From NCBI GenBank assembly GCA_963748625.1, contig CAVVJT010000004.1, positions 64,001 to 128,000 of the forward strand: a stretch of DNA of 64,000 nucleotides. Direction: 5' to 3'. The position numbers and the translations under genes are program-made. Below the pieces are notes generated by a model, which was given only the letters and a program-made list of their open reading frames with translations, was not told the origin of the DNA and made no database searches. Origin of the DNA: an uncultured Chloroflexia bacterium (lineage in GTDB: Bacteria; Chloroflexota; Limnocylindria; Limnocylindrales; CSP1-4). Each line of letters starts with the position of its first letter. Position 1 is the stretch's first letter. This document shows positions 1 through 64,000 of the stretch, one piece after another.

Positions 1-891
1 GATGGTGCGGGCGAGCAGCGCGACGCCGCGGATCAGGACGGTGCGCTGGTTGTCGAGGCGCATCGCGGTCTCGATGCGCTTGTTGGGCTTCGCGTGCGGG
101 GCGGCGACGCCCTGGACCCGTGATGGCGCCGGGGGCTCCGGCGGCGCGGGCGGCGGGGCGGCCTGCACAGGCGCGGCGACTTCAGCAGGCGGGTCAGGCA
201 GGCGCGCGACCTCTGCGGCGTTGATCGCCTGCACGACGAGGTCCACGGACCCGTCGAAGTCGAGGCCGTCGGTCAGGATGTGGACCGCGTCCGGGGCGGC
301 GACGAGCGGGGCGACCTCACGCCCGCGGTCCTGGGCGTCACGGGCCCGCAGCGCTGCCCGGACGATCTCGGCCTCCTCGCCACCAGGATCCAGCCCGCGC
401 TCCACGATCCGCCGTCGGGCACGCTCCTCCACGGAAGCGTCGAGGAAGATCTTGAGCGGCGCGTCGGGCAGGACGACCGTACCGATGTCGCGTCCGGCAA
501 CCACGATCCCGCCGTCGGCGACCAGCCGCCGCTGGCGCTCGAGCAGCGCGGCACGGACCTCGGGGACCTTCGCGACCGCGGAGACGGAGGCATCGACCGT
601 GGCGGAATGGATGGCGTCGGTGGCGTCGGCGCCATCGAGGAGCACCCTCGTGAGGCGGCCGGTGCCGTCGTCGCCGAGGGCGACGCGCTCCGCAAGCGGA
701 ACCAGCGAGGCGGCATCGTCGGGAGCCACGCCCTCACGCAGGGCGAGGGCGGTGAGTGCCCGGTAGATCAGGCCCGTGTCCACGAACCGCAGGCCCAGGC
801 GCGCGGCGGCGGCAGCGCCGACGGAGCTCTTGCCGCTCGACGCGGGTCCGTCCAGGGCGACGATGATGCGGGAGCCGGTGACGGTCGACAT
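1..891 (-). CDS. cmk: Cytidylate kinase with a C-terminal extension (probable fusion), runs off the window edge
   Basis: Manual translation from ATG at 891 gives MSTVTGSRIIVALDGPASSGKSSVG...LRFVDTGLIYRALT (Cmk P-loop). The frame stays open through a Pro/Ala linker to position 1. Absent from the ORF track because there is no stop in the window. Confidence 0.9.
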   Translation of the reverse strand, partial: MSTVTGSRIIVALDGPASSGKSSVGAAAAARLGLRFVDTGLIYRALTALALREGVAPDDAASLVPLAERVALGDDGTGRLTRVLLDGADATDAIHSATVDASVSAVAKVPEVRAALLERQRRLVADGGIVVAGRDIGTVVLPDAPLKIFLDASVEERARRRIVERGLDPGGEEAEIVRAALRARDAQDRGREVAPLVAAPDAVHILTDGLDFDGSVDLVVQAINAAEVARLPDPPAEVAAPVQAAPPPAPPEPPAPSRVQGVAAPHAKPNKRIETAMRLDNQRTVLIRGVALLARTI

Positions 892-897
892 GCGGCG

Positions 898-903
898 ATT
901 GTA
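898..903 (-). promoter_or_regulatory. Putative -10 box TACAAT, 6 nt before the cmk ATG (leaderless)
   Basis: Minus strand reads TACAAT-CGCCGC-ATG; no SD-like purine run. Confidence 0.6.
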
Positions 904-921
904 GTTGCCTGCTGCGGCCGG

Positions 922-1717
922 CTAGCGCGAACCTGCGTCAGGGCGTGGAGGGGGACCCGCCAGGCGGCGGACCTCGGCCGGCGCGAGCGAGCGGACATCG
1001 CCCGACGCCATCGTCTCGAGACGAAGCGTGCCGATGCGCACCCGCACGAGTCGCCGCACCGGGGCACCCACCTCGCCGAACATCCGTCGCAGCTGCCGCT
1101 TCCAGCCCTGGTGGATGGTGACCCGGACCCACGTGAGGCGCGGCGTCGGGGGTGGGCTCGATGATGTCCGCGAGCAGGCGGTCCTCCGTCCGGGTCTGCC
1201 CGCGCAGGCCCTGGAGGGTGGCGATCCCCTCGATGAGCTGGACCCCCCGCTCGAGCGCCTCCGCCTGCTCGCGCGTCAGCGGCCAGGCCAGCCCGACGGC
1301 GTACTCCCGTTCCACGCCATACCGTGGATGCAGCACCCGTTCAGCCCACTCGCCGTCGTTGGTGAGCAGGATGAGCCCCTCGGAGTCCTGGTCGAGCCGG
1401 CCGACCGGATACACGCGGGCACCCCGCACGAGGTCACGCGGGACGAGGTCGATCACGGTCCGCTCCGCGTGGCGATCCTTCACCGTGGACGTCACGCCGA
1501 CGGGCTTGTGCAGGGCGAGATACACCTTGACGTCGCCCGATACCGCGATCGGGCGCCCATCCACCGCGAGCTGCTGGCGCTCGGGATCCACCTTCTCGCC
1601 CAGCTGGACGGGACGGCCGTCCACGGTCACGCGGCCGGCGGCGATCAGCGCATCGGCGCCGCGACGGGAGGCGACGCCGGCGGCGGCGAGGACCTTGGAG
1701 ATGCGCTCCTCAGGCAT
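922..1717 (-). CDS. rluB: rRNA pseudouridine synthase (RluB/RsuA family) with an apparent +1 frameshift near 1137
   Basis: S4 N-terminus (ERISKVLAAAGVASRR) and catalytic GRLD. The conserved C-terminus LTWVRVTIHQGWKRQLRRMF...LVRVRIG is in a shifted frame ending at TAG 922-924. Confidence 0.9.
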
Positions 1718-1722
1718 GGCGG

Positions 1723-2491
1723 TCAGTCGGCTCCTGCGTCGGGATCCACGATTGACGCGAGGGACACGAGGGATGCAAGCCCATCGGCGGCTGACTCCCC
1801 CACTCCCTCGGCGGGACCCTCGTCGCCATCCACGAGCCGCGCAGCCACGTCCAGGTCGAGCGGCGGCAGGTCCTCGAGCGAGATCAGCCCGAAGCGCTCG
1901 AGGAACTCGAAGCCAGTCCCGTAGAGGATCGGACGGCCCGGCGCCTCGCTCCGGCCCAGCTCCACGATGAGGCGCCGGTGGAGGAGGACTCGGACGGTGT
2001 AGTCGGAATCCACGCCGCGGATCCGCTCGATGCCGGCCTTGGTGACCGGCTGGCGATAGGCGACGATCGCGAGGGTCTCGAGCGCCGCGGGCGACAGCCG
2101 GACGGCGTCGGCGCCGACGTACCTGGCGATCAGGATGCCGGCCTCAGGCGCCGTGGTGAGCTCGACGCGCTCGCCGGAGAGCACCAGGCGGATCCCCCGC
2201 CCCGCCAGGGACACCTCCAGATCGCCCAGGCGCTCGTCCACGGTGGCGCGGTCAACGCCGGCGAGCATGCCGATCTCGCGGCGGCTGAGCGGCCGCTCGG
2301 CGACGAACAGCAGCGCTTCGAGCTGGGCCTCGCTCAGCTCGCCCGGGACGGGCTCGTCGGCAGCGTCAGCGGCGTCGGCGCGCGTCCTGGTCGGCGTCGG
2401 GTCTGTCGGCGAGGCTTCGGCGGCGGCGTCGGCGGCGTCGGCAGCGCGGGTCGGCGGCGGCCGCTCCGGGCTCCTGGTCGAACTCGCTCAT
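1723..2491 (-). CDS. scpB: Segregation/condensation protein ScpB; N-terminal low-complexity part is out of frame with the likely start
   Basis: QLEALLFVAERPLS...LSPAALETLAIVAYRQPVTK..IRGVDS..GRPILYGT..FLERFGL. An ATG at 2491 overlaps the scpA stop but is in another frame from the core. Confidence 0.9.
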
Positions 2492-3363
2492 GCGAACGAC
2501 CCCAGCGACTCGTCCAGCGGACCCTCCTCGTCAATCCGGCCGGTCACGCCGGCAGCGGCGCGCTCCTCGGCGGTGGTGCGCCTGGCCATGATCGGTCCCC
2601 AGGGCTCGGCCTGCTCGACCACGATCTCACGGCGCTTCATCAGCTCCAGCATGGCCAGGAAGGTGACCGCCACCACCACCCGGTCCTTCACGCCCATGAG
2701 GAGCTCCTGCAGCACCACGACCGGCGCCCCGTCGAGGGCACGACGGATCAGCATCGCCCGCTGGGTCAGCGTGATGGTGCGCCGGATGGTCTCGGGCGGT
2801 GGAGGCGGCGGCGGGGCGAGGCGGGCGATTCCGTCGAGGGCTGCCACGAGGATCGACGGATCGAGCGGTTGTGCGGCCGGAGGGCGGGCGCCTGCGACAC
2901 CTGCGGCCCGCGCGATCGGGGGCTCGCGGTGGTACAGGCCCCGGGTGGCCTGGGCGTCCCTGAGCAGCCGCATGCCGGCGTCGCGGAAGGCCCGGTACAG
3001 GATCAGGCGGGCACGCAGCTCGGCCTCCGGATCGGGGCCGTCGTCCGCGAGCGGGATGGCGCCTTCGACCTTGTGGCGCGGCAGCATGGCACGCGACTTG
3101 ATGAGGATCAGCTGGCTCGCGATGGCGATGAACGCGGACACGTTGCCCATGCGGTCATCATCGAGCGAGGCAAGCGCGTCAAGGTAGGCATCGGCCAGGG
3201 CGCCGAGCGGCACGGTGAGCACGTCGAGCTGGCGCGCTTCGATCACGGCCAGCAGCAGCTGGAGCGGGCCGTCGAACGCGGGCAGGGTGACCCGCGTGGC
3301 GGTCTCCGGGCGGCGGCCATCCCCGAAGGCGACAGCGGGCGACGTGACGGGCGGCAACGTCAT
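2488..3363 (-). CDS. scpA: Segregation/condensation protein ScpA (kleisin)
   Basis: FDGPLQLLL...QLILIKSRAMLP at the N-terminus; VTFLAMLELMKRREIVVEQAEPWGPI at the C-terminus; adjacent to scpB. Confidence 0.93.
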   Translation of the reverse strand: MTLPPVTSPAVAFGDGRRPETATRVTLPAFDGPLQLLLAVIEARQLDVLTVPLGALADAYLDALASLDDDRMGNVSAFIAIASQLILIKSRAMLPRHKVEGAIPLADDGPDPEAELRARLILYRAFRDAGMRLLRDAQATRGLYHREPPIARAAGVAGARPPAAQPLDPSILVAALDGIARLAPPPPPPPETIRRTITLTQRAMLIRRALDGAPVVVLQELLMGVKDRVVVAVTFLAMLELMKRREIVVEQAEPWGPIMARRTTAEERAAAGVTGRIDEEGPLDESLGSFA

Positions 3364-3872
3364 CAGCAGGCCTCGTCGGCGGCGTGGAACGCGCCACCCC
3401 AGCGTGGGTCAAGCGGGGCGTCCTGGTTTCGAACAAGCTCGACGGCGAACGGCGCCAGGCCGGCCGCGGCGCACAGCTCCGCCGACGCCTCCGCATGCGT
3501 CCGCAGCCGCTCCAGCGGCGCGCTCCAGCCAGGGATGCGGGCAGCAGCCACAGGCACCCACGCGCCGAACAGCTCGCCCAGCGACCACGCGATCCGCGGG
3601 CCGGCCCCGGTGTTGCCCTTGGCGCAGTCGTGGAGCAGGCCGGCGGCCAGGACGTCCCGGTCCGTCACCCCGGCGCGGCGCAGCCATGCGCTCACGTCGA
3701 GGCCATGACGCTGGTCGGCGACATGCATCGTGTCGAAGAGGGCGATCTCGGCGGGCGTCGTCCAGGCGGCCAGCACCCGACGCTCCTCGGCTCCCACGCG
3801 GGCGGCGACGTGCGTCCGGAGCTGGCGCGCCTTACGCGCCCACCAGGAAGCCGGCGACACCGTAGACGACAC
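3363..3872 (-). CDS. HD-domain protein (start uncertain, 3860-3872)
   Basis: DQRH...AAGLLHDCAKG...H...AADE pattern; stop overlaps the scpA start. Confidence 0.75.
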   Translation of the reverse strand: MSSTVSPASWWARKARQLRTHVAARVGAEERRVLAAWTTPAEIALFDTMHVADQRHGLDVSAWLRRAGVTDRDVLAAGLLHDCAKGNTGAGPRIAWSLGELFGAWVPVAAARIPGWSAPLERLRTHAEASAELCAAAGLAPFAVELVRNQDAPLDPRWGGAFHAADEAC

Positions 3873-4454
3873 GGGTGAGCACGCTGCCGCCGATCAGCAC
3901 CAGCCCGAACACGATGAACATCCCGTACTGCGCGAGGAACGGGCGGATCTGCCATGCGATCCTGGGCGGGAGGAAGCGGAACAGGAGCGTGGATCCGTCG
4001 AGGGGCGGCACGGGGATCAGGTTGAAGATCATCAGCGCGACGTTGAAGACGAGGAAGTTGACCAGGACGGACTCCGCCAGGGGGGAACCTGGAGGCCCAG
4101 CGCGAGGACGATCCGGATGACGATGGCTCCGAGGATCGCCATCACCAGGTTGGCACCCGGGCCGGCGAGCGCCACGAGCACCTCGTCGTTGCGGCGATTG
4201 CGCAGGTTCATCGTGTTCACGGGCGTGGGCTTGGCCCAGCCGAACAGGAAGCCGCCCAGGAACATCGTGATGACGATCATCAGGCCGCCGACAGGATCGA
4301 AGTGGACGACCGGGTTGAGCGTCATGCGGCCCATCAGCTTGGCCGTCGCATCGCCGCGCTGGTAGGCGACGAAGGCGTGCGCGAACTCGTGCACCGGGAA
4401 CGCGATCCCGAGGAAGATCGCGATCATGAGCAGGTTGAGGAGGATGTCGTCCAC
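3832..4454 (-). CDS. Site-2 protease (peptidase M50), split by a frameshift in a G6/C6 run at 4080-4085
   Basis: HEFAH zinc motif, GDATAK..GRMTLNP and VALAGPGAN in one frame; FNLIPVPPLDG in the next frame. One extra C restores a single ORF. Confidence 0.88.
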
Positions 4455-4660
4455 GCGGGCCTCGTGCGGTGGGTCGTCAGGGTGCCGCGTATGGTACCCG
4501 CCTTGCTGGCGGGCCACGGTCTCCCGCCTGGCGGGCCCTATGCGCTGAGGTCCGCACAGTCCTGCCGCTGGGCGGGACACATGCAGGGACCAGCGGGCGA
4601 ATCAGGCCCGGTCAACCGCCTGATGGGACATCTGCGCAGGATCCTGCAGGCAAGGCCCGC

Positions 4661-4755
4661 TGGGCGGGCGCCGCCGCCGTCGCCGAGATTGGGCGGGCGC
4701 CGCCGCCGGGATTGGGCAGGCGACGCGGGCGCCGTAATTGGGCGGGCGACGCCGT
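4661..4755. repeat. Four imperfect copies of (AT)TGGGCGGGCG(A/C)CGCCG in an intergenic region
   Basis: Copies near 4661, 4688, 4711 and 4737. Confidence 0.6.
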
Positions 4756-4786
4756 CGCGCGGCTGCAACGCGGCGACCCAGCGGCC

Positions 4787-5539
4787 CTAGAGGCGGCCGA
4801 GCAGCTCCGCCTTCTTGGCGTCGTATTCCGCGGGGGTGATGAGGCCCTTGTCGCGCATCTCGCCGAGCCGGATGAGTGATGCCTGCACGTCGTCCGCGGA
4901 CATCGCTGCCGGGGCCGCGGGCGCAGCAGGCGCCGGGGCCGCCGGGGCCGGGGCCGCAACCGGGGCAGCCGGCGGAGCCGCAACCGGAGCGGCGGCCTGG
5001 AACGGCGGCATGGTGGGGCGCGTGTACTCCAGCTCCAGCTCGTGCTTGGACTCGAGCATCGCCTTCTTGAAGTCCTTGGCGTCCCGCAGCATCCGCAGCC
5101 GCTCGATGCCGGTCTCGGACGCGGTGAGGACGTCGAGGTCGCCGAAGCCGAACATGCGCCCGAAGATCGACTCGGTCAGGACGGCGTCGTTGATCTTCTC
5201 CAGCGAGGAGTCCGTGGCCCGCTTGTTGATCACCCCCTGGACCTGGATGATCCGCCGGCTCGTGATCACGTACTCGGCGTTGCGGTAGGCGAGGATGCCC
5301 CACAGGAACCAGAGGATGCCGAACACGAACAGGAACAGCACGAGCCAGCCGAGGAGGTCCGAGAGTGTCCCGGCGATGCCGTCCGGGTTGCCGGACACCA
5401 GGCGCAGGGCCCCGCCGACCAGCGCGAGCGCGATGGCGATGACCGAGTAGCGCGCGTTCCAGACCAGCATGAACGGGTGCTGGTGCTGGCGAAGAATGCT
5501 CCGCTCGCCCGCCACGAGCAATGAATCCGCGTAGCTCAT
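4787..5539 (-). CDS. Membrane protein with a bacterial PH domain and C-terminal SHOCT domain
   Basis: Two TM helices, EYVITSRRII..GVINK...LEKINDA..SIFGRMFGFGDL (bPH_2-like), Ala/Pro linker, LGEMRDKGLITPAEYDAKKAELL (SHOCT); GGAGG upstream of ATG 5539. Confidence 0.85.
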   Translation of the reverse strand: MSYADSLLVAGERSILRQHQHPFMLVWNARYSVIAIALALVGGALRLVSGNPDGIAGTLSDLLGWLVLFLFVFGILWFLWGILAYRNAEYVITSRRIIQVQGVINKRATDSSLEKINDAVLTESIFGRMFGFGDLDVLTASETGIERLRMLRDAKDFKKAMLESKHELELEYTRPTMPPFQAAAPVAAPPAAPVAAPAPAAPAPAAPAAPAAMSADDVQASLIRLGEMRDKGLITPAEYDAKKAELLGRL

Positions 5540-5555
5540 GGTTCCCCTGCCTCCC

Positions 5556-6530
5556 TCAAGCCCGCGGATGGGCGCGGGCGTAGACCTCTTTGATGCGCTC
5601 CCCGGTGATGTGCGTGTAGAGCTGCGTCGTTGAGATACTCGCATGTCCAAGGAGCTCCTGGACGACACGCAGGTCGGCACCGCCCTCCAGGAGGTGCGTG
5701 GCGAACGAGTGGCGCAGGGTGTGGGGCGACACGCGTTCGCCCAGGTCGGCTGCGTCTGCAGCCTGCTTCACGGCCGTCCACGCGGCCTGGCGGCCCAGGC
5801 GCCGGCCCCGCCGGGTGACGAACAGCGGGGTGCCCGCTCCCTCTCCCTCCCCGGCCACCGCGAGCCACGCCGCACGCGGCCAGACGAGATACCGGGCGAT
5901 CCACGCCAGGGCGACGTCCCCCACTGGCACCACCCGCTCCTTGTCACCCTTCCCGAGGACCCGCACCAGCGACTCGTCGGGGATGATGTCCTCGCGATCC
6001 AGCCCCACCGCCTCCGACACCCGCAGGCCTGACGCATAGAGCAGCTCGAGCAGCGCGCGGTTGCGCAGGGCCGCCCCGTCCGCGTCGGTGAGCCTCCGTC
6101 GCCGTCCACCACCCGGGCCACGGGCCTCGCCTCCCGCCGCCTCGAGCAGACGCACCGTCTCATCCACGGTGAGCGTCTCGGGCAGCAGGCGTGTCTGGCG
6201 TGGCAGGTCGATGTGGACGGCAATGTCCTTCGCGACCAGGCCGTCGCCAAACGCGAACCGGTAGAAGCCCCGGATCGCGGCCGTGCGCCGGCGCAGGCTC
6301 GTGGGCGCGAGCCCAGGATCGAACGAGCGGCCGCGCTTCGCCCGGGCGGCGAGGTAGCGCTGGGCCGCCTCTGGTCCGTCAGTCCAGTCCCGCGCGGCCC
6401 CGCGGCTCATCGCGAAGTCACCCAGGTCGGCGCGATACGCGCGGAGCGTGGCATCCGCCAGCCCCCGCTCCACCCGCAGGTGGCCCATGTAGGCGTCGAT
6501 TGCGTCGTCGAGCGAGGTGGGGCTGGCCAT
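5556..6530 (-). CDS. xerD: Tyrosine recombinase XerD
   Basis: VERGLADAT, LELLYASGLRVSE, GKGDKERVVP, SPHTLRHSFATHLLEGGADLRVVQELLGHASISTTQLYTH, HPRA end. Confidence 0.92.
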   Translation of the reverse strand: MASPTSLDDAIDAYMGHLRVERGLADATLRAYRADLGDFAMSRGAARDWTDGPEAAQRYLAARAKRGRSFDPGLAPTSLRRRTAAIRGFYRFAFGDGLVAKDIAVHIDLPRQTRLLPETLTVDETVRLLEAAGGEARGPGGGRRRRLTDADGAALRNRALLELLYASGLRVSEAVGLDREDIIPDESLVRVLGKGDKERVVPVGDVALAWIARYLVWPRAAWLAVAGEGEGAGTPLFVTRRGRRLGRQAAWTAVKQAADAADLGERVSPHTLRHSFATHLLEGGADLRVVQELLGHASISTTQLYTHITGERIKEVYARAHPRA

Positions 6531-6543
6531 CGACCGTGCAGCC

Positions 6544-8265
6544 TCAGGCCGGAGCGCCGGACCCGCGAGCGACCCGCCAGGCCTCCGCGCGGTCCAGCAG
6601 CTCCCGGGCGGAGGCGAGCGCGGCCTCACCGCCGCCGGCGCCCGCCAGCATCGCGGCGAGCTCGTGCTCCCGGTCGGGAGCCTCGAGCCGCACGATCTCC
6701 GTCACCGTCCGGCCATCACGTTCCCGCTTGGCGATGCGGAAGTGGGCGTCAGCGTAGGCGGCGATCTGCGGCAGGTGGGTGACGCACAGCACCTGGTGGC
6801 CGCGGGCCAGCGTCCACAGGCTTCGGCCAACGGGGTCGGCGCTGCGGCCGCCGATGCCCGTGTCGATCTCGTCGAACACGAGGACGGGCGTCTCGTCCAC
6901 CTCGGCCAGCACCTGCTTCACCGCGAGCGCGACGCGCGAGAGCTCGCCGCCCGACGCGATCCGCGCGAGCGGCCGTGCTGGCTCGCCCGGGTTCGGGCGG
7001 AAGGTGAACACCACGGTGTCGATGCCCGATGCGTCGAAGGCGACCGCGTCGCCATCGATCTCCACCGCCGGGTCGTCGCGTGCGGCGGGCCGGCGGCCCA
7101 TGGCAACGGCGAACGCATCGGCCGGGAACCCGAGATCCGCCAGGACCTCCGACACGGCCGTCCCCAGGACCAGCGCCGTTTCGTGACGGGCGATCGAGAG
7201 GGTTGCCGCAGCGTCCGCCACCGCGAGGAGCAGCCGGGCATCCTCCGTGGCGCGACGGGCCCGCTCGTCCTCGAGGCCGCGCAACCGGGTCGCCTCTGCG
7301 GCGGCCCTCTCGCCGTGGGCAAGGACTGCCGCCTCGTCATCGCCGTAGCGGCGGATGAGCCGGTGGATCTCGCCGAGCCGGTCCTCCAGCCGCGACAGGG
7401 TGGCCGGGTCGTGGTCCACGGTGTCCGCGAGCGTGCGAACCTCGGCGGCGACGTCCTCGATCTCGGCCTCGAGGCCGGCCAGGCGGTCCGCGAGCGGGGT
7501 CCAGCGCGCATCGAGCCGGGCGATCGACCGCAGGTCGTGCTCCGCGTGGGCGACCCGCTCACGGGCCCCGCGACCCTCCCCCAGCAACGTGTCGCGGATG
7601 GTCGCCGCACCCTGGGTGATCAATTCTCCATGCTGCGCCGCCGCGAGCTGGGCCTGGATCTCGTCCGCCTCGCCTGCCCGGAGCTGCGCCCCGTCGATCT
7701 CCGCGGCCTCGTGCGCGAGGATGTCGAGGCGCCGAAGCAGCTCACGTGGGTCCATCGTCAGGCCGGCAAGGGCGAGGCGGTTCGCGCGCCACCGCTCCAC
7801 TGCGTCGGCCACCGCGGCGCGCGCCTCCGCGTGCCCTCCGAAGGCGTCGAGGAGATCCCGCTGCCAGTCCTCGTTCAGGAGACGCTGCTGGTCGTGCTGA
7901 CCGTGGATCTCCACCAGCCCGGCAGTCGCCAGGGCCAGGCGCCCGGCCGTGACCGAGTCGTCGTCCAGGCGAGCCGTGGAGCGGCCGTTCGCGGCAACCT
8001 CGCGTACGGCGATCAGCGGCTCCGGGAAGCGGTCGAACAGGGCCTCCACCCGCGCGCCTTCCGCCCCGTGCCGCACCAGCGTGGAGTCTGCCCTCGCGCC
8101 CGTCGCGAGGCCGAGTGCGTCGATCAGGAGGCTCTTGCCCGCACCGGTCTCGCCGGTGAGCACGTTGAACCCGGCTGCGAGCGGCAGGCGCAGACGGTCG
8201 ATCAGCGCAAGGTCGCTGACCGAGAGCTCCAGGAGCCGCCCGGGGCGGTGGCCGTCGTCCGTCAT
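6544..8265 (-). CDS. recN: DNA repair protein RecN
   Basis: LTGETGAGKS Walker A, EIHGQHDQQ, ASGGELSR signature, FDEIDTGIGG, VTHLPQIAA. Confidence 0.96.
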   Translation of the reverse strand: MTDDGHRPGRLLELSVSDLALIDRLRLPLAAGFNVLTGETGAGKSLLIDALGLATGARADSTLVRHGAEGARVEALFDRFPEPLIAVREVAANGRSTARLDDDSVTAGRLALATAGLVEIHGQHDQQRLLNEDWQRDLLDAFGGHAEARAAVADAVERWRANRLALAGLTMDPRELLRRLDILAHEAAEIDGAQLRAGEADEIQAQLAAAQHGELITQGAATIRDTLLGEGRGARERVAHAEHDLRSIARLDARWTPLADRLAGLEAEIEDVAAEVRTLADTVDHDPATLSRLEDRLGEIHRLIRRYGDDEAAVLAHGERAAAEATRLRGLEDERARRATEDARLLLAVADAAATLSIARHETALVLGTAVSEVLADLGFPADAFAVAMGRRPAARDDPAVEIDGDAVAFDASGIDTVVFTFRPNPGEPARPLARIASGGELSRVALAVKQVLAEVDETPVLVFDEIDTGIGGRSADPVGRSLWTLARGHQVLCVTHLPQIAAYADAHFRIAKRERDGRTVTEIVRLEAPDREHELAAMLAGAGGGEAALASARELLDRAEAWRVARGSGAPA

Positions 8266-8268
8266 CGG

Positions 8269-9111
8269 CTAGGACGGCAGCAGCGCGACCTTGGTCCGCA
8301 GGAGATCCCAGAAGGGCATCGCGCCCTCGGGCTCCACGAACCGGATCGGCCGCTCAAGGGCGCGCACCTCCACGATGTCGCCCACGGCGATCCGGTGGTC
8401 CTCGCGTCCATCGATCGAGACCAGCGCCTCGAGGGCATCGAGCACACGGCAGCGGACCACCTGGCTCGGTGACACCACCACCGCGCGCAGCGCGGACAGA
8501 TACGCGGCGATCGGTGCCACCACGATGTTGCGGCTCTGCGGATCAAGGATGGGGCCGCCCGCCGAGAACGCGTAGCCGGTGGAGCCGGTCGGGCTGGCCA
8601 CCACGAGCCCGTCCGCGACGAACGTGGCCAGGTGCGACTGGTCGATGGTGACGTCGAGGCGGACGACGCGTGCCAGCGCCCCACGGGCGATCACGATGTC
8701 ATTGAGCGCCGTGAAGTGCGTGGCGGCCGGCCGGCCCGCAGGCAGGATCGCGCCGGTCAGGCCCAGGCGTTCGCGCAGCTGGTACGCCCCGTCCGCAACC
8801 TTTTCCAGCACATGCTCGAGCTCGTGCGCCTCCGCCATCGAGAGGAAGCCCACCTTTCCCAGGTTGATACCCAGCAGCGGCACATCCACCTCGGTCACGG
8901 CCTGGGCGGCACGCAGGAACGTGCCGTCGCCGCCGAGCACCACGAGCGCGTCGGTGGAGGGCAGCTGCGCGACGAGCATCGCCGTATCGCCGGCAGGCGC
9001 GGCCCACTGCTCGATGCCGTGCATCCGGCACCAGCCCGCGGCTCGCTCACGCAGCTCGAGGGCGGCCTCGTTGGTGGGGTTGTAGGCGAAGCCGATGCGC
9101 CGGACCGTCAC
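8269..9111 (-). CDS. nadK: NAD(+) kinase
   Basis: LGGDGTFL, GINLGKVGFL, ALND, DGLVVASPTGSTGYAFSAGGP; GTG at 9111 overlaps the tlyA stop. Confidence 0.95.
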   Translation of the reverse strand: MTVRRIGFAYNPTNEAALELRERAAGWCRMHGIEQWAAPAGDTAMLVAQLPSTDALVVLGGDGTFLRAAQAVTEVDVPLLGINLGKVGFLSMAEAHELEHVLEKVADGAYQLRERLGLTGAILPAGRPAATHFTALNDIVIARGALARVVRLDVTIDQSHLATFVADGLVVASPTGSTGYAFSAGGPILDPQSRNIVVAPIAAYLSALRAVVVSPSQVVRCRVLDALEALVSIDGREDHRIAVGDIVEVRALERPIRFVEPEGAMPFWDLLRTKVALLPS

Positions 9112-9932
9112 GTGGCCTCCTTCCATGCGGCATCGACCGCACCGTCGATCTGCTCGTCCAGCTCAGCGCACGACGGCCCGGCCGCGAACCACGCCAGGAA
9201 CTCCCGGTTGCCCTCCGGGCCGAGGATGGGCGACGGGATGACGGCCCGCGTGCCGAGTCCCGCACCGCGCGCCCGCTGCGCAGTCTCACGCAGCACCCGC
9301 CGATGGACCTCCGGATCCCGGACGACGCCCCCCTTGGCATCGGCCCGGCCCGCCTCGAACTGCGGCTTCACGAGGGCGACGATCGACCCGGATCCGCCGC
9401 GCAGCGCGGATCGCACCGGTCCCAGCACCAGGCCCAGCGAGATGAAGGACACATCGATGACCGCGAGGTCCACGGGTTCCGGAAGCGTGTCGACGGCCAG
9501 CGTGCGCGCGTTGACGCGCTCCATGGACGTCACCCGCGCGTCGCGTCGCAGCTTCTCCGCCAGCTGGCCGTAGCCCACGTCCACCGCGTACACGTGCCGC
9601 GCACCCCTGGCCAGGAGCACCTCCGTGAAGCCGCCGGTGGAGGCGCCCACGTCCACGCAGGCAAGACCGTCCGGGTCGATACCGAAGGCATCGAGCGCCG
9701 CAAGGAGCTTGTGGGCGCCCCGGCTCACCCAGGCCCGCTCCTCGGCAACGGCGAGCACCGCGTCAGGCGCCACCATGTCACCGGCCTTGAGGTCACGCCG
9801 CGCCCCGTCGCCCTCGCCCACGCGCACCTTGCCCGCGAGAAGCAGGGCCTGGGCCCGTGAGCGCGTCCCGACCAGGCCGCGCTCCACGAGGAGCTGGTCA
9901 AGCCGGGTGCGCTTGGAGGTCGTCGGTGCCAT
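9108..9932 (-). CDS. tlyA: TlyA family rRNA 2'-O-methyltransferase
   Basis: RLDQLLVERGL S4 domain, VSRGAHKL, DVGASTGGFT, DVSFISL, LVKPQFE, GNREFL. Confidence 0.95.
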   Translation of the reverse strand: MAPTTSKRTRLDQLLVERGLVGTRSRAQALLLAGKVRVGEGDGARRDLKAGDMVAPDAVLAVAEERAWVSRGAHKLLAALDAFGIDPDGLACVDVGASTGGFTEVLLARGARHVYAVDVGYGQLAEKLRRDARVTSMERVNARTLAVDTLPEPVDLAVIDVSFISLGLVLGPVRSALRGGSGSIVALVKPQFEAGRADAKGGVVRDPEVHRRVLRETAQRARGAGLGTRAVIPSPILGPEGNREFLAWFAAGPSCAELDEQIDGAVDAAWKEAT

Positions 9933-9962
9933 ACCCCTATCGTGGCATACCCGGATCACCTG

Positions 9963-10508
9963 TCACACATCTGCACCACCCGCATCGCGGGGCACCGGGC
10001 CGTCGTCCAACCCCGCGGACAGCGTGTCCACGATCTCCCCAACCAGCCAGCCGAGGAAGTGGTACACGACCAGCGGCCAGGCGTCAGGGTCGTCGGGGTC
10101 GGGAGGGACCGGGACATCGTCGTCCCCGTCGATCACGCCCAGGCGCGCCGCGATCACGAGCCGCAGGTCGTTGGCCACGCCCAGCCAGGCCACCAGCTGC
10201 ATCTCGTCGAGCGTGTCCGCCTCAGCCGTCGCGCGGACGGTCGCCAGCTGCGCCCGGCGGCCGTCCTCGAGGTCCGGCCGGACCAGGGCCAGCAGCTCCG
10301 CATCGGCAACGGGGTCATCCGGACGCATCGACGGGTACAGCCGGGCGTACGCGGGATCGGCGGTGTCGACCCCATCGGCCGTTGCGGTGGCCAGCTCCTC
10401 GGCCAGCGCCGCGATCACCCGGCGCTCGGTGGAGCTGAGCTCGAGCCGGTAGCGGCCGCCGGCCACGCGCCGGACGGCGATGCGCCGCTCTTCCACCTCG
10501 CCGGTCAC
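9963..10508 (-). CDS. DUF2017-like protein
   Basis: DPAYARLYP...[18 protein letters not shown]...VYHFLGWL; GTGA overlap with clpS, as in actinobacterial clpS-DUF2017 pairs. Confidence 0.75.
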
Positions 10509-10804
10509 TCCTCGGCGATGGTCGCCCACAGCCCGTGGGCATGCAGGCGGGTCGCGTCGTACTCGCACCGCTCGAGCGCCCCGCTCGCGACCACCGCCCG
10601 GCCCTCCTGGTGGACCTGGAGCATGAGCTTCTGCGCGTGGACGTGGCTGTAGCCGAAGAGCTTGCGGAACACGTAGGTCACGTACGTCATGAGGTTGACC
10701 GGGTCGTTCCAGACGATCACGACCCAGCGGCGGGCGAGCTTGGGCGCGTTGTCCGCGACCTCGTGGACAATCGTTGCGCCACCTGGTTGCGCCTGGCCTG
10801 CCAT
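10505..10804 (-). CDS. clpS: ATP-dependent Clp protease adaptor ClpS
   Basis: [20 protein letters not shown]...[13 protein letters not shown]...[10 protein letters not shown]. Confidence 0.92.
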
Positions 10805-10857
10805 CGCTGACGATCGTGCCACAGGACGGGCGGTGGCTGCGCCACCGAAGACGCAGC

Positions 10858-12975
10858 TCAGGAAGCGCGCGCCGGGGCCTCCACGCCGAGCAGGGCCAGT
10901 GCCTCGCGCACCTGGGCCGTCAGGCCGGGGACGTCGATCCGGATGAGCCGGCGGAGATCGGTGACGGATCCGTGATCCACGAACCGGTCACCCGGGATCC
11001 CGATGATCTTCACCGGCACGTCGCGGTAGGCCGGATCAGCCAGCCGGGCTTCCTCCATCGCCTCGAGGACGCCGCTACCGAAGCCTCCCGTGACCACGCT
11101 CTCCTCGAACGTGACCACCAGCCGCTTGCCACGCGCCTGGTCCAGGATCAGCTGCTTGTCGAGGGGCTTGGCGAAGCGGGCATTGATGATCCCGATCGAC
11201 CAGCCATCGGCCTCGAGGGCATCGGCGGCCTCGACGGCGCGCTGCACGATCGGCCCGAAGCCCACGAACAGGACGTCCCGGCCCTCGCGCAGGACCTCGC
11301 CCCGGCCGACCGGGAGCGCCTCCGGCTCACGTTCGGGCACCCCGAAGCCCGCGTCGCGCGGGTAGTGGATGGCGAAGGGATGGTCCTGGGCCAGGGCGGT
11401 CCGCAGCAGCGAGCGGACCTCCTGCTCGTCGCGCGGGCTCGCGATCACGAGGTTCGGCAGCATCCGCTGCGCCGGGATCGTGAACATGCCCTGGTGGCTG
11501 GTGCCGTCCTCGCCGACCAGGCCCGCCCGATCGACAGCGAGGATCACCGGCGCGTCGTTCTGGCAGACGTCGTGCACGGTCTGGTCGAATGCGCGCTGCA
11601 GGAACGTGGAGTAGAGGGCGACCACCGGCCGCATACCGGCCAGCGCAAGGCCGGTCGCCAGGGTCACGGCATGCTGCTCGGCGATGCCCACGTCGATGAA
11701 GCGGTCCGGGTACGCGGCCTGAAGCTTGTTCATGCCGGTGCCGGTGGGCATGCCCGCGGTGATGCCGACGATGCGCCGGTCATCCTTGGCCGCCCGGACA
11801 AGCTCCTCAGCGAGGTGCGCCGTGTAGTTGGGGTGCTTGCGGGTGTTCTGGGGGTCGATCTCTGACTTGGAGGCCGGGGCCGGCGGCGACTCCTCCGACG
11901 GGTGCAGCCCGTGCGAGCGGCGGTCGGCCATGACCGATGCCGACGGCGGCGCTCCCTCGTCCGCGCCACGCGATGGGACGAAGGACGCTCCACCGGCAGC
12001 CGAGGAGCCCATGCTGTCACCGTTGACCGCGCCGACGCGGTCATGGGTGTCGGTGGCGGGCACGGTCATCGGCGGCAGGGCGGCGCCGTGGAAGGAGATC
12101 TGGTCGGCCTCCGCCGGCTTGTAGCCCTTCCCCTTCTGGGTGCGGACGTGGACGATCACGGGACCGTCGAGCGCGAGCGCCCGGCGGAACGTCTCCTCCA
12201 GGAATGGACGGTCGTGGCCGGGCATGACACCGACGTACGTGATCCCCAGGTCCTCGAAGAGCTGACCCGGCTGGGCCAGCGAGGCGACGGACTGGCGGAA
12301 CCGGCGCGACATCTCCACGAGCCGCGGGCCCACCTTGGGGATGTGCTCCGTGGCGGTGTCGTACGCGCCGCGTCCCTGCTGCCAGGCCTGGGAGAGCTTG
12401 ATCTCGGAGAGGTACTTGGACAGCGCCCCAACCGACGGGCTGATCGACATCTCGTTGTCGTTGAGGACGATCAGCAGCTGGGTCTGGCGGTGGCCGATGT
12501 CGTTCATCGCCTCCAGCGAGAGCCCCGACAGGAGGGCTGCGTCCCCGACCACCACGGCGATCCGCTCCATGGTGTGGCGCATGTCACGTGCGGTTGCGAG
12601 ACCCTGGGCAATGGAGAGGCCGGTTCCCGCGTGGCCCCCGTCCATCACGTCGTGCGCGGACTCGCTCCTGCGCGGGAACCCTCCCAGGCCGTCGATCTGG
12701 CGCAGCGTGGGGAACCGCCCAAGGCGTCCCGTGAGCAGCTTGTGGGCGTACGCCTGGTGCCCGGTGTCCCACACGATCCTGTCGCGGGGCGACTCCAGCA
12801 CACGATGCAGAGCCATCGTCACCTCGACGACGCCAAGCGAGGAGCCGAGGTGTCCACCGGTCACCGCGACCGTACGGATGATCGTCTCGCGGATCTCCGC
12901 GGCCAGCTGGTCCAGCTCGGGATCGGTCAGACCACGCAGTTCGGCGGGATCCTGCAGATGGTCGAGGATCGGCAC
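10858..12975 (-). CDS. dxs: 1-deoxy-D-xylulose-5-phosphate synthase
   Basis: [35 protein letters not shown] motif, [24 protein letters not shown]. Confidence 0.97.
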
Positions 12976-13114
12976 GGGGCTCGGGCTCCTGTCGTTCGGC
13001 CGGGAGGCCCGTCAGCCGGACGGCTACTCCCCGCGGTGATGCTTCTCCCGATCCTTCGCTGGTGAGCCGCAGGCGGATCGGTCCGGCCACGGTGCCGGTG
13101 AAATGTGATAGCCG

Positions 13115-13137
13115 ATCGTAGCAGGATGGACCCTGCT
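13115..13137 (-). promoter_or_regulatory. Putative extended -10 promoter of dxs (TGC-TACGAT) overlapped by the inverted repeat AGCAGG-N6-CCTGCT
   Basis: Read directly from the sequence; implies a leader of about 130 nt. Confidence 0.4.
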
Positions 13138-13180
13138 GACGCCGTGGCGCGACAGCCGCCGACGCCCTCAAGCGGCACCC

Positions 13181-13456
13181 CTACTCCGCCTCGGCCTCAT
13201 CTGCACGGACGTCCTTGACGGCCATCCCACCACCCGCGCGCGGCATCAGCTGCTGGACGCGGAGCTCCGCTTCGGCCAGGAGACGCTCACACCGGCGCTG
13301 GAGTGCGACGGCGCGCTCGTACAGCGCGATGGTGGCCTCCAGGCTCTCGCCACCGGTCTCGAGCCGGGCCACCGCCCGCCCGAGCTCGGCGAAGGCGTCG
13401 TCGTAGGCGAGTGCCTCCACGTCCGCGTTCGCGCCCGGCTCCGTCTGATCCGTCAC
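13181..13456 (-). CDS. xseB: Exodeoxyribonuclease VII small subunit
   Basis: YDDAFAELGRAVARLETG..SLEATIALYERAVALQRRCERLLAEAELRVQQL. Confidence 0.92.
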   Translation of the reverse strand: MTDQTEPGANADVEALAYDDAFAELGRAVARLETGGESLEATIALYERAVALQRRCERLLAEAELRVQQLMPRAGGGMAVKDVRADEAEAE

Positions 13457-13638
13457 GCCTGGTCATCCTCCGCTGGTCCTGCCACCGGCACCTCCGGGGT
13501 GGCGTCGGAGGGCTTCGGGCGCGCCGTCATACGCCGGTCGATCCGGCCCGCAACAAGGATACCCAGCACCAGCCCGACAGCCACGATCACGGCCACGAGT
13601 GACAGGAACAGGAACGCGTAACCGATCTTGTCAGCCAT
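13453..13638 (-). CDS. Small single-TM membrane protein (61 aa)
   Basis: MADKIGYAFLFLSLVAVIVAVGLVLGILVAGRIDRR...; start overlaps the xseA stop and stop overlaps the xseB start. Confidence 0.7.
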   Translation of the reverse strand: MADKIGYAFLFLSLVAVIVAVGLVLGILVAGRIDRRMTARPKPSDATPEVPVAGPAEDDQA

Positions 13639-15082
13639 GGAGCGGGCCATCGCTGGTTGCGGCGAGGGTGCCGCCAGCCAGCGCGATCCGCAGCGCCGTG
13701 CCCGCAGGCGCCTTGTCGGGCTCGCGCAGGATCGCGTCATCAACGCTCGAGCGCACGATCGCATAGCCCCGCTCGAGCGTCGCCGCAGGCCCAAGCGCGG
13801 CGAGCGACGCGGCGACCGTCTGGAGTCCACCGCGCTCTGCATCGAGGCGCGACGTGACAGCGACCGGCGCCCGACCACCCAGCCGGTCAAGGACCCGGGC
13901 GTCTCCGCCGAGCCGGTCGGCCACGGCCCGGGCGGCACGGTCAAGGAGGAGTCCGGCGCGCTCGCGCGATGCGGCCAGCTGGGACCTGGGCTCCAGCATG
14001 GTGAGGGCCCGGCGCTCGGCGTCGAGTTCACGCCGGAGGGTCTCCGTGCAGCGCCGGGTGGCGGCGTCGGCGCGCTGGCCGGCGACGCGGACGGCGGCCA
14101 GCACCTCGATCCGGTCCGGCACCACGAGCTCGGCGGCCGCGGACGGGGTGGGCGCGCGCACATCGGCGGCGAAGTCGGCAAGGGTCACGTCCACTTCGTG
14201 GCCCACACCGCAGACCACCGGCACGCGATGGGCCACGACCGCCCGCACCACCCGCTCGTCATTGAAGGACCAGAGGTCCTCCATCGACCCTCCGCCACGG
14301 GCGAGGATCGTGACCGCGGGCGCATCGGCCGCGCGGCCGGCGGCGTGCTCCTCGTCGATCCAGCGGCCGAGCGCGTCAAGCGCCCTGGCGATGGACCCCG
14401 GAGCACCCTCGCCCTGGACCTTGCACGCGACGAGCACCACGCGCGCCAGTGGCCAGCGCCGCGCCAGGACCGTGACGACGTCGTGCCAGACCGCCCCCGT
14501 GGGCGAGGTGACCACCGCGATCACGCGCGGCCTGACCGGCAGCGGGCGCTTGCGGGCCGTGTCGAACAGGCCCTCGGCCGCTAGGCGGGCCTTGAGCTCC
14601 TCGAAGCGCACGGCCAGGTTCCCCACGCCGGAAGGCTGGAGCGACGTCACGTAGACCTGGAGGGCGCCCTGCGGCTCGAAGAGGTCGATGCGCCCGTTGA
14701 CGACCACCTGGTGGCCTGCGGTCGGCTGGAAGGGCGAGCGGATGCGGTCGTCGCGGAACCACACGCACTGGAGCGCGGCGCGCGCGTCCTTGAGCGTGAA
14801 GTACGCATGGCCCGCGGTGGAGACCGTCACCCGCCCCACCTCGCCCTCAACCCAGAGGTCACGCAGGCCCTCGTCCGAGCGGACGCGGTCCTTGATGGCC
14901 TTGCTGACCTCGGACACGCTGCGCACACGCAGGCCGAACGTGCCCGCGGGCCCAGGTGCGGGCGTGGACGCGGACGCAGACGCGGACGCGGACGGACCAC
15001 GGACGGGGACCTCGTCGGGATCGTCGGGCAGGCTGTCCCACGCCGGAAGGAGCCAGTCCGGCGGCTCGGGCAGCGGACTCAT
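13631..15082 (-). CDS. xseA: Exodeoxyribonuclease VII large subunit
   Basis: WVEGEV..GHAYFTLKD, VTSPTGAVWHD, VQGEGA, ARGGGSMEDLWSFNDE, GVGHEVD, RAPTPSAAAE, TLERGYA. Confidence 0.96.
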   Translation of the reverse strand: MSPLPEPPDWLLPAWDSLPDDPDEVPVRGPSASASASASTPAPGPAGTFGLRVRSVSEVSKAIKDRVRSDEGLRDLWVEGEVGRVTVSTAGHAYFTLKDARAALQCVWFRDDRIRSPFQPTAGHQVVVNGRIDLFEPQGALQVYVTSLQPSGVGNLAVRFEELKARLAAEGLFDTARKRPLPVRPRVIAVVTSPTGAVWHDVVTVLARRWPLARVVLVACKVQGEGAPGSIARALDALGRWIDEEHAAGRAADAPAVTILARGGGSMEDLWSFNDERVVRAVVAHRVPVVCGVGHEVDVTLADFAADVRAPTPSAAAELVVPDRIEVLAAVRVAGQRADAATRRCTETLRRELDAERRALTMLEPRSQLAASRERAGLLLDRAARAVADRLGGDARVLDRLGGRAPVAVTSRLDAERGGLQTVAASLAALGPAATLERGYAIVRSSVDDAILREPDKAPAGTALRIALAGGTLAATSDGPLHG

Positions 15083-15118
15083 GCTCGCAGCCGGCCGCCG
15101 GGCGTCACGCAGGCGGCC

Positions 15119-15676
15119 TCAGAGCCGGGTCTGGTACTCGCCGGTCCGGGTGTCGATCCGCAGCGTGTCGCCCTCGTTGACGAACAGCGGCACCGTCACG
15201 ACCAGGCCGGTCTCCAGCGTGGCGTTCTTGCGGGCGCCCTGGGCCGTGTCGCCCGCAAAGCCGGGCTCGGCCTCGACGACCAGCAGATCAACGGTCACCG
15301 GCAGCTCCACGCCGAGCGTCTCGCCCTGGTAGGTGGTCCGGTCGAGCGTCATGCCCTCCTTGAGGAAGCCGATGACGTCGTCGAGCTTCTCGGCCGGGAG
15401 GCTGAACTGCTCGTAGGACTCGGTCTCCATGAAGTGGAGGTCGTCGCCGTCCCGGTACAGGAACTGCACGGGGCGCCGCTCCAGGTTGGCGCGCGGCCAG
15501 CGTTCACCGGCCTGGAAGGACTTCTCGACCGTGGAGCCCTTCTTGACATTCTTGAGCTTGATGCGGACCTGGGCGGATCCGCGGCCCATCTTGATGTGGT
15601 GGTAGTCGAGGATCTGCCAGATGTCGCCATCGAGCTCGATGACGACGCCTTTGCGCAGCTCGCCGGTGCTGATCAT
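15119..15676 (-). CDS. efp: Translation elongation factor P
   Basis: HIKMGRGSAQVRIKLKN, QFLYRDG, PGFAGDTA..KNATLETG..VPLFVNEGD..IDTRTGEY. Confidence 0.96.
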   Translation of the reverse strand: MISTGELRKGVVIELDGDIWQILDYHHIKMGRGSAQVRIKLKNVKKGSTVEKSFQAGERWPRANLERRPVQFLYRDGDDLHFMETESYEQFSLPAEKLDDVIGFLKEGMTLDRTTYQGETLGVELPVTVDLLVVEAEPGFAGDTAQGARKNATLETGLVVTVPLFVNEGDTLRIDTRTGEYQTRL

Positions 15677-15815
15677 GCGGTGGTTGCTCCGGTGGCGCGT
15701 CGGCGCGATCGGGAGGCGCTCTGGGCTCCCTGCGCTCGGACGGTGTGGGTGTTCCGGGCGATGCTACCAGAGGCGGTCTGCGACACCCCGTGCCCAGTCC
15801 CTGGATCCGACCTGA

Positions 15816-16973
15816 TCAGTCCATCAGCTCCCGGCGCGACCAGCCATCGCCCCGGTTGTTGGAGTAGTAGATGCCGGGATCCCCGGCCATGCGCATGTAG
15901 GCGAGGTGGACGACGCCCGACGGACCCATCCCGGTGCTCGGATACATCGCCCATTCGCGCACGATCGTGCTCCGCGTCCACGTGCCGGACGCGTTGGTGG
16001 CCATGTAGATGCCCCGCCGGTCGTCGTCGTCGACGCGCGTGTAGACGATCCAGATCGCGCCTGTCCTCGAGCGCTCGATGTTGCCCCAGCGACCCTCCGG
16101 GGCCACCCGCCGCGTGACCCACGAGCCCGAGGAGTTCGTCACGTAGAAGGTGCCGAGCGGGAGATCGGGCTGGGCCTGGGAGTTGTACTCGCGTCCGAAG
16201 GCGACGTGGACCTTGCCCGCCGGGTCGACGACCAGCCCCATGGCGTGGTCCTCCGAGTCCGTCGAGATCAACTCCGTCACCCATGTGCCGGAGGCGTTGG
16301 TCTGGTACTGGATCCCCGCCTTGTCGCACACACCCGGCACCGTCTCGTGGCACTCCTCGAACAGGAGGTGGACCGAGCCGCCGGGCCCAAGGGCGATCTC
16401 GGCGTGGTTGCCCAGGCCGGTGTCGAGGCGCCGCCGTACCCACGTGCCGCTCTCGTTCGTCGCGTACCAGCTCTTCTCGTCCGTGTCCCACGCGATGTGG
16501 AGATTGCGATCGCCGTCCACGACGACCCGGATCTTGTAGGCATCGTCATGGACAACCGGCAGCTTCGTGCGGACCCATTCGCCGGACCGGTTCGTCAGGA
16601 GGTGGTGATTGACATCGTCCCCCACCTCTCGCTCGAACACGATGTAGACCTTCTGGTTGGCGTCGACTGCGATGGCGTGCGGGGTGTCCTTCGACGTCGT
16701 GAGGCGGCGGCGTGTCCACGTCTCGGTCTTGTTGGTGGCGTACACGATGCCGGGCGACCCGGCGTGCCGGTACACGACGTGGGTCTCGTTGAGCCTGTCG
16801 GTGACCAGGTAGGGCTGGATCGGATCGCACGCGCAGGTGTCGGCCGCAGCGGGCACAGGCACGGCGAGCGCCCCGAGGAGCAGCGCTGCCAGGAGCGCGA
16901 GCAGGCGGACTGGTGAGCGACCCCTGGTCACGGGCGACCTCCACACATGCTGGACGCGGTTGGAGCCTACCAT
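15816..16973 (-). CDS. Secreted repeat protein, probable beta-propeller (start uncertain)
   Basis: Signal-like LLALLAALLLGALAVPVPAAA; seven repeats of the type Y-x-T-N-x-S-G-x-W. Confidence 0.75.
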   Translation of the reverse strand: MVGSNRVQHVWRSPVTRGRSPVRLLALLAALLLGALAVPVPAAADTCACDPIQPYLVTDRLNETHVVYRHAGSPGIVYATNKTETWTRRRLTTSKDTPHAIAVDANQKVYIVFEREVGDDVNHHLLTNRSGEWVRTKLPVVHDDAYKIRVVVDGDRNLHIAWDTDEKSWYATNESGTWVRRRLDTGLGNHAEIALGPGGSVHLLFEECHETVPGVCDKAGIQYQTNASGTWVTELISTDSEDHAMGLVVDPAGKVHVAFGREYNSQAQPDLPLGTFYVTNSSGSWVTRRVAPEGRWGNIERSRTGAIWIVYTRVDDDDRRGIYMATNASGTWTRSTIVREWAMYPSTGMGPSGVVHLAYMRMAGDPGIYYSNNRGDGWSRRELMD

Positions 16974-16995
16974 GCGGGCTGCACCGGTCCGGGCG

Positions 16996-17235
16996 TCAGT
17001 CCGTGGCCTCGTCGATGGAGCGCATCCGGACCTGGTACTCGGCGGGGCTGATCTCGCCCGCGGCCATCCGGCGGCCCAGCTCCGCCCGCGCAACCTCCTC
17101 CGGCGAGGGCCGCGAACGCCGGATCGCCCAGACGATGACACCGACGATCAGCACCGTGGTGCCGACGGTCACGGCGAGCGAGCCGACCACGCTCAGGATG
17201 GTGATCCAGAAGACCCAGTCGAGATTGACGTCCAC
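16996..17235 (-). CDS. Small membrane protein with a SHOCT-like C-terminus
   Basis: Long hydrophobic stretch, then PEEVARAELGRRMAAGEISPAEY; GTG 17235 is preceded by TATCGT at 7 nt. Confidence 0.7.
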   Translation of the reverse strand: MDVNLDWVFWITILSVVGSLAVTVGTTVLIVGVIVWAIRRSRPSPEEVARAELGRRMAAGEISPAEYQVRMRSIDEATD

Positions 17236-17316
17236 GGATGGGACGATAGCGGTCACGTCAAGGCCGTGGCGGAGACGGGCCACCTTCGGTCACGGGGTTC
17301 CGGTCAGGGCGTCCGG

Positions 17317-17832
17317 TCAGGGCAGGCCGCCACTCCAGCTGGTGCCGCCGCTGATCACCGCTCCGTCAGCGAAGGTCAACTCCACATCGGCCTCCCCTGC
17401 CGTCTCCGTGCATGGGACCGCCGTGCATGTCACCTTGACCCCGACGATCCGCTTGGACGGTGGGGCCTGGTCGACCTGCTGATCGGCCAGGGCCTGGCAC
17501 TCCGCGAGCCCGAGCTTCACGCAGGCAGGGCGCGGCACGGGCGCCGGATCCCCGGCGTAGGTGAACGCGTCGATCACCTTGGCTCCATCGCGCAGCGTCA
17601 CGACCGCCGTGCCCGATCCACCCTTGCGGTCGCATACGGGGACCCCGCACGACACTTCCACGTTCGTGGCGCCGGGATGCCGGGCACCGGCAAGGTCGAT
17701 CTGCTCGCTGCAGACGCCACCGGGCACATCGGCACACGAACCGCCCAGGCCGGAGCTCGTGCTGACGAGGGCACAACCCGCGAGGGCGACGGATGCCACG
17801 AACAGCGCGACCCGGAGCCCCCACCCGGTCAT
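17317..17832 (-). CDS. Cys-rich putative lipoprotein with two internal repeats
   Basis: Lipobox LAGC in MTGWGLRVALFVASVALAGC; two C-x7-C...C-x4-C modules. Confidence 0.7.
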   Translation of the reverse strand: MTGWGLRVALFVASVALAGCALVSTSSGLGGSCADVPGGVCSEQIDLAGARHPGATNVEVSCGVPVCDRKGGSGTAVVTLRDGAKVIDAFTYAGDPAPVPRPACVKLGLAECQALADQQVDQAPPSKRIVGVKVTCTAVPCTETAGEADVELTFADGAVISGGTSWSGGLP

Positions 17833-17836
17833 CCGC

Positions 17837-19060
17837 TCAGGCCTCCAGGACCAGGACGTCCTTGGGGAAGCGCGTGAGCTGCCGCAGCGAGCGGGCAGCG
17901 GCGTCGAGATGGACGAGATCCTCGATCCGGACGCCCGTCTCGCCCTCGAGGTAGATGCCGGGCTCCACGCTGAACACCGTCGAACCGGGGAGCGGTGTCT
18001 GCGGCGCCCGGCGCGACAGGCTCGGCTCCTCGTGGGTCGCGAGGCCGATGCCATGCCCGAGGCCGTGCCCGTACGGTGCCCAGCGGCCGTCAGCCTCGAT
18101 CACGGCACGGGCGACGGCATCCACCGTCCGGCCGTCGGGGAGCGCGACGCCGCCCTCGGCGGCCGTCCGGATCAGCTCGATCGCCGCCGCCTGGGCCGCG
18201 GCGACCGTCTCATACACCGCGAGGTCCCGGGCTGACGGCTCGCCGATGAACAACGTCCGGGTCATGTCGCTGCGGTAGCCCTCGACCTGCGCCCCGAAGT
18301 CGAACAGCAGCACCGCACCCGCCAGGACCGGCCGGTCGCCGGGCGCACCGTGCGGCAGCGCCGCCTCGGGCCCGGCGAGACATGCGACATCGAACGCGAG
18401 GGCCTCGGCGCCCCCGGTCCGGATCAGCCACTCCAGGCGCAGCGCGAGGTCATGCTCCGTGACCCCTGGTCGGATCTCCGGCAGGAGCGCCGCGAGTGCC
18501 CGGTCCGCGACGGCGCAGGCCGCCTCGATCCGCTCGATCTCGTCGGGTGTCTTGACCGCGCGCATCGCCTCGATCCAGCCGTCCACCGGGACGAGCTCCA
18601 CGTCCGGCGCTGCGGCGGCGAGGCCCTGCCAGAGCAGGTGCGGGACCGCGGACGCCTCGACGGCAACACGCCGCGCACCCGCCCGGGCCACGAGGTCGGG
18701 CCAGGCCGCCTCCAGGTCATAGCCGATCTCGTCGATGCGGGCGTCGGGCGCCTCGCGACGTGCCTGGATCGTGTACCGCGAATCCGTGATCACGGTGACG
18801 TCGTCCGGGCCCACGACGAACTTGCCGGAGTGGCCCGCGACCTTGTCCTCGCCGGCACCGAGGGTGAACCCGGTCAGCCAGCGCATGTGCTCGGGCTTGA
18901 CGCCGAGGTAGGCGTCGACGCCCTCGGCGACCATCCGCTCGCGCAGGCGCCTGAGCCGGTCCGGCCGATGGGCCTGCTCGGCCTCGCGCCAGCCAGCACG
19001 GGTCGCCGCGTCGGGCGACACCGGGAAGTCGGCTGGAGTCGGAAGGACGGACCGCGTCAC
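17837..19060 (-). CDS. Xaa-Pro aminopeptidase (M24 family)
   Basis: TDSRY, RAVKTPDEI, LPHG, DFGA..GYRSDMTRT, HGLGHGIGL..HEEP, SVEPGIY, GVRIED. Confidence 0.93.
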   Translation of the reverse strand: MTRSVLPTPADFPVSPDAATRAGWREAEQAHRPDRLRRLRERMVAEGVDAYLGVKPEHMRWLTGFTLGAGEDKVAGHSGKFVVGPDDVTVITDSRYTIQARREAPDARIDEIGYDLEAAWPDLVARAGARRVAVEASAVPHLLWQGLAAAAPDVELVPVDGWIEAMRAVKTPDEIERIEAACAVADRALAALLPEIRPGVTEHDLALRLEWLIRTGGAEALAFDVACLAGPEAALPHGAPGDRPVLAGAVLLFDFGAQVEGYRSDMTRTLFIGEPSARDLAVYETVAAAQAAAIELIRTAAEGGVALPDGRTVDAVARAVIEADGRWAPYGHGLGHGIGLATHEEPSLSRRAPQTPLPGSTVFSVEPGIYLEGETGVRIEDLVHLDAAARSLRQLTRFPKDVLVLEA

Positions 19061-20448
19061 CGCGAGTTCTTGCCGTACTTCGCGACGTTCTTCTGGTGCT
19101 GGGCGAGGGTCTTGGCAAACGCGCTGGAGTCCGTGCCGTCACCCTTCGCGATGAAGAACAGGTAGCCGGCCTTCGTGTTCGGCGCGAGAGCCGCGTCGAT
19201 CGACGCGACGGATGGCGAGCAGATCGGGGACGGCGGCAGACCCTTGCTGGTGTACGTGTTGTAGCCGGCGATCCGCTTGGGCAGTGGCACGGGGAGCTGG
19301 TACCCCTCCGGCAACGAGTCCCAGAAGACGTACTTCGTCCACTCCTTGATCTTCATCTCGTCGAGCTTGAGCGTGTCGTGCGTGTAGAAGATCGTCGGGT
19401 CGGACTCGAGCAGGCCCGTCGCCCACATCTTGGGGTTGAGCCGGTTCTGGTAGACCCCGGCGATGAGGGCGCGCTCCTCGTCGAGAACGGCCTCGCGCTC
19501 GACGATCGAGGCGAGGATGAGGATCTCGTAGAAGGTGAGGCCGCGCTTCTCGGGCACAGCCATGCGCTCCGGGCCGACCTGGTCATAGAACGCATTGAGC
19601 ATCATGCGGATCAGGTCATCGGCGGTCGTGGGGCTGGCGCTGTCGATCCGCAAGGTGTACGTCGCCGGGTACAGGAACCCCTCGAGTGACGCCCCCTTGG
19701 GCCGGACGTCCTCGACGAGAATCCACGGGAAATCGCCCAGAATGGAATCCGGCGGATCCATGGCCAGCTTGTAGAACTCGGCGGGATCGACAGCGGAGTC
19801 GATCGTTGCGAGCTTGGCCGTCATCTGCTCGATCCTAAGTCCCTCGCGGAACGTGACGTCGAGCGTCTGGATGACGATCTTGTTCTCGACCAGGCCTGTG
19901 ACGACCTCGGCCGGCGTGAGGTTGGCGGCCAGGCGGTACCTCCCGGCGTCAAGCCGGCCCGCGAGGCCGGCCATCAGGGCCTCGAAGAGGAAGGCCCGCT
20001 CGCTCGTGATGATCCCCTGCTCGACGAGACGGGGCGCGAGGGCGGCCGGCGTGTCACCGGGCTCGACCGTGAACTCGATGGTGGCGGGGCTGATGCCCGC
20101 GGGCCGCGTCAGCTCGCCATCGAGCGCCTCCCGGTAGAGGTCTGCGACGAAGCCGATCCGCAGCGCCCCAGGGTTGCCCTCCGCCCACGGGACGACGAGT
20201 GCGCGCGTCAGTGGCCGTGCGACGGTCGTCAGGACCACGAGCACGGCGACCGCGAGGATCGCGAGGAACAGGATGAAGCGCAGGATGCCGCCCCGCCCGC
20301 GCTGGTCGCCGTAGCGCTCGTAGCGACGCTGGTCGCCCGGTCCACGTCCGTAGCGACCGGTGCGCTTGTAGCCATTGGGCCGCCGCTGGTCCGCGTCATC
20401 CGGGACGGCCATCGGCTCGCGCGCGCTCCGTCCGTTCCTGATGCTCAT
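19057..20448 (-). CDS. mltG: Endolytic transglycosylase MltG (YceG)
   Basis: N-terminal TM, AGRY, TFREGL, LEGFLYPATY, LASIVEREA, LESDPT, YNTY..GLPPSPICSP, YLFF. Confidence 0.93.
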   Translation of the reverse strand: MSIRNGRSAREPMAVPDDADQRRPNGYKRTGRYGRGPGDQRRYERYGDQRGRGGILRFILFLAILAVAVLVVLTTVARPLTRALVVPWAEGNPGALRIGFVADLYREALDGELTRPAGISPATIEFTVEPGDTPAALAPRLVEQGIITSERAFLFEALMAGLAGRLDAGRYRLAANLTPAEVVTGLVENKIVIQTLDVTFREGLRIEQMTAKLATIDSAVDPAEFYKLAMDPPDSILGDFPWILVEDVRPKGASLEGFLYPATYTLRIDSASPTTADDLIRMMLNAFYDQVGPERMAVPEKRGLTFYEILILASIVEREAVLDEERALIAGVYQNRLNPKMWATGLLESDPTIFYTHDTLKLDEMKIKEWTKYVFWDSLPEGYQLPVPLPKRIAGYNTYTSKGLPPSPICSPSVASIDAALAPNTKAGYLFFIAKGDGTDSSAFAKTLAQHQKNVAKYGKNSR

Positions 20449-20924
20449 CGGGACTCCTGCGTGTTGGCGGACAGTCCGCCACGGCGGGCATCCAGCTCGT
20501 CCTGGAGGATGACGCTCGCGGCCTCGCGATCGATTCGCGCCCGGAACGCGTTTCGCTGGGTCCGTGATGGGGCACCGCCCGATCGCCCGCGCGGCATGCG
20601 GCCCAGCCGCTGCTCGGCCTCGAAGGAGCTGAGACGCTCATCGCGCAGCGTCACGGGAAGCGCCAGGCGCTCGCCGATGGCACTCGCCCACTGGCGTGCG
20701 GCTGCTGCCATCTCGCCCTCATTGCCCCTGGCCTCGATGGGCAGGCCCACCACGAGCTCGGCGATGCCCTGCTCACCGCAGATGCGGCCCAGGACCGCCG
20801 CGTCGGCCTCGAGCGTGTCGCCGCGGTTCACCGTCTGCAACGGCCGAGCGATCCCGACGCCCGCGTCGGCCACCGCGATCCCGATCCGGCGCGAGCCCAG
20901 GTCCACGCCCAGGATCCGGCTCAT
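20445..20924 (-). CDS. ruvX: YqgF/RuvX family nuclease (pre-16S rRNA processing)
   Basis: ILGVDLGSRRIGIAVAD, VVGLP, DERLSS, IDREAASVILQ. Confidence 0.92.
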   Translation of the reverse strand: MSRILGVDLGSRRIGIAVADAGVGIARPLQTVNRGDTLEADAAVLGRICGEQGIAELVVGLPIEARGNEGEMAAAARQWASAIGERLALPVTLRDERLSSFEAEQRLGRMPRGRSGGAPSRTQRNAFRARIDREAASVILQDELDARRGGLSANTQESR

Positions 20925-21017
20925 GCGCGCGTCACAGCACACCGCCGACGGGCATCGACGGGTGGCTCGCGACCGGACGCGGCATGGCGCGACCGGGGAC
21001 TGCATTCGACTGGGGCA

Positions 21018-22829
21018 TCAGCCCGATGGTAGCGGCTCCTCGGCAGGCCCGCCGTTGGCGGGGTCCGACGCGTCAACCGGGTCGTTCACGATGACCGTCA
21101 CCCGCTGCTCGAGCGTGGGCACGGTCGTGACGAACCCGGGCCAGAGCTCCACGGAAGCCTCGCCATACCCGGCGAGCGCTGCCTCGGCCTCCTCCTGGGT
21201 CATGCCGAGCACCATGGCCTCGATGGCCGCGGCGTCCACGGGCACCACCTGCTTGGCCGAGACCGTCGCCTGGAACGTCACGGTGCCGTCCTCGTCGACG
21301 GTCCCATCGCCCACCGTGATCTCGGTCGAGCCCTCCACCAGGGTGGCGCCGTCGGCCACGAGCGCGTCGAGCTGCTGCGCAGCAAGCGCCTCGATGGGCG
21401 TCGTGTCTACCGCCAGCACCGTGCCGGTGGCGGTCATCACCAGCGTGAACGACTCCACCTCCTGGCCGACGAGCAATGCCGGATCCTCCGTCGGGGTCGC
21501 CTCGCCGAGCACGGCGGTGTCCGGGTAGGCCGTGTAGCCCGGCGGCACGCGATCCGCGTTCTCGACCTCGGTCTCGAACGTGGCCTCCAGGTCCTGCGCC
21601 AGGGTCGCGAGCGCGCCTTCGACGTCCTTCTTGGAGATGCGCGTGTAGCTGGTCTCGCTGCCGCCCGTGGTCTCGACCTGGTTGGTGACCCGCAGCACGG
21701 TGCGGTTGTACCGCGCCGGCACGATCCGGATCGTCCCGGCGGCAACGTTCCCTGTCTCACCGGGCTTCACCGCGGTCACGGCCACCTGGCTGGACTGGCA
21801 CTTGAGCTCGGGAGTGGTGCCGCCCCCGGAGATGATCGCGACGGGCAGGAACACGGACTCGTCGAGCGAGAAGGCGACACCGTCGGCGGTGCGGACCTGG
21901 GTCGCCCTGGGGATCGTGTAGGCCGCCGTGGGATCGCAGTTCGTCCAGCGCACGGCCCCGGTTGCGGGGGTCTTCTCGACGCGCTTGCCGGTGGCCGGGA
22001 AGTCCCCGGACGCCTCCACTGGGATCTCGATGACCTCGGCCGGGATCGTGAGCGCCTCAGCGTCGACGCTGGGTGCGTCGGGATCAGCGGTCACCGTGAG
22101 CGAGACCGGGCCCACAGGCTCGATCTGCGGCGTGACGGTGATGGTCGCGGACGGCAGGAACAGGTAGGCGGCGACGCCGGCGATCCCCAGCGCAACGACG
22201 AGGACCAGGATGCCGGCGATGAGGCCCGCCGGCACCCGGCGGCGCTTGCGCACGACAGGTGGGGCCGCGGGGCGGGGTGCAACGGGGGCTTCACGACTGC
22301 GCTGGACGACGGCATCAAGCCGTGCGGCCTCGTCGGGGGTCTGTGGCCGGGCCGCCGAGCCTGCTGCGACGCCGGTGGCGAAGCCCGCGACAGCGCCCGC
22401 CGGCTGCGCGCCGGCGACACCCTGGCCTCGCGGCACCGTGAGATCGTCCGAGTGGCCTGCACCTGCGCCTGATGCGGCTCCCGCGACCGCCGCCGACCCG
22501 GCGATTGCCGCCGCTCCGCCGATCGCCGTTGCTCCGTCCTCGCCGCCCGCCGGCATGGCGAGCGCTGCCTCGTACTCCCCCACCGAGCCGAACACCGGGA
22601 TCCCCGCTGACGCCGCGAGCGCTCGTGCGGACGCGTCGGGAGCGACGATGTCGAGGCGCCGGCCCTCACGCATCGCCTCTCGGGCGAGCAGCCGGAAGTT
22701 GATGCGCGATGTGGCCACGCGGGAACCGAACGGGACCACCAGCGCCACCCGCGTGTCCGGGGCATGGCGGATGCGCATCGCGGCCGAGGTGATCTCGTCC
22801 TCCGGGTCGAGGTAGACGATCGTGGGCAC
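21018..22829 (-). CDS. Bitopic membrane protein with an extracytoplasmic baseplate J/gp47-like domain
   Basis: N-terminal alpha/beta domain (YLDPEDEITS...LVVP..SRINFRLL), Ala/Gly linker, KRRR plus TM helix, LPSATITVTP, ATG..ATGAVRWTN..IPRAT..ADGVAF..VTAVKPGETGNVAAGTI..VTNQ..TTGG. Confidence 0.75.
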   Translation of the reverse strand: MPTIVYLDPEDEITSAAMRIRHAPDTRVALVVPFGSRVATSRINFRLLAREAMREGRRLDIVAPDASARALAASAGIPVFGSVGEYEAALAMPAGGEDGATAIGGAAAIAGSAAVAGAASGAGAGHSDDLTVPRGQGVAGAQPAGAVAGFATGVAAGSAARPQTPDEAARLDAVVQRSREAPVAPRPAAPPVVRKRRRVPAGLIAGILVLVVALGIAGVAAYLFLPSATITVTPQIEPVGPVSLTVTADPDAPSVDAEALTIPAEVIEIPVEASGDFPATGKRVEKTPATGAVRWTNCDPTAAYTIPRATQVRTADGVAFSLDESVFLPVAIISGGGTTPELKCQSSQVAVTAVKPGETGNVAAGTIRIVPARYNRTVLRVTNQVETTGGSETSYTRISKKDVEGALATLAQDLEATFETEVENADRVPPGYTAYPDTAVLGEATPTEDPALLVGQEVESFTLVMTATGTVLAVDTTPIEALAAQQLDALVADGATLVEGSTEITVGDGTVDEDGTVTFQATVSAKQVVPVDAAAIEAMVLGMTQEEAEAALAGYGEASVELWPGFVTTVPTLEQRVTVIVNDPVDASDPANGGPAEEPLPSG

Positions 22830-22832
22830 GGA

Positions 22833-24095
22833 CTAGACCTTCATCGCGCGCAGCACGCGGCGCAGCGCGGTGTCGAGGGGATCCTCGGTCGTCTGGAGCT
22901 CGATCGCCTGCCAGGCGAGGCCCAACGGCGTGACGTCCTGCTGGTCCACGAGCAGGTGGGTCGCGTCGGATATGGCATCGACCTGGTCCGGGGCCATGAT
23001 CGTCACCTCGGGTGGGCGGGCGAAGGGAAGGCTCTTCCAGAACCGCTCTCCGGCGAGCGCCTCCTTGACCTCGGGGAGCCTGGAGCCACCACCGCAGAGG
23101 TAGATGCGGGACGGGAGCATCTCGCCCGCCGCCAGCTCCTCCATGACAAGCTCGACCCCGGCAGCCCACACCGCGGTGTCGTCGCCGACGATCTCCTGGA
23201 CGTCCTCGCGCTCACGCATCTGCAGGCCCCGCGCGTAGTCGACCTTGAGGGCTTCCGCCCGCGGGAACGGCAGGTCCATGCGGTCGGCGATGGACTTGGT
23301 GAATGCCCGGCCGCCAAGGGCGAACATGCGGGTGCCCTCGATGCCACCCTGGCGCACGAGCGCGACGTCCGTGGTCCCACCCCCGACGTCAATGAACAGG
23401 GCGCCCGACTGGCGCACGTGGTCGGCTCCCAGCACCCGGGCCACGGCATATGGCTCGGCCACGATCTCGAGCAGGTCGAGGTCGAGCTGGCTCGCGACCG
23501 ACTGCAGCGCACCAAGATGGACGAGCGGGGCGAAGGCGTTGAAGATGCCGATCCTGACGTGGCGGCCCTGGAACCCGACCGGATTCGTGAGGCCGTAGCC
23601 GTCGATGGACGCGCCCACCACGGCGCTGTGGACCAGCCGGACATCAACGTGTGGCAGGCCCGTCTCCCAGGTGATCGAGCGCTCGGCCTCGATCAGTGCC
23701 TCGCGCTGGACCGAGTCGATGAGCTTGACCAGCTCGCCATCGGTGATGGGCACCTCGGGCTTCTTGCGCTCCTGGGTGAGCGTCGTGGTGAAGCCCTTGA
23801 CGAGCTCGCCGGCGATGCCGATGACCACCTGGGTGGGCCGGAAGCCGGCCATCTCCTCGGCCTCCTGGAGCGCCACGGCGCAGTTGTCCACCACCGCCGC
23901 GATGTCCGCGACGGTGCCCGACTGCATGTGGGACAGGCCCTGCCGCTGGCGGCCGACGCCGCGCACCGTGCCATGCCCCGTCTCGTCGATCTCGAAGACG
24001 AGGGCCTTCGCGAACTCGGTCCCGATGTCCAGCGCCGTGCACGCGGCGGGGACGGGGCCCTCGTCGCGGTTCAGGATGCGGCGCAGGAACGACAT
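22833..24095 (-). CDS. FtsA-like actin-fold ATPase
   Basis: ALDIGTEFAKA (phosphate 1), AEPYA, FIDVGGGTTDVA (phosphate 2), GGRAFT, AEALK, LCGGGSRL (adenosine). No ftsZ or ftsQ nearby. Confidence 0.85.
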   Translation of the reverse strand: MSFLRRILNRDEGPVPAACTALDIGTEFAKALVFEIDETGHGTVRGVGRQRQGLSHMQSGTVADIAAVVDNCAVALQEAEEMAGFRPTQVVIGIAGELVKGFTTTLTQERKKPEVPITDGELVKLIDSVQREALIEAERSITWETGLPHVDVRLVHSAVVGASIDGYGLTNPVGFQGRHVRIGIFNAFAPLVHLGALQSVASQLDLDLLEIVAEPYAVARVLGADHVRQSGALFIDVGGGTTDVALVRQGGIEGTRMFALGGRAFTKSIADRMDLPFPRAEALKVDYARGLQMREREDVQEIVGDDTAVWAAGVELVMEELAAGEMLPSRIYLCGGGSRLPEVKEALAGERFWKSLPFARPPEVTIMAPDQVDAISDATHLLVDQQDVTPLGLAWQAIELQTTEDPLDTALRRVLRAMKV

Positions 24096-24130
24096 CTAGG
24101 CTCGGGCTTCGCAGGGGGCGGAGATCGGGG

Positions 24131-26920
24131 TCACGCCCGCGCGACCAGGTCCGCCACCGCGGCACGCACGGCCGTGATCGCATCCCCGAGCCCCTCGCGG
24201 CGGGTGCCCTTCCCCTGGGCCATCTGCGGGCGTCCGCCGCCACGGCCATCGATGCCGGCCACGGCACCCTGGACGAGCGGACCCGCCGCGATGCCACGCG
24301 CCACGAGGTCGTCGCTCACGGTGACGAAGATCTGCGGCTCGTCGGCATCGAGGCCGACCGCGATCACGCCTGACGGCAGCGACCCGCGCATGTCCTTGGC
24401 GAAGCCCTTGAGCTCGTCGATGCCCTCGAGGTCGAGGATGGCGCCGGCGAACAGCACACCCGGTGCGAGCTCCTCGGCCTTGGCCGCGACCTCGCCCGGC
24501 TTGGGTCGGCCGCCGGCCGCGGCGCCCGCCTTGAGCCTGCGCTTCGTCTCGCGGAGCTCGTCCTGGAGGGACTGGATCCGGTCCTCCAGGGCCTCGGGGC
24601 CTCGTGCGGCGACGGCGACTGTCGCCCGATCAAGTAGGGCGAAGCGCTCCTCCATGAGACGGTCCGCACCGGCGCCAGTCACGGCCTCGACCCGGCGCAT
24701 GCCCGAGCCGATGCTCTTCTCGCTGGTGATCACGAAGTTGCCGATCTGCCCGCTGGCGCGGCAGTGGGTGCCGCCGCACAGCTCATGGCTGAAGCCTTCG
24801 ACGCGGATGGTCCGCACCCGCTCACCGTACTTCTCGTCGAAGAAGGCGTCGGCGCCGGCGGCCTGGGCCTCGGCCATGGTCATCCACTCGATGCTGACCG
24901 GCCGGTCCTCGCGGACCGCCTCGCGGACCTGCCGCTCGATCGCGAGCTTCTCGTCGTCGGTGAGCCCGCGGTCGAACGGGAAGTCGAAGCGCAGGTAGTC
25001 CGGGTGGACCAGCGAGCCCGCCTGGCGCGCCCGCTCCCCCACCACGTTGCGTAGGGCCCGATGCAGCAGGTGCGTGCCTGTGTGGTTGCGCATGATGTGG
25101 GCCCGGCGCTCGGCGTCCACGACGCCGGCCACGGTCTCGCCGACCTGCACGCGGCCGCGCAGGACGCCGCGATGGACGGTGAGGCCTGCGGTCTGGGTGC
25201 CGGCGACGCGCTGGACATCCTCCACCTCGAGCAGGACGGTGCCGTCGTCCGAGGTGATGACGCCAGTGTCGGCGACCTGGCCGCCCGACTCCGCGTAGAA
25301 GGGTGTCTCGGCGAGAACGATCTCCACGCGTCCGCCAGACCCGGCCGCCGAGACCGCCTCGAGCGAGTCGTACTCGGTGCCGTCGCGCAGGATCGCGACA
25401 ACCTGGCCATGGGCGGTGGTGGTCTCGTAGCCGAGGAACCGGGTGGCCGCCGTGCGGGCAAGGATCTCCTGGTAGCGCGAGGCGGCGAGGTTGACGTCGG
25501 TCAGGCCGGCCTTCGTGTTTGCCCGGCTGCGCTCCCGCTGCTCCGCGAGCGCGTCCTGGAAGCCCGCGAGATCGGTCCGGACGCCGTACTCGGCCGCCAG
25601 CTCGACGGTGAGGTCGATCGGGAAGCCGTAGGTGTCGTGCAGGCGGAACGCGATGTCGCCTTTGAGGATCGGCGCGTCGGCCGGCAGGTGCTCCGCGGAC
25701 TGGCCCACCACGCGGGGCTCACTGGTGAGCGCCTCCAGGGCGTCCTCCAGGAGGCCGACGCCGGCCTCGAGGGTCCGGTTGAACTGCCTGTCCTCGCGCT
25801 CGATCACGGCGAGGATCTCGTCGCGGCGCTCGAGCAGGTTGGGGTAGGCGACGCCCATGGTGTCGATCACGACCTTGGCCATCTCGCCCAGGAACGGCTC
25901 GTGCCAGCCGAGCAGCCGCCCGTGGCGGATGGCCCGGCGCATGATCCGGCGCATGACGTAGCCGCGACCCTCGTTGGACGGCAGGACGCCGTCGGCGGCG
26001 AGGAACGTGACCGCGCGGCTGTGGTCCGCGATGACCTGGTAGCTGAAGCGCTGCGCTTCGAACGTGTCAGGATCGCTGCCGAGCAGCTCGCGCATGCGGG
26101 CGTGGAGCGGCGCGAACAGATCGGTGTCGTAGTTGGTCGTCACGCCCTGGACGACGCTGGCGATCCGCTCGAGGCCCATGCCGGTGTCCACGCCGGGGGC
26201 CGGCAGCGGGGTCAGGCTCCGGTCGGGATGGAGCTCGAACTCCATGAAGACCAGGTTCCAGACCTCCAGCCACCGCGGGCAGTGCTCGCTGTGGTCAGGA
26301 ACGCATTCCGGGCCCTCGGAGAGGTGGACGCCGCGGTCGTAGTGGAGCTCCGAGCAGGGGCCGCACGGACCCACGTCGCCCATGCGCCACCAGTTCGCCT
26401 CGTCACCGGCCGGGAAGTCACCCCAGCGCACGAGCCGCTCCGGGGGCAGCCCGATCTCGTTCTTCCAGACGTCGTGCGCGAAGTCGTCGGTCGAGTAGAC
26501 GGTTGCCGCGAGACGGTCGGCCGGGATCTGGAGGTCCTGCGTCAGGAACTCCCAGGCCCAGTGGATGGCCTCGCGCTTGAAGTAGTCGCCGAAGCTCCAG
26601 TTGCCGAGCATCTCGAAGAGCGTGTGGTGACGCGGTGTGCGCCCGACCTCCTCGAAGTCGTTGTGCTTGCCGGCGACGCGCAGGCAGCGCTGGTAGTCCA
26701 CCGCGCGGACGTAGTCCCGCTTCTCCACGCCGGTCAGGGCGTCCTTGAACTGGACCATGCCGGAGTTCGTGAAGAGCAGGGTCTGGTCACCCGCCGGCAC
26801 GAGGCTGGCGCTGGGCACGACAGTGTGGCCGCGCGCCGCGAAGAAGTCGACGAAGCGCTGGCGGACCTCCGCGGCGGGGAGGAAGGGAATGGTCGGGTCG
26901 GACGGACTCTGGGTGGACAT
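24131..26920 (-). CDS. alaS: Alanine--tRNA ligase
   Basis: LLFTNSGMVQFK, HHTLFEMLGNWSFGDYFK, GPCGPCSE, DTGMGLER, HTGTH and ELCGGTH editing motifs, GGGRPQMAQG. Confidence 0.97.
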   Translation of the reverse strand: MSTQSPSDPTIPFLPAAEVRQRFVDFFAARGHTVVPSASLVPAGDQTLLFTNSGMVQFKDALTGVEKRDYVRAVDYQRCLRVAGKHNDFEEVGRTPRHHTLFEMLGNWSFGDYFKREAIHWAWEFLTQDLQIPADRLAATVYSTDDFAHDVWKNEIGLPPERLVRWGDFPAGDEANWWRMGDVGPCGPCSELHYDRGVHLSEGPECVPDHSEHCPRWLEVWNLVFMEFELHPDRSLTPLPAPGVDTGMGLERIASVVQGVTTNYDTDLFAPLHARMRELLGSDPDTFEAQRFSYQVIADHSRAVTFLAADGVLPSNEGRGYVMRRIMRRAIRHGRLLGWHEPFLGEMAKVVIDTMGVAYPNLLERRDEILAVIEREDRQFNRTLEAGVGLLEDALEALTSEPRVVGQSAEHLPADAPILKGDIAFRLHDTYGFPIDLTVELAAEYGVRTDLAGFQDALAEQRERSRANTKAGLTDVNLAASRYQEILARTAATRFLGYETTTAHGQVVAILRDGTEYDSLEAVSAAGSGGRVEIVLAETPFYAESGGQVADTGVITSDDGTVLLEVEDVQRVAGTQTAGLTVHRGVLRGRVQVGETVAGVVDAERRAHIMRNHTGTHLLHRALRNVVGERARQAGSLVHPDYLRFDFPFDRGLTDDEKLAIERQVREAVREDRPVSIEWMTMAEAQAAGADAFFDEKYGERVRTIRVEGFSHELCGGTHCRASGQIGNFVITSEKSIGSGMRRVEAVTGAGADRLMEERFALLDRATVAVAARGPEALEDRIQSLQDELRETKRRLKAGAAAGGRPKPGEVAAKAEELAPGVLFAGAILDLEGIDELKGFAKDMRGSLPSGVIAVGLDADEPQIFVTVSDDLVARGIAAGPLVQGAVAGIDGRGGGRPQMAQGKGTRREGLGDAITAVRAAVADLVARA

Positions 26921-26927
26921 CGGGCCA

Positions 26928-26933
26928 ATGGTA
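26928..26933 (-). promoter_or_regulatory. Putative -10 box TACCAT, 7 nt before the alaS ATG (leaderless)
   Basis: TACCAT-TGGCCCG-ATG on the minus strand. Confidence 0.55.
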
Positions 26934-27070
26934 GCGAACGGGGTCCCACTCGACCGGACTGGGTCCGGCGGGTGCCGCCAGCCCCGGCGGTCCCGGCGGC
27001 CTCGGCGGCCTCGGCCCACGACCGTCGCACCCTGGAGGCGGGTCTCATCCGCAGGAGGATGGTCTGGCGC

Positions 27071-27232
27071 ATTCATCCGTGCAGGAATGGAATCCGAGGA
27101 GTGCGTGCAGGGCTCAGGGCCAGAGGTCGGGGTTCGGCGTCTGACCCCCGTACGGCCGGGGCGATTCTGATCCGCACCGGGATTGTTGGCAGATTCGATC
27201 CGCGCAGGGATGGAATCAGGGGCGGGCGAGCA
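27071..27232. repeat. Degenerate ~40-bp direct repeat with internal palindromy (copies at 27071 and 27193, partial at 27164)
   Basis: attc-atccgtgcaggaatggaatccgaggagtgcgtgca versus attcgatccgcgcagggatggaatcaggggcgggcgagca. Confidence 0.55.
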
Positions 27233-27286
27233 CGAGCAGTGTGCTCCCGACCGGAGCCCGTCCGGGCGGCTGCATGGTCACGGCCG

Positions 27287-27499
27287 TCAGGCGCGGGTGG
27301 CAGGCCCTCCGCCATGCCGGTTCCGCAGGAGGATGCCCGCGAGTGCGGCACCCACCAGCGCGCCCGCAACGATGCCGCGCAGGAGCTGGCTTGGACGGTC
27401 GCCTTGTCCGCCGAGCAGTCCGGCGATCTCGTCCACCGCTCCCAGGCCAGCCACCGGGGGGCGATCGGACGCGCCGCGCGTGGGGCGCAGCCGGCTCAC
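27287..27499 (-). CDS. Small hypothetical protein with a C-terminal hydrophobic helix
   Basis: GTGA overlap with the upstream gene; LLRGIVAGALVGAALAGILLR. Confidence 0.55.
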   Translation of the reverse strand: MSRLRPTRGASDRPPVAGLGAVDEIAGLLGGQGDRPSQLLRGIVAGALVGAALAGILLRNRHGGGPATRA

Positions 27500-27780
27500 T
27501 GTCCCGGATCTCCAGACTGCGATCCGAGGGTGGCCAGGATCGCGACGATCCCGATGCCCACCCAGGCCATCACCGAGGCCGGGATGAGCGGGTAGTCGCC
27601 GATGGCCAGGAACGTCAGCCCCAGCCTGGCGCCGATCGCGGCGCCAGCCCATGCCCCCAGCGCCGCCGCGATGTACATCAGCGGCAGGCGCGACCCACCG
27701 TCCCCGCGGATCAGCACGTAGACCGAGGTGTAGATGAGCCCCAGGAGCAGCGAGAGCGGGAGGGCCGGCCCAATGGTCAT
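27496..27780 (-). CDS. Small integral membrane protein (about 3 TM)
   Basis: [26 protein letters not shown]...; ATGA overlap with the mnmA stop. Confidence 0.75.
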
Positions 27781-28997
27781 GCGGACGCTCCCGCGAGCGG
27801 GGTGTCGGCCGCGACCAGGGTGTCGGCCGCGAACCGGCGATCGCCCGGGGGCACGGTCCCGGGACCCGCCAGGGAGGGTTCGATCCGGCCTCCGCCGAGG
27901 CACACGTCCCCGTCGTATAGCACGCACGCCTGGCCCGGCGCGATGGCCCACACGGGTCGCGTCGTCGTCACGCTCCAGCGGCCGCCGCGGGCCTGCTCTG
28001 CCGCGGTTGCCGGCCGCACCTCGGCCTCCACGAGCTCCGCCCGGTGGCGGATCCTGACCTGGGCGGTGAACGGCAGCCAGGCTCCGTCAGCGGCGCGGCC
28101 CGCGGGCGGCGTGTCCGCCAGGAACGAGACCCCTTCGAGCGGGATCACGGTGGTCTCCAGGTCCTCGCGTCGGCCGAGCACGATCGCATTGGTCGCCGGG
28201 TCGATCCGCGACACGTAGCGCGGCTCGCCGGTCGCGACGCCCAGGCCCTTGCGCTGGCCGACCGTGAAGCCTGCTGTGCCGTCATGTGTGCCCACGCGAG
28301 TCCCGTCACTGTCCACCACAGGCCCCGGAACAGGCTGCCAGCCACCCCGGTCGCGCAGCTCCGCACGGTAGTCGCCGCCAGGCACGAAGCAGATCTCCTG
28401 GCTCTCGGGCTTCTCCGCGGTCACGAGGCCCAGACCTCGTGCGATCTCGCGCACCTGCGGCTTGCGCAGGTCGCCCAGCGGGAAGCGGCTGTGCCACAAC
28501 TGGTCCTGGCGCAGGCCATACAGGAAGTAGGTCTGGTCCTTCGCCTCGTCGGCGGCACGGGCGAGGACGGCTCGGGGACCGTCCCCGGTCTGGACCTCGA
28601 GCCGCCGCGCGTAGTGACCGGTCGCCACGGCGTCACACTCGTACAGTTGGCGGGCCTGGCCCAGCAGTGCCCCGAACTTCACGACGGTGTTGCAGTCGAT
28701 GCAGGGACTGGGTGTCCGTCCGTCAAGGTAGGCGGCAAGGAACGGCTCGATGACGCCCGCCCCGAACTCGCGTTCCAGGTTCATCACGTAGAAGGGGATC
28801 CCAAGGCGGGCGGCGACACGACGCGCGTCGTCGGCGGCATCGGCCGAGCAGCAGGACTTGCGGAACTCCGAGTAGCTGTCGGCGGCCTCATGGAGGCGCA
28901 TCCACACGCCCACCACCTCGTGGCCCTGCTCGTGCAGCAGTGCCGCAGCGACGGAGCTGTCCACGCCGCCGGACATCGCGACGAGGATCCGGCTCAT
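27777..28997 (-). CDS. mnmA: tRNA 2-thiouridylase MnmA
   Basis: [55 protein letters not shown]. Confidence 0.96.
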
Positions 28998-30178
28998 CCG
29001 GCGACAGCCTCGCGACCGGGGCCGGCCGTCCGGGCCGGAGCCACGGCGGCAAGCCGCCGGATCACCTGCGGCACGACCCGGCACGCCTCGTCGATCTCGG
29101 CCTCTGTGGTCGTCCGGCCGAGCGACAGCCGCACGGCACCGCGTGCCTCCTCCGCCGGGTAGCCCATCGCGCTGAGCACGTGGCTGACCTCGTCGGAGCC
29201 GCTCGTGCATGCGGATCCGGTGGAGGCGCCGACGCCCTCGAGATCGAGTGCCACCGTCACCGAGCCGCCATCAACACGCGGGACAAGGATCGAGAGGATG
29301 TGCGGCAGACGCTCCATCGGGTGCCCGGTGAGCTCCACGCCCTCGATCGCCAGAATGGCGGCGGCCAGGCGGTCGCGCAGCGCCAGGACGTGTGCCCGAG
29401 TGGCCTCCCGCTCGGCCGCGACCAGCTCGAAGGCGCGGGCCATGCCGACGGCACCCGCGACGTTCTCGGTTCCCGCGCGCCGGTGCCGCTCCTGGGAGCC
29501 GCCGTGCTGCTGCGCGAGGATGTGGGTCCCGCGACGGATCCAGAGGGCCCCGGTCCCCTTCGGCCCTTCCGCCTTGTGGGCACCGAGGGCGAGCAGGTCG
29601 ACCCCGAGTGCGTGCACGTCCAGATCCACCCACGGCGCACCCTGCACCGCGTCCACGTGGAACAGGATCCCGCGCCGGGCGCGAACGACGGTCGCGATGT
29701 CGGCGATGGGCTGGATGGTGCCCACCTCGTTGTTGGCGAGCATCACCGAGACCAGGATCGTGCGGTCCGTGAGCGCCTGCTCGATGTCGGCCGGGTCCAC
29801 GCGGCCGTACCGGTCCACGGGAACCTCGACGATCTCGAACCCGAACTTCTCGAGGTGCGAGAGGGTGTGTCCAACGCAGTGGTGCTCGACTGCGGAAGTC
29901 ACGATCCGGGCGCCGCGCGCACGTCCCGCCCAGGCAGCGCCCTTGAGCGCGAGGTTGCTCGCCTCGGTGCCGCCGCTGGTGAAGACCATCTCCCGCGCCT
30001 CTGCCCCGATCGAGCGGGCAAGACGGTCGTGCGCGTCGTCGAGCGCCTCGCGGGCCACCCGTCCGAAGGCGTGCGACGAGGACGGATTGCCGAAGGTGCC
30101 CCCGAGGTATGGGAGCATCGCCTCGAGCACTTCCGGCCTGAGGGGCGTCGTCGCGGCGTGGTCGAGGTAGATCGCCAT
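28994..30178 (-). CDS. iscS: Cysteine desulfurase (IscS/NifS type)
   Basis: [48 protein letters not shown]. Confidence 0.92.
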
Positions 30179-30305
30179 GGTCGGGGGATTGTACGCCGCG
30201 ACCACGACCACCCAGCCCGCACGAGGCCCGGGATGCACTTCGGTCCTACACTCCGGGTACAGACCGGTCCACCCCGCCACCCTCCACCGGAGGCACCTCC
30301 AGGCC

Positions 30306-32610
30306 ATGCGCAGGATCCTCGCCCTCGTCATCCCCGCGGTGCTGGTGCTGGGCCTCCTGCCGGCAGCCGCGGCCGCGGCCACCCAGACCGTGACAGGCAC
30401 CATCACCACCGAGGGCAAGATCGCCCTGTCGACCGACGCGATCGCCGTTGTCACCCTCGTCGACCAGCAGGCCTCGCCCGAGGCCGGGACGATCATCGGC
30501 CAGCAGCGGATCGAGTCCGTGCAGTTCCCGATCTCGTTCGGGGTCACCTACGACGATGCGCGCGTGGACCCGACGCACAGCTATGCGCTCTACGCGAGCG
30601 TGATCGACGGAGCGACGCGCTACCAGAACGCGGAGCCGGTGCCGGTGATCACCGGCGGGCCCACGCAGGACGTGACGGTGAACGTGACGCCGCTGTCGAC
30701 GTCCGGCAATGCGACGGTCGGCGGCGTGATCGTCCGTACGGACAAGTCCGCGCTGACGCCCGATGCGGTCGCCGTGGCGGCACTGGTGAACGCCACGACC
30801 GGCACGCTCGTCGCACGCCAGGTCCTCCCCTCCCCGACCGAGCCGATCACCTTCTCGATCCTGTTCAACCCGGCCGTCATCGATGACAGCGCGACGTACG
30901 TGGTGAGCGCGGCAATCGTGGACGGGTCGCGCTACTGGCAGGCACAGGAGCCGCAGCCGGCGATCGCCAATGGCGCCGTCATCCAGCCCATCGAGGTGTC
31001 GGTGACGCCTCTCAAGGCCCCGGCGCCCACGCCGGAGCCGACACCGGAGCCGACGCGGCGCCGAGCCGACGCCGGAGCCGACGCCCGAGCCGACGCCCGA
31101 ACCCACGCCAGAGCCGACGCCCGAACCCACGCCGGAGCCGACGCCAGAGCCGACCGCGGAGCCGACGCCGCCGCCCACGCCCACGCCGACGCCCACACCG
31201 ACGCCCGAGCCGACCGCGAAGCCCACGCCGTCGCCCACGTCGGAGCCGACGCCGTCGCCCACGCCCACGCCGGAGCCGATCGTCACCCCGACCCCGACCG
31301 CGTCGCCTTCGCCCACGCCCGCTCCGACGCCGACGGCCTCACCCTCGCCCACGCCGAGCCCCTCGCCTTCTCCGTCACCTTCTCCGTCGCCGACCCCCGC
31401 ACCGACCGCCGGCACCATCAGCGGAACGCTGACCTGGGCGGAGGACTTCGTGCCGTCGCAGGACGCCCGTGCCGTCGTGCTGCTGGTCGAAGGCACGAGC
31501 GGGCCGACGGCCGGGACCATCATCACGTCCACGTCGATGACGGATCCGGGTGACCAGCCGATCGCGTTCAAGCTGTCCTACCCGATGGCGGCAGTCACCG
31601 AGGGCACGCCGTATCGCCTGTATGCGGGCGTGACCGAGGGCGACCTTGCCTGGGTCACCCCGATCGGCGTGGCCGTCAGTGTCCCGCAGAACCCCGAGAT
31701 CACGGGCGTGGAGCTCCCGCTCCAGTACCGCCCGGACCTCCTGAAGGGCGCCGTCACCGGCACCATCAGCGGCGACGGTCTCGACGGGATCACGAACCCC
31801 GACGCCTACGGCACCGCGCTGGTCCTGCGGGTCGACACGGGCGAGACCATCGGCATCCAGATGATCTCGCCGTTCGACATGGCGCCCGCCGACTTCTCCG
31901 TCCCCTACGACCCGACGACGATCGACCCCGATGCCGACTACGTCGCCCGGGCCTCGGTCTGGGATGGCACAGGCATGTGGGTGGCGGACGGAGACATGCC
32001 GGTGATCACCAAGGGCAACCCGCAGTCAGGGGTCTCGCTCTCCGTCAGCGCGCCGCCAGTTCCCACGCCCACACCGGCACCGACCGCATCGCCCTCTGCC
32101 CAGCCCACCCCGACGCCCACGCCCGACCCGGACACGACGGGTGACACCGGGGGGTTCAGCTGGATCGCCCTGCTCGTCGTGGCCGCGCTTGCCGTGATCG
32201 GGATCGGCGCGGCGATGGCCTGGCAGAGGAGCAGGCAGGCGCCGGAGGATGGCAACCCGCAACCGGACCCGACGCCGGGCCCGGTACCGCCAATGGCTCC
32301 GATCGACGATGTCGCCGGCGTTGACGCCGAGTCCACCTTCGCGGAGCCGGCTGCGGCCGACGCCCCGGCCGACCCCCCGGTGGACGACCTCGACGCCGAC
32401 CTGCCGCCCGCAGAGGGACCCGCCGACCCTGATGCCGCTGCCACGGCCACGGCCGATGAGCCGGCCATCACCGATGCGGCAGTCGATGCCGATGCAGCGG
32501 CGGACGCCGTGCCCGGGGCGTCGGGTGAAGGGTTGGGCGACCTGGTCGCCGGTCCCGCCAGTACCGACACACCGTCTGCGGACAACGGCGAGGACGCCGG
32601 CAAGCGCTGA
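30306..32610 (+). CDS. Membrane-anchored surface protein with four YbaY/YscW-like domains; apparent frameshift near 31058
   Basis: Signal peptide; four repeats of VTGTI...DA.AVV.L...PI.F...Y...Y...A...DG; PT-rich linker; TM helix; acidic tail. ORF-track pieces 30177-31553 and 31450-32610 join with a +1 shift. Confidence 0.75.
31021..31410 (+). repeat. Coding Pro-Thr/Pro-Ser repeat (PTPE/PTPS linker)
   Basis: Repeated ccgacgccggag-like 12-mers. Confidence 0.85.
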
Positions 32611-32644
32611 GCCCGTTCCGTCGCCGACTCAAGGCCCTGCCGCA

Positions 32645-32722
32645 CCGCGTCAGGGCCTTCGCGTTCCTAGCCGCGTCAGGGCCTTCGCGTTCCTAGCCGC
32701 GTCAGGGTCTTCGCGTTCCTGG
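32645..32722. repeat. Tandem repeat, 3 x 26 bp (ccgcgtcagggccttcgcgttcctag)
   Basis: Two identical copies and a third with two mismatches, with no spacers. Confidence 0.9.
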
Positions 32723-33011
32723 CCCACGTTCGGACCTCGCGCGGGCTTGGGGCCCCCTGGCGGTGGAAGGCCAGCGGGTGCACGCCTGGCGTGCGAACCA
32801 GCGCGTGCCCTGTCGCTTCCGGTCGTCCAGCGAGCGAGATCGCGCCTCCCAGGCCCGTGGACCACCACGTTCGGCACGCTGGGAGAGCAGGAATCACAAG
32901 AGACCCGCGCGTTCGCCCGGTGAGCGGGCACTGGGCGTCGGACGCCGGGCGGCAGGTCGCCAGGGGCGGCGCGCGATGGTTGACCGTCCCGGCGCCGTGC
33001 TCGGCTTGAGG

Positions 33012-34937
33012 TCAGCTCCGCTCGACGCGCGACAGGTCGTAGGCGCGACCGCGCTCGCGCTCGCGCTCGTGCTTGAGCAGCAGCCGCTTGCGCAGGCGGA
33101 TCGCCGTTGGCGTCACCTCGACCAGCTCGTCAGCGCCGATGAACTCGATCGCGCTCTCAAGGGTCAGCGGACGCGGCGGCGTGAGGCGCAGGGCCTCGTC
33201 GTGCGAGTGCGTGCGGATGTTGGTGAGCTTCTTCTCCTTGGTCGCGTTGACGTCCATGTCGCCTGACCGGGAGTTCTCGCCGACGATCATCCCCTCGTAG
33301 ACGTCCACGCCCGAGCCGATGAACAGCTCCGCGCGGTCCTGGAGATTGAACAGCCCGTAGGCGTTCGATGTGCCCGTACGGTCGCTGACCAGCACCCCGT
33401 TCGTGCGGTGGGTGACCTCGCCGGCCCACGGCCCGTAGCCCTCGCCGATCTGGTGCAGCAGCGCCGTCCCGCGCGTGTCGGTCAGCAGCTGGCCGCGATA
33501 GCCGATGAGGCCGCGGACCGGAAGGACGAACTCCAGGCGCACCCGGCCGTCGGCATCGGTCGTCATCTGCTCCAGGCGGCCCTTGCGGCCGGCCAGCGCC
33601 TGCTGGACCACGCCGATGTAGTCGGGCGGGATGTCGATCGTGACGCGCTCGTAGGGCTCGTGGATCTCGCCCTGGACCTCGTGGAGGATGACCTCTGGGC
33701 GGCTGACCGTGAGCTCGTAGCCCTCGCGGCGCATCTGCTCGATGAGGACTGCCAGCTGCAGCTCGCCGCGACCCCGGACCTCGAACGTGTCGCCGGAGTC
33801 CGTCGCATAGACCTCGATGGAGACGTTGCCCAGGATCTCGCGGTCCAGGCGCGCCTTGATCTGGCGCGACGTGACGTACTTGCCGTCGCGGCCGCCCAAG
33901 GGCGACGTGTTGACGCCGAACGTCATGCTCAGGGTGGGTTCGTCGACGTCCAGGCGGGGTAGCGGGCGGGGGTCGCCGGGCTCGGTGAGCGTGTCCCCGA
34001 TGGTGACCTCCGGCAGGCCGGCCACCGACACGATCTCGCCGGGTCCCGCCTCGGGGACATCCACCCGCTCCATGCCCCGCGCGGTCTGAAGGCTGGTGAC
34101 ACTGCCGCTGAGCGTGAGCAGGCGCCCGGGGACGACGGAGCCGTCGGCGTCCTCCTCCTCCACGCGGACCACGGCGATGCGCTGGCCGACACGGATGGTG
34201 CCGTTGCTGATGCGCCCGACCGCCATACGGCCGACGTACTCGTTTGCCGAGAGGTTGGTCACCAGGAGCTGGAGTGGGTGGCCCTCCTCATAGACCGGCG
34301 GGGGCGTGACCTCCACGAGCAGGTCGAGCAGGGGCCCGAGGTCCGTGCCCGGCTGGTCGAGGTCGCGGGTTGCGGTCCCGAGCTTGGCATTCGTGTAGAC
34401 GACCGGGAAGTCGATCTGGTGCTCGTCGGCGCCGAGGTCCATGAACAGCTCGTAGACGTCGTCGAGGACCTCGACGGGGCGCGCGTCGGAACGGTCGATC
34501 TTGTTGAGCGCCACCACGACCGGCAGCCTGCGGGCCATCGCCTTCTGGAGCACGTAGCGCGTCTGCGGGAGCGGGCCCTCGGCCGCGTCCACCAGCAGCA
34601 GGACGCTGTCCACCATCATCAGCCCGCGCTCGACCTCGCCGCCGAAGTCCGCGTGGCCCGGCGTGTCCACGATGGAAAGGCGGATGCCGCCGTGCTCGAT
34701 CGTCGTCTGCTTGGCGAGGATCGTGATGCCCTTCTCGCGCTCCAGGTCGCCCGAGTCCATGATCCGGTCCACGACCGCCTCGTTGGCGCGGAAGACGCCC
34801 GTCTGGCGGAGCATCGCGTCCACGAGGGTGGTCTTGCCGTGATCGACGTGGGCGACGATCGCGACGTTGCGCAGGTCGGCTCGGACATGGGTTTCGGGAG
34901 CGGTGGAAGGCACGGCAGTGCCGGGGGTGTCAGTCAT
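33012..34937 (-). CDS. typA: Translational GTPase TypA/BipA
   Basis: [67 protein letters not shown]. Confidence 0.96.
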
Positions 34938-34995
34938 GGGCCCAGAAAGTGTCGCACATGCGCGCCCATTGGGCCGTCGTGGGGTCTCGATGCCG

Positions 34996-35040
34996 TCGTG
35001 CCGGACCATCGTGCCGGACCATCGTGCCGGGTCATCGTGT
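34996..35040. repeat. Tandem 13-bp repeat (tcgtgccggacca) x ~3 upstream of typA
   Basis: tcgtgccggacca-tcgtgccggacca-tcgtgccgggtca-tcgtg. Confidence 0.75.
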
Positions 35041-35101
35041 CCCTCGGGCCGTCGGGTGTCGTGGCGGGTCGGGCCGTAGCCGCGGGGACCGCCCACGACC
35101 G

Positions 35102-35824
35102 TCAGGCCGGCGCGGGCTCCCGGAGCAGGTCGCCGTCGAGCAGCTCCACCGTCCGGTCGGCAACCTCGAGCATCACGGGGTCGTGGGTGGCCACGATCGC
35201 CGTGACGCCTTCCGCCCTGACGACCGTCCGCAACAACAGCATGATCCGCCGCCCGGTCTCCGAGTCCAGCTGGCCCGTGGGCTCGTCAGCGAGCAGGAGT
35301 CGCGGGCGATTCGCGAGCGCACGTGCGATCGCGACCCGCTGCTGCTCGCCCCCCGAGAGCTCGTGTGGACGATGGCCCGCCCGTGTGTCCAGGCCCACCA
35401 GCTGCAGCACCTCCGCCACACGTCGATCGCGCTCGGCAGGATCCGCACCAACCAGCCGCAGGGGAACCTCGACGTTCTCTGCGGCCGACAGGATCGGCAC
35501 CAGCCCGAACGTCTGGAAGACGAAGGCGATCGTGCGCCGGCGGACGTCGGCCGACGCCCGTTCGTCAAGCGCCGAGACCTCGATCCCGTCCACGTGCACG
35601 CTGCCTGATGTCGGCCGGTCGAGGCCACCCAGGAGGTTGAGGAGGGTTGTCTTCCCGCTGCCGGAGCGCCCGCGCACCGCGAGCAGCTCACCCCGGGCCA
35701 CCCGCAGCGAGACGCCCCGGAGCGCGTGGACCACGGTGCCGCCCGTGGCGTAGTCCTTCCCGACCGCGTCCGCGATGACCATCGCGTCGGATCCCGGCTC
35801 GGGGCGGCGATAGCGTTCGGTCAT
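35102..35824 (-). CDS. ABC transporter ATP-binding protein (LolD/MacB family)
   Basis: GRSGSGKTT, LSGGEQQRVAIARA, ADEPTGQLD, ATHD. Confidence 0.93.
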   Translation of the reverse strand: MTERYRRPEPGSDAMVIADAVGKDYATGGTVVHALRGVSLRVARGELLAVRGRSGSGKTTLLNLLGGLDRPTSGSVHVDGIEVSALDERASADVRRRTIAFVFQTFGLVPILSAAENVEVPLRLVGADPAERDRRVAEVLQLVGLDTRAGHRPHELSGGEQQRVAIARALANRPRLLLADEPTGQLDSETGRRIMLLLRTVVRAEGVTAIVATHDPVMLEVADRTVELLDGDLLREPAPA

Positions 35825-36879
35825 CGCCCGTCCTCCTCGCCAGCCGGCCGGGCATCGCCCGGCGTGGGTTCCTCGCCAGCCGGGCCCGGCCGCTCCAGGT
35901 CCGGCCACACGCCCACGTGGTCCTCCTCGAGGCGGAGCCGCACCCGGCTGCGAAGCTCGAGCGACTCGACGTGGCTGCGGGGCAGCTGCAGGCGACCGGC
36001 ACGATCCAGGACGGCGTACTCCTCGCTGATGACCCGGTCGTGGCCCTCCTCCGTCTGCTCGGTACGCCGCAGCGTCTCGGTGCTGGTGCGACCGTCCCGG
36101 ATGGCGACCGTCCGGCCGACCTGCTCGGAGACGAATGCGTCGTGCGTGACGATCACGATCGTCGTGCCCATCTCGGCGTTGACGCGCCGCAGCAGGCCGA
36201 AGACATCGGCGGAGGTGGCGCTGTCAAGCTCTCCTGTCGGCTCATCGGCGAGGATCACCGCCGGGTCGTTGGCCAGGGCGATCGCGATGGCCACGCGCTG
36301 CTGCTCACCGCCCGAGAGCCGGTCGGGCCGGTGGCTGGCGCGGTCACCGAGCCCAACGAGGTCGAGGAGCTCTCGTGCCCGTGCAGTTCGTGCCTTGCGG
36401 CCATCGAGCAGCATCGGCAGCTCCACGTTCTCCGCCGCCGACAGGTAGGGCAGCAGGTTCCGCCCGGTCTGCTGCCAGACGAACCCGACGGTGCGACGGC
36501 GGAACCGCGTCCGCTCCGAGCCGCCCATCCGCCCCAGGTCGTAGCCGGCCACCACGGCGCGCCCTGCCGACGGGACGTCCATGCCTCCCAGGATCGAGAG
36601 CAACGTCGACTTCCCGCTCCCGGACGCGCCCACGATCGCGATCATCTCGCCTCCCTCGACGAGCAGGTCGAGTCCCTGGAGCGCGACGACCTCGAGCTCG
36701 GCAAGCTTGAAGATGCGGACCAGACCGTCGCAGACGATGACGGCGCCCTCGCCGTACCGCACCCGGGGCGGCTGGGCCAGCGAGGCGCCGGCCAGGGGAT
36801 CGCGGCGCCCCGTGGCGGACCCGGCGGTCCCGGCGGACGGCAGCTGGGCGGAGTCGGGCGCGGCAGGCAGGATCGGCAT
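35821..36879 (-). CDS. ABC transporter ATP-binding protein with C-terminal extension; in frame with the upstream permease in this sequence
   Basis: GASGSGKST, LSGGEQQRVAIA, ADEPTGELD, VTHD, tail EEYAVLDRAGRLQLP; own ATG at 36879. Confidence 0.85.
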   Translation of the reverse strand: MPILPAAPDSAQLPSAGTAGSATGRRDPLAGASLAQPPRVRYGEGAVIVCDGLVRIFKLAELEVVALQGLDLLVEGGEMIAIVGASGSGKSTLLSILGGMDVPSAGRAVVAGYDLGRMGGSERTRFRRRTVGFVWQQTGRNLLPYLSAAENVELPMLLDGRKARTARARELLDLVGLGDRASHRPDRLSGGEQQRVAIAIALANDPAVILADEPTGELDSATSADVFGLLRRVNAEMGTTIVIVTHDAFVSEQVGRTVAIRDGRTSTETLRRTEQTEEGHDRVISEEYAVLDRAGRLQLPRSHVESLELRSRVRLRLEEDHVGVWPDLERPGPAGEEPTPGDARPAGEEDGR

Positions 36880-39642
36880 CACTCGAAATCTTCCTCGAAG
36901 CACGGACGTTGGCGCAACCCGGCGCACGAGCAGGGATCCGACGGAGATCCCGAGGAGCACGACGCCGGCAAGAACCCCGAGCACGGCCAGCGCGGCGCGT
37001 GGGTCGAGCACGACGGGAACTTCGACCCGGACCCCGACGAGGGCGTCAAGGCCCAGCGCCGGCCTGACGACGGCGAACAGGCCCAACCCGAGCATGACCC
37101 CGGCCACGAAGGCGAGCAGGGTCGTCGGTCCGTGCTCAGCCGCTGTCAGGAGGAACACCTGGCGCGACGTCAGGCCGAGCGTCCGCAGGTGGGCCACCTC
37201 GACCACGCGTGCCAGCGCAGCCAGCGCCAGTGCCGCGGCCACCCCGAGCGCCGCATAGAGGGCGGTGACCGCGGCCGCAGCGATGATCACTCCGCGGATC
37301 GCCTCGGTCACGGGCGCGCTCCGGCGGGCCTCGGCATCCTCTGCCTGGCTGGTGACGGCGACCACCGGCGACACCGCGGCCACGGCCGCCCGGATCGCCG
37401 ACGCGGCCTCCGCGGTTGCCGGAGCGCGCAGGACGACCCCGGTGGGCACGAGGCGCGCCGCCGGGGCCTGGGCTGCCACCCACTCGCGGGGAACCACCAC
37501 GAAGGGTCGGCCTTCCGGCAGGCCGGGCCAGGAATCCGCCACGGCCGCCGCGAGATACGTGAGCGTGTATCCCTGCACGCTCATCTCGAACGTCTCCCCC
37601 GCCTGCACGCCGCGCGGGTTGGCGACGAGGTCCTGCGACACCACCGCTGGGATGGGACCCGCCCCAGGCGTCGTGGCGCCTGCCGGCCACGAAGGGGCGA
37701 TGGGCGTGCCGTCCAGCACCTGCTCAAGGGCCGCCGCCCCCACGGCCGCATACATCGTCTGCAGCCCGCTCGGCGCGATCGGGATCAGCGCACGGAACTC
37801 GGAGGCAGCGGCTTCCACGCCCGGCAGCCGCTCCGGGTCGAGCCCGTTCGGCAGGGCTCCGTCGGGGACACCGAGGCGGTAGGCGCCGCCGGTCTTGTGC
37901 CAGGCCGCGAGCTCGGCGCCCCGGTCAAGGCTGTCGAGCGCCACCAGCGCGAACGTCCCCACCGTGGACGTGGCGAGGAGCACAAGCAGGATCGCCGTCC
38001 CAATGCCCCCCTCGGTGCCGCGACGTGCGGCAAGCAGCGGCACGAGGCCACGGCGGCGCCTGGCCAGCGAGGCCGCAGCGCGCATCACGGCTGGGACGAC
38101 ACGCAGGACGATGAGGCCCGCCGCCACGCCCACCAGCGCCGGGACGGCGGCAAGGAGCGGATCCACACCCGTCCCTGGCGCCGACAAGGCAGCCGAGCCC
38201 AGGCCACGCTCGCGCAGCAGGAACGCGCCACCCACCGCAAGGCCCACGACGAGCGCCTCGCCCACCAGGCGGCGCGGCCCGCTCCGCCGTCCGGACCGCT
38301 CGCCTGCCCGGCGCTCCGGACCCAAGGCCCGGGCGACCGGGACGACGGTCCCCACGATCACCAGCACGGCGGCAACCGCCACGGCGCCCGCTGCAAGGAT
38401 CGTCGCCTGTGTCTGCCCGGCCGGCACGACGACGGCCGCCGCGACGGCGGCGAGCGCTGCCGCCGGTACGGCCAGCAGGACCCCCTCCAAGGCCGATGGC
38501 ACGAGCACCTGCGCCACCGCGCCGCCGCGGCTGCGCACCAGCGCCATCGTGGATCGGCGGCGACGCCCGGCGAGGCTGGCAATCAGGACCATTGTGGCGA
38601 GGGCGACCAGGGCCGGACCGACAACGACGACGGCGATGACCGACCCTGCCGCGGTCCATGCGGCCTGGTGCGCCTCGAGGAGCGCGAGCATCCCCGTCCG
38701 CATGGCCGTCTCCCGGCCGGCTCCCACGTTGGCCGACGGGTACTGCACCGCGAGGGCCCGGAATGCCCGCAGCAGGTCGGGCGCCGAGCGCGCCGTCACC
38801 TGGCCCGCATCCACCCCATAGCGCCACTGGAGGCGCAACGGACGATGGTTGGCGTCGTTGATGTCCGCCAGCTCGCCGTAGGCCGCCGCATCGAGGATCG
38901 CCACCGCGTCGAGCAGCTGGAGCTCGGACGAGAGCGCCCGGATCACCGGCCGGATCGGCAGAGGGTCGTCGCGCCAGTACTCCGAGCCCGGATCGGGGAC
39001 CTCGTAGATGCCGGTGATCTCCGCAAACGCGTGGACGGCCAGCTGCGAACGTCCGAACAGCGGGTCGCCGGGATCACCGCTCAGCGGCACCGCCTGGCCG
39101 AGCTCGAGGTCGAACCGGTCCGCCGTCGCCCGCGAGATGGCCACCTGGTAGACCGGGACGTCATCCTCCTTCTCCGGCCCGACCCCGTCGCGCCGGACAA
39201 CCTCCGATGTGGGTGGCCTGCCTTCCACGTAGGTGATGTGCGCATCGATCCCCTCCTGCACCCGCATGCGGAGGAACGCGGGGTCGGTGGTCCTCGTGTC
39301 CACCCGGTAGCGGGCGCTGTCCACGACGATGTACCCGTCGTCCACGATCCGCTCGATGCGCCGCGGGAACGTCGCCCGCAGGTCATCGCCCGCGGCGCGC
39401 ACCTCCGCGAGCGGGTCGTCCTGCGGTCCGGGTCGGGTGACCTGGTGCTCGATGAGCACGATGGCCCGCTCCGACGCCGTGGCAGCCGCAACCTGGGCCT
39501 GGACCGCCTCGTCGCCGAGCGCGGCCAGGATCCGTGGGGCGAGCGCCGCAGCGAACGCCGTCACCAGCACGAGGACGAGGACTCCCACCGTCGGCGCGAG
39601 GTCGTCGCGGAGCCGGAGCAGGGCCATCAGGGTCCAGCGCAT
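36879..39642 (-). CDS. Large FtsX/MacB-like ABC permease; apparent fusion to the ATPase probably caused by a 1-bp insertion
   Basis: N-terminal TM, large extracytoplasmic loops, RRSTMALVRSRGG and EVAHLRTLGL FtsX-type motifs; ATG 39642 overlaps the previous TGA. Confidence 0.8.
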
Positions 39643-42600
39643 CACTCGTCGCTCGCCCGCAGCACGGCGCTCGTCCGGGCGCCGGGGAGGATGCGCCGGA
39701 GCAGCAGGAAGGTGACGGCGATCAGCCCGATGGCAAGGCCGGCCACCGGGACCAGCGCGCCTGCAGGCACCACCACCACCGGGGCGGGGACAGGCGGCTC
39801 GCCCGATGCCGTGAGCGTGGCGAACGGCAGGGCGAGCCAGGCGAGGACCAGGCCGAGCAGCACCCCCGCACCCAGGCCGATGACGAGCAGGAGCGCGCTC
39901 TCGGCGGTCAGCCATGCCAGCAGCTGGCGCGACGAGACCCCCAGCGCCTTGAGCAGGGCAAGCTCGCCCAGCCGCTCCCCGGTGGCAACCGTCGCGCTCA
40001 CGAGGTAGCCGATCGCCGCGAACAGGAGTGCCGCGACAGATCCCAGCTGCAGGATCCCGATCACACTGAGACCCAGGGAATCCCCGGCGAGATCGGCCTC
40101 GGTGGCGGCGCGGCTGACCACCTCCTGCGCACGGAATGGGGCGCCGCGCACGGTCGCGGCAATCGACGCCTCGGCGCTGTCCGCGGTGGATGTCCACCAC
40201 TCCCCGGTCGGCGCGAGGGAGACGCCGGCGGCGTACCGAGCCAGCTCCACGGCTGCCCCGTCGACCAGCAGGAAGGGTTCGTCAGGCGACAGGGTTGGAA
40301 ATTCGTCAAGCGCGCCCACGATGTGGACATCCACGGGGACGCCCACGACGGACGCGGTGAGCGTGTCACCCACCTTGGCCATGGCGCGCTCCAGGAGCAC
40401 CGGACCCGCGAGGGCAGGGACGGTCGTCCGTTCGGGTGTCTCGATCCCCAGGCGCCACGTGCCCTTGCCCACCAGCCCGGTCGTGCGCACCAGCAGCCGG
40501 CCCGGGTCGGGGGCCGCGTAGGGCGTCGGCACGCCGAAGTCCCGAAACGTCCACGCCGTCAGCGGCGAGCCGATCACGTCGAGCGGCTGCCAGTCGGTGG
40601 CCGCCTCGTCCGTGGCCACGTCCACCGTCGCCGCAAGCGTACCGGCCACCCCGATCGGGTCGCCCGGGTCGGCCCAGGCCCCCGAGATCGAGGTGTTCAC
40701 CTCGAGCTCCAGCGCCAGCACGTCCACGGGCCCCGTGAGGGCGGCCCCGGTGGCGGGGTCGCGGAACGGGATCACGAGCCTGGTCGGCGCCTCGCCGAGC
40801 ACGCCGAAGCCGCTGTCCAGGCGCCAGGTCCTCCCGTCACCGTCCATCACGATGAGCGCCGCTGACAGGCCGCGGTACCCCTCCGGGACCGGAGCGAACC
40901 CGTCGAGCACCTGGAGATCGGGATCCACGGTCACCGCGACCGCCGACACGCCGTCGGGCAGCCGGAGGCCACCGGGCTCCACGCGGGCAGCGGCAAGCAG
41001 GTCCAGCGCCGTCCCGGTCGTCGTCCGCGCGGCGTCGTCGCGGAGCCTGACCACATCGCGGAGCGTCCGCGCATCGACGGCCATCGCGGGTGCGTCCCGG
41101 AGGGCCGCTCCCATGGCCAGCTGCACGCGGTTCACCGGGCTGGCGCCGGTCACCCCGTCGAGGTCGCGCAGCGCAGACCCGAAGGCCCAGCCCGCGACGT
41201 CCGACCCCGAGCCGGACTCGATGCGCACGTCGGACCCGGCCGCGAAGGCCGCCTGGTCCACCTGGGACTGCTCCCACGTGGCTGCATGGGCGGATGCGAA
41301 CGTCCCGAGGGCTGCGGCGAGCACGAGCAGCAGAGCGGCGCGGGTGTACCGGAGCGGCCGGCGGGCGAGCTGGCGGCCGGCGAGCGCGGGCACGAGGCCG
41401 CGCCCTCGGACGAGCACCCGCTCCCCGAGCTCGGCCAGGCGCGGGATGATCCGGACCGCCAGGATCGCGCCGGCGACCAGGCCGATGGCCGGTGCGGCGA
41501 CGAGCAGCGGGTCCACCCCGAGCACCCCACGCCCGTTGCGGGTGAGCGGTGCGCCGTACTGGCGCAGCTGGAGCAGCGCGATCGCCGCGAGCGCCACGAA
41601 CGCGAGATCGAGCCCGAGTCGCTGCGGCAGCGTCCGGCCCACCTGGCGGCTGACCGCGGCACGCACGCCGGCGATGGGCGTGCCGGTGGCCAGCGTCGGC
41701 GCGACCAGCACCAGCACGGCGATCAGGCCGCCCGCCGCCACGACCGCCAGGGTGCCGGCACCGGGAAGCGGTGCCGCGAGCCCGATGTCGGACAGCGCGG
41801 GCTGCAGGCGCACGGCTGCCACCATGAGGGCACCCAGCCACGGGGCAGCGATCACCGCCGGAATCGCGACCAGGAGCGCCTCCGCCAGCGAGAGGCGCAT
41901 GAGATGACGGGTGCCCGCGCCGCGTGCCCGCAGCAGGGCGGTCTCGGTACGCCGCCGGTCCACGAGCAGCGCCGCGACGAGGATGACCGCGTAGCCGCCG
42001 AGGACCGCGAACTGGATGACGAGGAGCCCGATCCCCGCCTGGGCCACAAGGAGCGAGCGGTCCATCGCGGCCAGGACCGCGGGCAGCCTGGTCGCCACCG
42101 ACGCCTGGTTTGAGCCGGGCAGGGCGGCGTTGATGCGGCCCGTGGCCGCGCGCGCCGTGGCAGCCACCGCGTCGAGGTTGTCGCTGCGGAACCCGGCCAC
42201 ATCGGGGATGGCGCGCCACTCCGCGGCGACCGTCGAGGCGAGCCGGCCCGAGCGGAGATCGTCCGGCGCGACCATGAGCGGGCCGAGCGTCCGGAACGAG
42301 CCACCCTGGTCCTCGCCGTCGAGCACCAGGGCGTCCTCAAGCCAGTACGGGTCGTCCGGATCGGGCGTCCACGTGCCGGTGACCACCGCCCGCAGGTCCG
42401 TGCCCGTGACGCGGCCCGTGAGGTCGAGCGTGTCCCCCACCCGCACGCCCAGCGCGGCGGCGGCGCCGTCCGACAGGGTGACCTCCACCGGGTCCGCGCC
42501 CCCGGTGGCCCATCGGCCGTCGGACAGCCCGGCGTGCCGTTCGATCCCCTCGTAGGCGGCGAGCACCACGAGATCCGTCACCGCGTCGGCGGCCACGGCC

Positions 42601-42920
42601 GCGTCGGCGAACGGTGTCGTGACCCCGATGCGCACGAGCTCGCCGCCGGTGAGCGCGAGCGTCTCGGACAGCAGGGGCAGGATGGCCGCGTCCGCTGCCT
42701 CAAGCCGGTCGGTCCGGATCTGCGTCCGGACCACCACCGACCGGTCCGCTGCCGGGGTGGACCGCAGCTCCCGGTGGAGGCCGGCGAGCGTCACGGCCTC
42801 CGTGTACAGGACGCCGGCAGCAAGGAGCCCGAGGGCCGCCGTGAGCAGCGCCCACGAGGCAAGGACCACCGGCCAATCCGCGCGACTGCGCTTCACAGCG
42901 GTCGTCCAGAGACGCATCAC
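39642..42920 (-). CDS. Large FtsX/MacB-like ABC permease (1092 aa)
   Basis: RRRTETALLRARGA and RLGELALLKALGVS motifs; two TM bundles and two large loops. Confidence 0.85.
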   Translation of the reverse strand: MMRLWTTAVKRSRADWPVVLASWALLTAALGLLAAGVLYTEAVTLAGLHRELRSTPAADRSVVVRTQIRTDRLEAADAAILPLLSETLALTGGELVRIGVTTPFADAAVAADAVTDLVVLAAYEGIERHAGLSDGRWATGGADPVEVTLSDGAAAALGVRVGDTLDLTGRVTGTDLRAVVTGTWTPDPDDPYWLEDALVLDGEDQGGSFRTLGPLMVAPDDLRSGRLASTVAAEWRAIPDVAGFRSDNLDAVAATARAATGRINAALPGSNQASVATRLPAVLAAMDRSLLVAQAGIGLLVIQFAVLGGYAVILVAALLVDRRRTETALLRARGAGTRHLMRLSLAEALLVAIPAVIAAPWLGALMVAAVRLQPALSDIGLAAPLPGAGTLAVVAAGGLIAVLVLVAPTLATGTPIAGVRAAVSRQVGRTLPQRLGLDLAFVALAAIALLQLRQYGAPLTRNGRGVLGVDPLLVAAPAIGLVAGAILAVRIIPRLAELGERVLVRGRGLVPALAGRQLARRPLRYTRAALLLVLAAALGTFASAHAATWEQSQVDQAAFAAGSDVRIESGSGSDVAGWAFGSALRDLDGVTGASPVNRVQLAMGAALRDAPAMAVDARTLRDVVRLRDDAARTTTGTALDLLAAARVEPGGLRLPDGVSAVAVTVDPDLQVLDGFAPVPEGYRGLSAALIVMDGDGRTWRLDSGFGVLGEAPTRLVIPFRDPATGAALTGPVDVLALELEVNTSISGAWADPGDPIGVAGTLAATVDVATDEAATDWQPLDVIGSPLTAWTFRDFGVPTPYAAPDPGRLLVRTTGLVGKGTWRLGIETPERTTVPALAGPVLLERAMAKVGDTLTASVVGVPVDVHIVGALDEFPTLSPDEPFLLVDGAAVELARYAAGVSLAPTGEWWTSTADSAEASIAATVRGAPFRAQEVVSRAATEADLAGDSLGLSVIGILQLGSVAALLFAAIGYLVSATVATGERLGELALLKALGVSSRQLLAWLTAESALLLVIGLGAGVLLGLVLAWLALPFATLTASGEPPVPAPVVVVPAGALVPVAGLAIGLIAVTFLLLRRILPGARTSAVLRASDE

Positions 42921-43052
42921 GGGCTGGCCTGACTCCTGGGACAGTGGGCGGGTGGGTGTGCCCGGGCGGCACCGGTGTCATCCGACAATAGCGCGCACCA
43001 GCCCGGAAGGTTCGTGCGGCTACACTCCGCCCGAGCAGGAGGAGCCCCACCC

Positions 43053-43736
43053 ATGACCGTCGCCGCCGTCATCCTGGCCGCCACCCCGCAGTCGGCCCTC
43101 GCCGACGCCGATGGCACGCCCGCCGTCCGCCGGATCGCCGACGCCGCCTGGGCCGGGGGAGCCACGCCGGTGGTGGTGTGCTCGTTCGATCCCGACGGTT
43201 CGGTGGCCGCGGCCCTCGCCAACACCGAGGTCACCCTGGTGGAGCCTGCTCCCGGGGAGGCCGGTCCGGTCGGCCAGATCGTCAACGGCGTCGAGGCGTC
43301 CATGCGCCTGGTGGGCGGCACGGATGCGGCCATCGTGTGGCCTGTGCGCATGGCCTGGGTGGACGCGGAGACCGTGACCTCGCTGATCGCTGCCCACGGC
43401 GAGCGGGCCGGCAATCTGGTCCGCCCTGCCTACGACGGCCGCACAGGCTTCCCGGTCCTGCTGCCCGTCGTGCATCTCGAGGCCTTCCGGGCGCTCGGGG
43501 TGGACCGCATGCCGGGCGAGCTGTTCGAGGAGCTGGTGGCCGCAGGGGTCCCGATCCGGGCCGTGGACACGGGCGATCCGGGGGTCACCCTCGATGTGAC
43601 GACGCCACGGATCGAACTCCCTCCGTATGACGGACCCCCGGAGCCCGCCGACGACCGCGACCGCGAATGGGGCTCCGCACTCGCCGACATCGCCGACGAC
43701 GCCCCCGTTCCCGGCCCGGATCGCCTGGAGCCCTAG
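43053..43736 (+). CDS. Nucleotidyltransferase-fold protein (MocA/MobA-like), divergent
   Basis: VAAVILAA start, GATPVVV, WPVRMAWVD, PAYDGRTGFPVLL, DPGVTLDVTTP; AGGAGGAG RBS. Confidence 0.7.
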   Translation: MTVAAVILAATPQSALADADGTPAVRRIADAAWAGGATPVVVCSFDPDGSVAAALANTEVTLVEPAPGEAGPVGQIVNGVEASMRLVGGTDAAIVWPVRMAWVDAETVTSLIAAHGERAGNLVRPAYDGRTGFPVLLPVVHLEAFRALGVDRMPGELFEELVAAGVPIRAVDTGDPGVTLDVTTPRIELPPYDGPPEPADDRDREWGSALADIADDAPVPGPDRLEP

Positions 43737-43831
43737 GACCCATCCGGCCGGGTACCCTCCGCGAATACGTCACGGCCGCGGTGAGCGGCCACGCCTCACG
43801 CTTGTGAACCGTCACCGGAGTACCCCAGCCA

Positions 43832-44584
43832 GTGCACCGCTCCCGTCGCCGAACCATCGGCGTCTCGATCCTCGTCATCGCCCTCGTCGTCCTCGTCGTC
43901 GGCGTGGCCGGGTTCCTCTGGTACACCCAGCCCCAGCCCCTGCTGCCGGAGGCAGCCGCGTCCCAGGCGTCGACCGACACCGTCACCTACACCGCCGTCG
44001 ACGGTCGCCTCGAGTGGACCCCTGCCGGCGAGACGCCGACGACCGGCCTCGTCGTGTACCCGGGCGCCAAAGTCCCGGCCGCGGGCTATGGGCCGCTCGC
44101 CCAGGACATCGCGGAGGACGGGTACCTCGTGGTGATCATGGAGATGCCGTTCAACTTCGCGATCTTCGGGATCGGCGCGGCGGACCAGGCGATCGCCGCC
44201 CACCCGGAGATCACCTCGTGGGCGATCGGCGGACACTCGCTCGGCGGCGCGATGGCGGCCCAGTACACCGCCGACCACGTCCCGCCCATCGAGGGGCTGG
44301 CCTTGTGGGCGTCGTACCCGGCGACGGACCTCTCGGCCAAGCCGATCTCGGCGGTGTCGATCTACGGCTCGCTCGACGCCGGCAGCGCGAAGATGGCGGC
44401 CGACGAGACGCGGGCGCTGCTTCCCCCGGACACGGTCTTCGTCGAGATCCCCGGCGGCAACCACGAGCAGATGGGCTGGTACACGGGCCAGCCCAACGAT
44501 CCGCCTGCCACGATCGCCCGGGAGGAGCAGCAGCGCATCGTCGCCGAGGCGACGGCCGACATGCTGGAGACGATCTCCCAGTAG
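43832..44584 (+). CDS. Alpha/beta hydrolase with an N-terminal membrane anchor
   Basis: YPGAKV, GGHSLGG nucleophile elbow, GSLD, GGNHEQMGWY. Confidence 0.88.
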   Translation: MHRSRRRTIGVSILVIALVVLVVGVAGFLWYTQPQPLLPEAAASQASTDTVTYTAVDGRLEWTPAGETPTTGLVVYPGAKVPAAGYGPLAQDIAEDGYLVVIMEMPFNFAIFGIGAADQAIAAHPEITSWAIGGHSLGGAMAAQYTADHVPPIEGLALWASYPATDLSAKPISAVSIYGSLDAGSAKMAADETRALLPPDTVFVEIPGGNHEQMGWYTGQPNDPPATIAREEQQRIVAEATADMLETISQ

Positions 44585-44599
44585 CCGCCTCGCCCGGCG

Positions 44600-46468
44600 C
44601 TACTTCTTGTCGGGCAGGCCCACGAACGAGAGGCCCAACTCCGCGTACTGCCCGGCATCCGGCGCGGACGGCGCCTCGAGCATCAGGTCCGACCCCGACT
44701 GGGTCTTGGGGAAGGCCATGACCTCGCGGATGTTCGTCTGGTAGCTGAGCAGCGCGGCCCAGCGGTCCACGCCCAGGGCGATGCCACCGTGGGGCGGTGC
44801 CCCGTATTCGAACGCTTCCAGCATCGCGCCGAACCGCTCACGCATCTGCTCGGGCGTGTAGCCCTGCAGGTTGAAGCTGCGGGCGAGCAGCTTCGGGTCC
44901 CAGATCCGCACCGACCCGCCGCCCAGCTCCCAGCCATTGAGCGCGACGTCGTACTGCATCGCCTTGGCGTGGCCGCAGGGGTCCTCCGGCGACCGGTCGT
45001 CGAGGTTCCCGGACGCCGTCGTGAGCATGACCTCGTCCTCGGGCACGACGCCGCTGAACGGGTTGTGGGTGGCGTCCCAGCGCCGGCCCTCCTCGTCCCA
45101 CTGGTACATCGGGAAGTGGTGCACCCAGCAGTAGGCGAGCTCGTCGGGATCCGCGAGCCCCAGCCGGTTGCCCAGCTCCACCCGCAGGCGCCCCAGCACG
45201 TCGTTGGTGACGTCGTGCGTGTCGGCGACGACCAGGATCAGGTCACCCTCGGCAGCGCCCGCCTGCTGGCGAAGGGCGACCTGCATCTCAGGCGAGAGGA
45301 ACTTGGCGATGGGCCCGTGGAGCTCGCCGACCTCGGTGACCGCCAGGTGGACGAGGCCACGTGCGCCGAACCGCTTCGCCGTCTCGGTGAGCTCGTCGAT
45401 CTCGCGCCGCGTGGTGTGCGCCTGGCCGGCGACCGTGATGCCCTTGACGCGCCCACCCGAGGCAAGCGTCTCGTCGAACACGCGGAATCCGCTGGCGGGC
45501 GTCCCGTCCGGGGCGATCAGCACCGGCCCCAGGTCGAACAGCTCCATCGCGTAGCGGATGTCCGGCTTGTCCGAGCCGAACCGCTCCATCGCGTCCTCGT
45601 ACTCGAAGACCGGGAACGGGATCTGCCGGATCGGGCGGTCGGGCGCCGTGGCCCGGCTGACCTCGATCACCATGTGCTCGATGAAGGCCATGACCGTGGC
45701 CTCGTCCACGAAGCTCATCTCCAGGTCCAGCTGGGTGAACTCCGGCTGGCGGTCGCCGCGCATGTCCTCGTCCCGGAAGCAGCGGGCGATCTGGAAGTAG
45801 CGGTCGATGCCCCCCACCATCAGGAGCTGCTTCATCTGCTGCGGGCTCTGCGGCAGCGCGTAGACCGTGCCCGGCTGGAGGCGCGACGGCACGATGAAGT
45901 CCCGGGCACCCTCGGGGGTCGACTTGATCAGGTTCGGCGTCTCGACCTCGACGAAACCGGCTGCGAAGTGCGTCTCGCGGATCGCCTGGACGAGCTTGGA
46001 ACGCAGGACGAGGCGCCTGGCCATCGCCTCGCGGCGGATGTCGAGATAGCGGTACTTCAACCGCAGGCTCTCGTCGATGGTCGCGTCCGGGTCGTTCACG
46101 TAGAACGGCGGCGTCTTGGCCTCGTTGAGGATCGTGACCTTGGTCGCCTGCAGCTCGATCGAGCCCGTCGCGAGCTTCGCGTTCTCCTGGCCGGGCTGGC
46201 GCAGCGCGACGGTTCCCTCGACCGAGATGACGAACTCGGGACGGACCCGCTCTGCGATGTCGTGCGCCTCGGGGGCGTCGGCGGCATCGATCACCACCTG
46301 GGTGATCCCGTGGCGGTCGCGCAGATCGATGAACACCAGCTTGCCGTAGTCGCGCCGTCGGTGGACCCAGCCCGCCAGCATGGCGTTCTGCCCGGCGTCG
46401 TCCGCGCGGAGGTCCCCGTTGGTGTGGGTGCGGTACGGCGTTGCGAGGCTGAACGGTTCGGCGGGCAC
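44600..46468 (-). CDS. aspS: Aspartate--tRNA ligase
   Basis: GWVHRRRD..FIDLRD, RLKYRYLDIR, STPEGARDF, ALPQSPQ, CFRDED.R.DRQPEFTQLD, GAPPHGG, FPKT. Confidence 0.97.
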   Translation of the reverse strand: MPAEPFSLATPYRTHTNGDLRADDAGQNAMLAGWVHRRRDYGKLVFIDLRDRHGITQVVIDAADAPEAHDIAERVRPEFVISVEGTVALRQPGQENAKLATGSIELQATKVTILNEAKTPPFYVNDPDATIDESLRLKYRYLDIRREAMARRLVLRSKLVQAIRETHFAAGFVEVETPNLIKSTPEGARDFIVPSRLQPGTVYALPQSPQQMKQLLMVGGIDRYFQIARCFRDEDMRGDRQPEFTQLDLEMSFVDEATVMAFIEHMVIEVSRATAPDRPIRQIPFPVFEYEDAMERFGSDKPDIRYAMELFDLGPVLIAPDGTPASGFRVFDETLASGGRVKGITVAGQAHTTRREIDELTETAKRFGARGLVHLAVTEVGELHGPIAKFLSPEMQVALRQQAGAAEGDLILVVADTHDVTNDVLGRLRVELGNRLGLADPDELAYCWVHHFPMYQWDEEGRRWDATHNPFSGVVPEDEVMLTTASGNLDDRSPEDPCGHAKAMQYDVALNGWELGGGSVRIWDPKLLARSFNLQGYTPEQMRERFGAMLEAFEYGAPPHGGIALGVDRWAALLSYQTNIREVMAFPKTQSGSDLMLEAPSAPDAGQYAELGLSFVGLPDKK

Positions 46469-46564
46469 GTTGGGGGGCTCTCCGGCTGCGGCGTGGCGGG
46501 TCCCCATCGTACGGCACGGGCCCGTCCGGCCGCCGGAATCAGCGACCCGCCACACGTCGCCGGG

Positions 46565-46858
46565 CTATGCGCTCGCGGCAGCCTCGCCATCGACGACGGG
46601 GCAGAGCCCGTCGTCCACGTCGATCGCGACCAGCCGGAAGGCCATGGGCTCCGCGACCTCGCGGATCGCCAGCTCAGCCGCGTCCGCGAGCGTCCCCCGG
46701 GCGTGCTCCTCGAAGTGGAACGCCAAGGCCTCCCGCGACACGCCGCAGGCCTCCCCGGCCTCGATCTCCACCAGGCGCACCCGGACAGCGCCCGCCTCCT
46801 CCGCCCTCGCCAGCACGGCCTCGAGGATTCGGTCGGCGACGCCGGCCTCGTGCATCAC
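46565..46858 (-). CDS. hypA: HypA/HybF-like nickel metallochaperone, short form without the Zn finger
   Basis: MHE N-terminus, VEIEAGE..V..EALAFHF..ARGTLADAAEL; last gene of the hydrogenase operon. Confidence 0.8.
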   Translation of the reverse strand: MMHEAGVADRILEAVLARAEEAGAVRVRLVEIEAGEACGVSREALAFHFEEHARGTLADAAELAIREVAEPMAFRLVAIDVDDGLCPVVDGEAAASA

Positions 46859-47358
46859 GCCCTCCCGGCAACCAGCCGCTCAACGAGCCGGACCGCCCCC
46901 GGCACCGCCGCATCGACGGCCGGCGTCAGCAGCTCGCCGAACGTGTCCACGCGAGCCGCCTCCACCGAGACCACATCGACCCTCGCCGGCAGGACGGCGC
47001 CAAGCCGGCGGCCCGCCTCGAGGGCGACCCCTAGCGGAACGTCGTGCGCGGAGTCGAGGTGGCTCGTCTCCCGTCCCGGCACCTCGTCCAGCGTCCGGAC
47101 ACGGAGGGTGCCCGGGGGATCACCCGACCCGTGGAACGCATCGACCAGGATCGCCCGGTCGTAGCCGACGAGCCGCTCCATCAGCGACAGCCCGCCGACG
47201 GCGACGCAGTCCACCTCTACGGGTATGGCGCCGGCAGGCGTGACGTCCAGCCGCTCGCCGACGGCCACCGCCACCCGCCAGCCGACGCCGTCGTCGCCCA
47301 GGATCGGGTTCCCGATCCCGAGGACCAGCACCCGCTCAGCAGTGCTGGCGCCGGACAT
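46855..47358 (-). CDS. Hydrogenase maturation endopeptidase
   Basis: LVLGIGNPILGDDGVG, ILVDA, SAHD. Confidence 0.92.
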   Translation of the reverse strand: MSGASTAERVLVLGIGNPILGDDGVGWRVAVAVGERLDVTPAGAIPVEVDCVAVGGLSLMERLVGYDRAILVDAFHGSGDPPGTLRVRTLDEVPGRETSHLDSAHDVPLGVALEAGRRLGAVLPARVDVVSVEAARVDTFGELLTPAVDAAVPGAVRLVERLVAGRA

Positions 47359-48826
47359 CGATCACGTCTCCCGCCGCGTCCCGGATGACGACTTCGAGCG
47401 GCATCTGCCCCGGCAGCGAGTGGGTCGCGCAGCCGAAGCACGGGTCGTAGGCGCGGAATGCCATCTCGATCCTGTTGAGCAGCCCCTCCCCTACCACCTC
47501 GCCCCCGTGGATCAGGGCGCGTGCGGCCCGGTCGACCGACATCGCGATCGGGGCGTGGTTGTTGGTGGTGCCCACAACGAGGTTGACCTTGGTGAGCAGG
47601 CCGCGCTCGTCGGTCCAGTAGTGGTGCGTCAGGGTCCCGCGCGGAGCCTCGACCGTGCCGACACCCTCGGTGGGCACCCGGGTAGGCAGCACGCGCACAT
47701 TGGGGCTGGTGATGTCGGGGTCGGTCACGAGCTCGACCATCCGCTCGGCGGCGAACAGCAGCTCGATGAGGCGCGCCCAGTGGGTGGCCATGCGCCCGTG
47801 GACCTGCGGCCTGCCGCCGGCGGGCGCCGGCCCGGGGGCGAGGGTCGCGAAGTACCGGTCGCGCGCCTCCTGGGCGAGCGGCGTGGCCATCCCGTCGGCG
47901 ACGTTGAGGCGTGCGAGCGGCGTCGCCGAGTAGACCCCCGAGGCCGGTCCGTCGGTGAACCCCGCCCATCCAACCTTGCGCAGGTACGGGAACTTGAGGT
48001 AGGTCCAGGGCTCGACGCGCTCGGCGATCCAGTCCCTGTACTCGGCCGGCTCGTACTCGCCGTGGAGGCTCCCGTCGGGCGCCGTGACACGGACCCGGCC
48101 GTCGTAGAAGGTCACCTTGCCCGCGGCGTCCACGAGGCCCATCGAATAGGTCTCATGGCGGTAGGTGGGACCGGTGATCATGTCCACGTACGCAGGGTTG
48201 CCAAGGATGAGGCTGTCGAACAGCCCGAGGCTGAACCGCCCGAACTCCACCATGAGCCGCGCGGTCTCCTCGATCTCGCGCCGCTCCTCCTCGGTGATCC
48301 CCTTCGTCATCCCGCCCGGGACGCTGGTGCAGGGGTGGATCGCGCGGCCGCCGATGATCTCCACGACGCGATGACAGCGGCGGCGTGCCTCGATCACCCG
48401 ACCCCCGGCGTCGCCGCCGACCCGCGCGAGGACCCCGAGCAGGGATCGCTCGGCGACCGGGGCGTCCGGACCCACCACGAAGTCGGGGCCCGACAGCGCG
48501 TAGAAGTGGGTCGTGTGGTCGGCAACGTAGAAGGCGGAATACAGGAGCTCGCGCAGCAGCCGTGCCGGGCGAGGCGGGACGACGCCGTACACGGCGTCCG
48601 CGGCTTTCGCGGCCGCCATGTGGTGCGCCTCCGGACAGACGCCGCAGATCCGGTTGACCAGCGTCGGCATGTCCTCCACCGGGCGCCCGAGGCAGAACTG
48701 CTCGAAGCCGCGGAGCTCCGGCACCTGGAACCAGGTCCGCTCCACCTCGCCCCGGTCGTCGAGCTGGATCTCGATCTTGCCGTGGCCCTCCAGGCGGGTG
48801 ATCGGATCGATCGTGAGGCGCGTCAT
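47336..48826 (-). CDS. mvhA: [NiFe]-hydrogenase large subunit, group 3c (MvhA-like)
   Basis: IDPITRLEGHG, ELRGFE, L1 RICGVC, EAPRGTLTHHY, L2 RAYDPCFGCATH followed by a cleavable tail. Confidence 0.9.
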   Translation of the reverse strand: MTRLTIDPITRLEGHGKIEIQLDDRGEVERTWFQVPELRGFEQFCLGRPVEDMPTLVNRICGVCPEAHHMAAAKAADAVYGVVPPRPARLLRELLYSAFYVADHTTHFYALSGPDFVVGPDAPVAERSLLGVLARVGGDAGGRVIEARRRCHRVVEIIGGRAIHPCTSVPGGMTKGITEEERREIEETARLMVEFGRFSLGLFDSLILGNPAYVDMITGPTYRHETYSMGLVDAAGKVTFYDGRVRVTAPDGSLHGEYEPAEYRDWIAERVEPWTYLKFPYLRKVGWAGFTDGPASGVYSATPLARLNVADGMATPLAQEARDRYFATLAPGPAPAGGRPQVHGRMATHWARLIELLFAAERMVELVTDPDITSPNVRVLPTRVPTEGVGTVEAPRGTLTHHYWTDERGLLTKVNLVVGTTNNHAPIAMSVDRAARALIHGGEVVGEGLLNRIEMAFRAYDPCFGCATHSLPGQMPLEVVIRDAAGDVIDVRRQHC

Positions 48827-49914
48827 GAGCGGCTCCTCGTCGCGCCGGCCAGGGCAGCCTCCGGGATCTCCGGAGCCTCCGGATGCACCGCACCCGATCC
48901 GGCGGCAGGCGGCGCCTCGCGTCCGGCGCGCGACGTCGCGGCCCGACTGCCCCGCAGCAGCGAGGAGGCGAGGCTGAAGCGGTAGAGCTGTCCGACCGGG
49001 TCCGGAATGCCGTCGAGCACGGCGTCGATGGCCTCGGGCGTGTCCGCATCGATCACGGACGCCCAGGCCGACATCAGGCGGGCGCCGTAGTCGGTCACGC
49101 CGTCCGCGGGCCCGTAGCAGCCGATGCACTGGGCTCCGGCGGCGGGACACAGCGCGCCGCACCCGTCACGCGTTGCCGGGCCGTTGCAGGGGATCCCCTG
49201 CTCCAGCAGGCATACCGCTGGATCGAGCCTGGCGATCTCGGTGATGCGCACGAAGCGGCCGATCTTCTTGACATCGCGCGTCCGGGCGCACTCGTCGCAC
49301 ACGGTGGTCGAGCCGGCCCCGAGCACGGACCCTGCCGGCGGCAGTGGCCCGCGACCCTCGAGCGCGGCCACGACGGCATCGATGACCTCCGCGATCCGCG
49401 CGGACTCCGGCGGGCAGCCGGGCACCGAGTAGTCCACCGGCACCACCTGGTGGAGCGTCCGGAGCAGGGGCAGGAATTGCGGCAGGCGCAGCTCGCCATC
49501 CGGGGCCTGCCACGACGGCTGGGGTCGGACGTCGTCCGGGTTGTGCGTGCTCGTCCCGTGGGCGTACGAGGCGGCGAAGATCGCCGCCGGCGTCGACAGG
49601 TTGGCGAGGCCGGGGATGCAGCCCTCGTTGGCGCACGACCCGAAGGCGACCAGGATCCTCGACTTGCGCCGGAGCAGGTGGGCGAGCTCCTCGTTCTCGC
49701 TGCTCCGGATGCCACCCGAGAACAGCGTGACATCGATCCATCCGTCCGGCATCGCCTCGACGTCGCGGTACTTCGCGTCCATCACCGCGGGCCAGAACAC
49801 GATGTCGAACGCCGCCGCCACGTCGGCGATCCGCTCGTGCAGGTTGAGGACGGCGATGTCACAGCCGCCACACGCGGCAGCCCAGTACATCGCCAGGCGC
49901 GGCTTCTCGCTCAC
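48823..49914 (-). CDS. mvhG: [NiFe]-hydrogenase small subunit (MvhG-like)
   Basis: WAAACGGC, FGSCA, PGCPP, VCDEC, CLLEQGIPCNGPAT..GCGALCP..CIGCYGP; no Tat leader. Confidence 0.88.
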   Translation of the reverse strand: MSEKPRLAMYWAAACGGCDIAVLNLHERIADVAAAFDIVFWPAVMDAKYRDVEAMPDGWIDVTLFSGGIRSSENEELAHLLRRKSRILVAFGSCANEGCIPGLANLSTPAAIFAASYAHGTSTHNPDDVRPQPSWQAPDGELRLPQFLPLLRTLHQVVPVDYSVPGCPPESARIAEVIDAVVAALEGRGPLPPAGSVLGAGSTTVCDECARTRDVKKIGRFVRITEIARLDPAVCLLEQGIPCNGPATRDGCGALCPAAGAQCIGCYGPADGVTDYGARLMSAWASVIDADTPEAIDAVLDGIPDPVGQLYRFSLASSLLRGSRAATSRAGREAPPAAGSGAVHPEAPEIPEAALAGATRSRS

Positions 49915-50477
49915 GGCTGCACCCCCACCGGCTCGGGCGAGGCGTCCAGGACGCCGGGCACGGCCCCGTCCCGGACCTCCGCGACCATCCTTGCGACGAC
50001 CGCCCCGGCTCCGACCGGCGATGTGCTGCCGTCCCTGCCCCACGCGAGCGGTCCGAGCGCGCGCACCTCTTCGGTGACGCGCGTGATCTCCCGGGCCAGG
50101 CGCAGGCCCTCGGCCGCGCTCGCCCAGACCAGCTGGAGACGAGCCGGCTCGATGCCCAGGTCGGTGACAACGCGGCGCAGCACCTGGAAGCGGCGAAGTG
50201 CTTTCAGGTTCTGGACCTGGTAGTGACACTCGCCCGGCCAGCAGCCGCTGATCATGACGCCGTCCGCGCCCAGCGCGAACGCCTTGAGCACGAAGGTCGG
50301 ATCGAGGCGTCCCGAGCACATCAGCCGGACGAGGCGGATGTTCGGCGGGTATTTGATCCGGGCCGTGCCCGCCAGGTCCGCCGCCCGGTAGCTGCACCAG
50401 TTGCAGGTGAATCCGAGGATCACGGGCTCGAAGGTGGCTTGACCCGGCGTGGGGGCCGGGTCGGTCGTCGCGATCAT
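49911..50477 (-). CDS. mvhD: [2Fe-2S] subunit MvhD
   Basis: GFTCNWCSYRAADLAG, RLMCSGR, GADGV..GCWPGECHY, WASAAEG. Confidence 0.92.
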   Translation of the reverse strand: MIATTDPAPTPGQATFEPVILGFTCNWCSYRAADLAGTARIKYPPNIRLVRLMCSGRLDPTFVLKAFALGADGVMISGCWPGECHYQVQNLKALRRFQVLRRVVTDLGIEPARLQLVWASAAEGLRLAREITRVTEEVRALGPLAWGRDGSTSPVGAGAVVARMVAEVRDGAVPGVLDASPEPVGVQP

Positions 50478-52522
50478 GCGGGCACCGCCTCCGCCGTCGA
50501 TGGCGATCTTGTCGACAGGCCCGCCGCCGAGAGCGACAGGAGCCCCTCGATCTGGGCGAGGACCTGGGCATCCGAGAACCCCGTCCCACTCATGGCGCCG
50601 GCCGGGCATGCGGCGATGCACGTGCCGCAGCCCTGGCACAGCGCGGCATTCACTTCGCTGGTCATGCTGTCGTCATGGAACACGATGGCGTTGTAGGGGC
50701 ACAGGTCGTTGCAGATCCGGCACCCGGAGCAGCGCGCCTCGTCCACGCTGGCCCGGACGGGCTCCAGCGAGAGCACACCCTGGTGGATGCGGCCGAGGAT
50801 GCGCGCCGCCGCCGCGGAGCCGTTGGCCACGCTTGCCGGGATGTCGCGCGGACCCAGGGCGCAGCCCGCCGCGAAGACGCCCTCGGTCATGGTCGCGACC
50901 GGATCGAGCTTGGGGTGACGCTCGATGATCCAGCCGTCCGAGCTGCACGAGACCCCGAACCGCTGCGCCACCTCGCGTGCGTCGGACGGAGCTTCGAGGC
51001 CCGCGGACAGGACCACCATGTCGACCGGGATCCGGCGCTGCACGCCGGCGAGCGTGTCCTCGACCTGGATGACGAGTCGGCCCTGGTGCTCGGCCTCGTC
51101 GGGGAGGCGCAACGTGTCGGTGACGGCGGCCACCCGGCCGCGAACGAAGATGGTCCCCTCCTCGAGGACCCGCTGGTAGAACTCGTCGAAGGCCTTGCCC
51201 GGTGCGCGGATGTCGATGTAGAACTCGTACACCGTCGCGTCCGTGTGCTCCTTCACCAGGTGCGCGAACTTGAGGCTCTGCATGCAGCAGATCGCCGAGC
51301 AATAGCTGTTGAAGTTCCGATCCCGGCTGCCGACGCAGTGGATGATCCCCACCGCCTTCGGCTCGGTGACGCCGTCACGCATCACGATGCGGCCGCCGGT
51401 GGGCCCCGCGGCATTGGACAGTCGCTCGAACTCCAGGCTCGTGAACACGTTGGGCAGCACGCCGTACCCGTACGGCTCCACCCGGCGCGCGTCGAACAGC
51501 TCGTAGCCGGTCGCGATGACGATGTTGCCGACCTCGACCTCGACCTCGTCGTCCTGCTGGAGGAAGTCGATGGCCCCCGTCGGGCACACCTTCTGGCATG
51601 CCCCGCAGGTGCCCTTCTCGAAGTACACGCAGTTGGCGGAATCCAGGACCGGGATCTTGGGCACCGCCTGTGGGAACGGCGTGTAGATGCCCTTCCGCCA
51701 CCCGATCCCGGCCTCGAACTGCTCATCGACGACGTGGGAGATGCACTTCTCCTGGCAGAGCCCGCAGCCGGTGCACAGGTCGGCCCGCACGTGGCGTGCG
51801 CGGTGCCGGATGCGCACGGTGAATGCGCCGACATAGCCGGAGACATCCGTCACCTCGCTCCACGTGTGGAGGGTGATGTTCGGGTGGGAGCCCACCTCGT
51901 TCATCCTCGGCGTCAGGATGCAGGCGGCGCAGTCGAGCGTTGGGAAGGTCTTGTCGAATGAGGCCATGTGACCGCCGATCGACGGCTGGCGTTCCACGAG
52001 GTGGACCGGGTAGCCCGCGTCCGCGAGCTCGAGAGCCGCCGTGATGCCGGCGATCCCGCCGCCGACCACGAGTGTGGCCTCGTTGACCGGGACCCGGATC
52101 GGCTCCAGGGGCGCATGCTCCTCGATCCGGTAGACGCCGCCTGCGACCACGGCCTTGGCCTTCGCAGTCGCGGCCGCCCGGTCCGTGTGCACCCATGAGA
52201 CCTGCTCGCGCAGCGACACGAGCTCGCACAGGTACGGGTTGAGACCGGCCCGCTCGCAGGCCGTGCGGAAGGTCCGCTCATGCATGTGCGGCGAGCAGGC
52301 CCCCACGACGACACGGGTGAGCCCAAGCTCCGCGATGTCCTTCTCGATCAGCTCCTGGCCGGAGCTCGAGCACATGAACCGGTCGTCACGCGCGACGACC
52401 ACACCGCGGCCGGCGAGCTGCGTCGCGGCCCAGTCGCGCACCTCCTCCACGTCCACGGTGCCCGCGATGTTCGTGCCGCAGTGGCACAGGTAGACGCCGA
52501 TCCGCTGGGTCTCTCCGCTCAT
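50474..52522 (-). CDS. hdrA: Heterodisulfide reductase subunit A
   Basis: IGVYLCHCGTNIA, ACSPHMHE, VVGGGIAG, DKTFPTLDC, two ferredoxin inserts, HCVGSRD..YCSAICC, C-terminal 2[4Fe-4S]. Confidence 0.93.
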   Translation of the reverse strand: MSGETQRIGVYLCHCGTNIAGTVDVEEVRDWAATQLAGRGVVVARDDRFMCSSSGQELIEKDIAELGLTRVVVGACSPHMHERTFRTACERAGLNPYLCELVSLREQVSWVHTDRAAATAKAKAVVAGGVYRIEEHAPLEPIRVPVNEATLVVGGGIAGITAALELADAGYPVHLVERQPSIGGHMASFDKTFPTLDCAACILTPRMNEVGSHPNITLHTWSEVTDVSGYVGAFTVRIRHRARHVRADLCTGCGLCQEKCISHVVDEQFEAGIGWRKGIYTPFPQAVPKIPVLDSANCVYFEKGTCGACQKVCPTGAIDFLQQDDEVEVEVGNIVIATGYELFDARRVEPYGYGVLPNVFTSLEFERLSNAAGPTGGRIVMRDGVTEPKAVGIIHCVGSRDRNFNSYCSAICCMQSLKFAHLVKEHTDATVYEFYIDIRAPGKAFDEFYQRVLEEGTIFVRGRVAAVTDTLRLPDEAEHQGRLVIQVEDTLAGVQRRIPVDMVVLSAGLEAPSDAREVAQRFGVSCSSDGWIIERHPKLDPVATMTEGVFAAGCALGPRDIPASVANGSAAAARILGRIHQGVLSLEPVRASVDEARCSGCRICNDLCPYNAIVFHDDSMTSEVNAALCQGCGTCIAACPAGAMSGTGFSDAQVLAQIEGLLSLSAAGLSTRSPSTAEAVPA

Positions 52523-53550
52523 GAACCGGCCTCCCCGTGGCCCTGTGGCATGCGTGGCATCGGCAGCCCGTCGCCGCGCCGCGGACGAGGCGCCCGGCGC
52601 GGCGGGGATGTCGCCGTGCCGGCGCTGCCGCTGGGTCCTCCCGCCTCGGGGACAGGCACCTCGATCCCGATCCTGGCCAGCGCCCTGGACGCGCTGACCA
52701 CCTCGTCGCCGATCCCGAGGTCGTCGGCGGCCAGCCCGAACGCAAGACCCATCAGCTGGGTGAAGAACAGGATCGGCATCGCGAAGTCGGTATGGAAGCG
52801 GTGGTTGACCTCTCCCTGGTACAGGTCGATGTTCATCTGGCACATCGGGCAGATCGTGGCCATGATGTCCGCGTCGAGGCGCACTGCGCAGTCGAGCAGG
52901 CGCCGGATCATCTCGAGGCCCATGCCCGGCGAGATCTGCGAGAGGTGGCCGCCGCAGCAGTCGGTCCGCATCGGGTAGTCCACGACCTCGGCGCCGAGCG
53001 CCTCGAGCAGGCGGTCGAACGCGACCGGGTGCTCACGCTCCTTCCAGCGCTTCTCCGGGTCGGGCCGGGTCACCAGGCAGCCCAGGTACGGCACGACGCG
53101 CAGGCCGTGCAGCGGCCGGGTCACCTGGGCGTGGACCGCCTCGGCACCCACGTCGGCGACGATCACCTCGAACAGGTGGCGGACCTCGACGGAGCCCGGC
53201 GCGTAGGCGAGGCCACCCGCGTCGAGCGCCGTGTTCACCCGCTCGGCGAGCGCCGGATCCTCCTTGAGGTAGTGGTTCGTCTTGGCGAGGTTCACGTAGC
53301 ACTGGCTGCACGGCGCCACCAGCGTCCTCGTGCCGTTGGCGTCGCGCTGCGCAAGGGCCAGGTTGCGCGCGACGAGGGCATGGCCGCGGAGGGAGCCGAT
53401 GCTGAAGTACTCCCCGGCGCCGCAGCAGTTCCAGTCGTCGATCTCGTGGAGGCCGATCCCCAGCCTCGCCGCCACTGCGGCCAGTGACGTCGCGTAGCCC
53501 TTGGCCGTCCCGTCCATGGAGCAGCCGGGGTAGTAGAGCAGCTCGCTCAC
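52519..53550 (-). CDS. hdrB: Heterodisulfide reductase subunit B
   Basis: YYPGC..WNCCG..PCSQC and YLGC..DCCG..CPMC (two CCG domains). Confidence 0.92.
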   Translation of the reverse strand: MSELLYYPGCSMDGTAKGYATSLAAVAARLGIGLHEIDDWNCCGAGEYFSIGSLRGHALVARNLALAQRDANGTRTLVAPCSQCYVNLAKTNHYLKEDPALAERVNTALDAGGLAYAPGSVEVRHLFEVIVADVGAEAVHAQVTRPLHGLRVVPYLGCLVTRPDPEKRWKEREHPVAFDRLLEALGAEVVDYPMRTDCCGGHLSQISPGMGLEMIRRLLDCAVRLDADIMATICPMCQMNIDLYQGEVNHRFHTDFAMPILFFTQLMGLAFGLAADDLGIGDEVVSASRALARIGIEVPVPEAGGPSGSAGTATSPPRRAPRPRRGDGLPMPRMPQGHGEAGS

Positions 53551-54134
53551 GACGTGCCCTCCAGCTCCTCCGCCCGGTCGAGGATCGCCTGCAGGCCCCT
53601 GACGTCCCGGATCCGGTGCGGACGCAGCTCCATCCGGCCGCTCGCGAGCATGCTCATGCCAGCCGAGGCCATGCCTGGGATGCGGGCCGGGAAATGGCGC
53701 ATGTAGTGCTTCGCCACCAGTCCGATCTCGAAGCTGCGCCCGTAGCGCCACACGTTCGCCACGAAGGTCCGGGCGAAGGCCGGGGCGGCCGAGTTGTGCG
53801 ACCGGCCCTCGCGCCCGGCGATGCTCTTGATGGCGTACATGACGTCCGGGATGTGCACCTCCTGGGGGCACCGGACGGCGCAGTAGTAGCAGGACACGCA
53901 CATCCACGGCGTGTTGCTGGCCAGCACGGCGCCGCGCATGCCGGCGCGGGCCATCGCGAACAACTGGCGGGGCGTGTGGTCCATGTCCGCGGCCGAGGGG
54001 CACGAGCCCCCGCAGGTCCCGCACTGGATACACATCTGCAGGCGGGTGTCGCCGGCCGACGCCGCGATCACCTCCGCGAGGAACCCGTGGTCCATGGGCA
54101 ACTTGGTGCCCAGCTCGCCCGCTGTGACTGCCAT
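53547..54134 (-). CDS. hdrC: Heterodisulfide reductase subunit C
   Basis: CIQCGTCGGSCP and WMCVSCYYCAVRCP. Confidence 0.9.
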   Translation of the reverse strand: MAVTAGELGTKLPMDHGFLAEVIAASAGDTRLQMCIQCGTCGGSCPSAADMDHTPRQLFAMARAGMRGAVLASNTPWMCVSCYYCAVRCPQEVHIPDVMYAIKSIAGREGRSHNSAAPAFARTFVANVWRYGRSFEIGLVAKHYMRHFPARIPGMASAGMSMLASGRMELRPHRIRDVRGLQAILDRAEELEGTS

Positions 54135-54416
54135 GCCGATCCTGCCTCCCGCGGACGAGACTCGTCGAGGCCGGTACCGGTCGGGGCATCGGTGACGAGC
54201 CCGTAACTGGCGCTCGGTGATCGGGCCGGGGGGCCGGGGCGACGGCGATGGACCGGGACGGTCGGGCGGATCCGGCCGCAGCCCAAGTGAACGGGCTACG
54301 GTGGGCTGCTGCCAAGTGCCGATCCGCACGCCCGAGGGCGCCGGATAGCAGCCAACCGTGCGCCGCGGGGCAGTTGCGTCCGACGCGCGGGCCGCTCAGC
54401 CTCCGGCACGGATGGA

Positions 54417-55706
54417 TCAGCCGTGCTTGTGGCTCGCCTCCGCGCGGGCGAGATCACGGGCGAGGTCGGCAAGGGGGACCACCTTCTGGGTCCCGGCGAG
54501 CAGGTCGCGCAGCTGGACATCCCCCTGGGCGAGCTCGTCGCCCAGGATCACCGCGAAGTGCGCCCCGTCCTTGCCCGCGCCTTCCAGCTGCCGGCCGAGC
54601 TTGCGGCGAGCCAGGTCCGCTCGGACGCGCAGGCCTGCTGCCCGCAGGTCCGTGGCCACCTTGAGACGGCCGACGGTGTCCGCCGGGTCCGCCCCCACGA
54701 CCACCGCGAGCGGACCCTCCGCCGGCGGCGCCTCGCCTCCGGCCTGCTCTGCAAGCACCAGGGCGACACGGTCGAGCCCCAGACCGAACCCGATGCCGGG
54801 CGTGGGCTTGCCCCCCAGGAGCGCCACGAGCCCGTCGTAGCGGCCACCGCCGCCCAACGCCTGCTGCTGGCCCTCGCGACCGGCAACGTAGAACTCGAAC
54901 GCGGTACGGGTGTAGTAGTCGAGGCCGCGGACGAGGCCAGGCTCCACGCGGTACGGGACACCCAGGGCCGAGAGGTGCGCCTTGACGCTCTCGAAATGCG
55001 CCGCGCACGCCTCGCAGAGGTTGTCGGTGATGCGCGGCGCGGCGGCGTTGAGGTCGGCCATCGCCGGGTCCTTGGAGTCCAGCAGGCGCAGTGCGTTGCG
55101 CTCGAGCCGGTCCAGCTCGGTCGGCGGGAGCCTGTCGATGTGGGCGCGGTAGTACCCCACGAGCACCCCGATGTACGCAGGCCGGCACGCAGGATCACCG
55201 ATGGAGTTGACCAGCACCTCGACGCCCTGGACGCCCACCTCCGTGTAGAAGCGGTGGCCCAGCTCGATGATCTCGGCATCGATCGCAGGTCCGGGATCCC
55301 CGATCGCTTCGACGTCGAACTGCCAGAACTGGCGGTAGCGTCCAGCCTGCGGCCGGTCGTAGCGGAACATCGGGCCCGTCGTGGTGAGCTTCACCGGCTG
55401 CGGCCACGTCTGCATCCCGTGCTGGACATAGGCCCGGACGATGCCTGCCGTGGGCTCCGGGCGCAGGGCCCAGGCCTCCGCCTCCTCGGTGCGCGGCGCG
55501 ATCCTGAACAGCTCCTTCTCGACCACGTCGGTGACCTCGCCGATCCCCCGCTCGAAGACGGACGCCTGCTCGAAGAGGGGCGTCTCGATGCCCCGGTAGC
55601 CGTACCGGGCGGTCAGCGAGGCGGCGGTGCGCTGAAGACGGTCGAAGACCGCACGATCGTCGGGAAGGAGGTCACGGGTGCCCCGGGGGGCGCGGAAGGT
55701 CGGCAT
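54417..55706 (-). CDS. hisS: Histidine--tRNA ligase
   Basis: PRGTRD, LRPEPTA, FRYDRPQAGRYRQF, LVRGLDYY, GGRYDGL, GLDR. Confidence 0.97.
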   Translation of the reverse strand: MPTFRAPRGTRDLLPDDRAVFDRLQRTAASLTARYGYRGIETPLFEQASVFERGIGEVTDVVEKELFRIAPRTEEAEAWALRPEPTAGIVRAYVQHGMQTWPQPVKLTTTGPMFRYDRPQAGRYRQFWQFDVEAIGDPGPAIDAEIIELGHRFYTEVGVQGVEVLVNSIGDPACRPAYIGVLVGYYRAHIDRLPPTELDRLERNALRLLDSKDPAMADLNAAAPRITDNLCEACAAHFESVKAHLSALGVPYRVEPGLVRGLDYYTRTAFEFYVAGREGQQQALGGGGRYDGLVALLGGKPTPGIGFGLGLDRVALVLAEQAGGEAPPAEGPLAVVVGADPADTVGRLKVATDLRAAGLRVRADLARRKLGRQLEGAGKDGAHFAVILGDELAQGDVQLRDLLAGTQKVVPLADLARDLARAEASHKHG

Positions 55707-55714
55707 CGGCGCCA

Positions 55715-55720
55715 AGGATA
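55715..55720 (-). promoter_or_regulatory. Putative -10 box TATCCT, 8 nt before the hisS ATG
   Basis: TATCCT-TGGCGCCG-ATG. Confidence 0.5.
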
Positions 55721-55766
55721 GCCGGGCGGCCCTTCGTGCGGCGGACCCTGGCCCCTGCGGCCGAGA

Positions 55767-56117
55767 TCACACCGGGTGCATCAGCCAGACGAACCCGATC
55801 GCCACGACGGCGATCACCATCGCCACCAGCGTCGCCACCAGCACGGACGTGCCGGCGGGCCTGAACGACGCATCGTCGATCCGCCGTGTGCCCACCCGGT
55901 AGCGATGGAGGCCCACCCCGACGGTGAACGCGCCCATCGCGATCACCGCGGTGGACAGCAGGCCCACGACCGGGATGCCGGGCACCACGTCGGGGTCCAG
56001 GAACTGCGCGGCCGCGAGTCCGAGGGCGATCAGCGTGATGCCAGTGCGGAGCCAGGCCAGGTACGTCCGCTCGTTGGCGAGGTGGGTGCGCGCCCGGGAG
56101 TCGGCATCGATCTCCAT
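55767..56117 (-). CDS. DUF202 (YidH-like) membrane protein
   Basis: RTHLANERTYLAWLRT signature; 3 TM; TATCCT 6 nt before the ATG. Confidence 0.9.
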   Translation of the reverse strand: MEIDADSRARTHLANERTYLAWLRTGITLIALGLAAAQFLDPDVVPGIPVVGLLSTAVIAMGAFTVGVGLHRYRVGTRRIDDASFRPAGTSVLVATLVAMVIAVVAIGFVWLMHPV

Positions 56118-56158
56118 GGCGACAGGATATGCCCTCGGGCGCGGGCGCCAGGACAGAC

Positions 56159-56194
56159 CCTAACGTTTACGTGAGCGGTAAGGTTTGGTAGGCT
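56159..56194 (+). promoter_or_regulatory. Promoter (TTTACG-N17-TAGGCT) overlapped by an imperfect palindrome; probable MerR-type operator
   Basis: CCTAACGTTTACGTGAGCGGTAAGGTTTGG; the -10 box lies 6 nt before GTG 56201. Confidence 0.6.
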
Positions 56195-56200
56195 TCCCCG

Positions 56201-56710
56201 GTGCACTCTGAAACCACCGCTCCTGGCGCCGGGCGTCTCCTGCGTATCCAGGAGGCCGCCTTCGAGACCGGCCTGACGCCGCGTTCGATCCGCTACTACG
56301 AGGAGCTGGGTCTCCTCTCCCCTGCCGCACGCTCGGACGGCGCCTACCGGCTGTACGACCCGGATGATCTGGAGCGCCTGCGCTTCATCCGCGGCCTCCG
56401 TGATGACGCCGGGTTCTCCCTCGCCGAGATCGGCGAGCTCCTGGGTGACGAGCAGGCACGGGCCCGCAACCGGGCGCTGTTCGAGGTGGCCCACAGCAAC
56501 ACGGAGCGTCTGCCGATCGTGCTCGACGCGCTCGAGCGGGTCGGACGCCAGGTCGCCACCCTCCAGCGCAAGATCGCCCGGCTCGATCTGATGGTGACCG
56601 ACGCCGAGGCGCGCAGGGCCCATCTGCAGGCCCATCTCGACGATATCGAGGCGGGGCGCGAGCCCTCGCACCAGCATGCCGACTCCGCCACGGCGAGGAC
56701 CACCCCGTGA
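56201..56710 (+). CDS. MerR family transcriptional regulator
   Basis: LRIQEAA..TGLTPRSIRYYEELGLL.P..RSDGAYRLY..GFSLAEI. Confidence 0.93.
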   Translation: MHSETTAPGAGRLLRIQEAAFETGLTPRSIRYYEELGLLSPAARSDGAYRLYDPDDLERLRFIRGLRDDAGFSLAEIGELLGDEQARARNRALFEVAHSNTERLPIVLDALERVGRQVATLQRKIARLDLMVTDAEARRAHLQAHLDDIEAGREPSHQHADSATARTTP

Positions 56711-58113
56711 CGAACAGCCCGGCCCGCATCCCGCGCGCCACTAGCGCCGGCTCAGGCTCGGCGGCGGGCTCGGGCTCGGGCCCGGGCTCCCGCCTTGCGG
56801 CCGGCGGGCGTGCGTTCCGGCACCGCAACTACCGCCTCTTCTTCGGCGGCCAGCTCGTGTCGCTCATCGGCACGTGGATGCAGCAGGTCGCCCAGGCCTG
56901 GCTGGTGCTGCAGCTCACGCACGACCCACTCGTCCTGGGCATGGTCACCGCGCTCGCCTTCCTGCCGGTGCTGGTGCTCGGCCTGTTCGGCGGACTCATC
57001 GCGGACTCGCTGCCCAAGCGCCGCACGCTGATCGCCACGCAGGCGGTCCAGATGACGCTTGCCTTCATCCTGTTCGGCCTGGTCGTGACGGACACCGTGC
57101 AGGTCTGGATGATCATGGTCCTCGCCCTGTGCCTGGGCGTCACGAACGCCGTGGACATGCCGACCCGCCAGGCGTTCACGGTGGAGATGGTCGGTCGCGA
57201 GGATGTGCCCAACGCGATCGCGCTCAACTCCGCCATCTTCAACGGAGCGAGGATCATCGGACCGGCGGTCGCGGGGCTGACCATCGGCTTCTTCGGCGGC
57301 GATGTCGCCATCGCCTTCCTGCTCAACGGCCTGAGCTTCGCCGCCGTGATCGGGGCCTATGCACTGATGCGGGAGGACCAGCTCTCCACACCGCCGGTCA
57401 TCGCCCGGGCCCGGAGCGTCGCGGAGGTCCGCGGCCAGCTCGCCGAGGGAATCCGCTACGTCGGCCGGACCGACATGGTGCTCCTGGTGGTGGTGACGGT
57501 CGGAGTCGTGTCCACGTTCGCGATGAACTTCGGCGTGATGATCCCGGCCCTCGCGGACCAGGTGCTCAACACCGACGCCACAGGCTTCGGCTTCCTCATG
57601 ACGGCGACCGGGATCGGGTCGCTGGTGGCCGCCCTCGGGATCGCCTTCTCGGGGCGCTCACGGCCGGCCTTCGTGCCGCTCGGTGCGCTGGTCCTGGGCG
57701 TCTCGCTGGTCGCGGCATCGGCCACCCAGGCCTACGGTCCCTCGCTGCTCGCCATGGTGTTCGTGGGGATGGGCGCCATTGGCATGGCGGCCACCGCCAA
57801 CACGGTGGTCCAGATGGCTGTGCCCGACGAGCTGCGCGGGCGTGTCGTGAGCGTCTACACGACGGTGTTCGTCGGCTCGACCCCGCTGGGCGGCCTGCTC
57901 ATCGGGTGGCTGGCCAGCTCGTTCGGCGTGGACACGTCCCTGCTGGTCGCGGGTGTCGCCTCCCTGGTCATGGGTTCGATCAGCCTCCTGTGGATGCGCC
58001 GGATCCGCGGCGCACGCTTCCTCGCCCCTGCGACCACGGCGCCACGCCCTGCGCCCACGGCGCCACGCCCTGAGCCCCACAGCGCGCCCGAGGCCCCCTC
58101 GCCCACCCCCTGA
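56707..58113 (+). CDS. MFS transporter (MFS_3/DHA3-like)
   Basis: HRNYRLFFGGQLVSLIGTWMQ, GGLIAD..PKRR, DMPTRQ, ARIIGPA, LRGRV; GTGA overlap with the regulator. Confidence 0.92.
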   Translation: MTNSPARIPRATSAGSGSAAGSGSGPGSRLAAGGRAFRHRNYRLFFGGQLVSLIGTWMQQVAQAWLVLQLTHDPLVLGMVTALAFLPVLVLGLFGGLIADSLPKRRTLIATQAVQMTLAFILFGLVVTDTVQVWMIMVLALCLGVTNAVDMPTRQAFTVEMVGREDVPNAIALNSAIFNGARIIGPAVAGLTIGFFGGDVAIAFLLNGLSFAAVIGAYALMREDQLSTPPVIARARSVAEVRGQLAEGIRYVGRTDMVLLVVVTVGVVSTFAMNFGVMIPALADQVLNTDATGFGFLMTATGIGSLVAALGIAFSGRSRPAFVPLGALVLGVSLVAASATQAYGPSLLAMVFVGMGAIGMAATANTVVQMAVPDELRGRVVSVYTTVFVGSTPLGGLLIGWLASSFGVDTSLLVAGVASLVMGSISLLWMRRIRGARFLAPATTAPRPAPTAPRPEPHSAPEAPSPTP

Positions 58114-58256
58114 CCATGCGACCGGGGTCGGGTGGTCCGCCGTCCCCCAGCCAGGGGGCGTTGCAGACCCTGGCGTGCAGAACTCAGCCCCCAAGTTGTC
58201 GAATCAGCGGGTGAGCCACACGGGAACGGCACCGACTTCCCCCATACCTGGGGTGC

Positions 58257-58380
58257 GGCGGGCGCTGGGGGATCGGCGGGCGCTGGGGGATCGGCGGGCG
58301 CCTTGGATCGCGAGGCGCTGGGCCGACCGAGGCCGGACAGCGCGCCGGGCCGACCGAGGCCGGACCCCGCGCCGGACCCG
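58257..58380. repeat. GC-rich short repeats (18-bp ggcgggcgctgggggatc x ~3; gggccgaccgaggccggac x2) between convergent genes
   Basis: Direct inspection. Confidence 0.7.
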
Positions 58381-58399
58381 TGCGTGGAGGGCGCGGGTC

Positions 58400-60715
58400 C
58401 TAGGACAACTCGCGCTGGACGTTCAGGACGTCCTTGAGCTGCTCCACCCGGCCCATCACCTTCGCCAGCTGCGCCACGGAGGCCACCTGGATCGTCATGG
58501 TGACCGCGGCACTGTGGTCCGGGTTGACCCCGACGTTGGCGGCCAGGATGTTGACCTTGTTCTCGGCCATGACCTGGGTGATGTCGGACAGCAGCCCCGT
58601 CCGGTCGTAGGCCTCCACGCGGATGGCGATCGGGTAGGTCTGGGCTGGGGCGCTCTCCCACTCAGTGTCGATCAGGCGTGACAGCTCGCGCTCATGGAGG
58701 ACGGTGGGGCAGCTGCGCAGGTGGACGGTGATGCCCTTGCCGCGCGTGATGAAGCCCTGGATCGGATCGCCCGGGATGGGGTGGCAGCACTTCGCGAAGC
58801 GGACGAGGAGGTCCCCCACCCCCTTGACCCGGACGCCGCCGGTGCGGGCCGGCTGTTGGGGCGCCACGGTGGGCAGCGCAGCATGGCCGTCGTCCATGAC
58901 CCCCAGGCGGATGACCACCTGCTGGGCGTTGATGGCCCCGTAGCCGATGGCCGCGAAGAGGTCGTCAATCCCTTCGTGCTGGTAGCCCCTGGCGATCTCG
59001 AGGATCTTGTCCAGGCCCACCGTCTGGATGTTGGTGCGCGCCAGGCGGCGGAGCTCGCGCTCGAGCGACTCGCGGCCGTGGACGATGTTCTCCGCGCGGT
59101 CCTTCTTCTTGAACCACTGGCGGATCTTCTCCCGCGCATGGGAGGTGCGGACCAGGTTCAGCCAGTCGCGTGACGGGCCATGCTCGCCCTTGGTGGTGAC
59201 GATCTCCACGATGTCGCCGTTCTTGAGCCGGTAGTCGAGCGGGACGAGGCGGTTGTTGACCTTGGCGCCGATCGTCCGGTGGCCGATGTCCGTGTGGATC
59301 CGGTAGGCGAAGTCGAGTGGCGTGGAGCCCGCGGGCAGGTCCTTGACGTCGCCGCGTGGCGTGAACACGAAGACCTGGTCCTGGAAGATGTCGAGCTTGA
59401 TGCCCTCGACGAACTCGGTGGCATCGGAGTCACTGACGTCGCGCTGCCACTCCATGAGCTGGCGCAGCCAGGCGAGCTTGGCGTCGTAGTCGCGCTCCGC
59501 CTTGGAGCCTTCCTTGTAGCGCCAGTGCGCCGCGATACCCACCTCGCTGACCTGGTGCATCGCGTGGGTCCGGATCTGGATCTCGAGCGGCTTGCCGTCA
59601 AGCGCGATGACCGCGGTGTGGAGGCTCTGGTAGAGGTTGTTCTTGGGGACCGCGATGTAATCGTCGAACTGGCCAGGGATGGGGCGCCACAGCGCGTGCA
59701 CGAGCCCGAGCGCCGCGTAGCAGTCGCGGATCTCGTCCACCAGGAGGCGGATGGCGTAGACGTCATAGATCTCGCCGAACTCCGCGCCCTTGCGCTGCAT
59801 CTTCTTGTAGATGGAGTAGATGTGCTTGGGCCGGCCCTGGAGCTCGGCCACGACGCCGGCCTCCTCCAGCCGCGGGCGCAACTCCTCGATCGCGCGCTCG
59901 ATGTAGCTCTCGCGGCCCTTGCGCCGCGTGTCGAGGAGCTTCGCGAGCTCCCGGAAGGCCTCGGGCTCGAGGGCTTTGAAGGAGAGGTCCTCCAGCTCCC
60001 ACTTGATCTGCCAGATCCCGAGGCGCTCGGCGAGCGGGGCGTAGATCTCCATGGTCTGGCGGGCGATGCGCTGCTGCTTCTCAGGCTTGAGGGCGCCCAG
60101 CGTGCGCATGTTGTGAAGCCGGTCGGCGAGCTTGATGAGCACGACGCGGATGTCGTCGGCCATCGCAAGGAACATCTTGCGGATGTTCTCGGCCTGCTGC
60201 TGCTCGTGGCTGTGCGTGGAGAACTTGGAGAGCTTGGTGACACCGTCCACCATGTGCGCGATCTCGGGCCCGAAGCCCTCCTCGACGTCGGCGAGGCTGT
60301 ACTCCGTGTCCTCCGGGACGTCGTGGAGGAGCGCGGCCGCGACGGCGATCGGGTCGATCCCGAGCTCGGCCAGGATCTGGGCACTCGCGATGGGGTGTGT
60401 GACGTAGGGCTCGCCCGACGCCCGGACCTGCGAGCTGTGCGCCTCCACCGCAAGGTCGAACGCCTTCTCCACGATGGCGATATCCGCCTGGGGGTGGGCG
60501 GTCCGAACGCTGGCGATGAGGCGCCGGCGCATCGCCGGCAGGTCGGTGTGGTCCCGGTGCACGTGCTTGGGGACGGGTGCCGTTGCCTCCACCAGGGATT
60601 CCGCGGCTTCCGCGGCCGCCGGGCGGCCGGTGGCGCCCCGCGCACCACCGCTCTTCCGACCCCCGGGGGGTGGGTCGAGCGGGATCTCCGGGTCGCGGAC
60701 GACAGGTTGGGGCAT
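58400..60715 (-). CDS. rel: Long RelA/SpoT homolog (p)ppGpp synthetase/hydrolase
   Basis: SGEPYVTHP, LLHDVPED, IKLADRLHNMRTL, GRPKH, YQSLHT, EIQIRT, TGS (DFAYRIHT), CCHPIPGD, ACT (DRTGLL). Confidence 0.96.
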   Translation of the reverse strand: MPQPVVRDPEIPLDPPPGGRKSGGARGATGRPAAAEAAESLVEATAPVPKHVHRDHTDLPAMRRRLIASVRTAHPQADIAIVEKAFDLAVEAHSSQVRASGEPYVTHPIASAQILAELGIDPIAVAAALLHDVPEDTEYSLADVEEGFGPEIAHMVDGVTKLSKFSTHSHEQQQAENIRKMFLAMADDIRVVLIKLADRLHNMRTLGALKPEKQQRIARQTMEIYAPLAERLGIWQIKWELEDLSFKALEPEAFRELAKLLDTRRKGRESYIERAIEELRPRLEEAGVVAELQGRPKHIYSIYKKMQRKGAEFGEIYDVYAIRLLVDEIRDCYAALGLVHALWRPIPGQFDDYIAVPKNNLYQSLHTAVIALDGKPLEIQIRTHAMHQVSEVGIAAHWRYKEGSKAERDYDAKLAWLRQLMEWQRDVSDSDATEFVEGIKLDIFQDQVFVFTPRGDVKDLPAGSTPLDFAYRIHTDIGHRTIGAKVNNRLVPLDYRLKNGDIVEIVTTKGEHGPSRDWLNLVRTSHAREKIRQWFKKKDRAENIVHGRESLERELRRLARTNIQTVGLDKILEIARGYQHEGIDDLFAAIGYGAINAQQVVIRLGVMDDGHAALPTVAPQQPARTGGVRVKGVGDLLVRFAKCCHPIPGDPIQGFITRGKGITVHLRSCPTVLHERELSRLIDTEWESAPAQTYPIAIRVEAYDRTGLLSDITQVMAENKVNILAANVGVNPDHSAAVTMTIQVASVAQLAKVMGRVEQLKDVLNVQRELS

Positions 60716-60722
60716 GGCGGGC

Positions 60723-60728
60723 AGTCTA
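60723..60728 (-). promoter_or_regulatory. Putative -10 box TAGACT, 7 nt before the rel ATG (leaderless)
   Basis: TAGACT-GCCCGCC-ATG. Confidence 0.55.
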
Positions 60729-60772
60729 CAAGGTGCGTGCGCCGCCGAGGTTCGGCCCGTTCGAAGGCGGCG

Positions 60773-61486
60773 TCAGCCGAGCAGGCCCACGGCCAGCACG
60801 CCCTCGATGCGCAGACCCCCGGTGTCGGTGACCCGTGCGCGGGAGATCTCCATGGGCAGATCGTCCCCGCCGCGGAGCATGACCACCTCGGTGCCCTCGC
60901 CCGGACCGCTGGTGATGGCGACCACCAGGTCGCCCGCGTCGGCGGTGAACCGTCCCTTCATCGTCTCGCCGCCGGCCCTGACCGTCAGCCTGTCAGGCGC
61001 CGTGAGGGTGACCGATGTCGGGCGGGTGCCCGTCCTGAGCTCGATCGCGTCGGCGATGAGCGCCTCGGCGTCGGCCTTGGACATGGTCGTGCCCACCGTC
61101 AGCCGCTCACCGCCTCCGCCCAGGGTGACGGAGCGCAGCCGGGCACCCCCGGTCTCCGCGGGCAGCGTCACGTCGGTGAGCGTGCCCTCCACCGAGCCTG
61201 CCGTCCGGTCCAGGACGTCCACGTCCTCGAGCGCGATGTCGAGCGAGCCGATGCGGATCCCGCGGAACGTGGCATCGGTGGCGTGCACCACGACCCGGTC
61301 GGCCGTTCCGGTGAGCAGGTCCGTGGGCGGATCTGCATGGACGCTGACGGTCGTGTCGTCGGCCTGGAGTCCCGCCGCGGTGAGTCCGGCGGTGACCAGC
61401 CCCGACGCGACCGCCGGGAGCCCGAGGAACACCACGAGCGTGATGACCACCGCGGCCAGCGCGAGCGTGAACAGGCAGCCGCGCAC
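60773..61486 (-). CDS. Exported or membrane-anchored protein, DUF2993/LmeA-like
   Basis: N-terminal TM; VSVHADPPTDLLTGTADRVVVHA..LDIALEDV; beta-rich. Confidence 0.55.
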   Translation of the reverse strand: MRGCLFTLALAAVVITLVVFLGLPAVASGLVTAGLTAAGLQADDTTVSVHADPPTDLLTGTADRVVVHATDATFRGIRIGSLDIALEDVDVLDRTAGSVEGTLTDVTLPAETGGARLRSVTLGGGGERLTVGTTMSKADAEALIADAIELRTGTRPTSVTLTAPDRLTVRAGGETMKGRFTADAGDLVVAITSGPGEGTEVVMLRGGDDLPMEISRARVTDTGGLRIEGVLAVGLLG

Positions 61487-61489
61487 GCC

Positions 61490-63124
61490 TCAGGCGCCCC
61501 GGAAGCCCATGGCCGCCAGCACCTCGCGGGCGACCGTCGCCTCATCCCAGGAGAGCGCGTGGTCGGCGTAGAGGATCGTGGGCTCGTGGCCCTTGCCGGC
61601 CAGCAGGACGATGTCGCCGGGCCGCGCGCGGTCCAGGGCTGTCTCGATCGCCATGCGGCGGTCCGGGATGCCCAGGACGTCAAGGCCGCGGGTACAGCCC
61701 GCGGCCTCCGCGCCGCGAACGATCTCGTCCACGATGGAAGCCGGGTCCTCGCGTCGGGGATCCTCGTCCGCGGCGATCACGAGGCGGCAGCGCTCGCCGG
61801 CGATCCGGCCCATGACGGACCGCTTGGCCGTGTCGCGCTCGCCACCCGAGCCGAAGACCGCGATCAGGCCGCCGCCGTTCGCCCGCGCGATCGGCGCAAG
61901 CAGGTCGAGGACGCCCTCGAGCGAGGCGGGCGAGTGGGCGTAGTCCACGATCACCCCGAACGGCTGCCCGAGGTCGATGCGCTCCATGCGGCCAGGGACC
62001 CCCGCCACGCCCTCAAGGCCGGCACGCACGGCGGCGGGATCGAGCCCGAGGCCGTGCCCGAGCGCGACCACGGCCAGCGCGTTGTGGACGTTGAACCGTC
62101 CGGCCAGGCGCAGGTCGAGCCGTCCGGGACCGGTGATGCCGTCGAAGCCCACGACGAGCCGCCGAGCATCCTCGTCCACCGCAGTCGCCTGGACATCCGC
62201 GCCGGCGGCGGTCCCGTAGGTGACCACGTCAGCCCGGGCGCGGCGCGCCGCAGCCACGAACGCAGCGGCAGCAGGGTCGTCGTGGTTCACCACCGCGAGC
62301 TTGGGCCAGCGGCGGCCACCGACCGCCTTGACCGGGTTCGCATCGCCCTCCTCGAGCATCGCGAACAGGCGCAGCTTCGCGTCACGGTACCGCTCGAACG
62401 TCCCGTGGAGCTCCAGGTGCTCGTGGGTCAGGTTCGTGAAGACCGCCGCGTCGTAGGCGACGCCCGCGACCCGCTCCAGCTCCAGCGCGTGCGACGTGGT
62501 CTCGACGACCACTGCCGCATCGCCCGCCTGGACCATCGCCCGCAGTGTGGCCTGGAGCTCCGGGGCGCCCGGGGTGGTCACGTGCGCCTCGTGCCGCTCG
62601 CGAACCCGGCCGATCCTGGTCTCCACCGTCCCGATGAGGCCCGTGGCAATGCCGGCGGCCTCGAGCGCAGCCGCGGCCAGGAAGGACGTGGTGGTCTTGC
62701 CGTCGGTGCCGGTGACACCCACCACCGCCAGCTCCCGCGACGGGTCCCCGCACCACCAGCCGGCCGCCTCGGCCAGGGCGGCACGCGACGAGCGCACGAC
62801 GAGCTGCGGCAGCGGGACGTCCGGCCCCGGGTGCTCGACCAGCGCTGCGGCGGCCCCGGCAAGGGCGGCCCCGGCGACGAAGGCATGGCCGTCGACGTGG
62901 AACCCGGGCACCGCGACGAAGAGCGTGCCTCCTGACACGGCACGGGAGTCCTCGGCGAGTCCGGTCAGCTCCAGATCACCCAGGCTGTCGGGTGCAACTG
63001 GCGTCCCTGCTCGCACGGCACCGCTCACCAGGCCCGCCGCGGCCAGCCGATCGAGCAGGCCAAGCAGGCGCCTTGGCGCGGCTGGCACGGCCCCGGCGAC
63101 CAGGCGGTCGATCTCGCTGCTCAC
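61490..63124 (-). CDS. murE: UDP-MurNAc-dipeptide--diamino acid ligase MurE
   Basis: DSRAV, DGHAF, GVTGTDGKTTT, TTP, ETTSH, FTNLTHEHL, GRME, VDYAHSP, DEDPR, AGKGHE. Confidence 0.95.
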   Translation of the reverse strand: MSSEIDRLVAGAVPAAPRRLLGLLDRLAAAGLVSGAVRAGTPVAPDSLGDLELTGLAEDSRAVSGGTLFVAVPGFHVDGHAFVAGAALAGAAAALVEHPGPDVPLPQLVVRSSRAALAEAAGWWCGDPSRELAVVGVTGTDGKTTTSFLAAAALEAAGIATGLIGTVETRIGRVRERHEAHVTTPGAPELQATLRAMVQAGDAAVVVETTSHALELERVAGVAYDAAVFTNLTHEHLELHGTFERYRDAKLRLFAMLEEGDANPVKAVGGRRWPKLAVVNHDDPAAAAFVAAARRARADVVTYGTAAGADVQATAVDEDARRLVVGFDGITGPGRLDLRLAGRFNVHNALAVVALGHGLGLDPAAVRAGLEGVAGVPGRMERIDLGQPFGVIVDYAHSPASLEGVLDLLAPIARANGGGLIAVFGSGGERDTAKRSVMGRIAGERCRLVIAADEDPRREDPASIVDEIVRGAEAAGCTRGLDVLGIPDRRMAIETALDRARPGDIVLLAGKGHEPTILYADHALSWDEATVAREVLAAMGFRGA

Positions 63125-64000
63125 CTGGCGGACCTCCCACGGCCGATGGTGCGGGCGGCCTTGCCCGCGACACGGCCCAGCCCGTACCGCCAGGCGCGGA
63201 TCACCACCTCCTGGGCGCCTGCCAGCTCGACCCAGGCCGCCCCGAACGAGCGCTTGTGCTCGTACAGCCCGTAGGTGGGCTCGCCCTCCACCGGGATTCT
63301 GCGGGCGTCCGCGGTGTCCACGCCACCCAGGTCCATCTCGTCGCGACCCTCGGCGAGGGCCAGCTGGATGGCGCGCCAGCGCAGCAGGTGCATCGCGCCG
63401 GGGTGGTCCCGGCGGCGCTCCGCGCGGTCGGCAGAGTGGGCCGTGGAGAGGCGTGTGCCGTGGCGGTAGAGGATCAGGCCGCCGAGGACGTCACCGTCGG
63501 GCGCCCCCTCGCGGGCTTCGAGGTACACGAGGTGCCCGGCCGCCAGGGCGCGCCGCCACCAGCTGGTGAACTCGGCGGGGCCGGCGAACCCGAAGCCCCG
63601 CCGGTCGCCGGTGGCGCGCAGCAGCCCGTAGAACCGGTCGAGCGCCCCACCTCCGTCCTCTGAGGCAGGCGTGAAGCCGTCCAGGGGGCCGCCGCGCACG
63701 TCCCAGCGCACAACCACCACCCCGTCGCGTTCGGCGCGCCTGATGCGCTGCCTGGTCGCCTTGGCGATCCCGTCGAAGACACCGCCCGCGTCGCTGCCGA
63801 CCGGGAGCGCGAGTGCCATCCGGTGACGGGAGGGCTGGATCTCGGGGATGGCGTGGTAGCCCGCGGCAGCGGTCGCCGCCCGGTAGGCGTCGTCATCCGC
63901 ACGGACCTCGGGATCCGCGGCGAGCACGTCGAGCCCGTCACGGTCGACGAAGTTGGCGAGATCATCGAGCGCGGCGGCGATGTGCGCACCGCCCGGATCG
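63121..64000 (-). CDS. FemABX family peptidoglycan peptidyltransferase (5' part outside the window)
   Basis: TRQRIRRAERDGV, FYGLL..T..R, HLLRWRAIQLA..G...DLGG..GLYEHKRSFG; GTGA overlap with murE. Confidence 0.82.
   Translation of the reverse strand, partial: DPGGAHIAAALDDLANFVDRDGLDVLAADPEVRADDDAYRAATAAAGYHAIPEIQPSRHRMALALPVGSDAGGVFDGIAKATRQRIRRAERDGVVVVRWDVRGGPLDGFTPASEDGGGALDRFYGLLRATGDRRGFGFAGPAEFTSWWRRALAAGHLVYLEAREGAPDGDVLGGLILYRHGTRLSTAHSADRAERRRDHPGAMHLLRWRAIQLALAEGRDEMDLGGVDTADARRIPVEGEPTYGLYEHKRSFGAAWVELAGAQEVVIRAWRYGLGRVAGKAARTIGRGRSAR

Follow-up and report, generated by a model that had tools for sequence, protein, structure and literature searches.

A candidate envelope-spanning module of an FtsA-like ATPase and a bitopic membrane protein with a baseplate wedge-like ectodomain in Chloroflexota

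Gene organization of the locus

The window, a stretch of 64,000 nucleotides from an uncultured Chloroflexia bacterium of the Limnocylindria, carries two adjoining genes on its reverse strand. The upstream gene (22833..24095), called as an open reading frame with its translation, encodes an FtsA-like actin-fold ATPase of 420 aa (P0001), and the downstream gene (21018..22829), which has a GTG start, encodes a bitopic membrane protein of 603 aa (P0002) with a predicted N-in/C-out topology. Their junction reads TAG, tcc, GTG, leaving a gap of 3 nt, exactly as an earlier note on this DNA had described the two reading frames and their spacing. The slot is bordered upstream by alaS (24131..27076, reverse strand; TIGR00344, 826.9 bits), whose start was probably overcalled by about 69 codons, the Pfam match beginning at residue 70. 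On the other side and on the same strand, the stop codon of the bitopic gene is followed after 12 nt by ruvX (20445..21005; PF03652, 110.6 bits), the end of which is overlapped by 4 nt by the start of mltG, encoding an endolytic transglycosylase of the YceG family (19057..20448; PF02618, 223.7 bits; TIGR00247, 160.4 bits). An M24 peptidase gene (17837..19060, reverse strand) is tightly packed with mltG, ruvX, the pair and alaS. A Pfam scan of the 35 open reading frames in the window detected no ftsZ, ftsQ, mreC/D, pilus or phage-tail genes, which agrees with the earlier note's description of an alaS...ruvX-mltG setting free of ftsZ/ftsQ, mreC/mreD, pilNOP or phage genes.

The FtsA-like ATPase and its relationship to divisome FtsA

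The upstream protein carries the ATP-binding motifs of the actin fold (phosphate 1, phosphate 2 and adenosine) as DIGTE, DVGGGTTD and CGGGS, as had been claimed, together with GIAGE. Twenty orthologues share the key residues D23, G25, E27, D236, G238, G239, T241, T242, G335 and G336 without exception. All sequence comparisons place it closest to the FtsA family, with PF14450 (FtsA, 59.8 bits) and TIGR01174 (ftsA, 104.9 bits) as top family matches and FtsA 7q6f (53.9 bits) found in a sequence search of the PDB. However, the TIGR01174 score lies below the equivalog cut-off of 175.85 bits, whereas the canonical FtsA of the same genome reaches 404.6 bits with this model. Among other actin-family models, EutJ gave 49.6 bits, and the PilM models remained far under their cut-offs (TIGR01175, 29.5 versus 133 bits; PF11104, 20.0 versus 27 bits), as did MreB TIGR00904 (28.8 versus 365.75 bits). 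The match to PF06723 (MreB, 34.5 bits) is limited to a 77-residue stretch. Two true MreB proteins, scoring 465-475 bits, are encoded elsewhere in the genome.

Aligned with the FtsA of its own genome, the ATPase is 24% identical over 354 aa, and its candidate 1C insertion in subdomain 1A lines up with the SHS2 region of that protein and of Escherichia coli FtsA (IDGY.GLTNPVGFQG against VDGQEGVKDPLGM), with no match to Pfam SHS2_FTSA at E<=0.01. The C-terminal residues 406-420 (LDTALRRVLRAMKV; 22836..22880, reverse strand) form an amphipathic helix, a putative membrane-targeting sequence whose hydrophobic moment of 0.87 is the maximum for the whole protein and which is conserved among orthologues. 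It is through this helix that the ATPase may attach to the membrane.

In the phylogenetic tree, canonical FtsA proteins from 10 Chloroflexota genomes, from the window's own genome and from E. coli formed one clade (support 97/96) and the FtsA-like proteins a separate one (support 100/99), so that the ATPase groups apart from canonical FtsA. The AU test did not reject a tree in which the paralog arose inside the phylum (p-AU 0.157). The separate ftsA-ftsZ locus that the earlier note had suggested looking for is present, with ftsQ, as a canonical ftsQ-ftsA-ftsZ cluster on another contig (C10); the ATPase is not the only FtsA of the genome, and it is in this sense that it can be called an orphan. 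Altogether, these comparisons support the view that the ATPase is a paralog of divisome FtsA and not the divisome FtsA itself. The ATPase is strongly constrained, with a median identity of 83.3% compared with 72.9% for alaS, which it exceeds in 65 of 67 loci.

Architecture of the bitopic protein

The partner was predicted to consist of an N-terminal alpha/beta domain, a disordered linker, a KRRR cluster with one transmembrane helix and a beta-rich ectodomain, and this architecture is borne out by structure modelling and hydropathy. In the AlphaFold2 model of the whole protein, residues 1-92 have a pLDDT of about 97, residues 95-200 fall below 50, residues 201-223 form a helix, and residues 227-585 reach about 98. 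The first of these regions is a cytoplasmic alpha/beta domain with a tentatively STAS-like fold (residues 1-92; 22554..22829, reverse strand), which was modelled separately with a pLDDT of 97.2 and a pTM of 0.87 and is the best-conserved part of the bitopic protein in alignment A1. Its nearest solved folds are mostly STAS domains, with Z scores of 6.9-8.1 over 83-91 of the 92 residues, a middling likeness in a range where, according to the tool, values below 8 are common. Foldseek returned nothing at E<=0.001 for this domain; no sequence match was found in Pfam or the PDB, and no STAS family appeared among the Pfam hits even at E<=10.

The domain is followed by a disordered linker (residues 93-200; 22230..22553, reverse strand) rich in Ala, Gly and Pro (32, 17 and 11 per 110 residues, respectively) and ending in RKRRR. 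This basic cluster lies on the N-terminal side of a single transmembrane helix (residues 201-223; 22161..22229, reverse strand), placed by hydropathy at about residues 201-225, where the Kyte-Doolittle average over 19 residues has its maximum of 2.8 at residue 203. The remainder of the protein is the predicted extracytoplasmic, beta-rich ectodomain (residues 224-603; 21021..22160, reverse strand).

An ectodomain resembling baseplate wedge proteins

The resemblance of the ectodomain to baseplate J/gp47 wedge proteins, which the earlier note had proposed, was recovered by structural comparison and, in part, at the sequence level. PF04865 (Baseplate_J) matches residues 284-392 with 27.5 bits, above the gathering cut-off of 21.1, the match being limited to model positions 18-111 of 255 and all sequence similarity to the model staying within positions 17-115. 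This part corresponds to a barrel (residues 282-396; 21642..21986, reverse strand), which is also matched by the 'baseplate wedge subunit' profile phrog_6 (E 5.3e-11); the matches to the two profiles cover residues 283-392. The PF04865 match is found in 54 of 63 family members at E<=0.05. Of 52 further representatives, 38 reach E<=1e-5, and the matched segment of the model is in each of them about positions 16-116. Foldseek comparison of the ectodomain with the PDB gave 28 matches at E<=0.001, led by baseplate wedge chains (8kea_d, E 7.1e-9, 344 columns). In BFVD, 67 matches were obtained at E<=0.001, and among the best 50 of these, with the exception of three phage proteins that carry generic names, every named one is a baseplate J/wedge or baseplate-assembly protein. 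VIA-align of the barrel gave Z 14.8 for 8kea_b (rmsd 3.0, 100 residues), Z 12.1 for Mu gp47 (9ki1_H) and Z 12.7 for the barrel of GlxA (4unm_A), and the 19 chains with Z>=8 were all baseplate or contractile injection system (CIS) wedge proteins or GlxA.

The genomic setting is not that of a phage tail. Genes for gp25, tube, sheath or spike were found neither in the window nor in the conserved slot; the real tail-like cluster of the genome lies at C10:542354-552223, and an hhalign comparison of its Baseplate_J protein with the profile of the ectodomain gave no match (probability 0.33%). A tblastn search against 50,697 phage records gave no match, and a PADLOC defence search returned nothing at E<=0.001.

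The ectodomain also occurs in another context. Residues 226-581 match the extracellular part of Hanks-kinase proteins (hhalign probability 99.3, E 6.8e-21), a kinase domain is present in 23 of 26 relatives of the matched protein, and in genomes of the Thermogemmatispora type Hanks Ser/Thr kinases carry the ectodomain as a fusion. Moreover, the FtsA-like protein is itself fused to a Hanks kinase, with its ATP motifs intact, in two Ktedonobacteraceae clusters. Judged from these protein sequences, the ectodomain is modular and outward-facing.

Distribution and covariation of the pair

Similar pairs, which the earlier note had mentioned for Chloroflexota and Patescibacteria genomes, are widespread in Chloroflexota, and an Atlas lead hints at them in Patescibacteria. 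Each of the 110 FtsA-like genes examined immediately precedes the partner gene (80/80 close loci, 10/10 distant slot loci that have the ATPase and 20/20 further places from other families), in each case between alaS and the partner gene and never adjoining ftsZ. From the ATPase stop to the partner start, the median distance is 9 nt, and 56 of 65 loci have no more than 30 nt. All 19 distant slot loci retain the slot between alaS and ruvX-mltG, and three states of it are seen across Chloroflexota: empty, with the partner alone, or with ATPase and partner. The partner is the wider element. Co-conservation, for which a neighbourhood survey had been proposed, holds in one direction, the ATPase occurring with the partner in every case examined, but not in the other: the partner stands without the ATPase in 9 of the 19 distant slot loci, 10 of the 30 families tallied likewise have it alone, and the ATPase is absent or degenerate in many lineages that retain the partner. 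Because the partner and its N-terminal domain are found without the ATPase, this domain has an ATPase-independent role. Lineages lacking both genes keep MltG in 8 of 10 genomes and MreB in 7 of 10, so wall growth in itself does not depend on the module; the empty slot is clean, alaS adjoining ruvX in 7 of 8 loci from lineages without the pair.

Across 39 slot loci, the profile score of the N-terminal domain follows that of the FtsA-like protein (Spearman +0.74) and the ectodomain score runs opposite to it (Spearman -0.57), with p-values that are overstated because the genomes are related and the profiles were built from Limnocylindria-type sequences. The median score of the N-terminal domain is about 53 bits with the ATPase (n=28) versus about 32 bits without it (n=9). 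The cytoplasmic domain varies with the ATPase and not with the ectodomain of the same protein.

Proposed function and alternative explanations

No publication on this ATPase/partner pair was found in the literature. In our judgement, the chances are about evenly balanced that the two genes make up an undescribed envelope-spanning module working as follows. The bitopic protein would be its core, holding out into the wall zone a rigid, roughly 360-aa ectodomain that would derive from a phage baseplate wedge (J/gp47) protein, and the long flexible linker would join this ectodomain to the small cytoplasmic STAS-like domain. Where the upstream gene is present, the cytoplasmic domain or the linker would recruit the dedicated FtsA-family ATPase, which would bind ATP and sit on the membrane by its C-terminal amphipathic helix. 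An FtsA-type oligomer or scaffold on the inside could in this way be coupled to the state or position of something beyond the membrane. The likeliest purpose would be that the pair, with the co-transcribed MltG, organises or controls how the cell wall grows or is remodelled. The pair may serve as an envelope-spanning scaffold or sensor, and it probably connects the zone of the cell wall with a scaffold beneath the membrane. For this arrangement we infer physical binding of the two proteins, membrane attachment and oligomerisation of the ATPase, a ligand of the ectodomain and a link to peptidoglycan; shared operon membership is the one observation that suggests the tie to MltG, or to the surface-layer assembly raised in the earlier note.

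In MreB-RodZ, which operates in a setting of wall synthesis, a cytoskeletal actin homologue binds a bitopic protein through the latter's folded cytoplasmic domain, a helix-turn-helix in RodZ. Unlike MreB, the ATPase described here scores about 29-35 bits on MreB models, and it coexists with two true MreB. In Nostoc punctiforme, the recently described FcmB-FcmC comprises an extra bacterial actin-like protein that depends on a partner associated with the membrane and works alongside MreB (PMC12645912). FcmB is reported to come from plasmid-partition (ParM-type) actins and not from FtsA, its partner is unrelated, and the system is cyanobacterial.

A second division apparatus seems unlikely. Here the FtsA-like protein would tether FtsZ and the bitopic protein would act in an FtsN- or FtsQ-like manner in a specialised septation. 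The pair is indeed like FtsA with FtsN or FtsQ/DivIB in the actin fold and the C-terminal amphipathic helix of the ATPase and in the adjoining bitopic gene, and both the HMM and PDB searches and the alignment through the 1C region lead to FtsA. However, the genome already has its complete ftsQ-ftsA-ftsZ cluster with a true FtsA, and the paralog falls outside the FtsA clade, below the equivalog cut-off and outside the dcw cluster, ftsZ adjoining it in none of the 110 loci. Many lineages that keep the partner lack the ATPase or carry it in degenerate form, and the partner, with its folded STAS-like domain and baseplate-type ectodomain, is unlike FtsN or FtsQ.

To a similar, low degree of probability, the pair could be a partner-switch-like signalling module devoid of any cytoskeletal role, in which the ectodomain senses the wall, the STAS-like domain provides the output and the FtsA-like protein is a non-polymerising ATPase or adaptor working on that domain, much as actin-fold proteins of the EutJ or Hsp70 kind work on clients. 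STAS domains leading the fold matches, the use of the ectodomain by Hanks kinases, the ATPase fused to such a kinase and a partner that functions without the ATPase in many lineages would all fit. The STAS likeness, however, is limited to Z 7-8 and has no counterpart in sequence, genes for anti-sigma factors, phosphatases or kinases were not found next to the pair in the window, and the candidate FtsA-type 1C domain and the putative membrane helix are typical of FtsA or PilM scaffolds bound to the membrane.

A platform of the PilM/PilN type for a pilus, a secretion system or another surface appendage is very unlikely. PilM-PilN (and its fused form GspL) is mirrored by an FtsA-like actin-fold protein with a single-pass partner encoded directly downstream, and PilM models do match the ATPase weakly, but at 20-30 bits, and no pilin, secretin, ATPase or PilO genes, nor other pilus or secretion genes, were found in the window or the conserved slot. 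The partner, with its STAS-like domain and 360-aa ectodomain, does not resemble PilN, in which a small periplasmic domain is combined with a short N-terminal peptide. Least probable of all is that the pair is left over from a phage tail or a contractile injection system, or serves in defence, and plays no part in the envelope: the wedge fold (barrel Z 12-15, alignments to about 350 columns) and the phrog_6 match recall wedge proteins of the Mu gp47 and T4 gp6 class, but the sequence match is partial, the protein is membrane-anchored and stands alone, with no tail genes nearby, in a housekeeping operon at a position fixed across the phylum, and the phage, PADLOC and tail-cluster comparisons were negative.

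Implications for the Chloroflexota envelope

For the envelope-spanning module, a more far-reaching and tentative version can be formulated, which we consider possible though doubtful. A domesticated wedge protein would serve as a wall-binding or wall-sensing ectodomain in a PASTA-like job, the STAS-like domain would nucleate or position membrane-bound polymers of the dedicated FtsA-family actin, and Ktedonobacteria would have wired both ectodomain and actin to Hanks kinases, giving a new outside-in system. PASTA-type Hanks kinases (PknB, StkP, PrkC) sense the wall, and they are resembled by the Thermogemmatispora-type proteins, in which the ectodomain stands outside the membrane on a Hanks Ser/Thr kinase. 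Unlike in PASTA kinases, this ectodomain is baseplate-J-like, with a weak PASTA match in just 1 of 63 members, and a STAS-like domain takes the place of the kinase in the window's protein.

Bacterial division, elongation and pili are organised by FtsA-FtsN, MreB-RodZ and PilM-PilN. The pair would add a further FtsA-family protein, matched with a membrane protein in which a phage baseplate fold has found a new use on the outside of the cell. Throughout a large environmental phylum the pair keeps to a single operon slot, with an ATPase that outconserves alanyl-tRNA synthetase in its home clade. The membrane protein as core, the covariation of the cytoplasmic domain with the ATPase and the presence of the ectodomain on Hanks kinases of cultured Thermogemmatispora make the question testable; they point to a possible ectodomain ligand, to what the ATPase may assemble and to an organism to study. 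If the outside-in reading were true, a fourth cytoskeletal actin system, beside FtsA and two MreB, would steer wall remodelling in Chloroflexota.

Genomic setting of the gene pair

The FtsA-like ATPase is encoded on the minus strand at window positions 22833-24095 (420 aa), and its bitopic membrane partner at positions 21018-22829 of the same strand (603 aa). In the window sequence, the TAG stop codon of the ATPase gene is followed by three bases and then by the GTG start of the partner. Neighboring genes on this strand, namely alaS, ruvX, mltG, and an M24 peptidase gene, are separated by 0-35 nt or overlap. These positions, the 3-nt gap, the GTG start, the ATPase motifs, and the setting between alaS and ruvX-mltG were all confirmed as the earlier note had described them. 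The G+C content of the window is about 72%; no tRNA or Rfam family was detected in it, and a promoter and terminator scan found no signal above that of shuffled sequences.

Several other features were recorded in the window. The longest ORFs of alaS (24131-27076, minus strand) and mnmA (27777-29210, minus strand) start about 69 and 73 codons, respectively, ahead of their family matches, and the real starts probably lie further downstream. Between efp and the M24 peptidase gene lies a 441-aa ORF (15816-17141, minus strand) with high third-position G+C and no Pfam match at E ≤ 0.01. At 36581-38821 (plus strand) and 39642-42920 (minus strand), consecutive ORFs of 225, 205, and 308 aa, none with a Pfam match at E ≤ 1e-6, adjoin a 1,092-aa FtsX-like permease-domain protein in a region where G+C is raised and AT skew is strong.

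The ATPase is an additional actin-family protein

The ATPase matches Pfam FtsA (PF14450) at 59.8 bits, and its top NCBIfam model is ftsA (TIGR01174), at 104.9 bits and below the equivalog cut-off of 175.85. Scores on other actin-family models are lower: 49.6 bits for EutJ, 29.5 for PilM, and 28.8 for MreB. It shares 24% identity with the genome's own FtsA over 354 residues, in an alignment spanning the 1C/SHS2 region, and Pfam SHS2_FTSA does not match it. The ATP-binding residues do not vary among 20 orthologues of 38-92% identity (alignment A2), and in the same set the C-terminal end (LDTALRRVLRAMKV), which has the highest amphipathic moment in the protein, is conserved. Membrane binding by FtsA uses the same arrangement, an amphipathic extreme C-terminus.

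The earlier note had named an actin-family tree as a check. An IQ-TREE phylogeny of 34 rows was built from 20 FtsA-like proteins, 11 canonical FtsA including that of E. coli, and three MreB; HofM and EutJ of E. coli were excluded because their branches were very long in a first tree. Canonical FtsA forms a single clade (support 97/96), and the FtsA-like proteins, including the ATPase, fall outside it in a clade of their own (100/99). A grouping of FtsA-like proteins with Chloroflexota FtsA, apart from E. coli FtsA, was not rejected by the AU test (p-AU 0.157).

A separate ftsA-ftsZ locus, another point raised earlier, does exist. Judged by what its closest homologues are called, the organism belongs to Chloroflexota, in the vicinity of 'Candidatus Limnocylindrales'. 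Elsewhere in the 4.6-Mb assembly, in which the window lies on contig C4, the ftsW-murG-ddl-ftsQ-ftsA-ftsZ cluster is complete, and its canonical FtsA, beside ftsQ and ftsZ, reaches 404.6 bits against TIGR01174 and 98.8 against SHS2_FTSA. The genome also has two genes for MreB, one adjoining mreC and the other murA. Because the usual division and MreB genes are thus found elsewhere, the ATPase is an extra actin-family protein and not the FtsA of the divisome. A role of the pair in defense was rejected: with PADLOC the ATPase reached no better than E 0.0065, and the partner had no match.

Architecture of the membrane partner

The partner was modeled with AlphaFold2 from 63 aligned homologues (mean pLDDT 84.9). 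The model comprises an alpha/beta N-domain (residues 1-92), a disordered Ala/Gly/Pro-rich linker (95-200), a helix following an RKRRR motif (201-223), and a beta-rich ectodomain (227-585, pLDDT about 98). Profiles of the N-domain and ectodomain, searched against the whole genome, matched this protein only.

Modeled separately, the N-domain reaches a pLDDT of 97.2, and Foldseek found no match to its fold at E ≤ 0.001. STAS domains predominate among its VIA-align matches, at Z values of 6.9-8.1 that are common in such comparisons, with 83-91 of the 92 residues aligned; they include stressosome RsbR and RsbS, anti-sigma-factor antagonists, SpoIIAA, and the STAS domains of SLC26. At the sequence level, Pfam at E ≤ 10 returned only Chap-C (E 0.042) and DUF1995 (E 0.18), the best match of the N-domain profile (alignment A3) to PDB sequences had an E of 0.032, and an Atlas search found only short Chloroflexota hypothetical proteins scoring at most 0.88. 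Since such Z values are common and sequence support is absent, the N-domain is termed STAS-like on the basis of its predicted fold and is not assigned to the STAS family.

The likeness of the ectodomain to baseplate J/gp47, proposed in the earlier note, is borne out by both sequence and structure. Pfam Baseplate_J (PF04865) matches residues 284-392 at 27.5 bits (cut-off 21.1), covering only positions ~17-115 of the 255 in the model, and phrog_6 matches residues 283-392 (E 5.3e-11). With the ectodomain, Foldseek returned 28 PDB matches at E ≤ 0.001 in alignments of up to about 350 columns, led by the wedge proteins of cyanophage A-1(L), phi812, phiCD508, and Mu (gp47). The barrel at residues 282-394 reaches a VIA-align Z of 14.8, and each of the 19 chains with Z ≥ 8 is either a wedge protein or the GlxA barrel. 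BFVD gave 67 matches at E ≤ 0.001; of the 50 best, those with names belong to baseplate J/wedge or baseplate-assembly proteins, except for three generically named phage proteins. A tblastn search of 50,697 phage records found no match to the partner. Judged from these alignments, the sequence likeness to baseplate wedge proteins is local and distant.

The same genome also carries a contractile-injection or phage-tail-like locus on contig C10, with genes at about 542354-552223 (locus L122, 541000-559000). Its products include a gp19-type tube protein, a CIS tube protein with LysM, a VgrG-like hub/spike, PAAR, gp25, Tail_P2_I, and a genuine 648-aa Baseplate_J protein. Profile comparison of the partner ectodomain with this Baseplate_J protein gave no significant match.

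Three states of the slot between alaS and ruvX-mltG

At E ≤ 0.001 the partner family counts 5,249 representative clusters, and of 24 genomes from the genus of the window's organism, 23 carry the partner; Pfam found no additional fused domains in 52 further representatives. Close relatives were taken as the best 80 of 437 confirmed places in species genomes, nearly all Chloroflexota MAGs. An FtsA-like gene lies directly 5' of the partner in all 80, and in these best 80 the order mnmA-alaS-FtsA-like-partner-ruvX-mltG-peptidase is kept wherever the contig extends. The median intergenic gap between the two genes is 9 nt. Compared with the proteins of the window, the ATPase has a median identity of 83.3%, AlaRS of 72.9%, and the partner of 42.5%; in 65 of 67 loci the ATPase is the more similar of the first two. 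Beyond Chloroflexota, the Atlas gave a lead to clusters of Saccharimonadota, at scores of 0.91-0.92.

At the scale of the phylum, the survey covered 401 evenly drawn Chloroflexota genomes. The partner profile matches at least 267 of them (a floor, because the first look was stricter; this tally includes the unpublished genomes G078, G220, G296, G366, and G201), and the ATPase profile matches 121 at E ≤ 1e-60 (G201, G296, and G366 included). Among 30 families tallied by name, ten have both genes and ten have neither; in the other ten the partner occurs alone, and the ATPase alone in none. In all 19 distant slot loci, the place between alaS and ruvX-mltG is taken by a partner that has its N-domain as well as its ectodomain; the ATPase is well conserved in eight of these loci, degenerate in two, and absent from nine. 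The two degenerate FtsA-like genes (L107:4286-5554, plus strand; L118:7508-8599, minus strand) reach 109 and 65 bits against the profile of orthologues, have broken phosphate-binding motifs, and have lost the C-terminal helix; they resemble transitional stages between an intact gene and its loss. In five genomes without a linked ATPase, no orthologue was found elsewhere, the best matches (55-73 bits, against 589-723 in carriers) being canonical FtsA. Further ATPase genes from other families have the partner N-domain directly downstream in 20 of 20 cases. The proposed co-conservation of the two genes therefore holds in one direction: every ATPase examined is followed directly by a partner, but the partner often occurs without an ATPase, as in those nine distant loci and ten families.

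Ten partner-less genomes, which include close kin of the window's organism, were inspected. MltG is present in eight and MreB in seven, and in seven of eight loci alaS directly adjoins ruvX with neither profile matching. Loss of the partner in step with MltG or MreB was ruled out, except in two complete genomes of about 1.5 Mb from which all of them are absent. The distant slot loci and the partner-less genomes thus show that the slot occurs in three states, empty, with the partner alone, or with ATPase and partner, and that lineages retaining MltG and MreB can do without the module.

Covariation of the N-domain with the ATPase

Across 39 slot loci, all from related genomes and scored with profiles built from Limnocylindria-type sequences, the N-domain score rises with the ATPase score (Spearman +0.74), and the ectodomain score runs counter to both (-0.57 and -0.64). 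ATPase-bearing loci (n=28) have higher N-domain scores than ATPase-less loci (n=9), and ectodomain scores are higher in the latter. Linker length does not track the ATPase cleanly, several ATPase-bearing loci having linkers of 56-62 aa. That the N-domain is present only where the ATPase is was ruled out: partners from ATPase-less lineages align over their full length, N-domain included (probability 99.75%), and so retain a homologous domain. The covariation points to a possible direct contact between N-domain and ATPase, as a lead rather than a proof.

Kinase fusions and ectodomain paralogues

Two clusters of longer ATPase relatives (P0276 and P0277, 791 and 792 aa) consist of an N-terminal Hanks Ser/Thr kinase domain followed by a complete FtsA-like orthologue whose ATP motifs are intact; the name of one of them is that of a protein kinase from a Ktedonobacteraceae bacterium. 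Genome G144 has the ATPase-partner pair in the normal slot (L103) and, apart from it, three tandem ectodomain paralogues (L104:159-7308, plus strand). Two of these have the layout Hanks Ser/Thr kinase-TM-ectodomain (840 and 836 aa), and the third has only a disordered N-terminus. Residues 226-581 of the partner align with one of the kinase-bearing paralogues by hhalign at a probability of 99.3%. The kinase domain is found in 23 of 26 relatives of this paralogue, several of which are named as kinases of cultured Thermogemmatispora species.

Two apparent ATPase-partner fusions, P0275 and P0282, were taken to be assembly or gene-call frameshift artefacts, given the out-of-frame stretches ahead of the partner's own Met. 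Many "long" relatives in public protein sets (the series P0272-P0275 and P0278-P0287, to which both belong) appear to be read-throughs joining alaS, ATPase, partner, or ruvX; those fused to alaS and ruvX are presumed to have a similar artefactual origin.

A candidate envelope-spanning module

No published account of the FtsA-like/partner pair was found in literature searches. The main text of a Southlakia Tn-seq paper (PMC10633639) does not mention FtsA, baseplate, or MltG. The FcmB-FcmC system (PMC12645912) is likewise a newly described actin with a membrane partner, but it is reported to derive from ParM.

The partner is the core of the system, and its ectodomain is a portable extracytoplasmic module, joined in some proteins to a kinase and in others to a STAS-like domain. 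Sensor or anchoring domains behave in this way. The ATPase, found only beside the partner and covarying with its cytoplasmic domain, is an accessory with the features of a membrane-bound FtsA-type scaffold. We infer binding, membrane attachment, polymerization, a ligand, and a link to MltG for this module. As the ectodomain is portable, and the ATPase is tied to the partner, covaries with its cytoplasmic domain, and has scaffold features, the favored reading is that the pair may form an envelope-spanning scaffold or sensor linking the wall zone to an FtsA-like assembly. Because its place in the ruvX-mltG operon is constant, the module probably serves wall remodeling.
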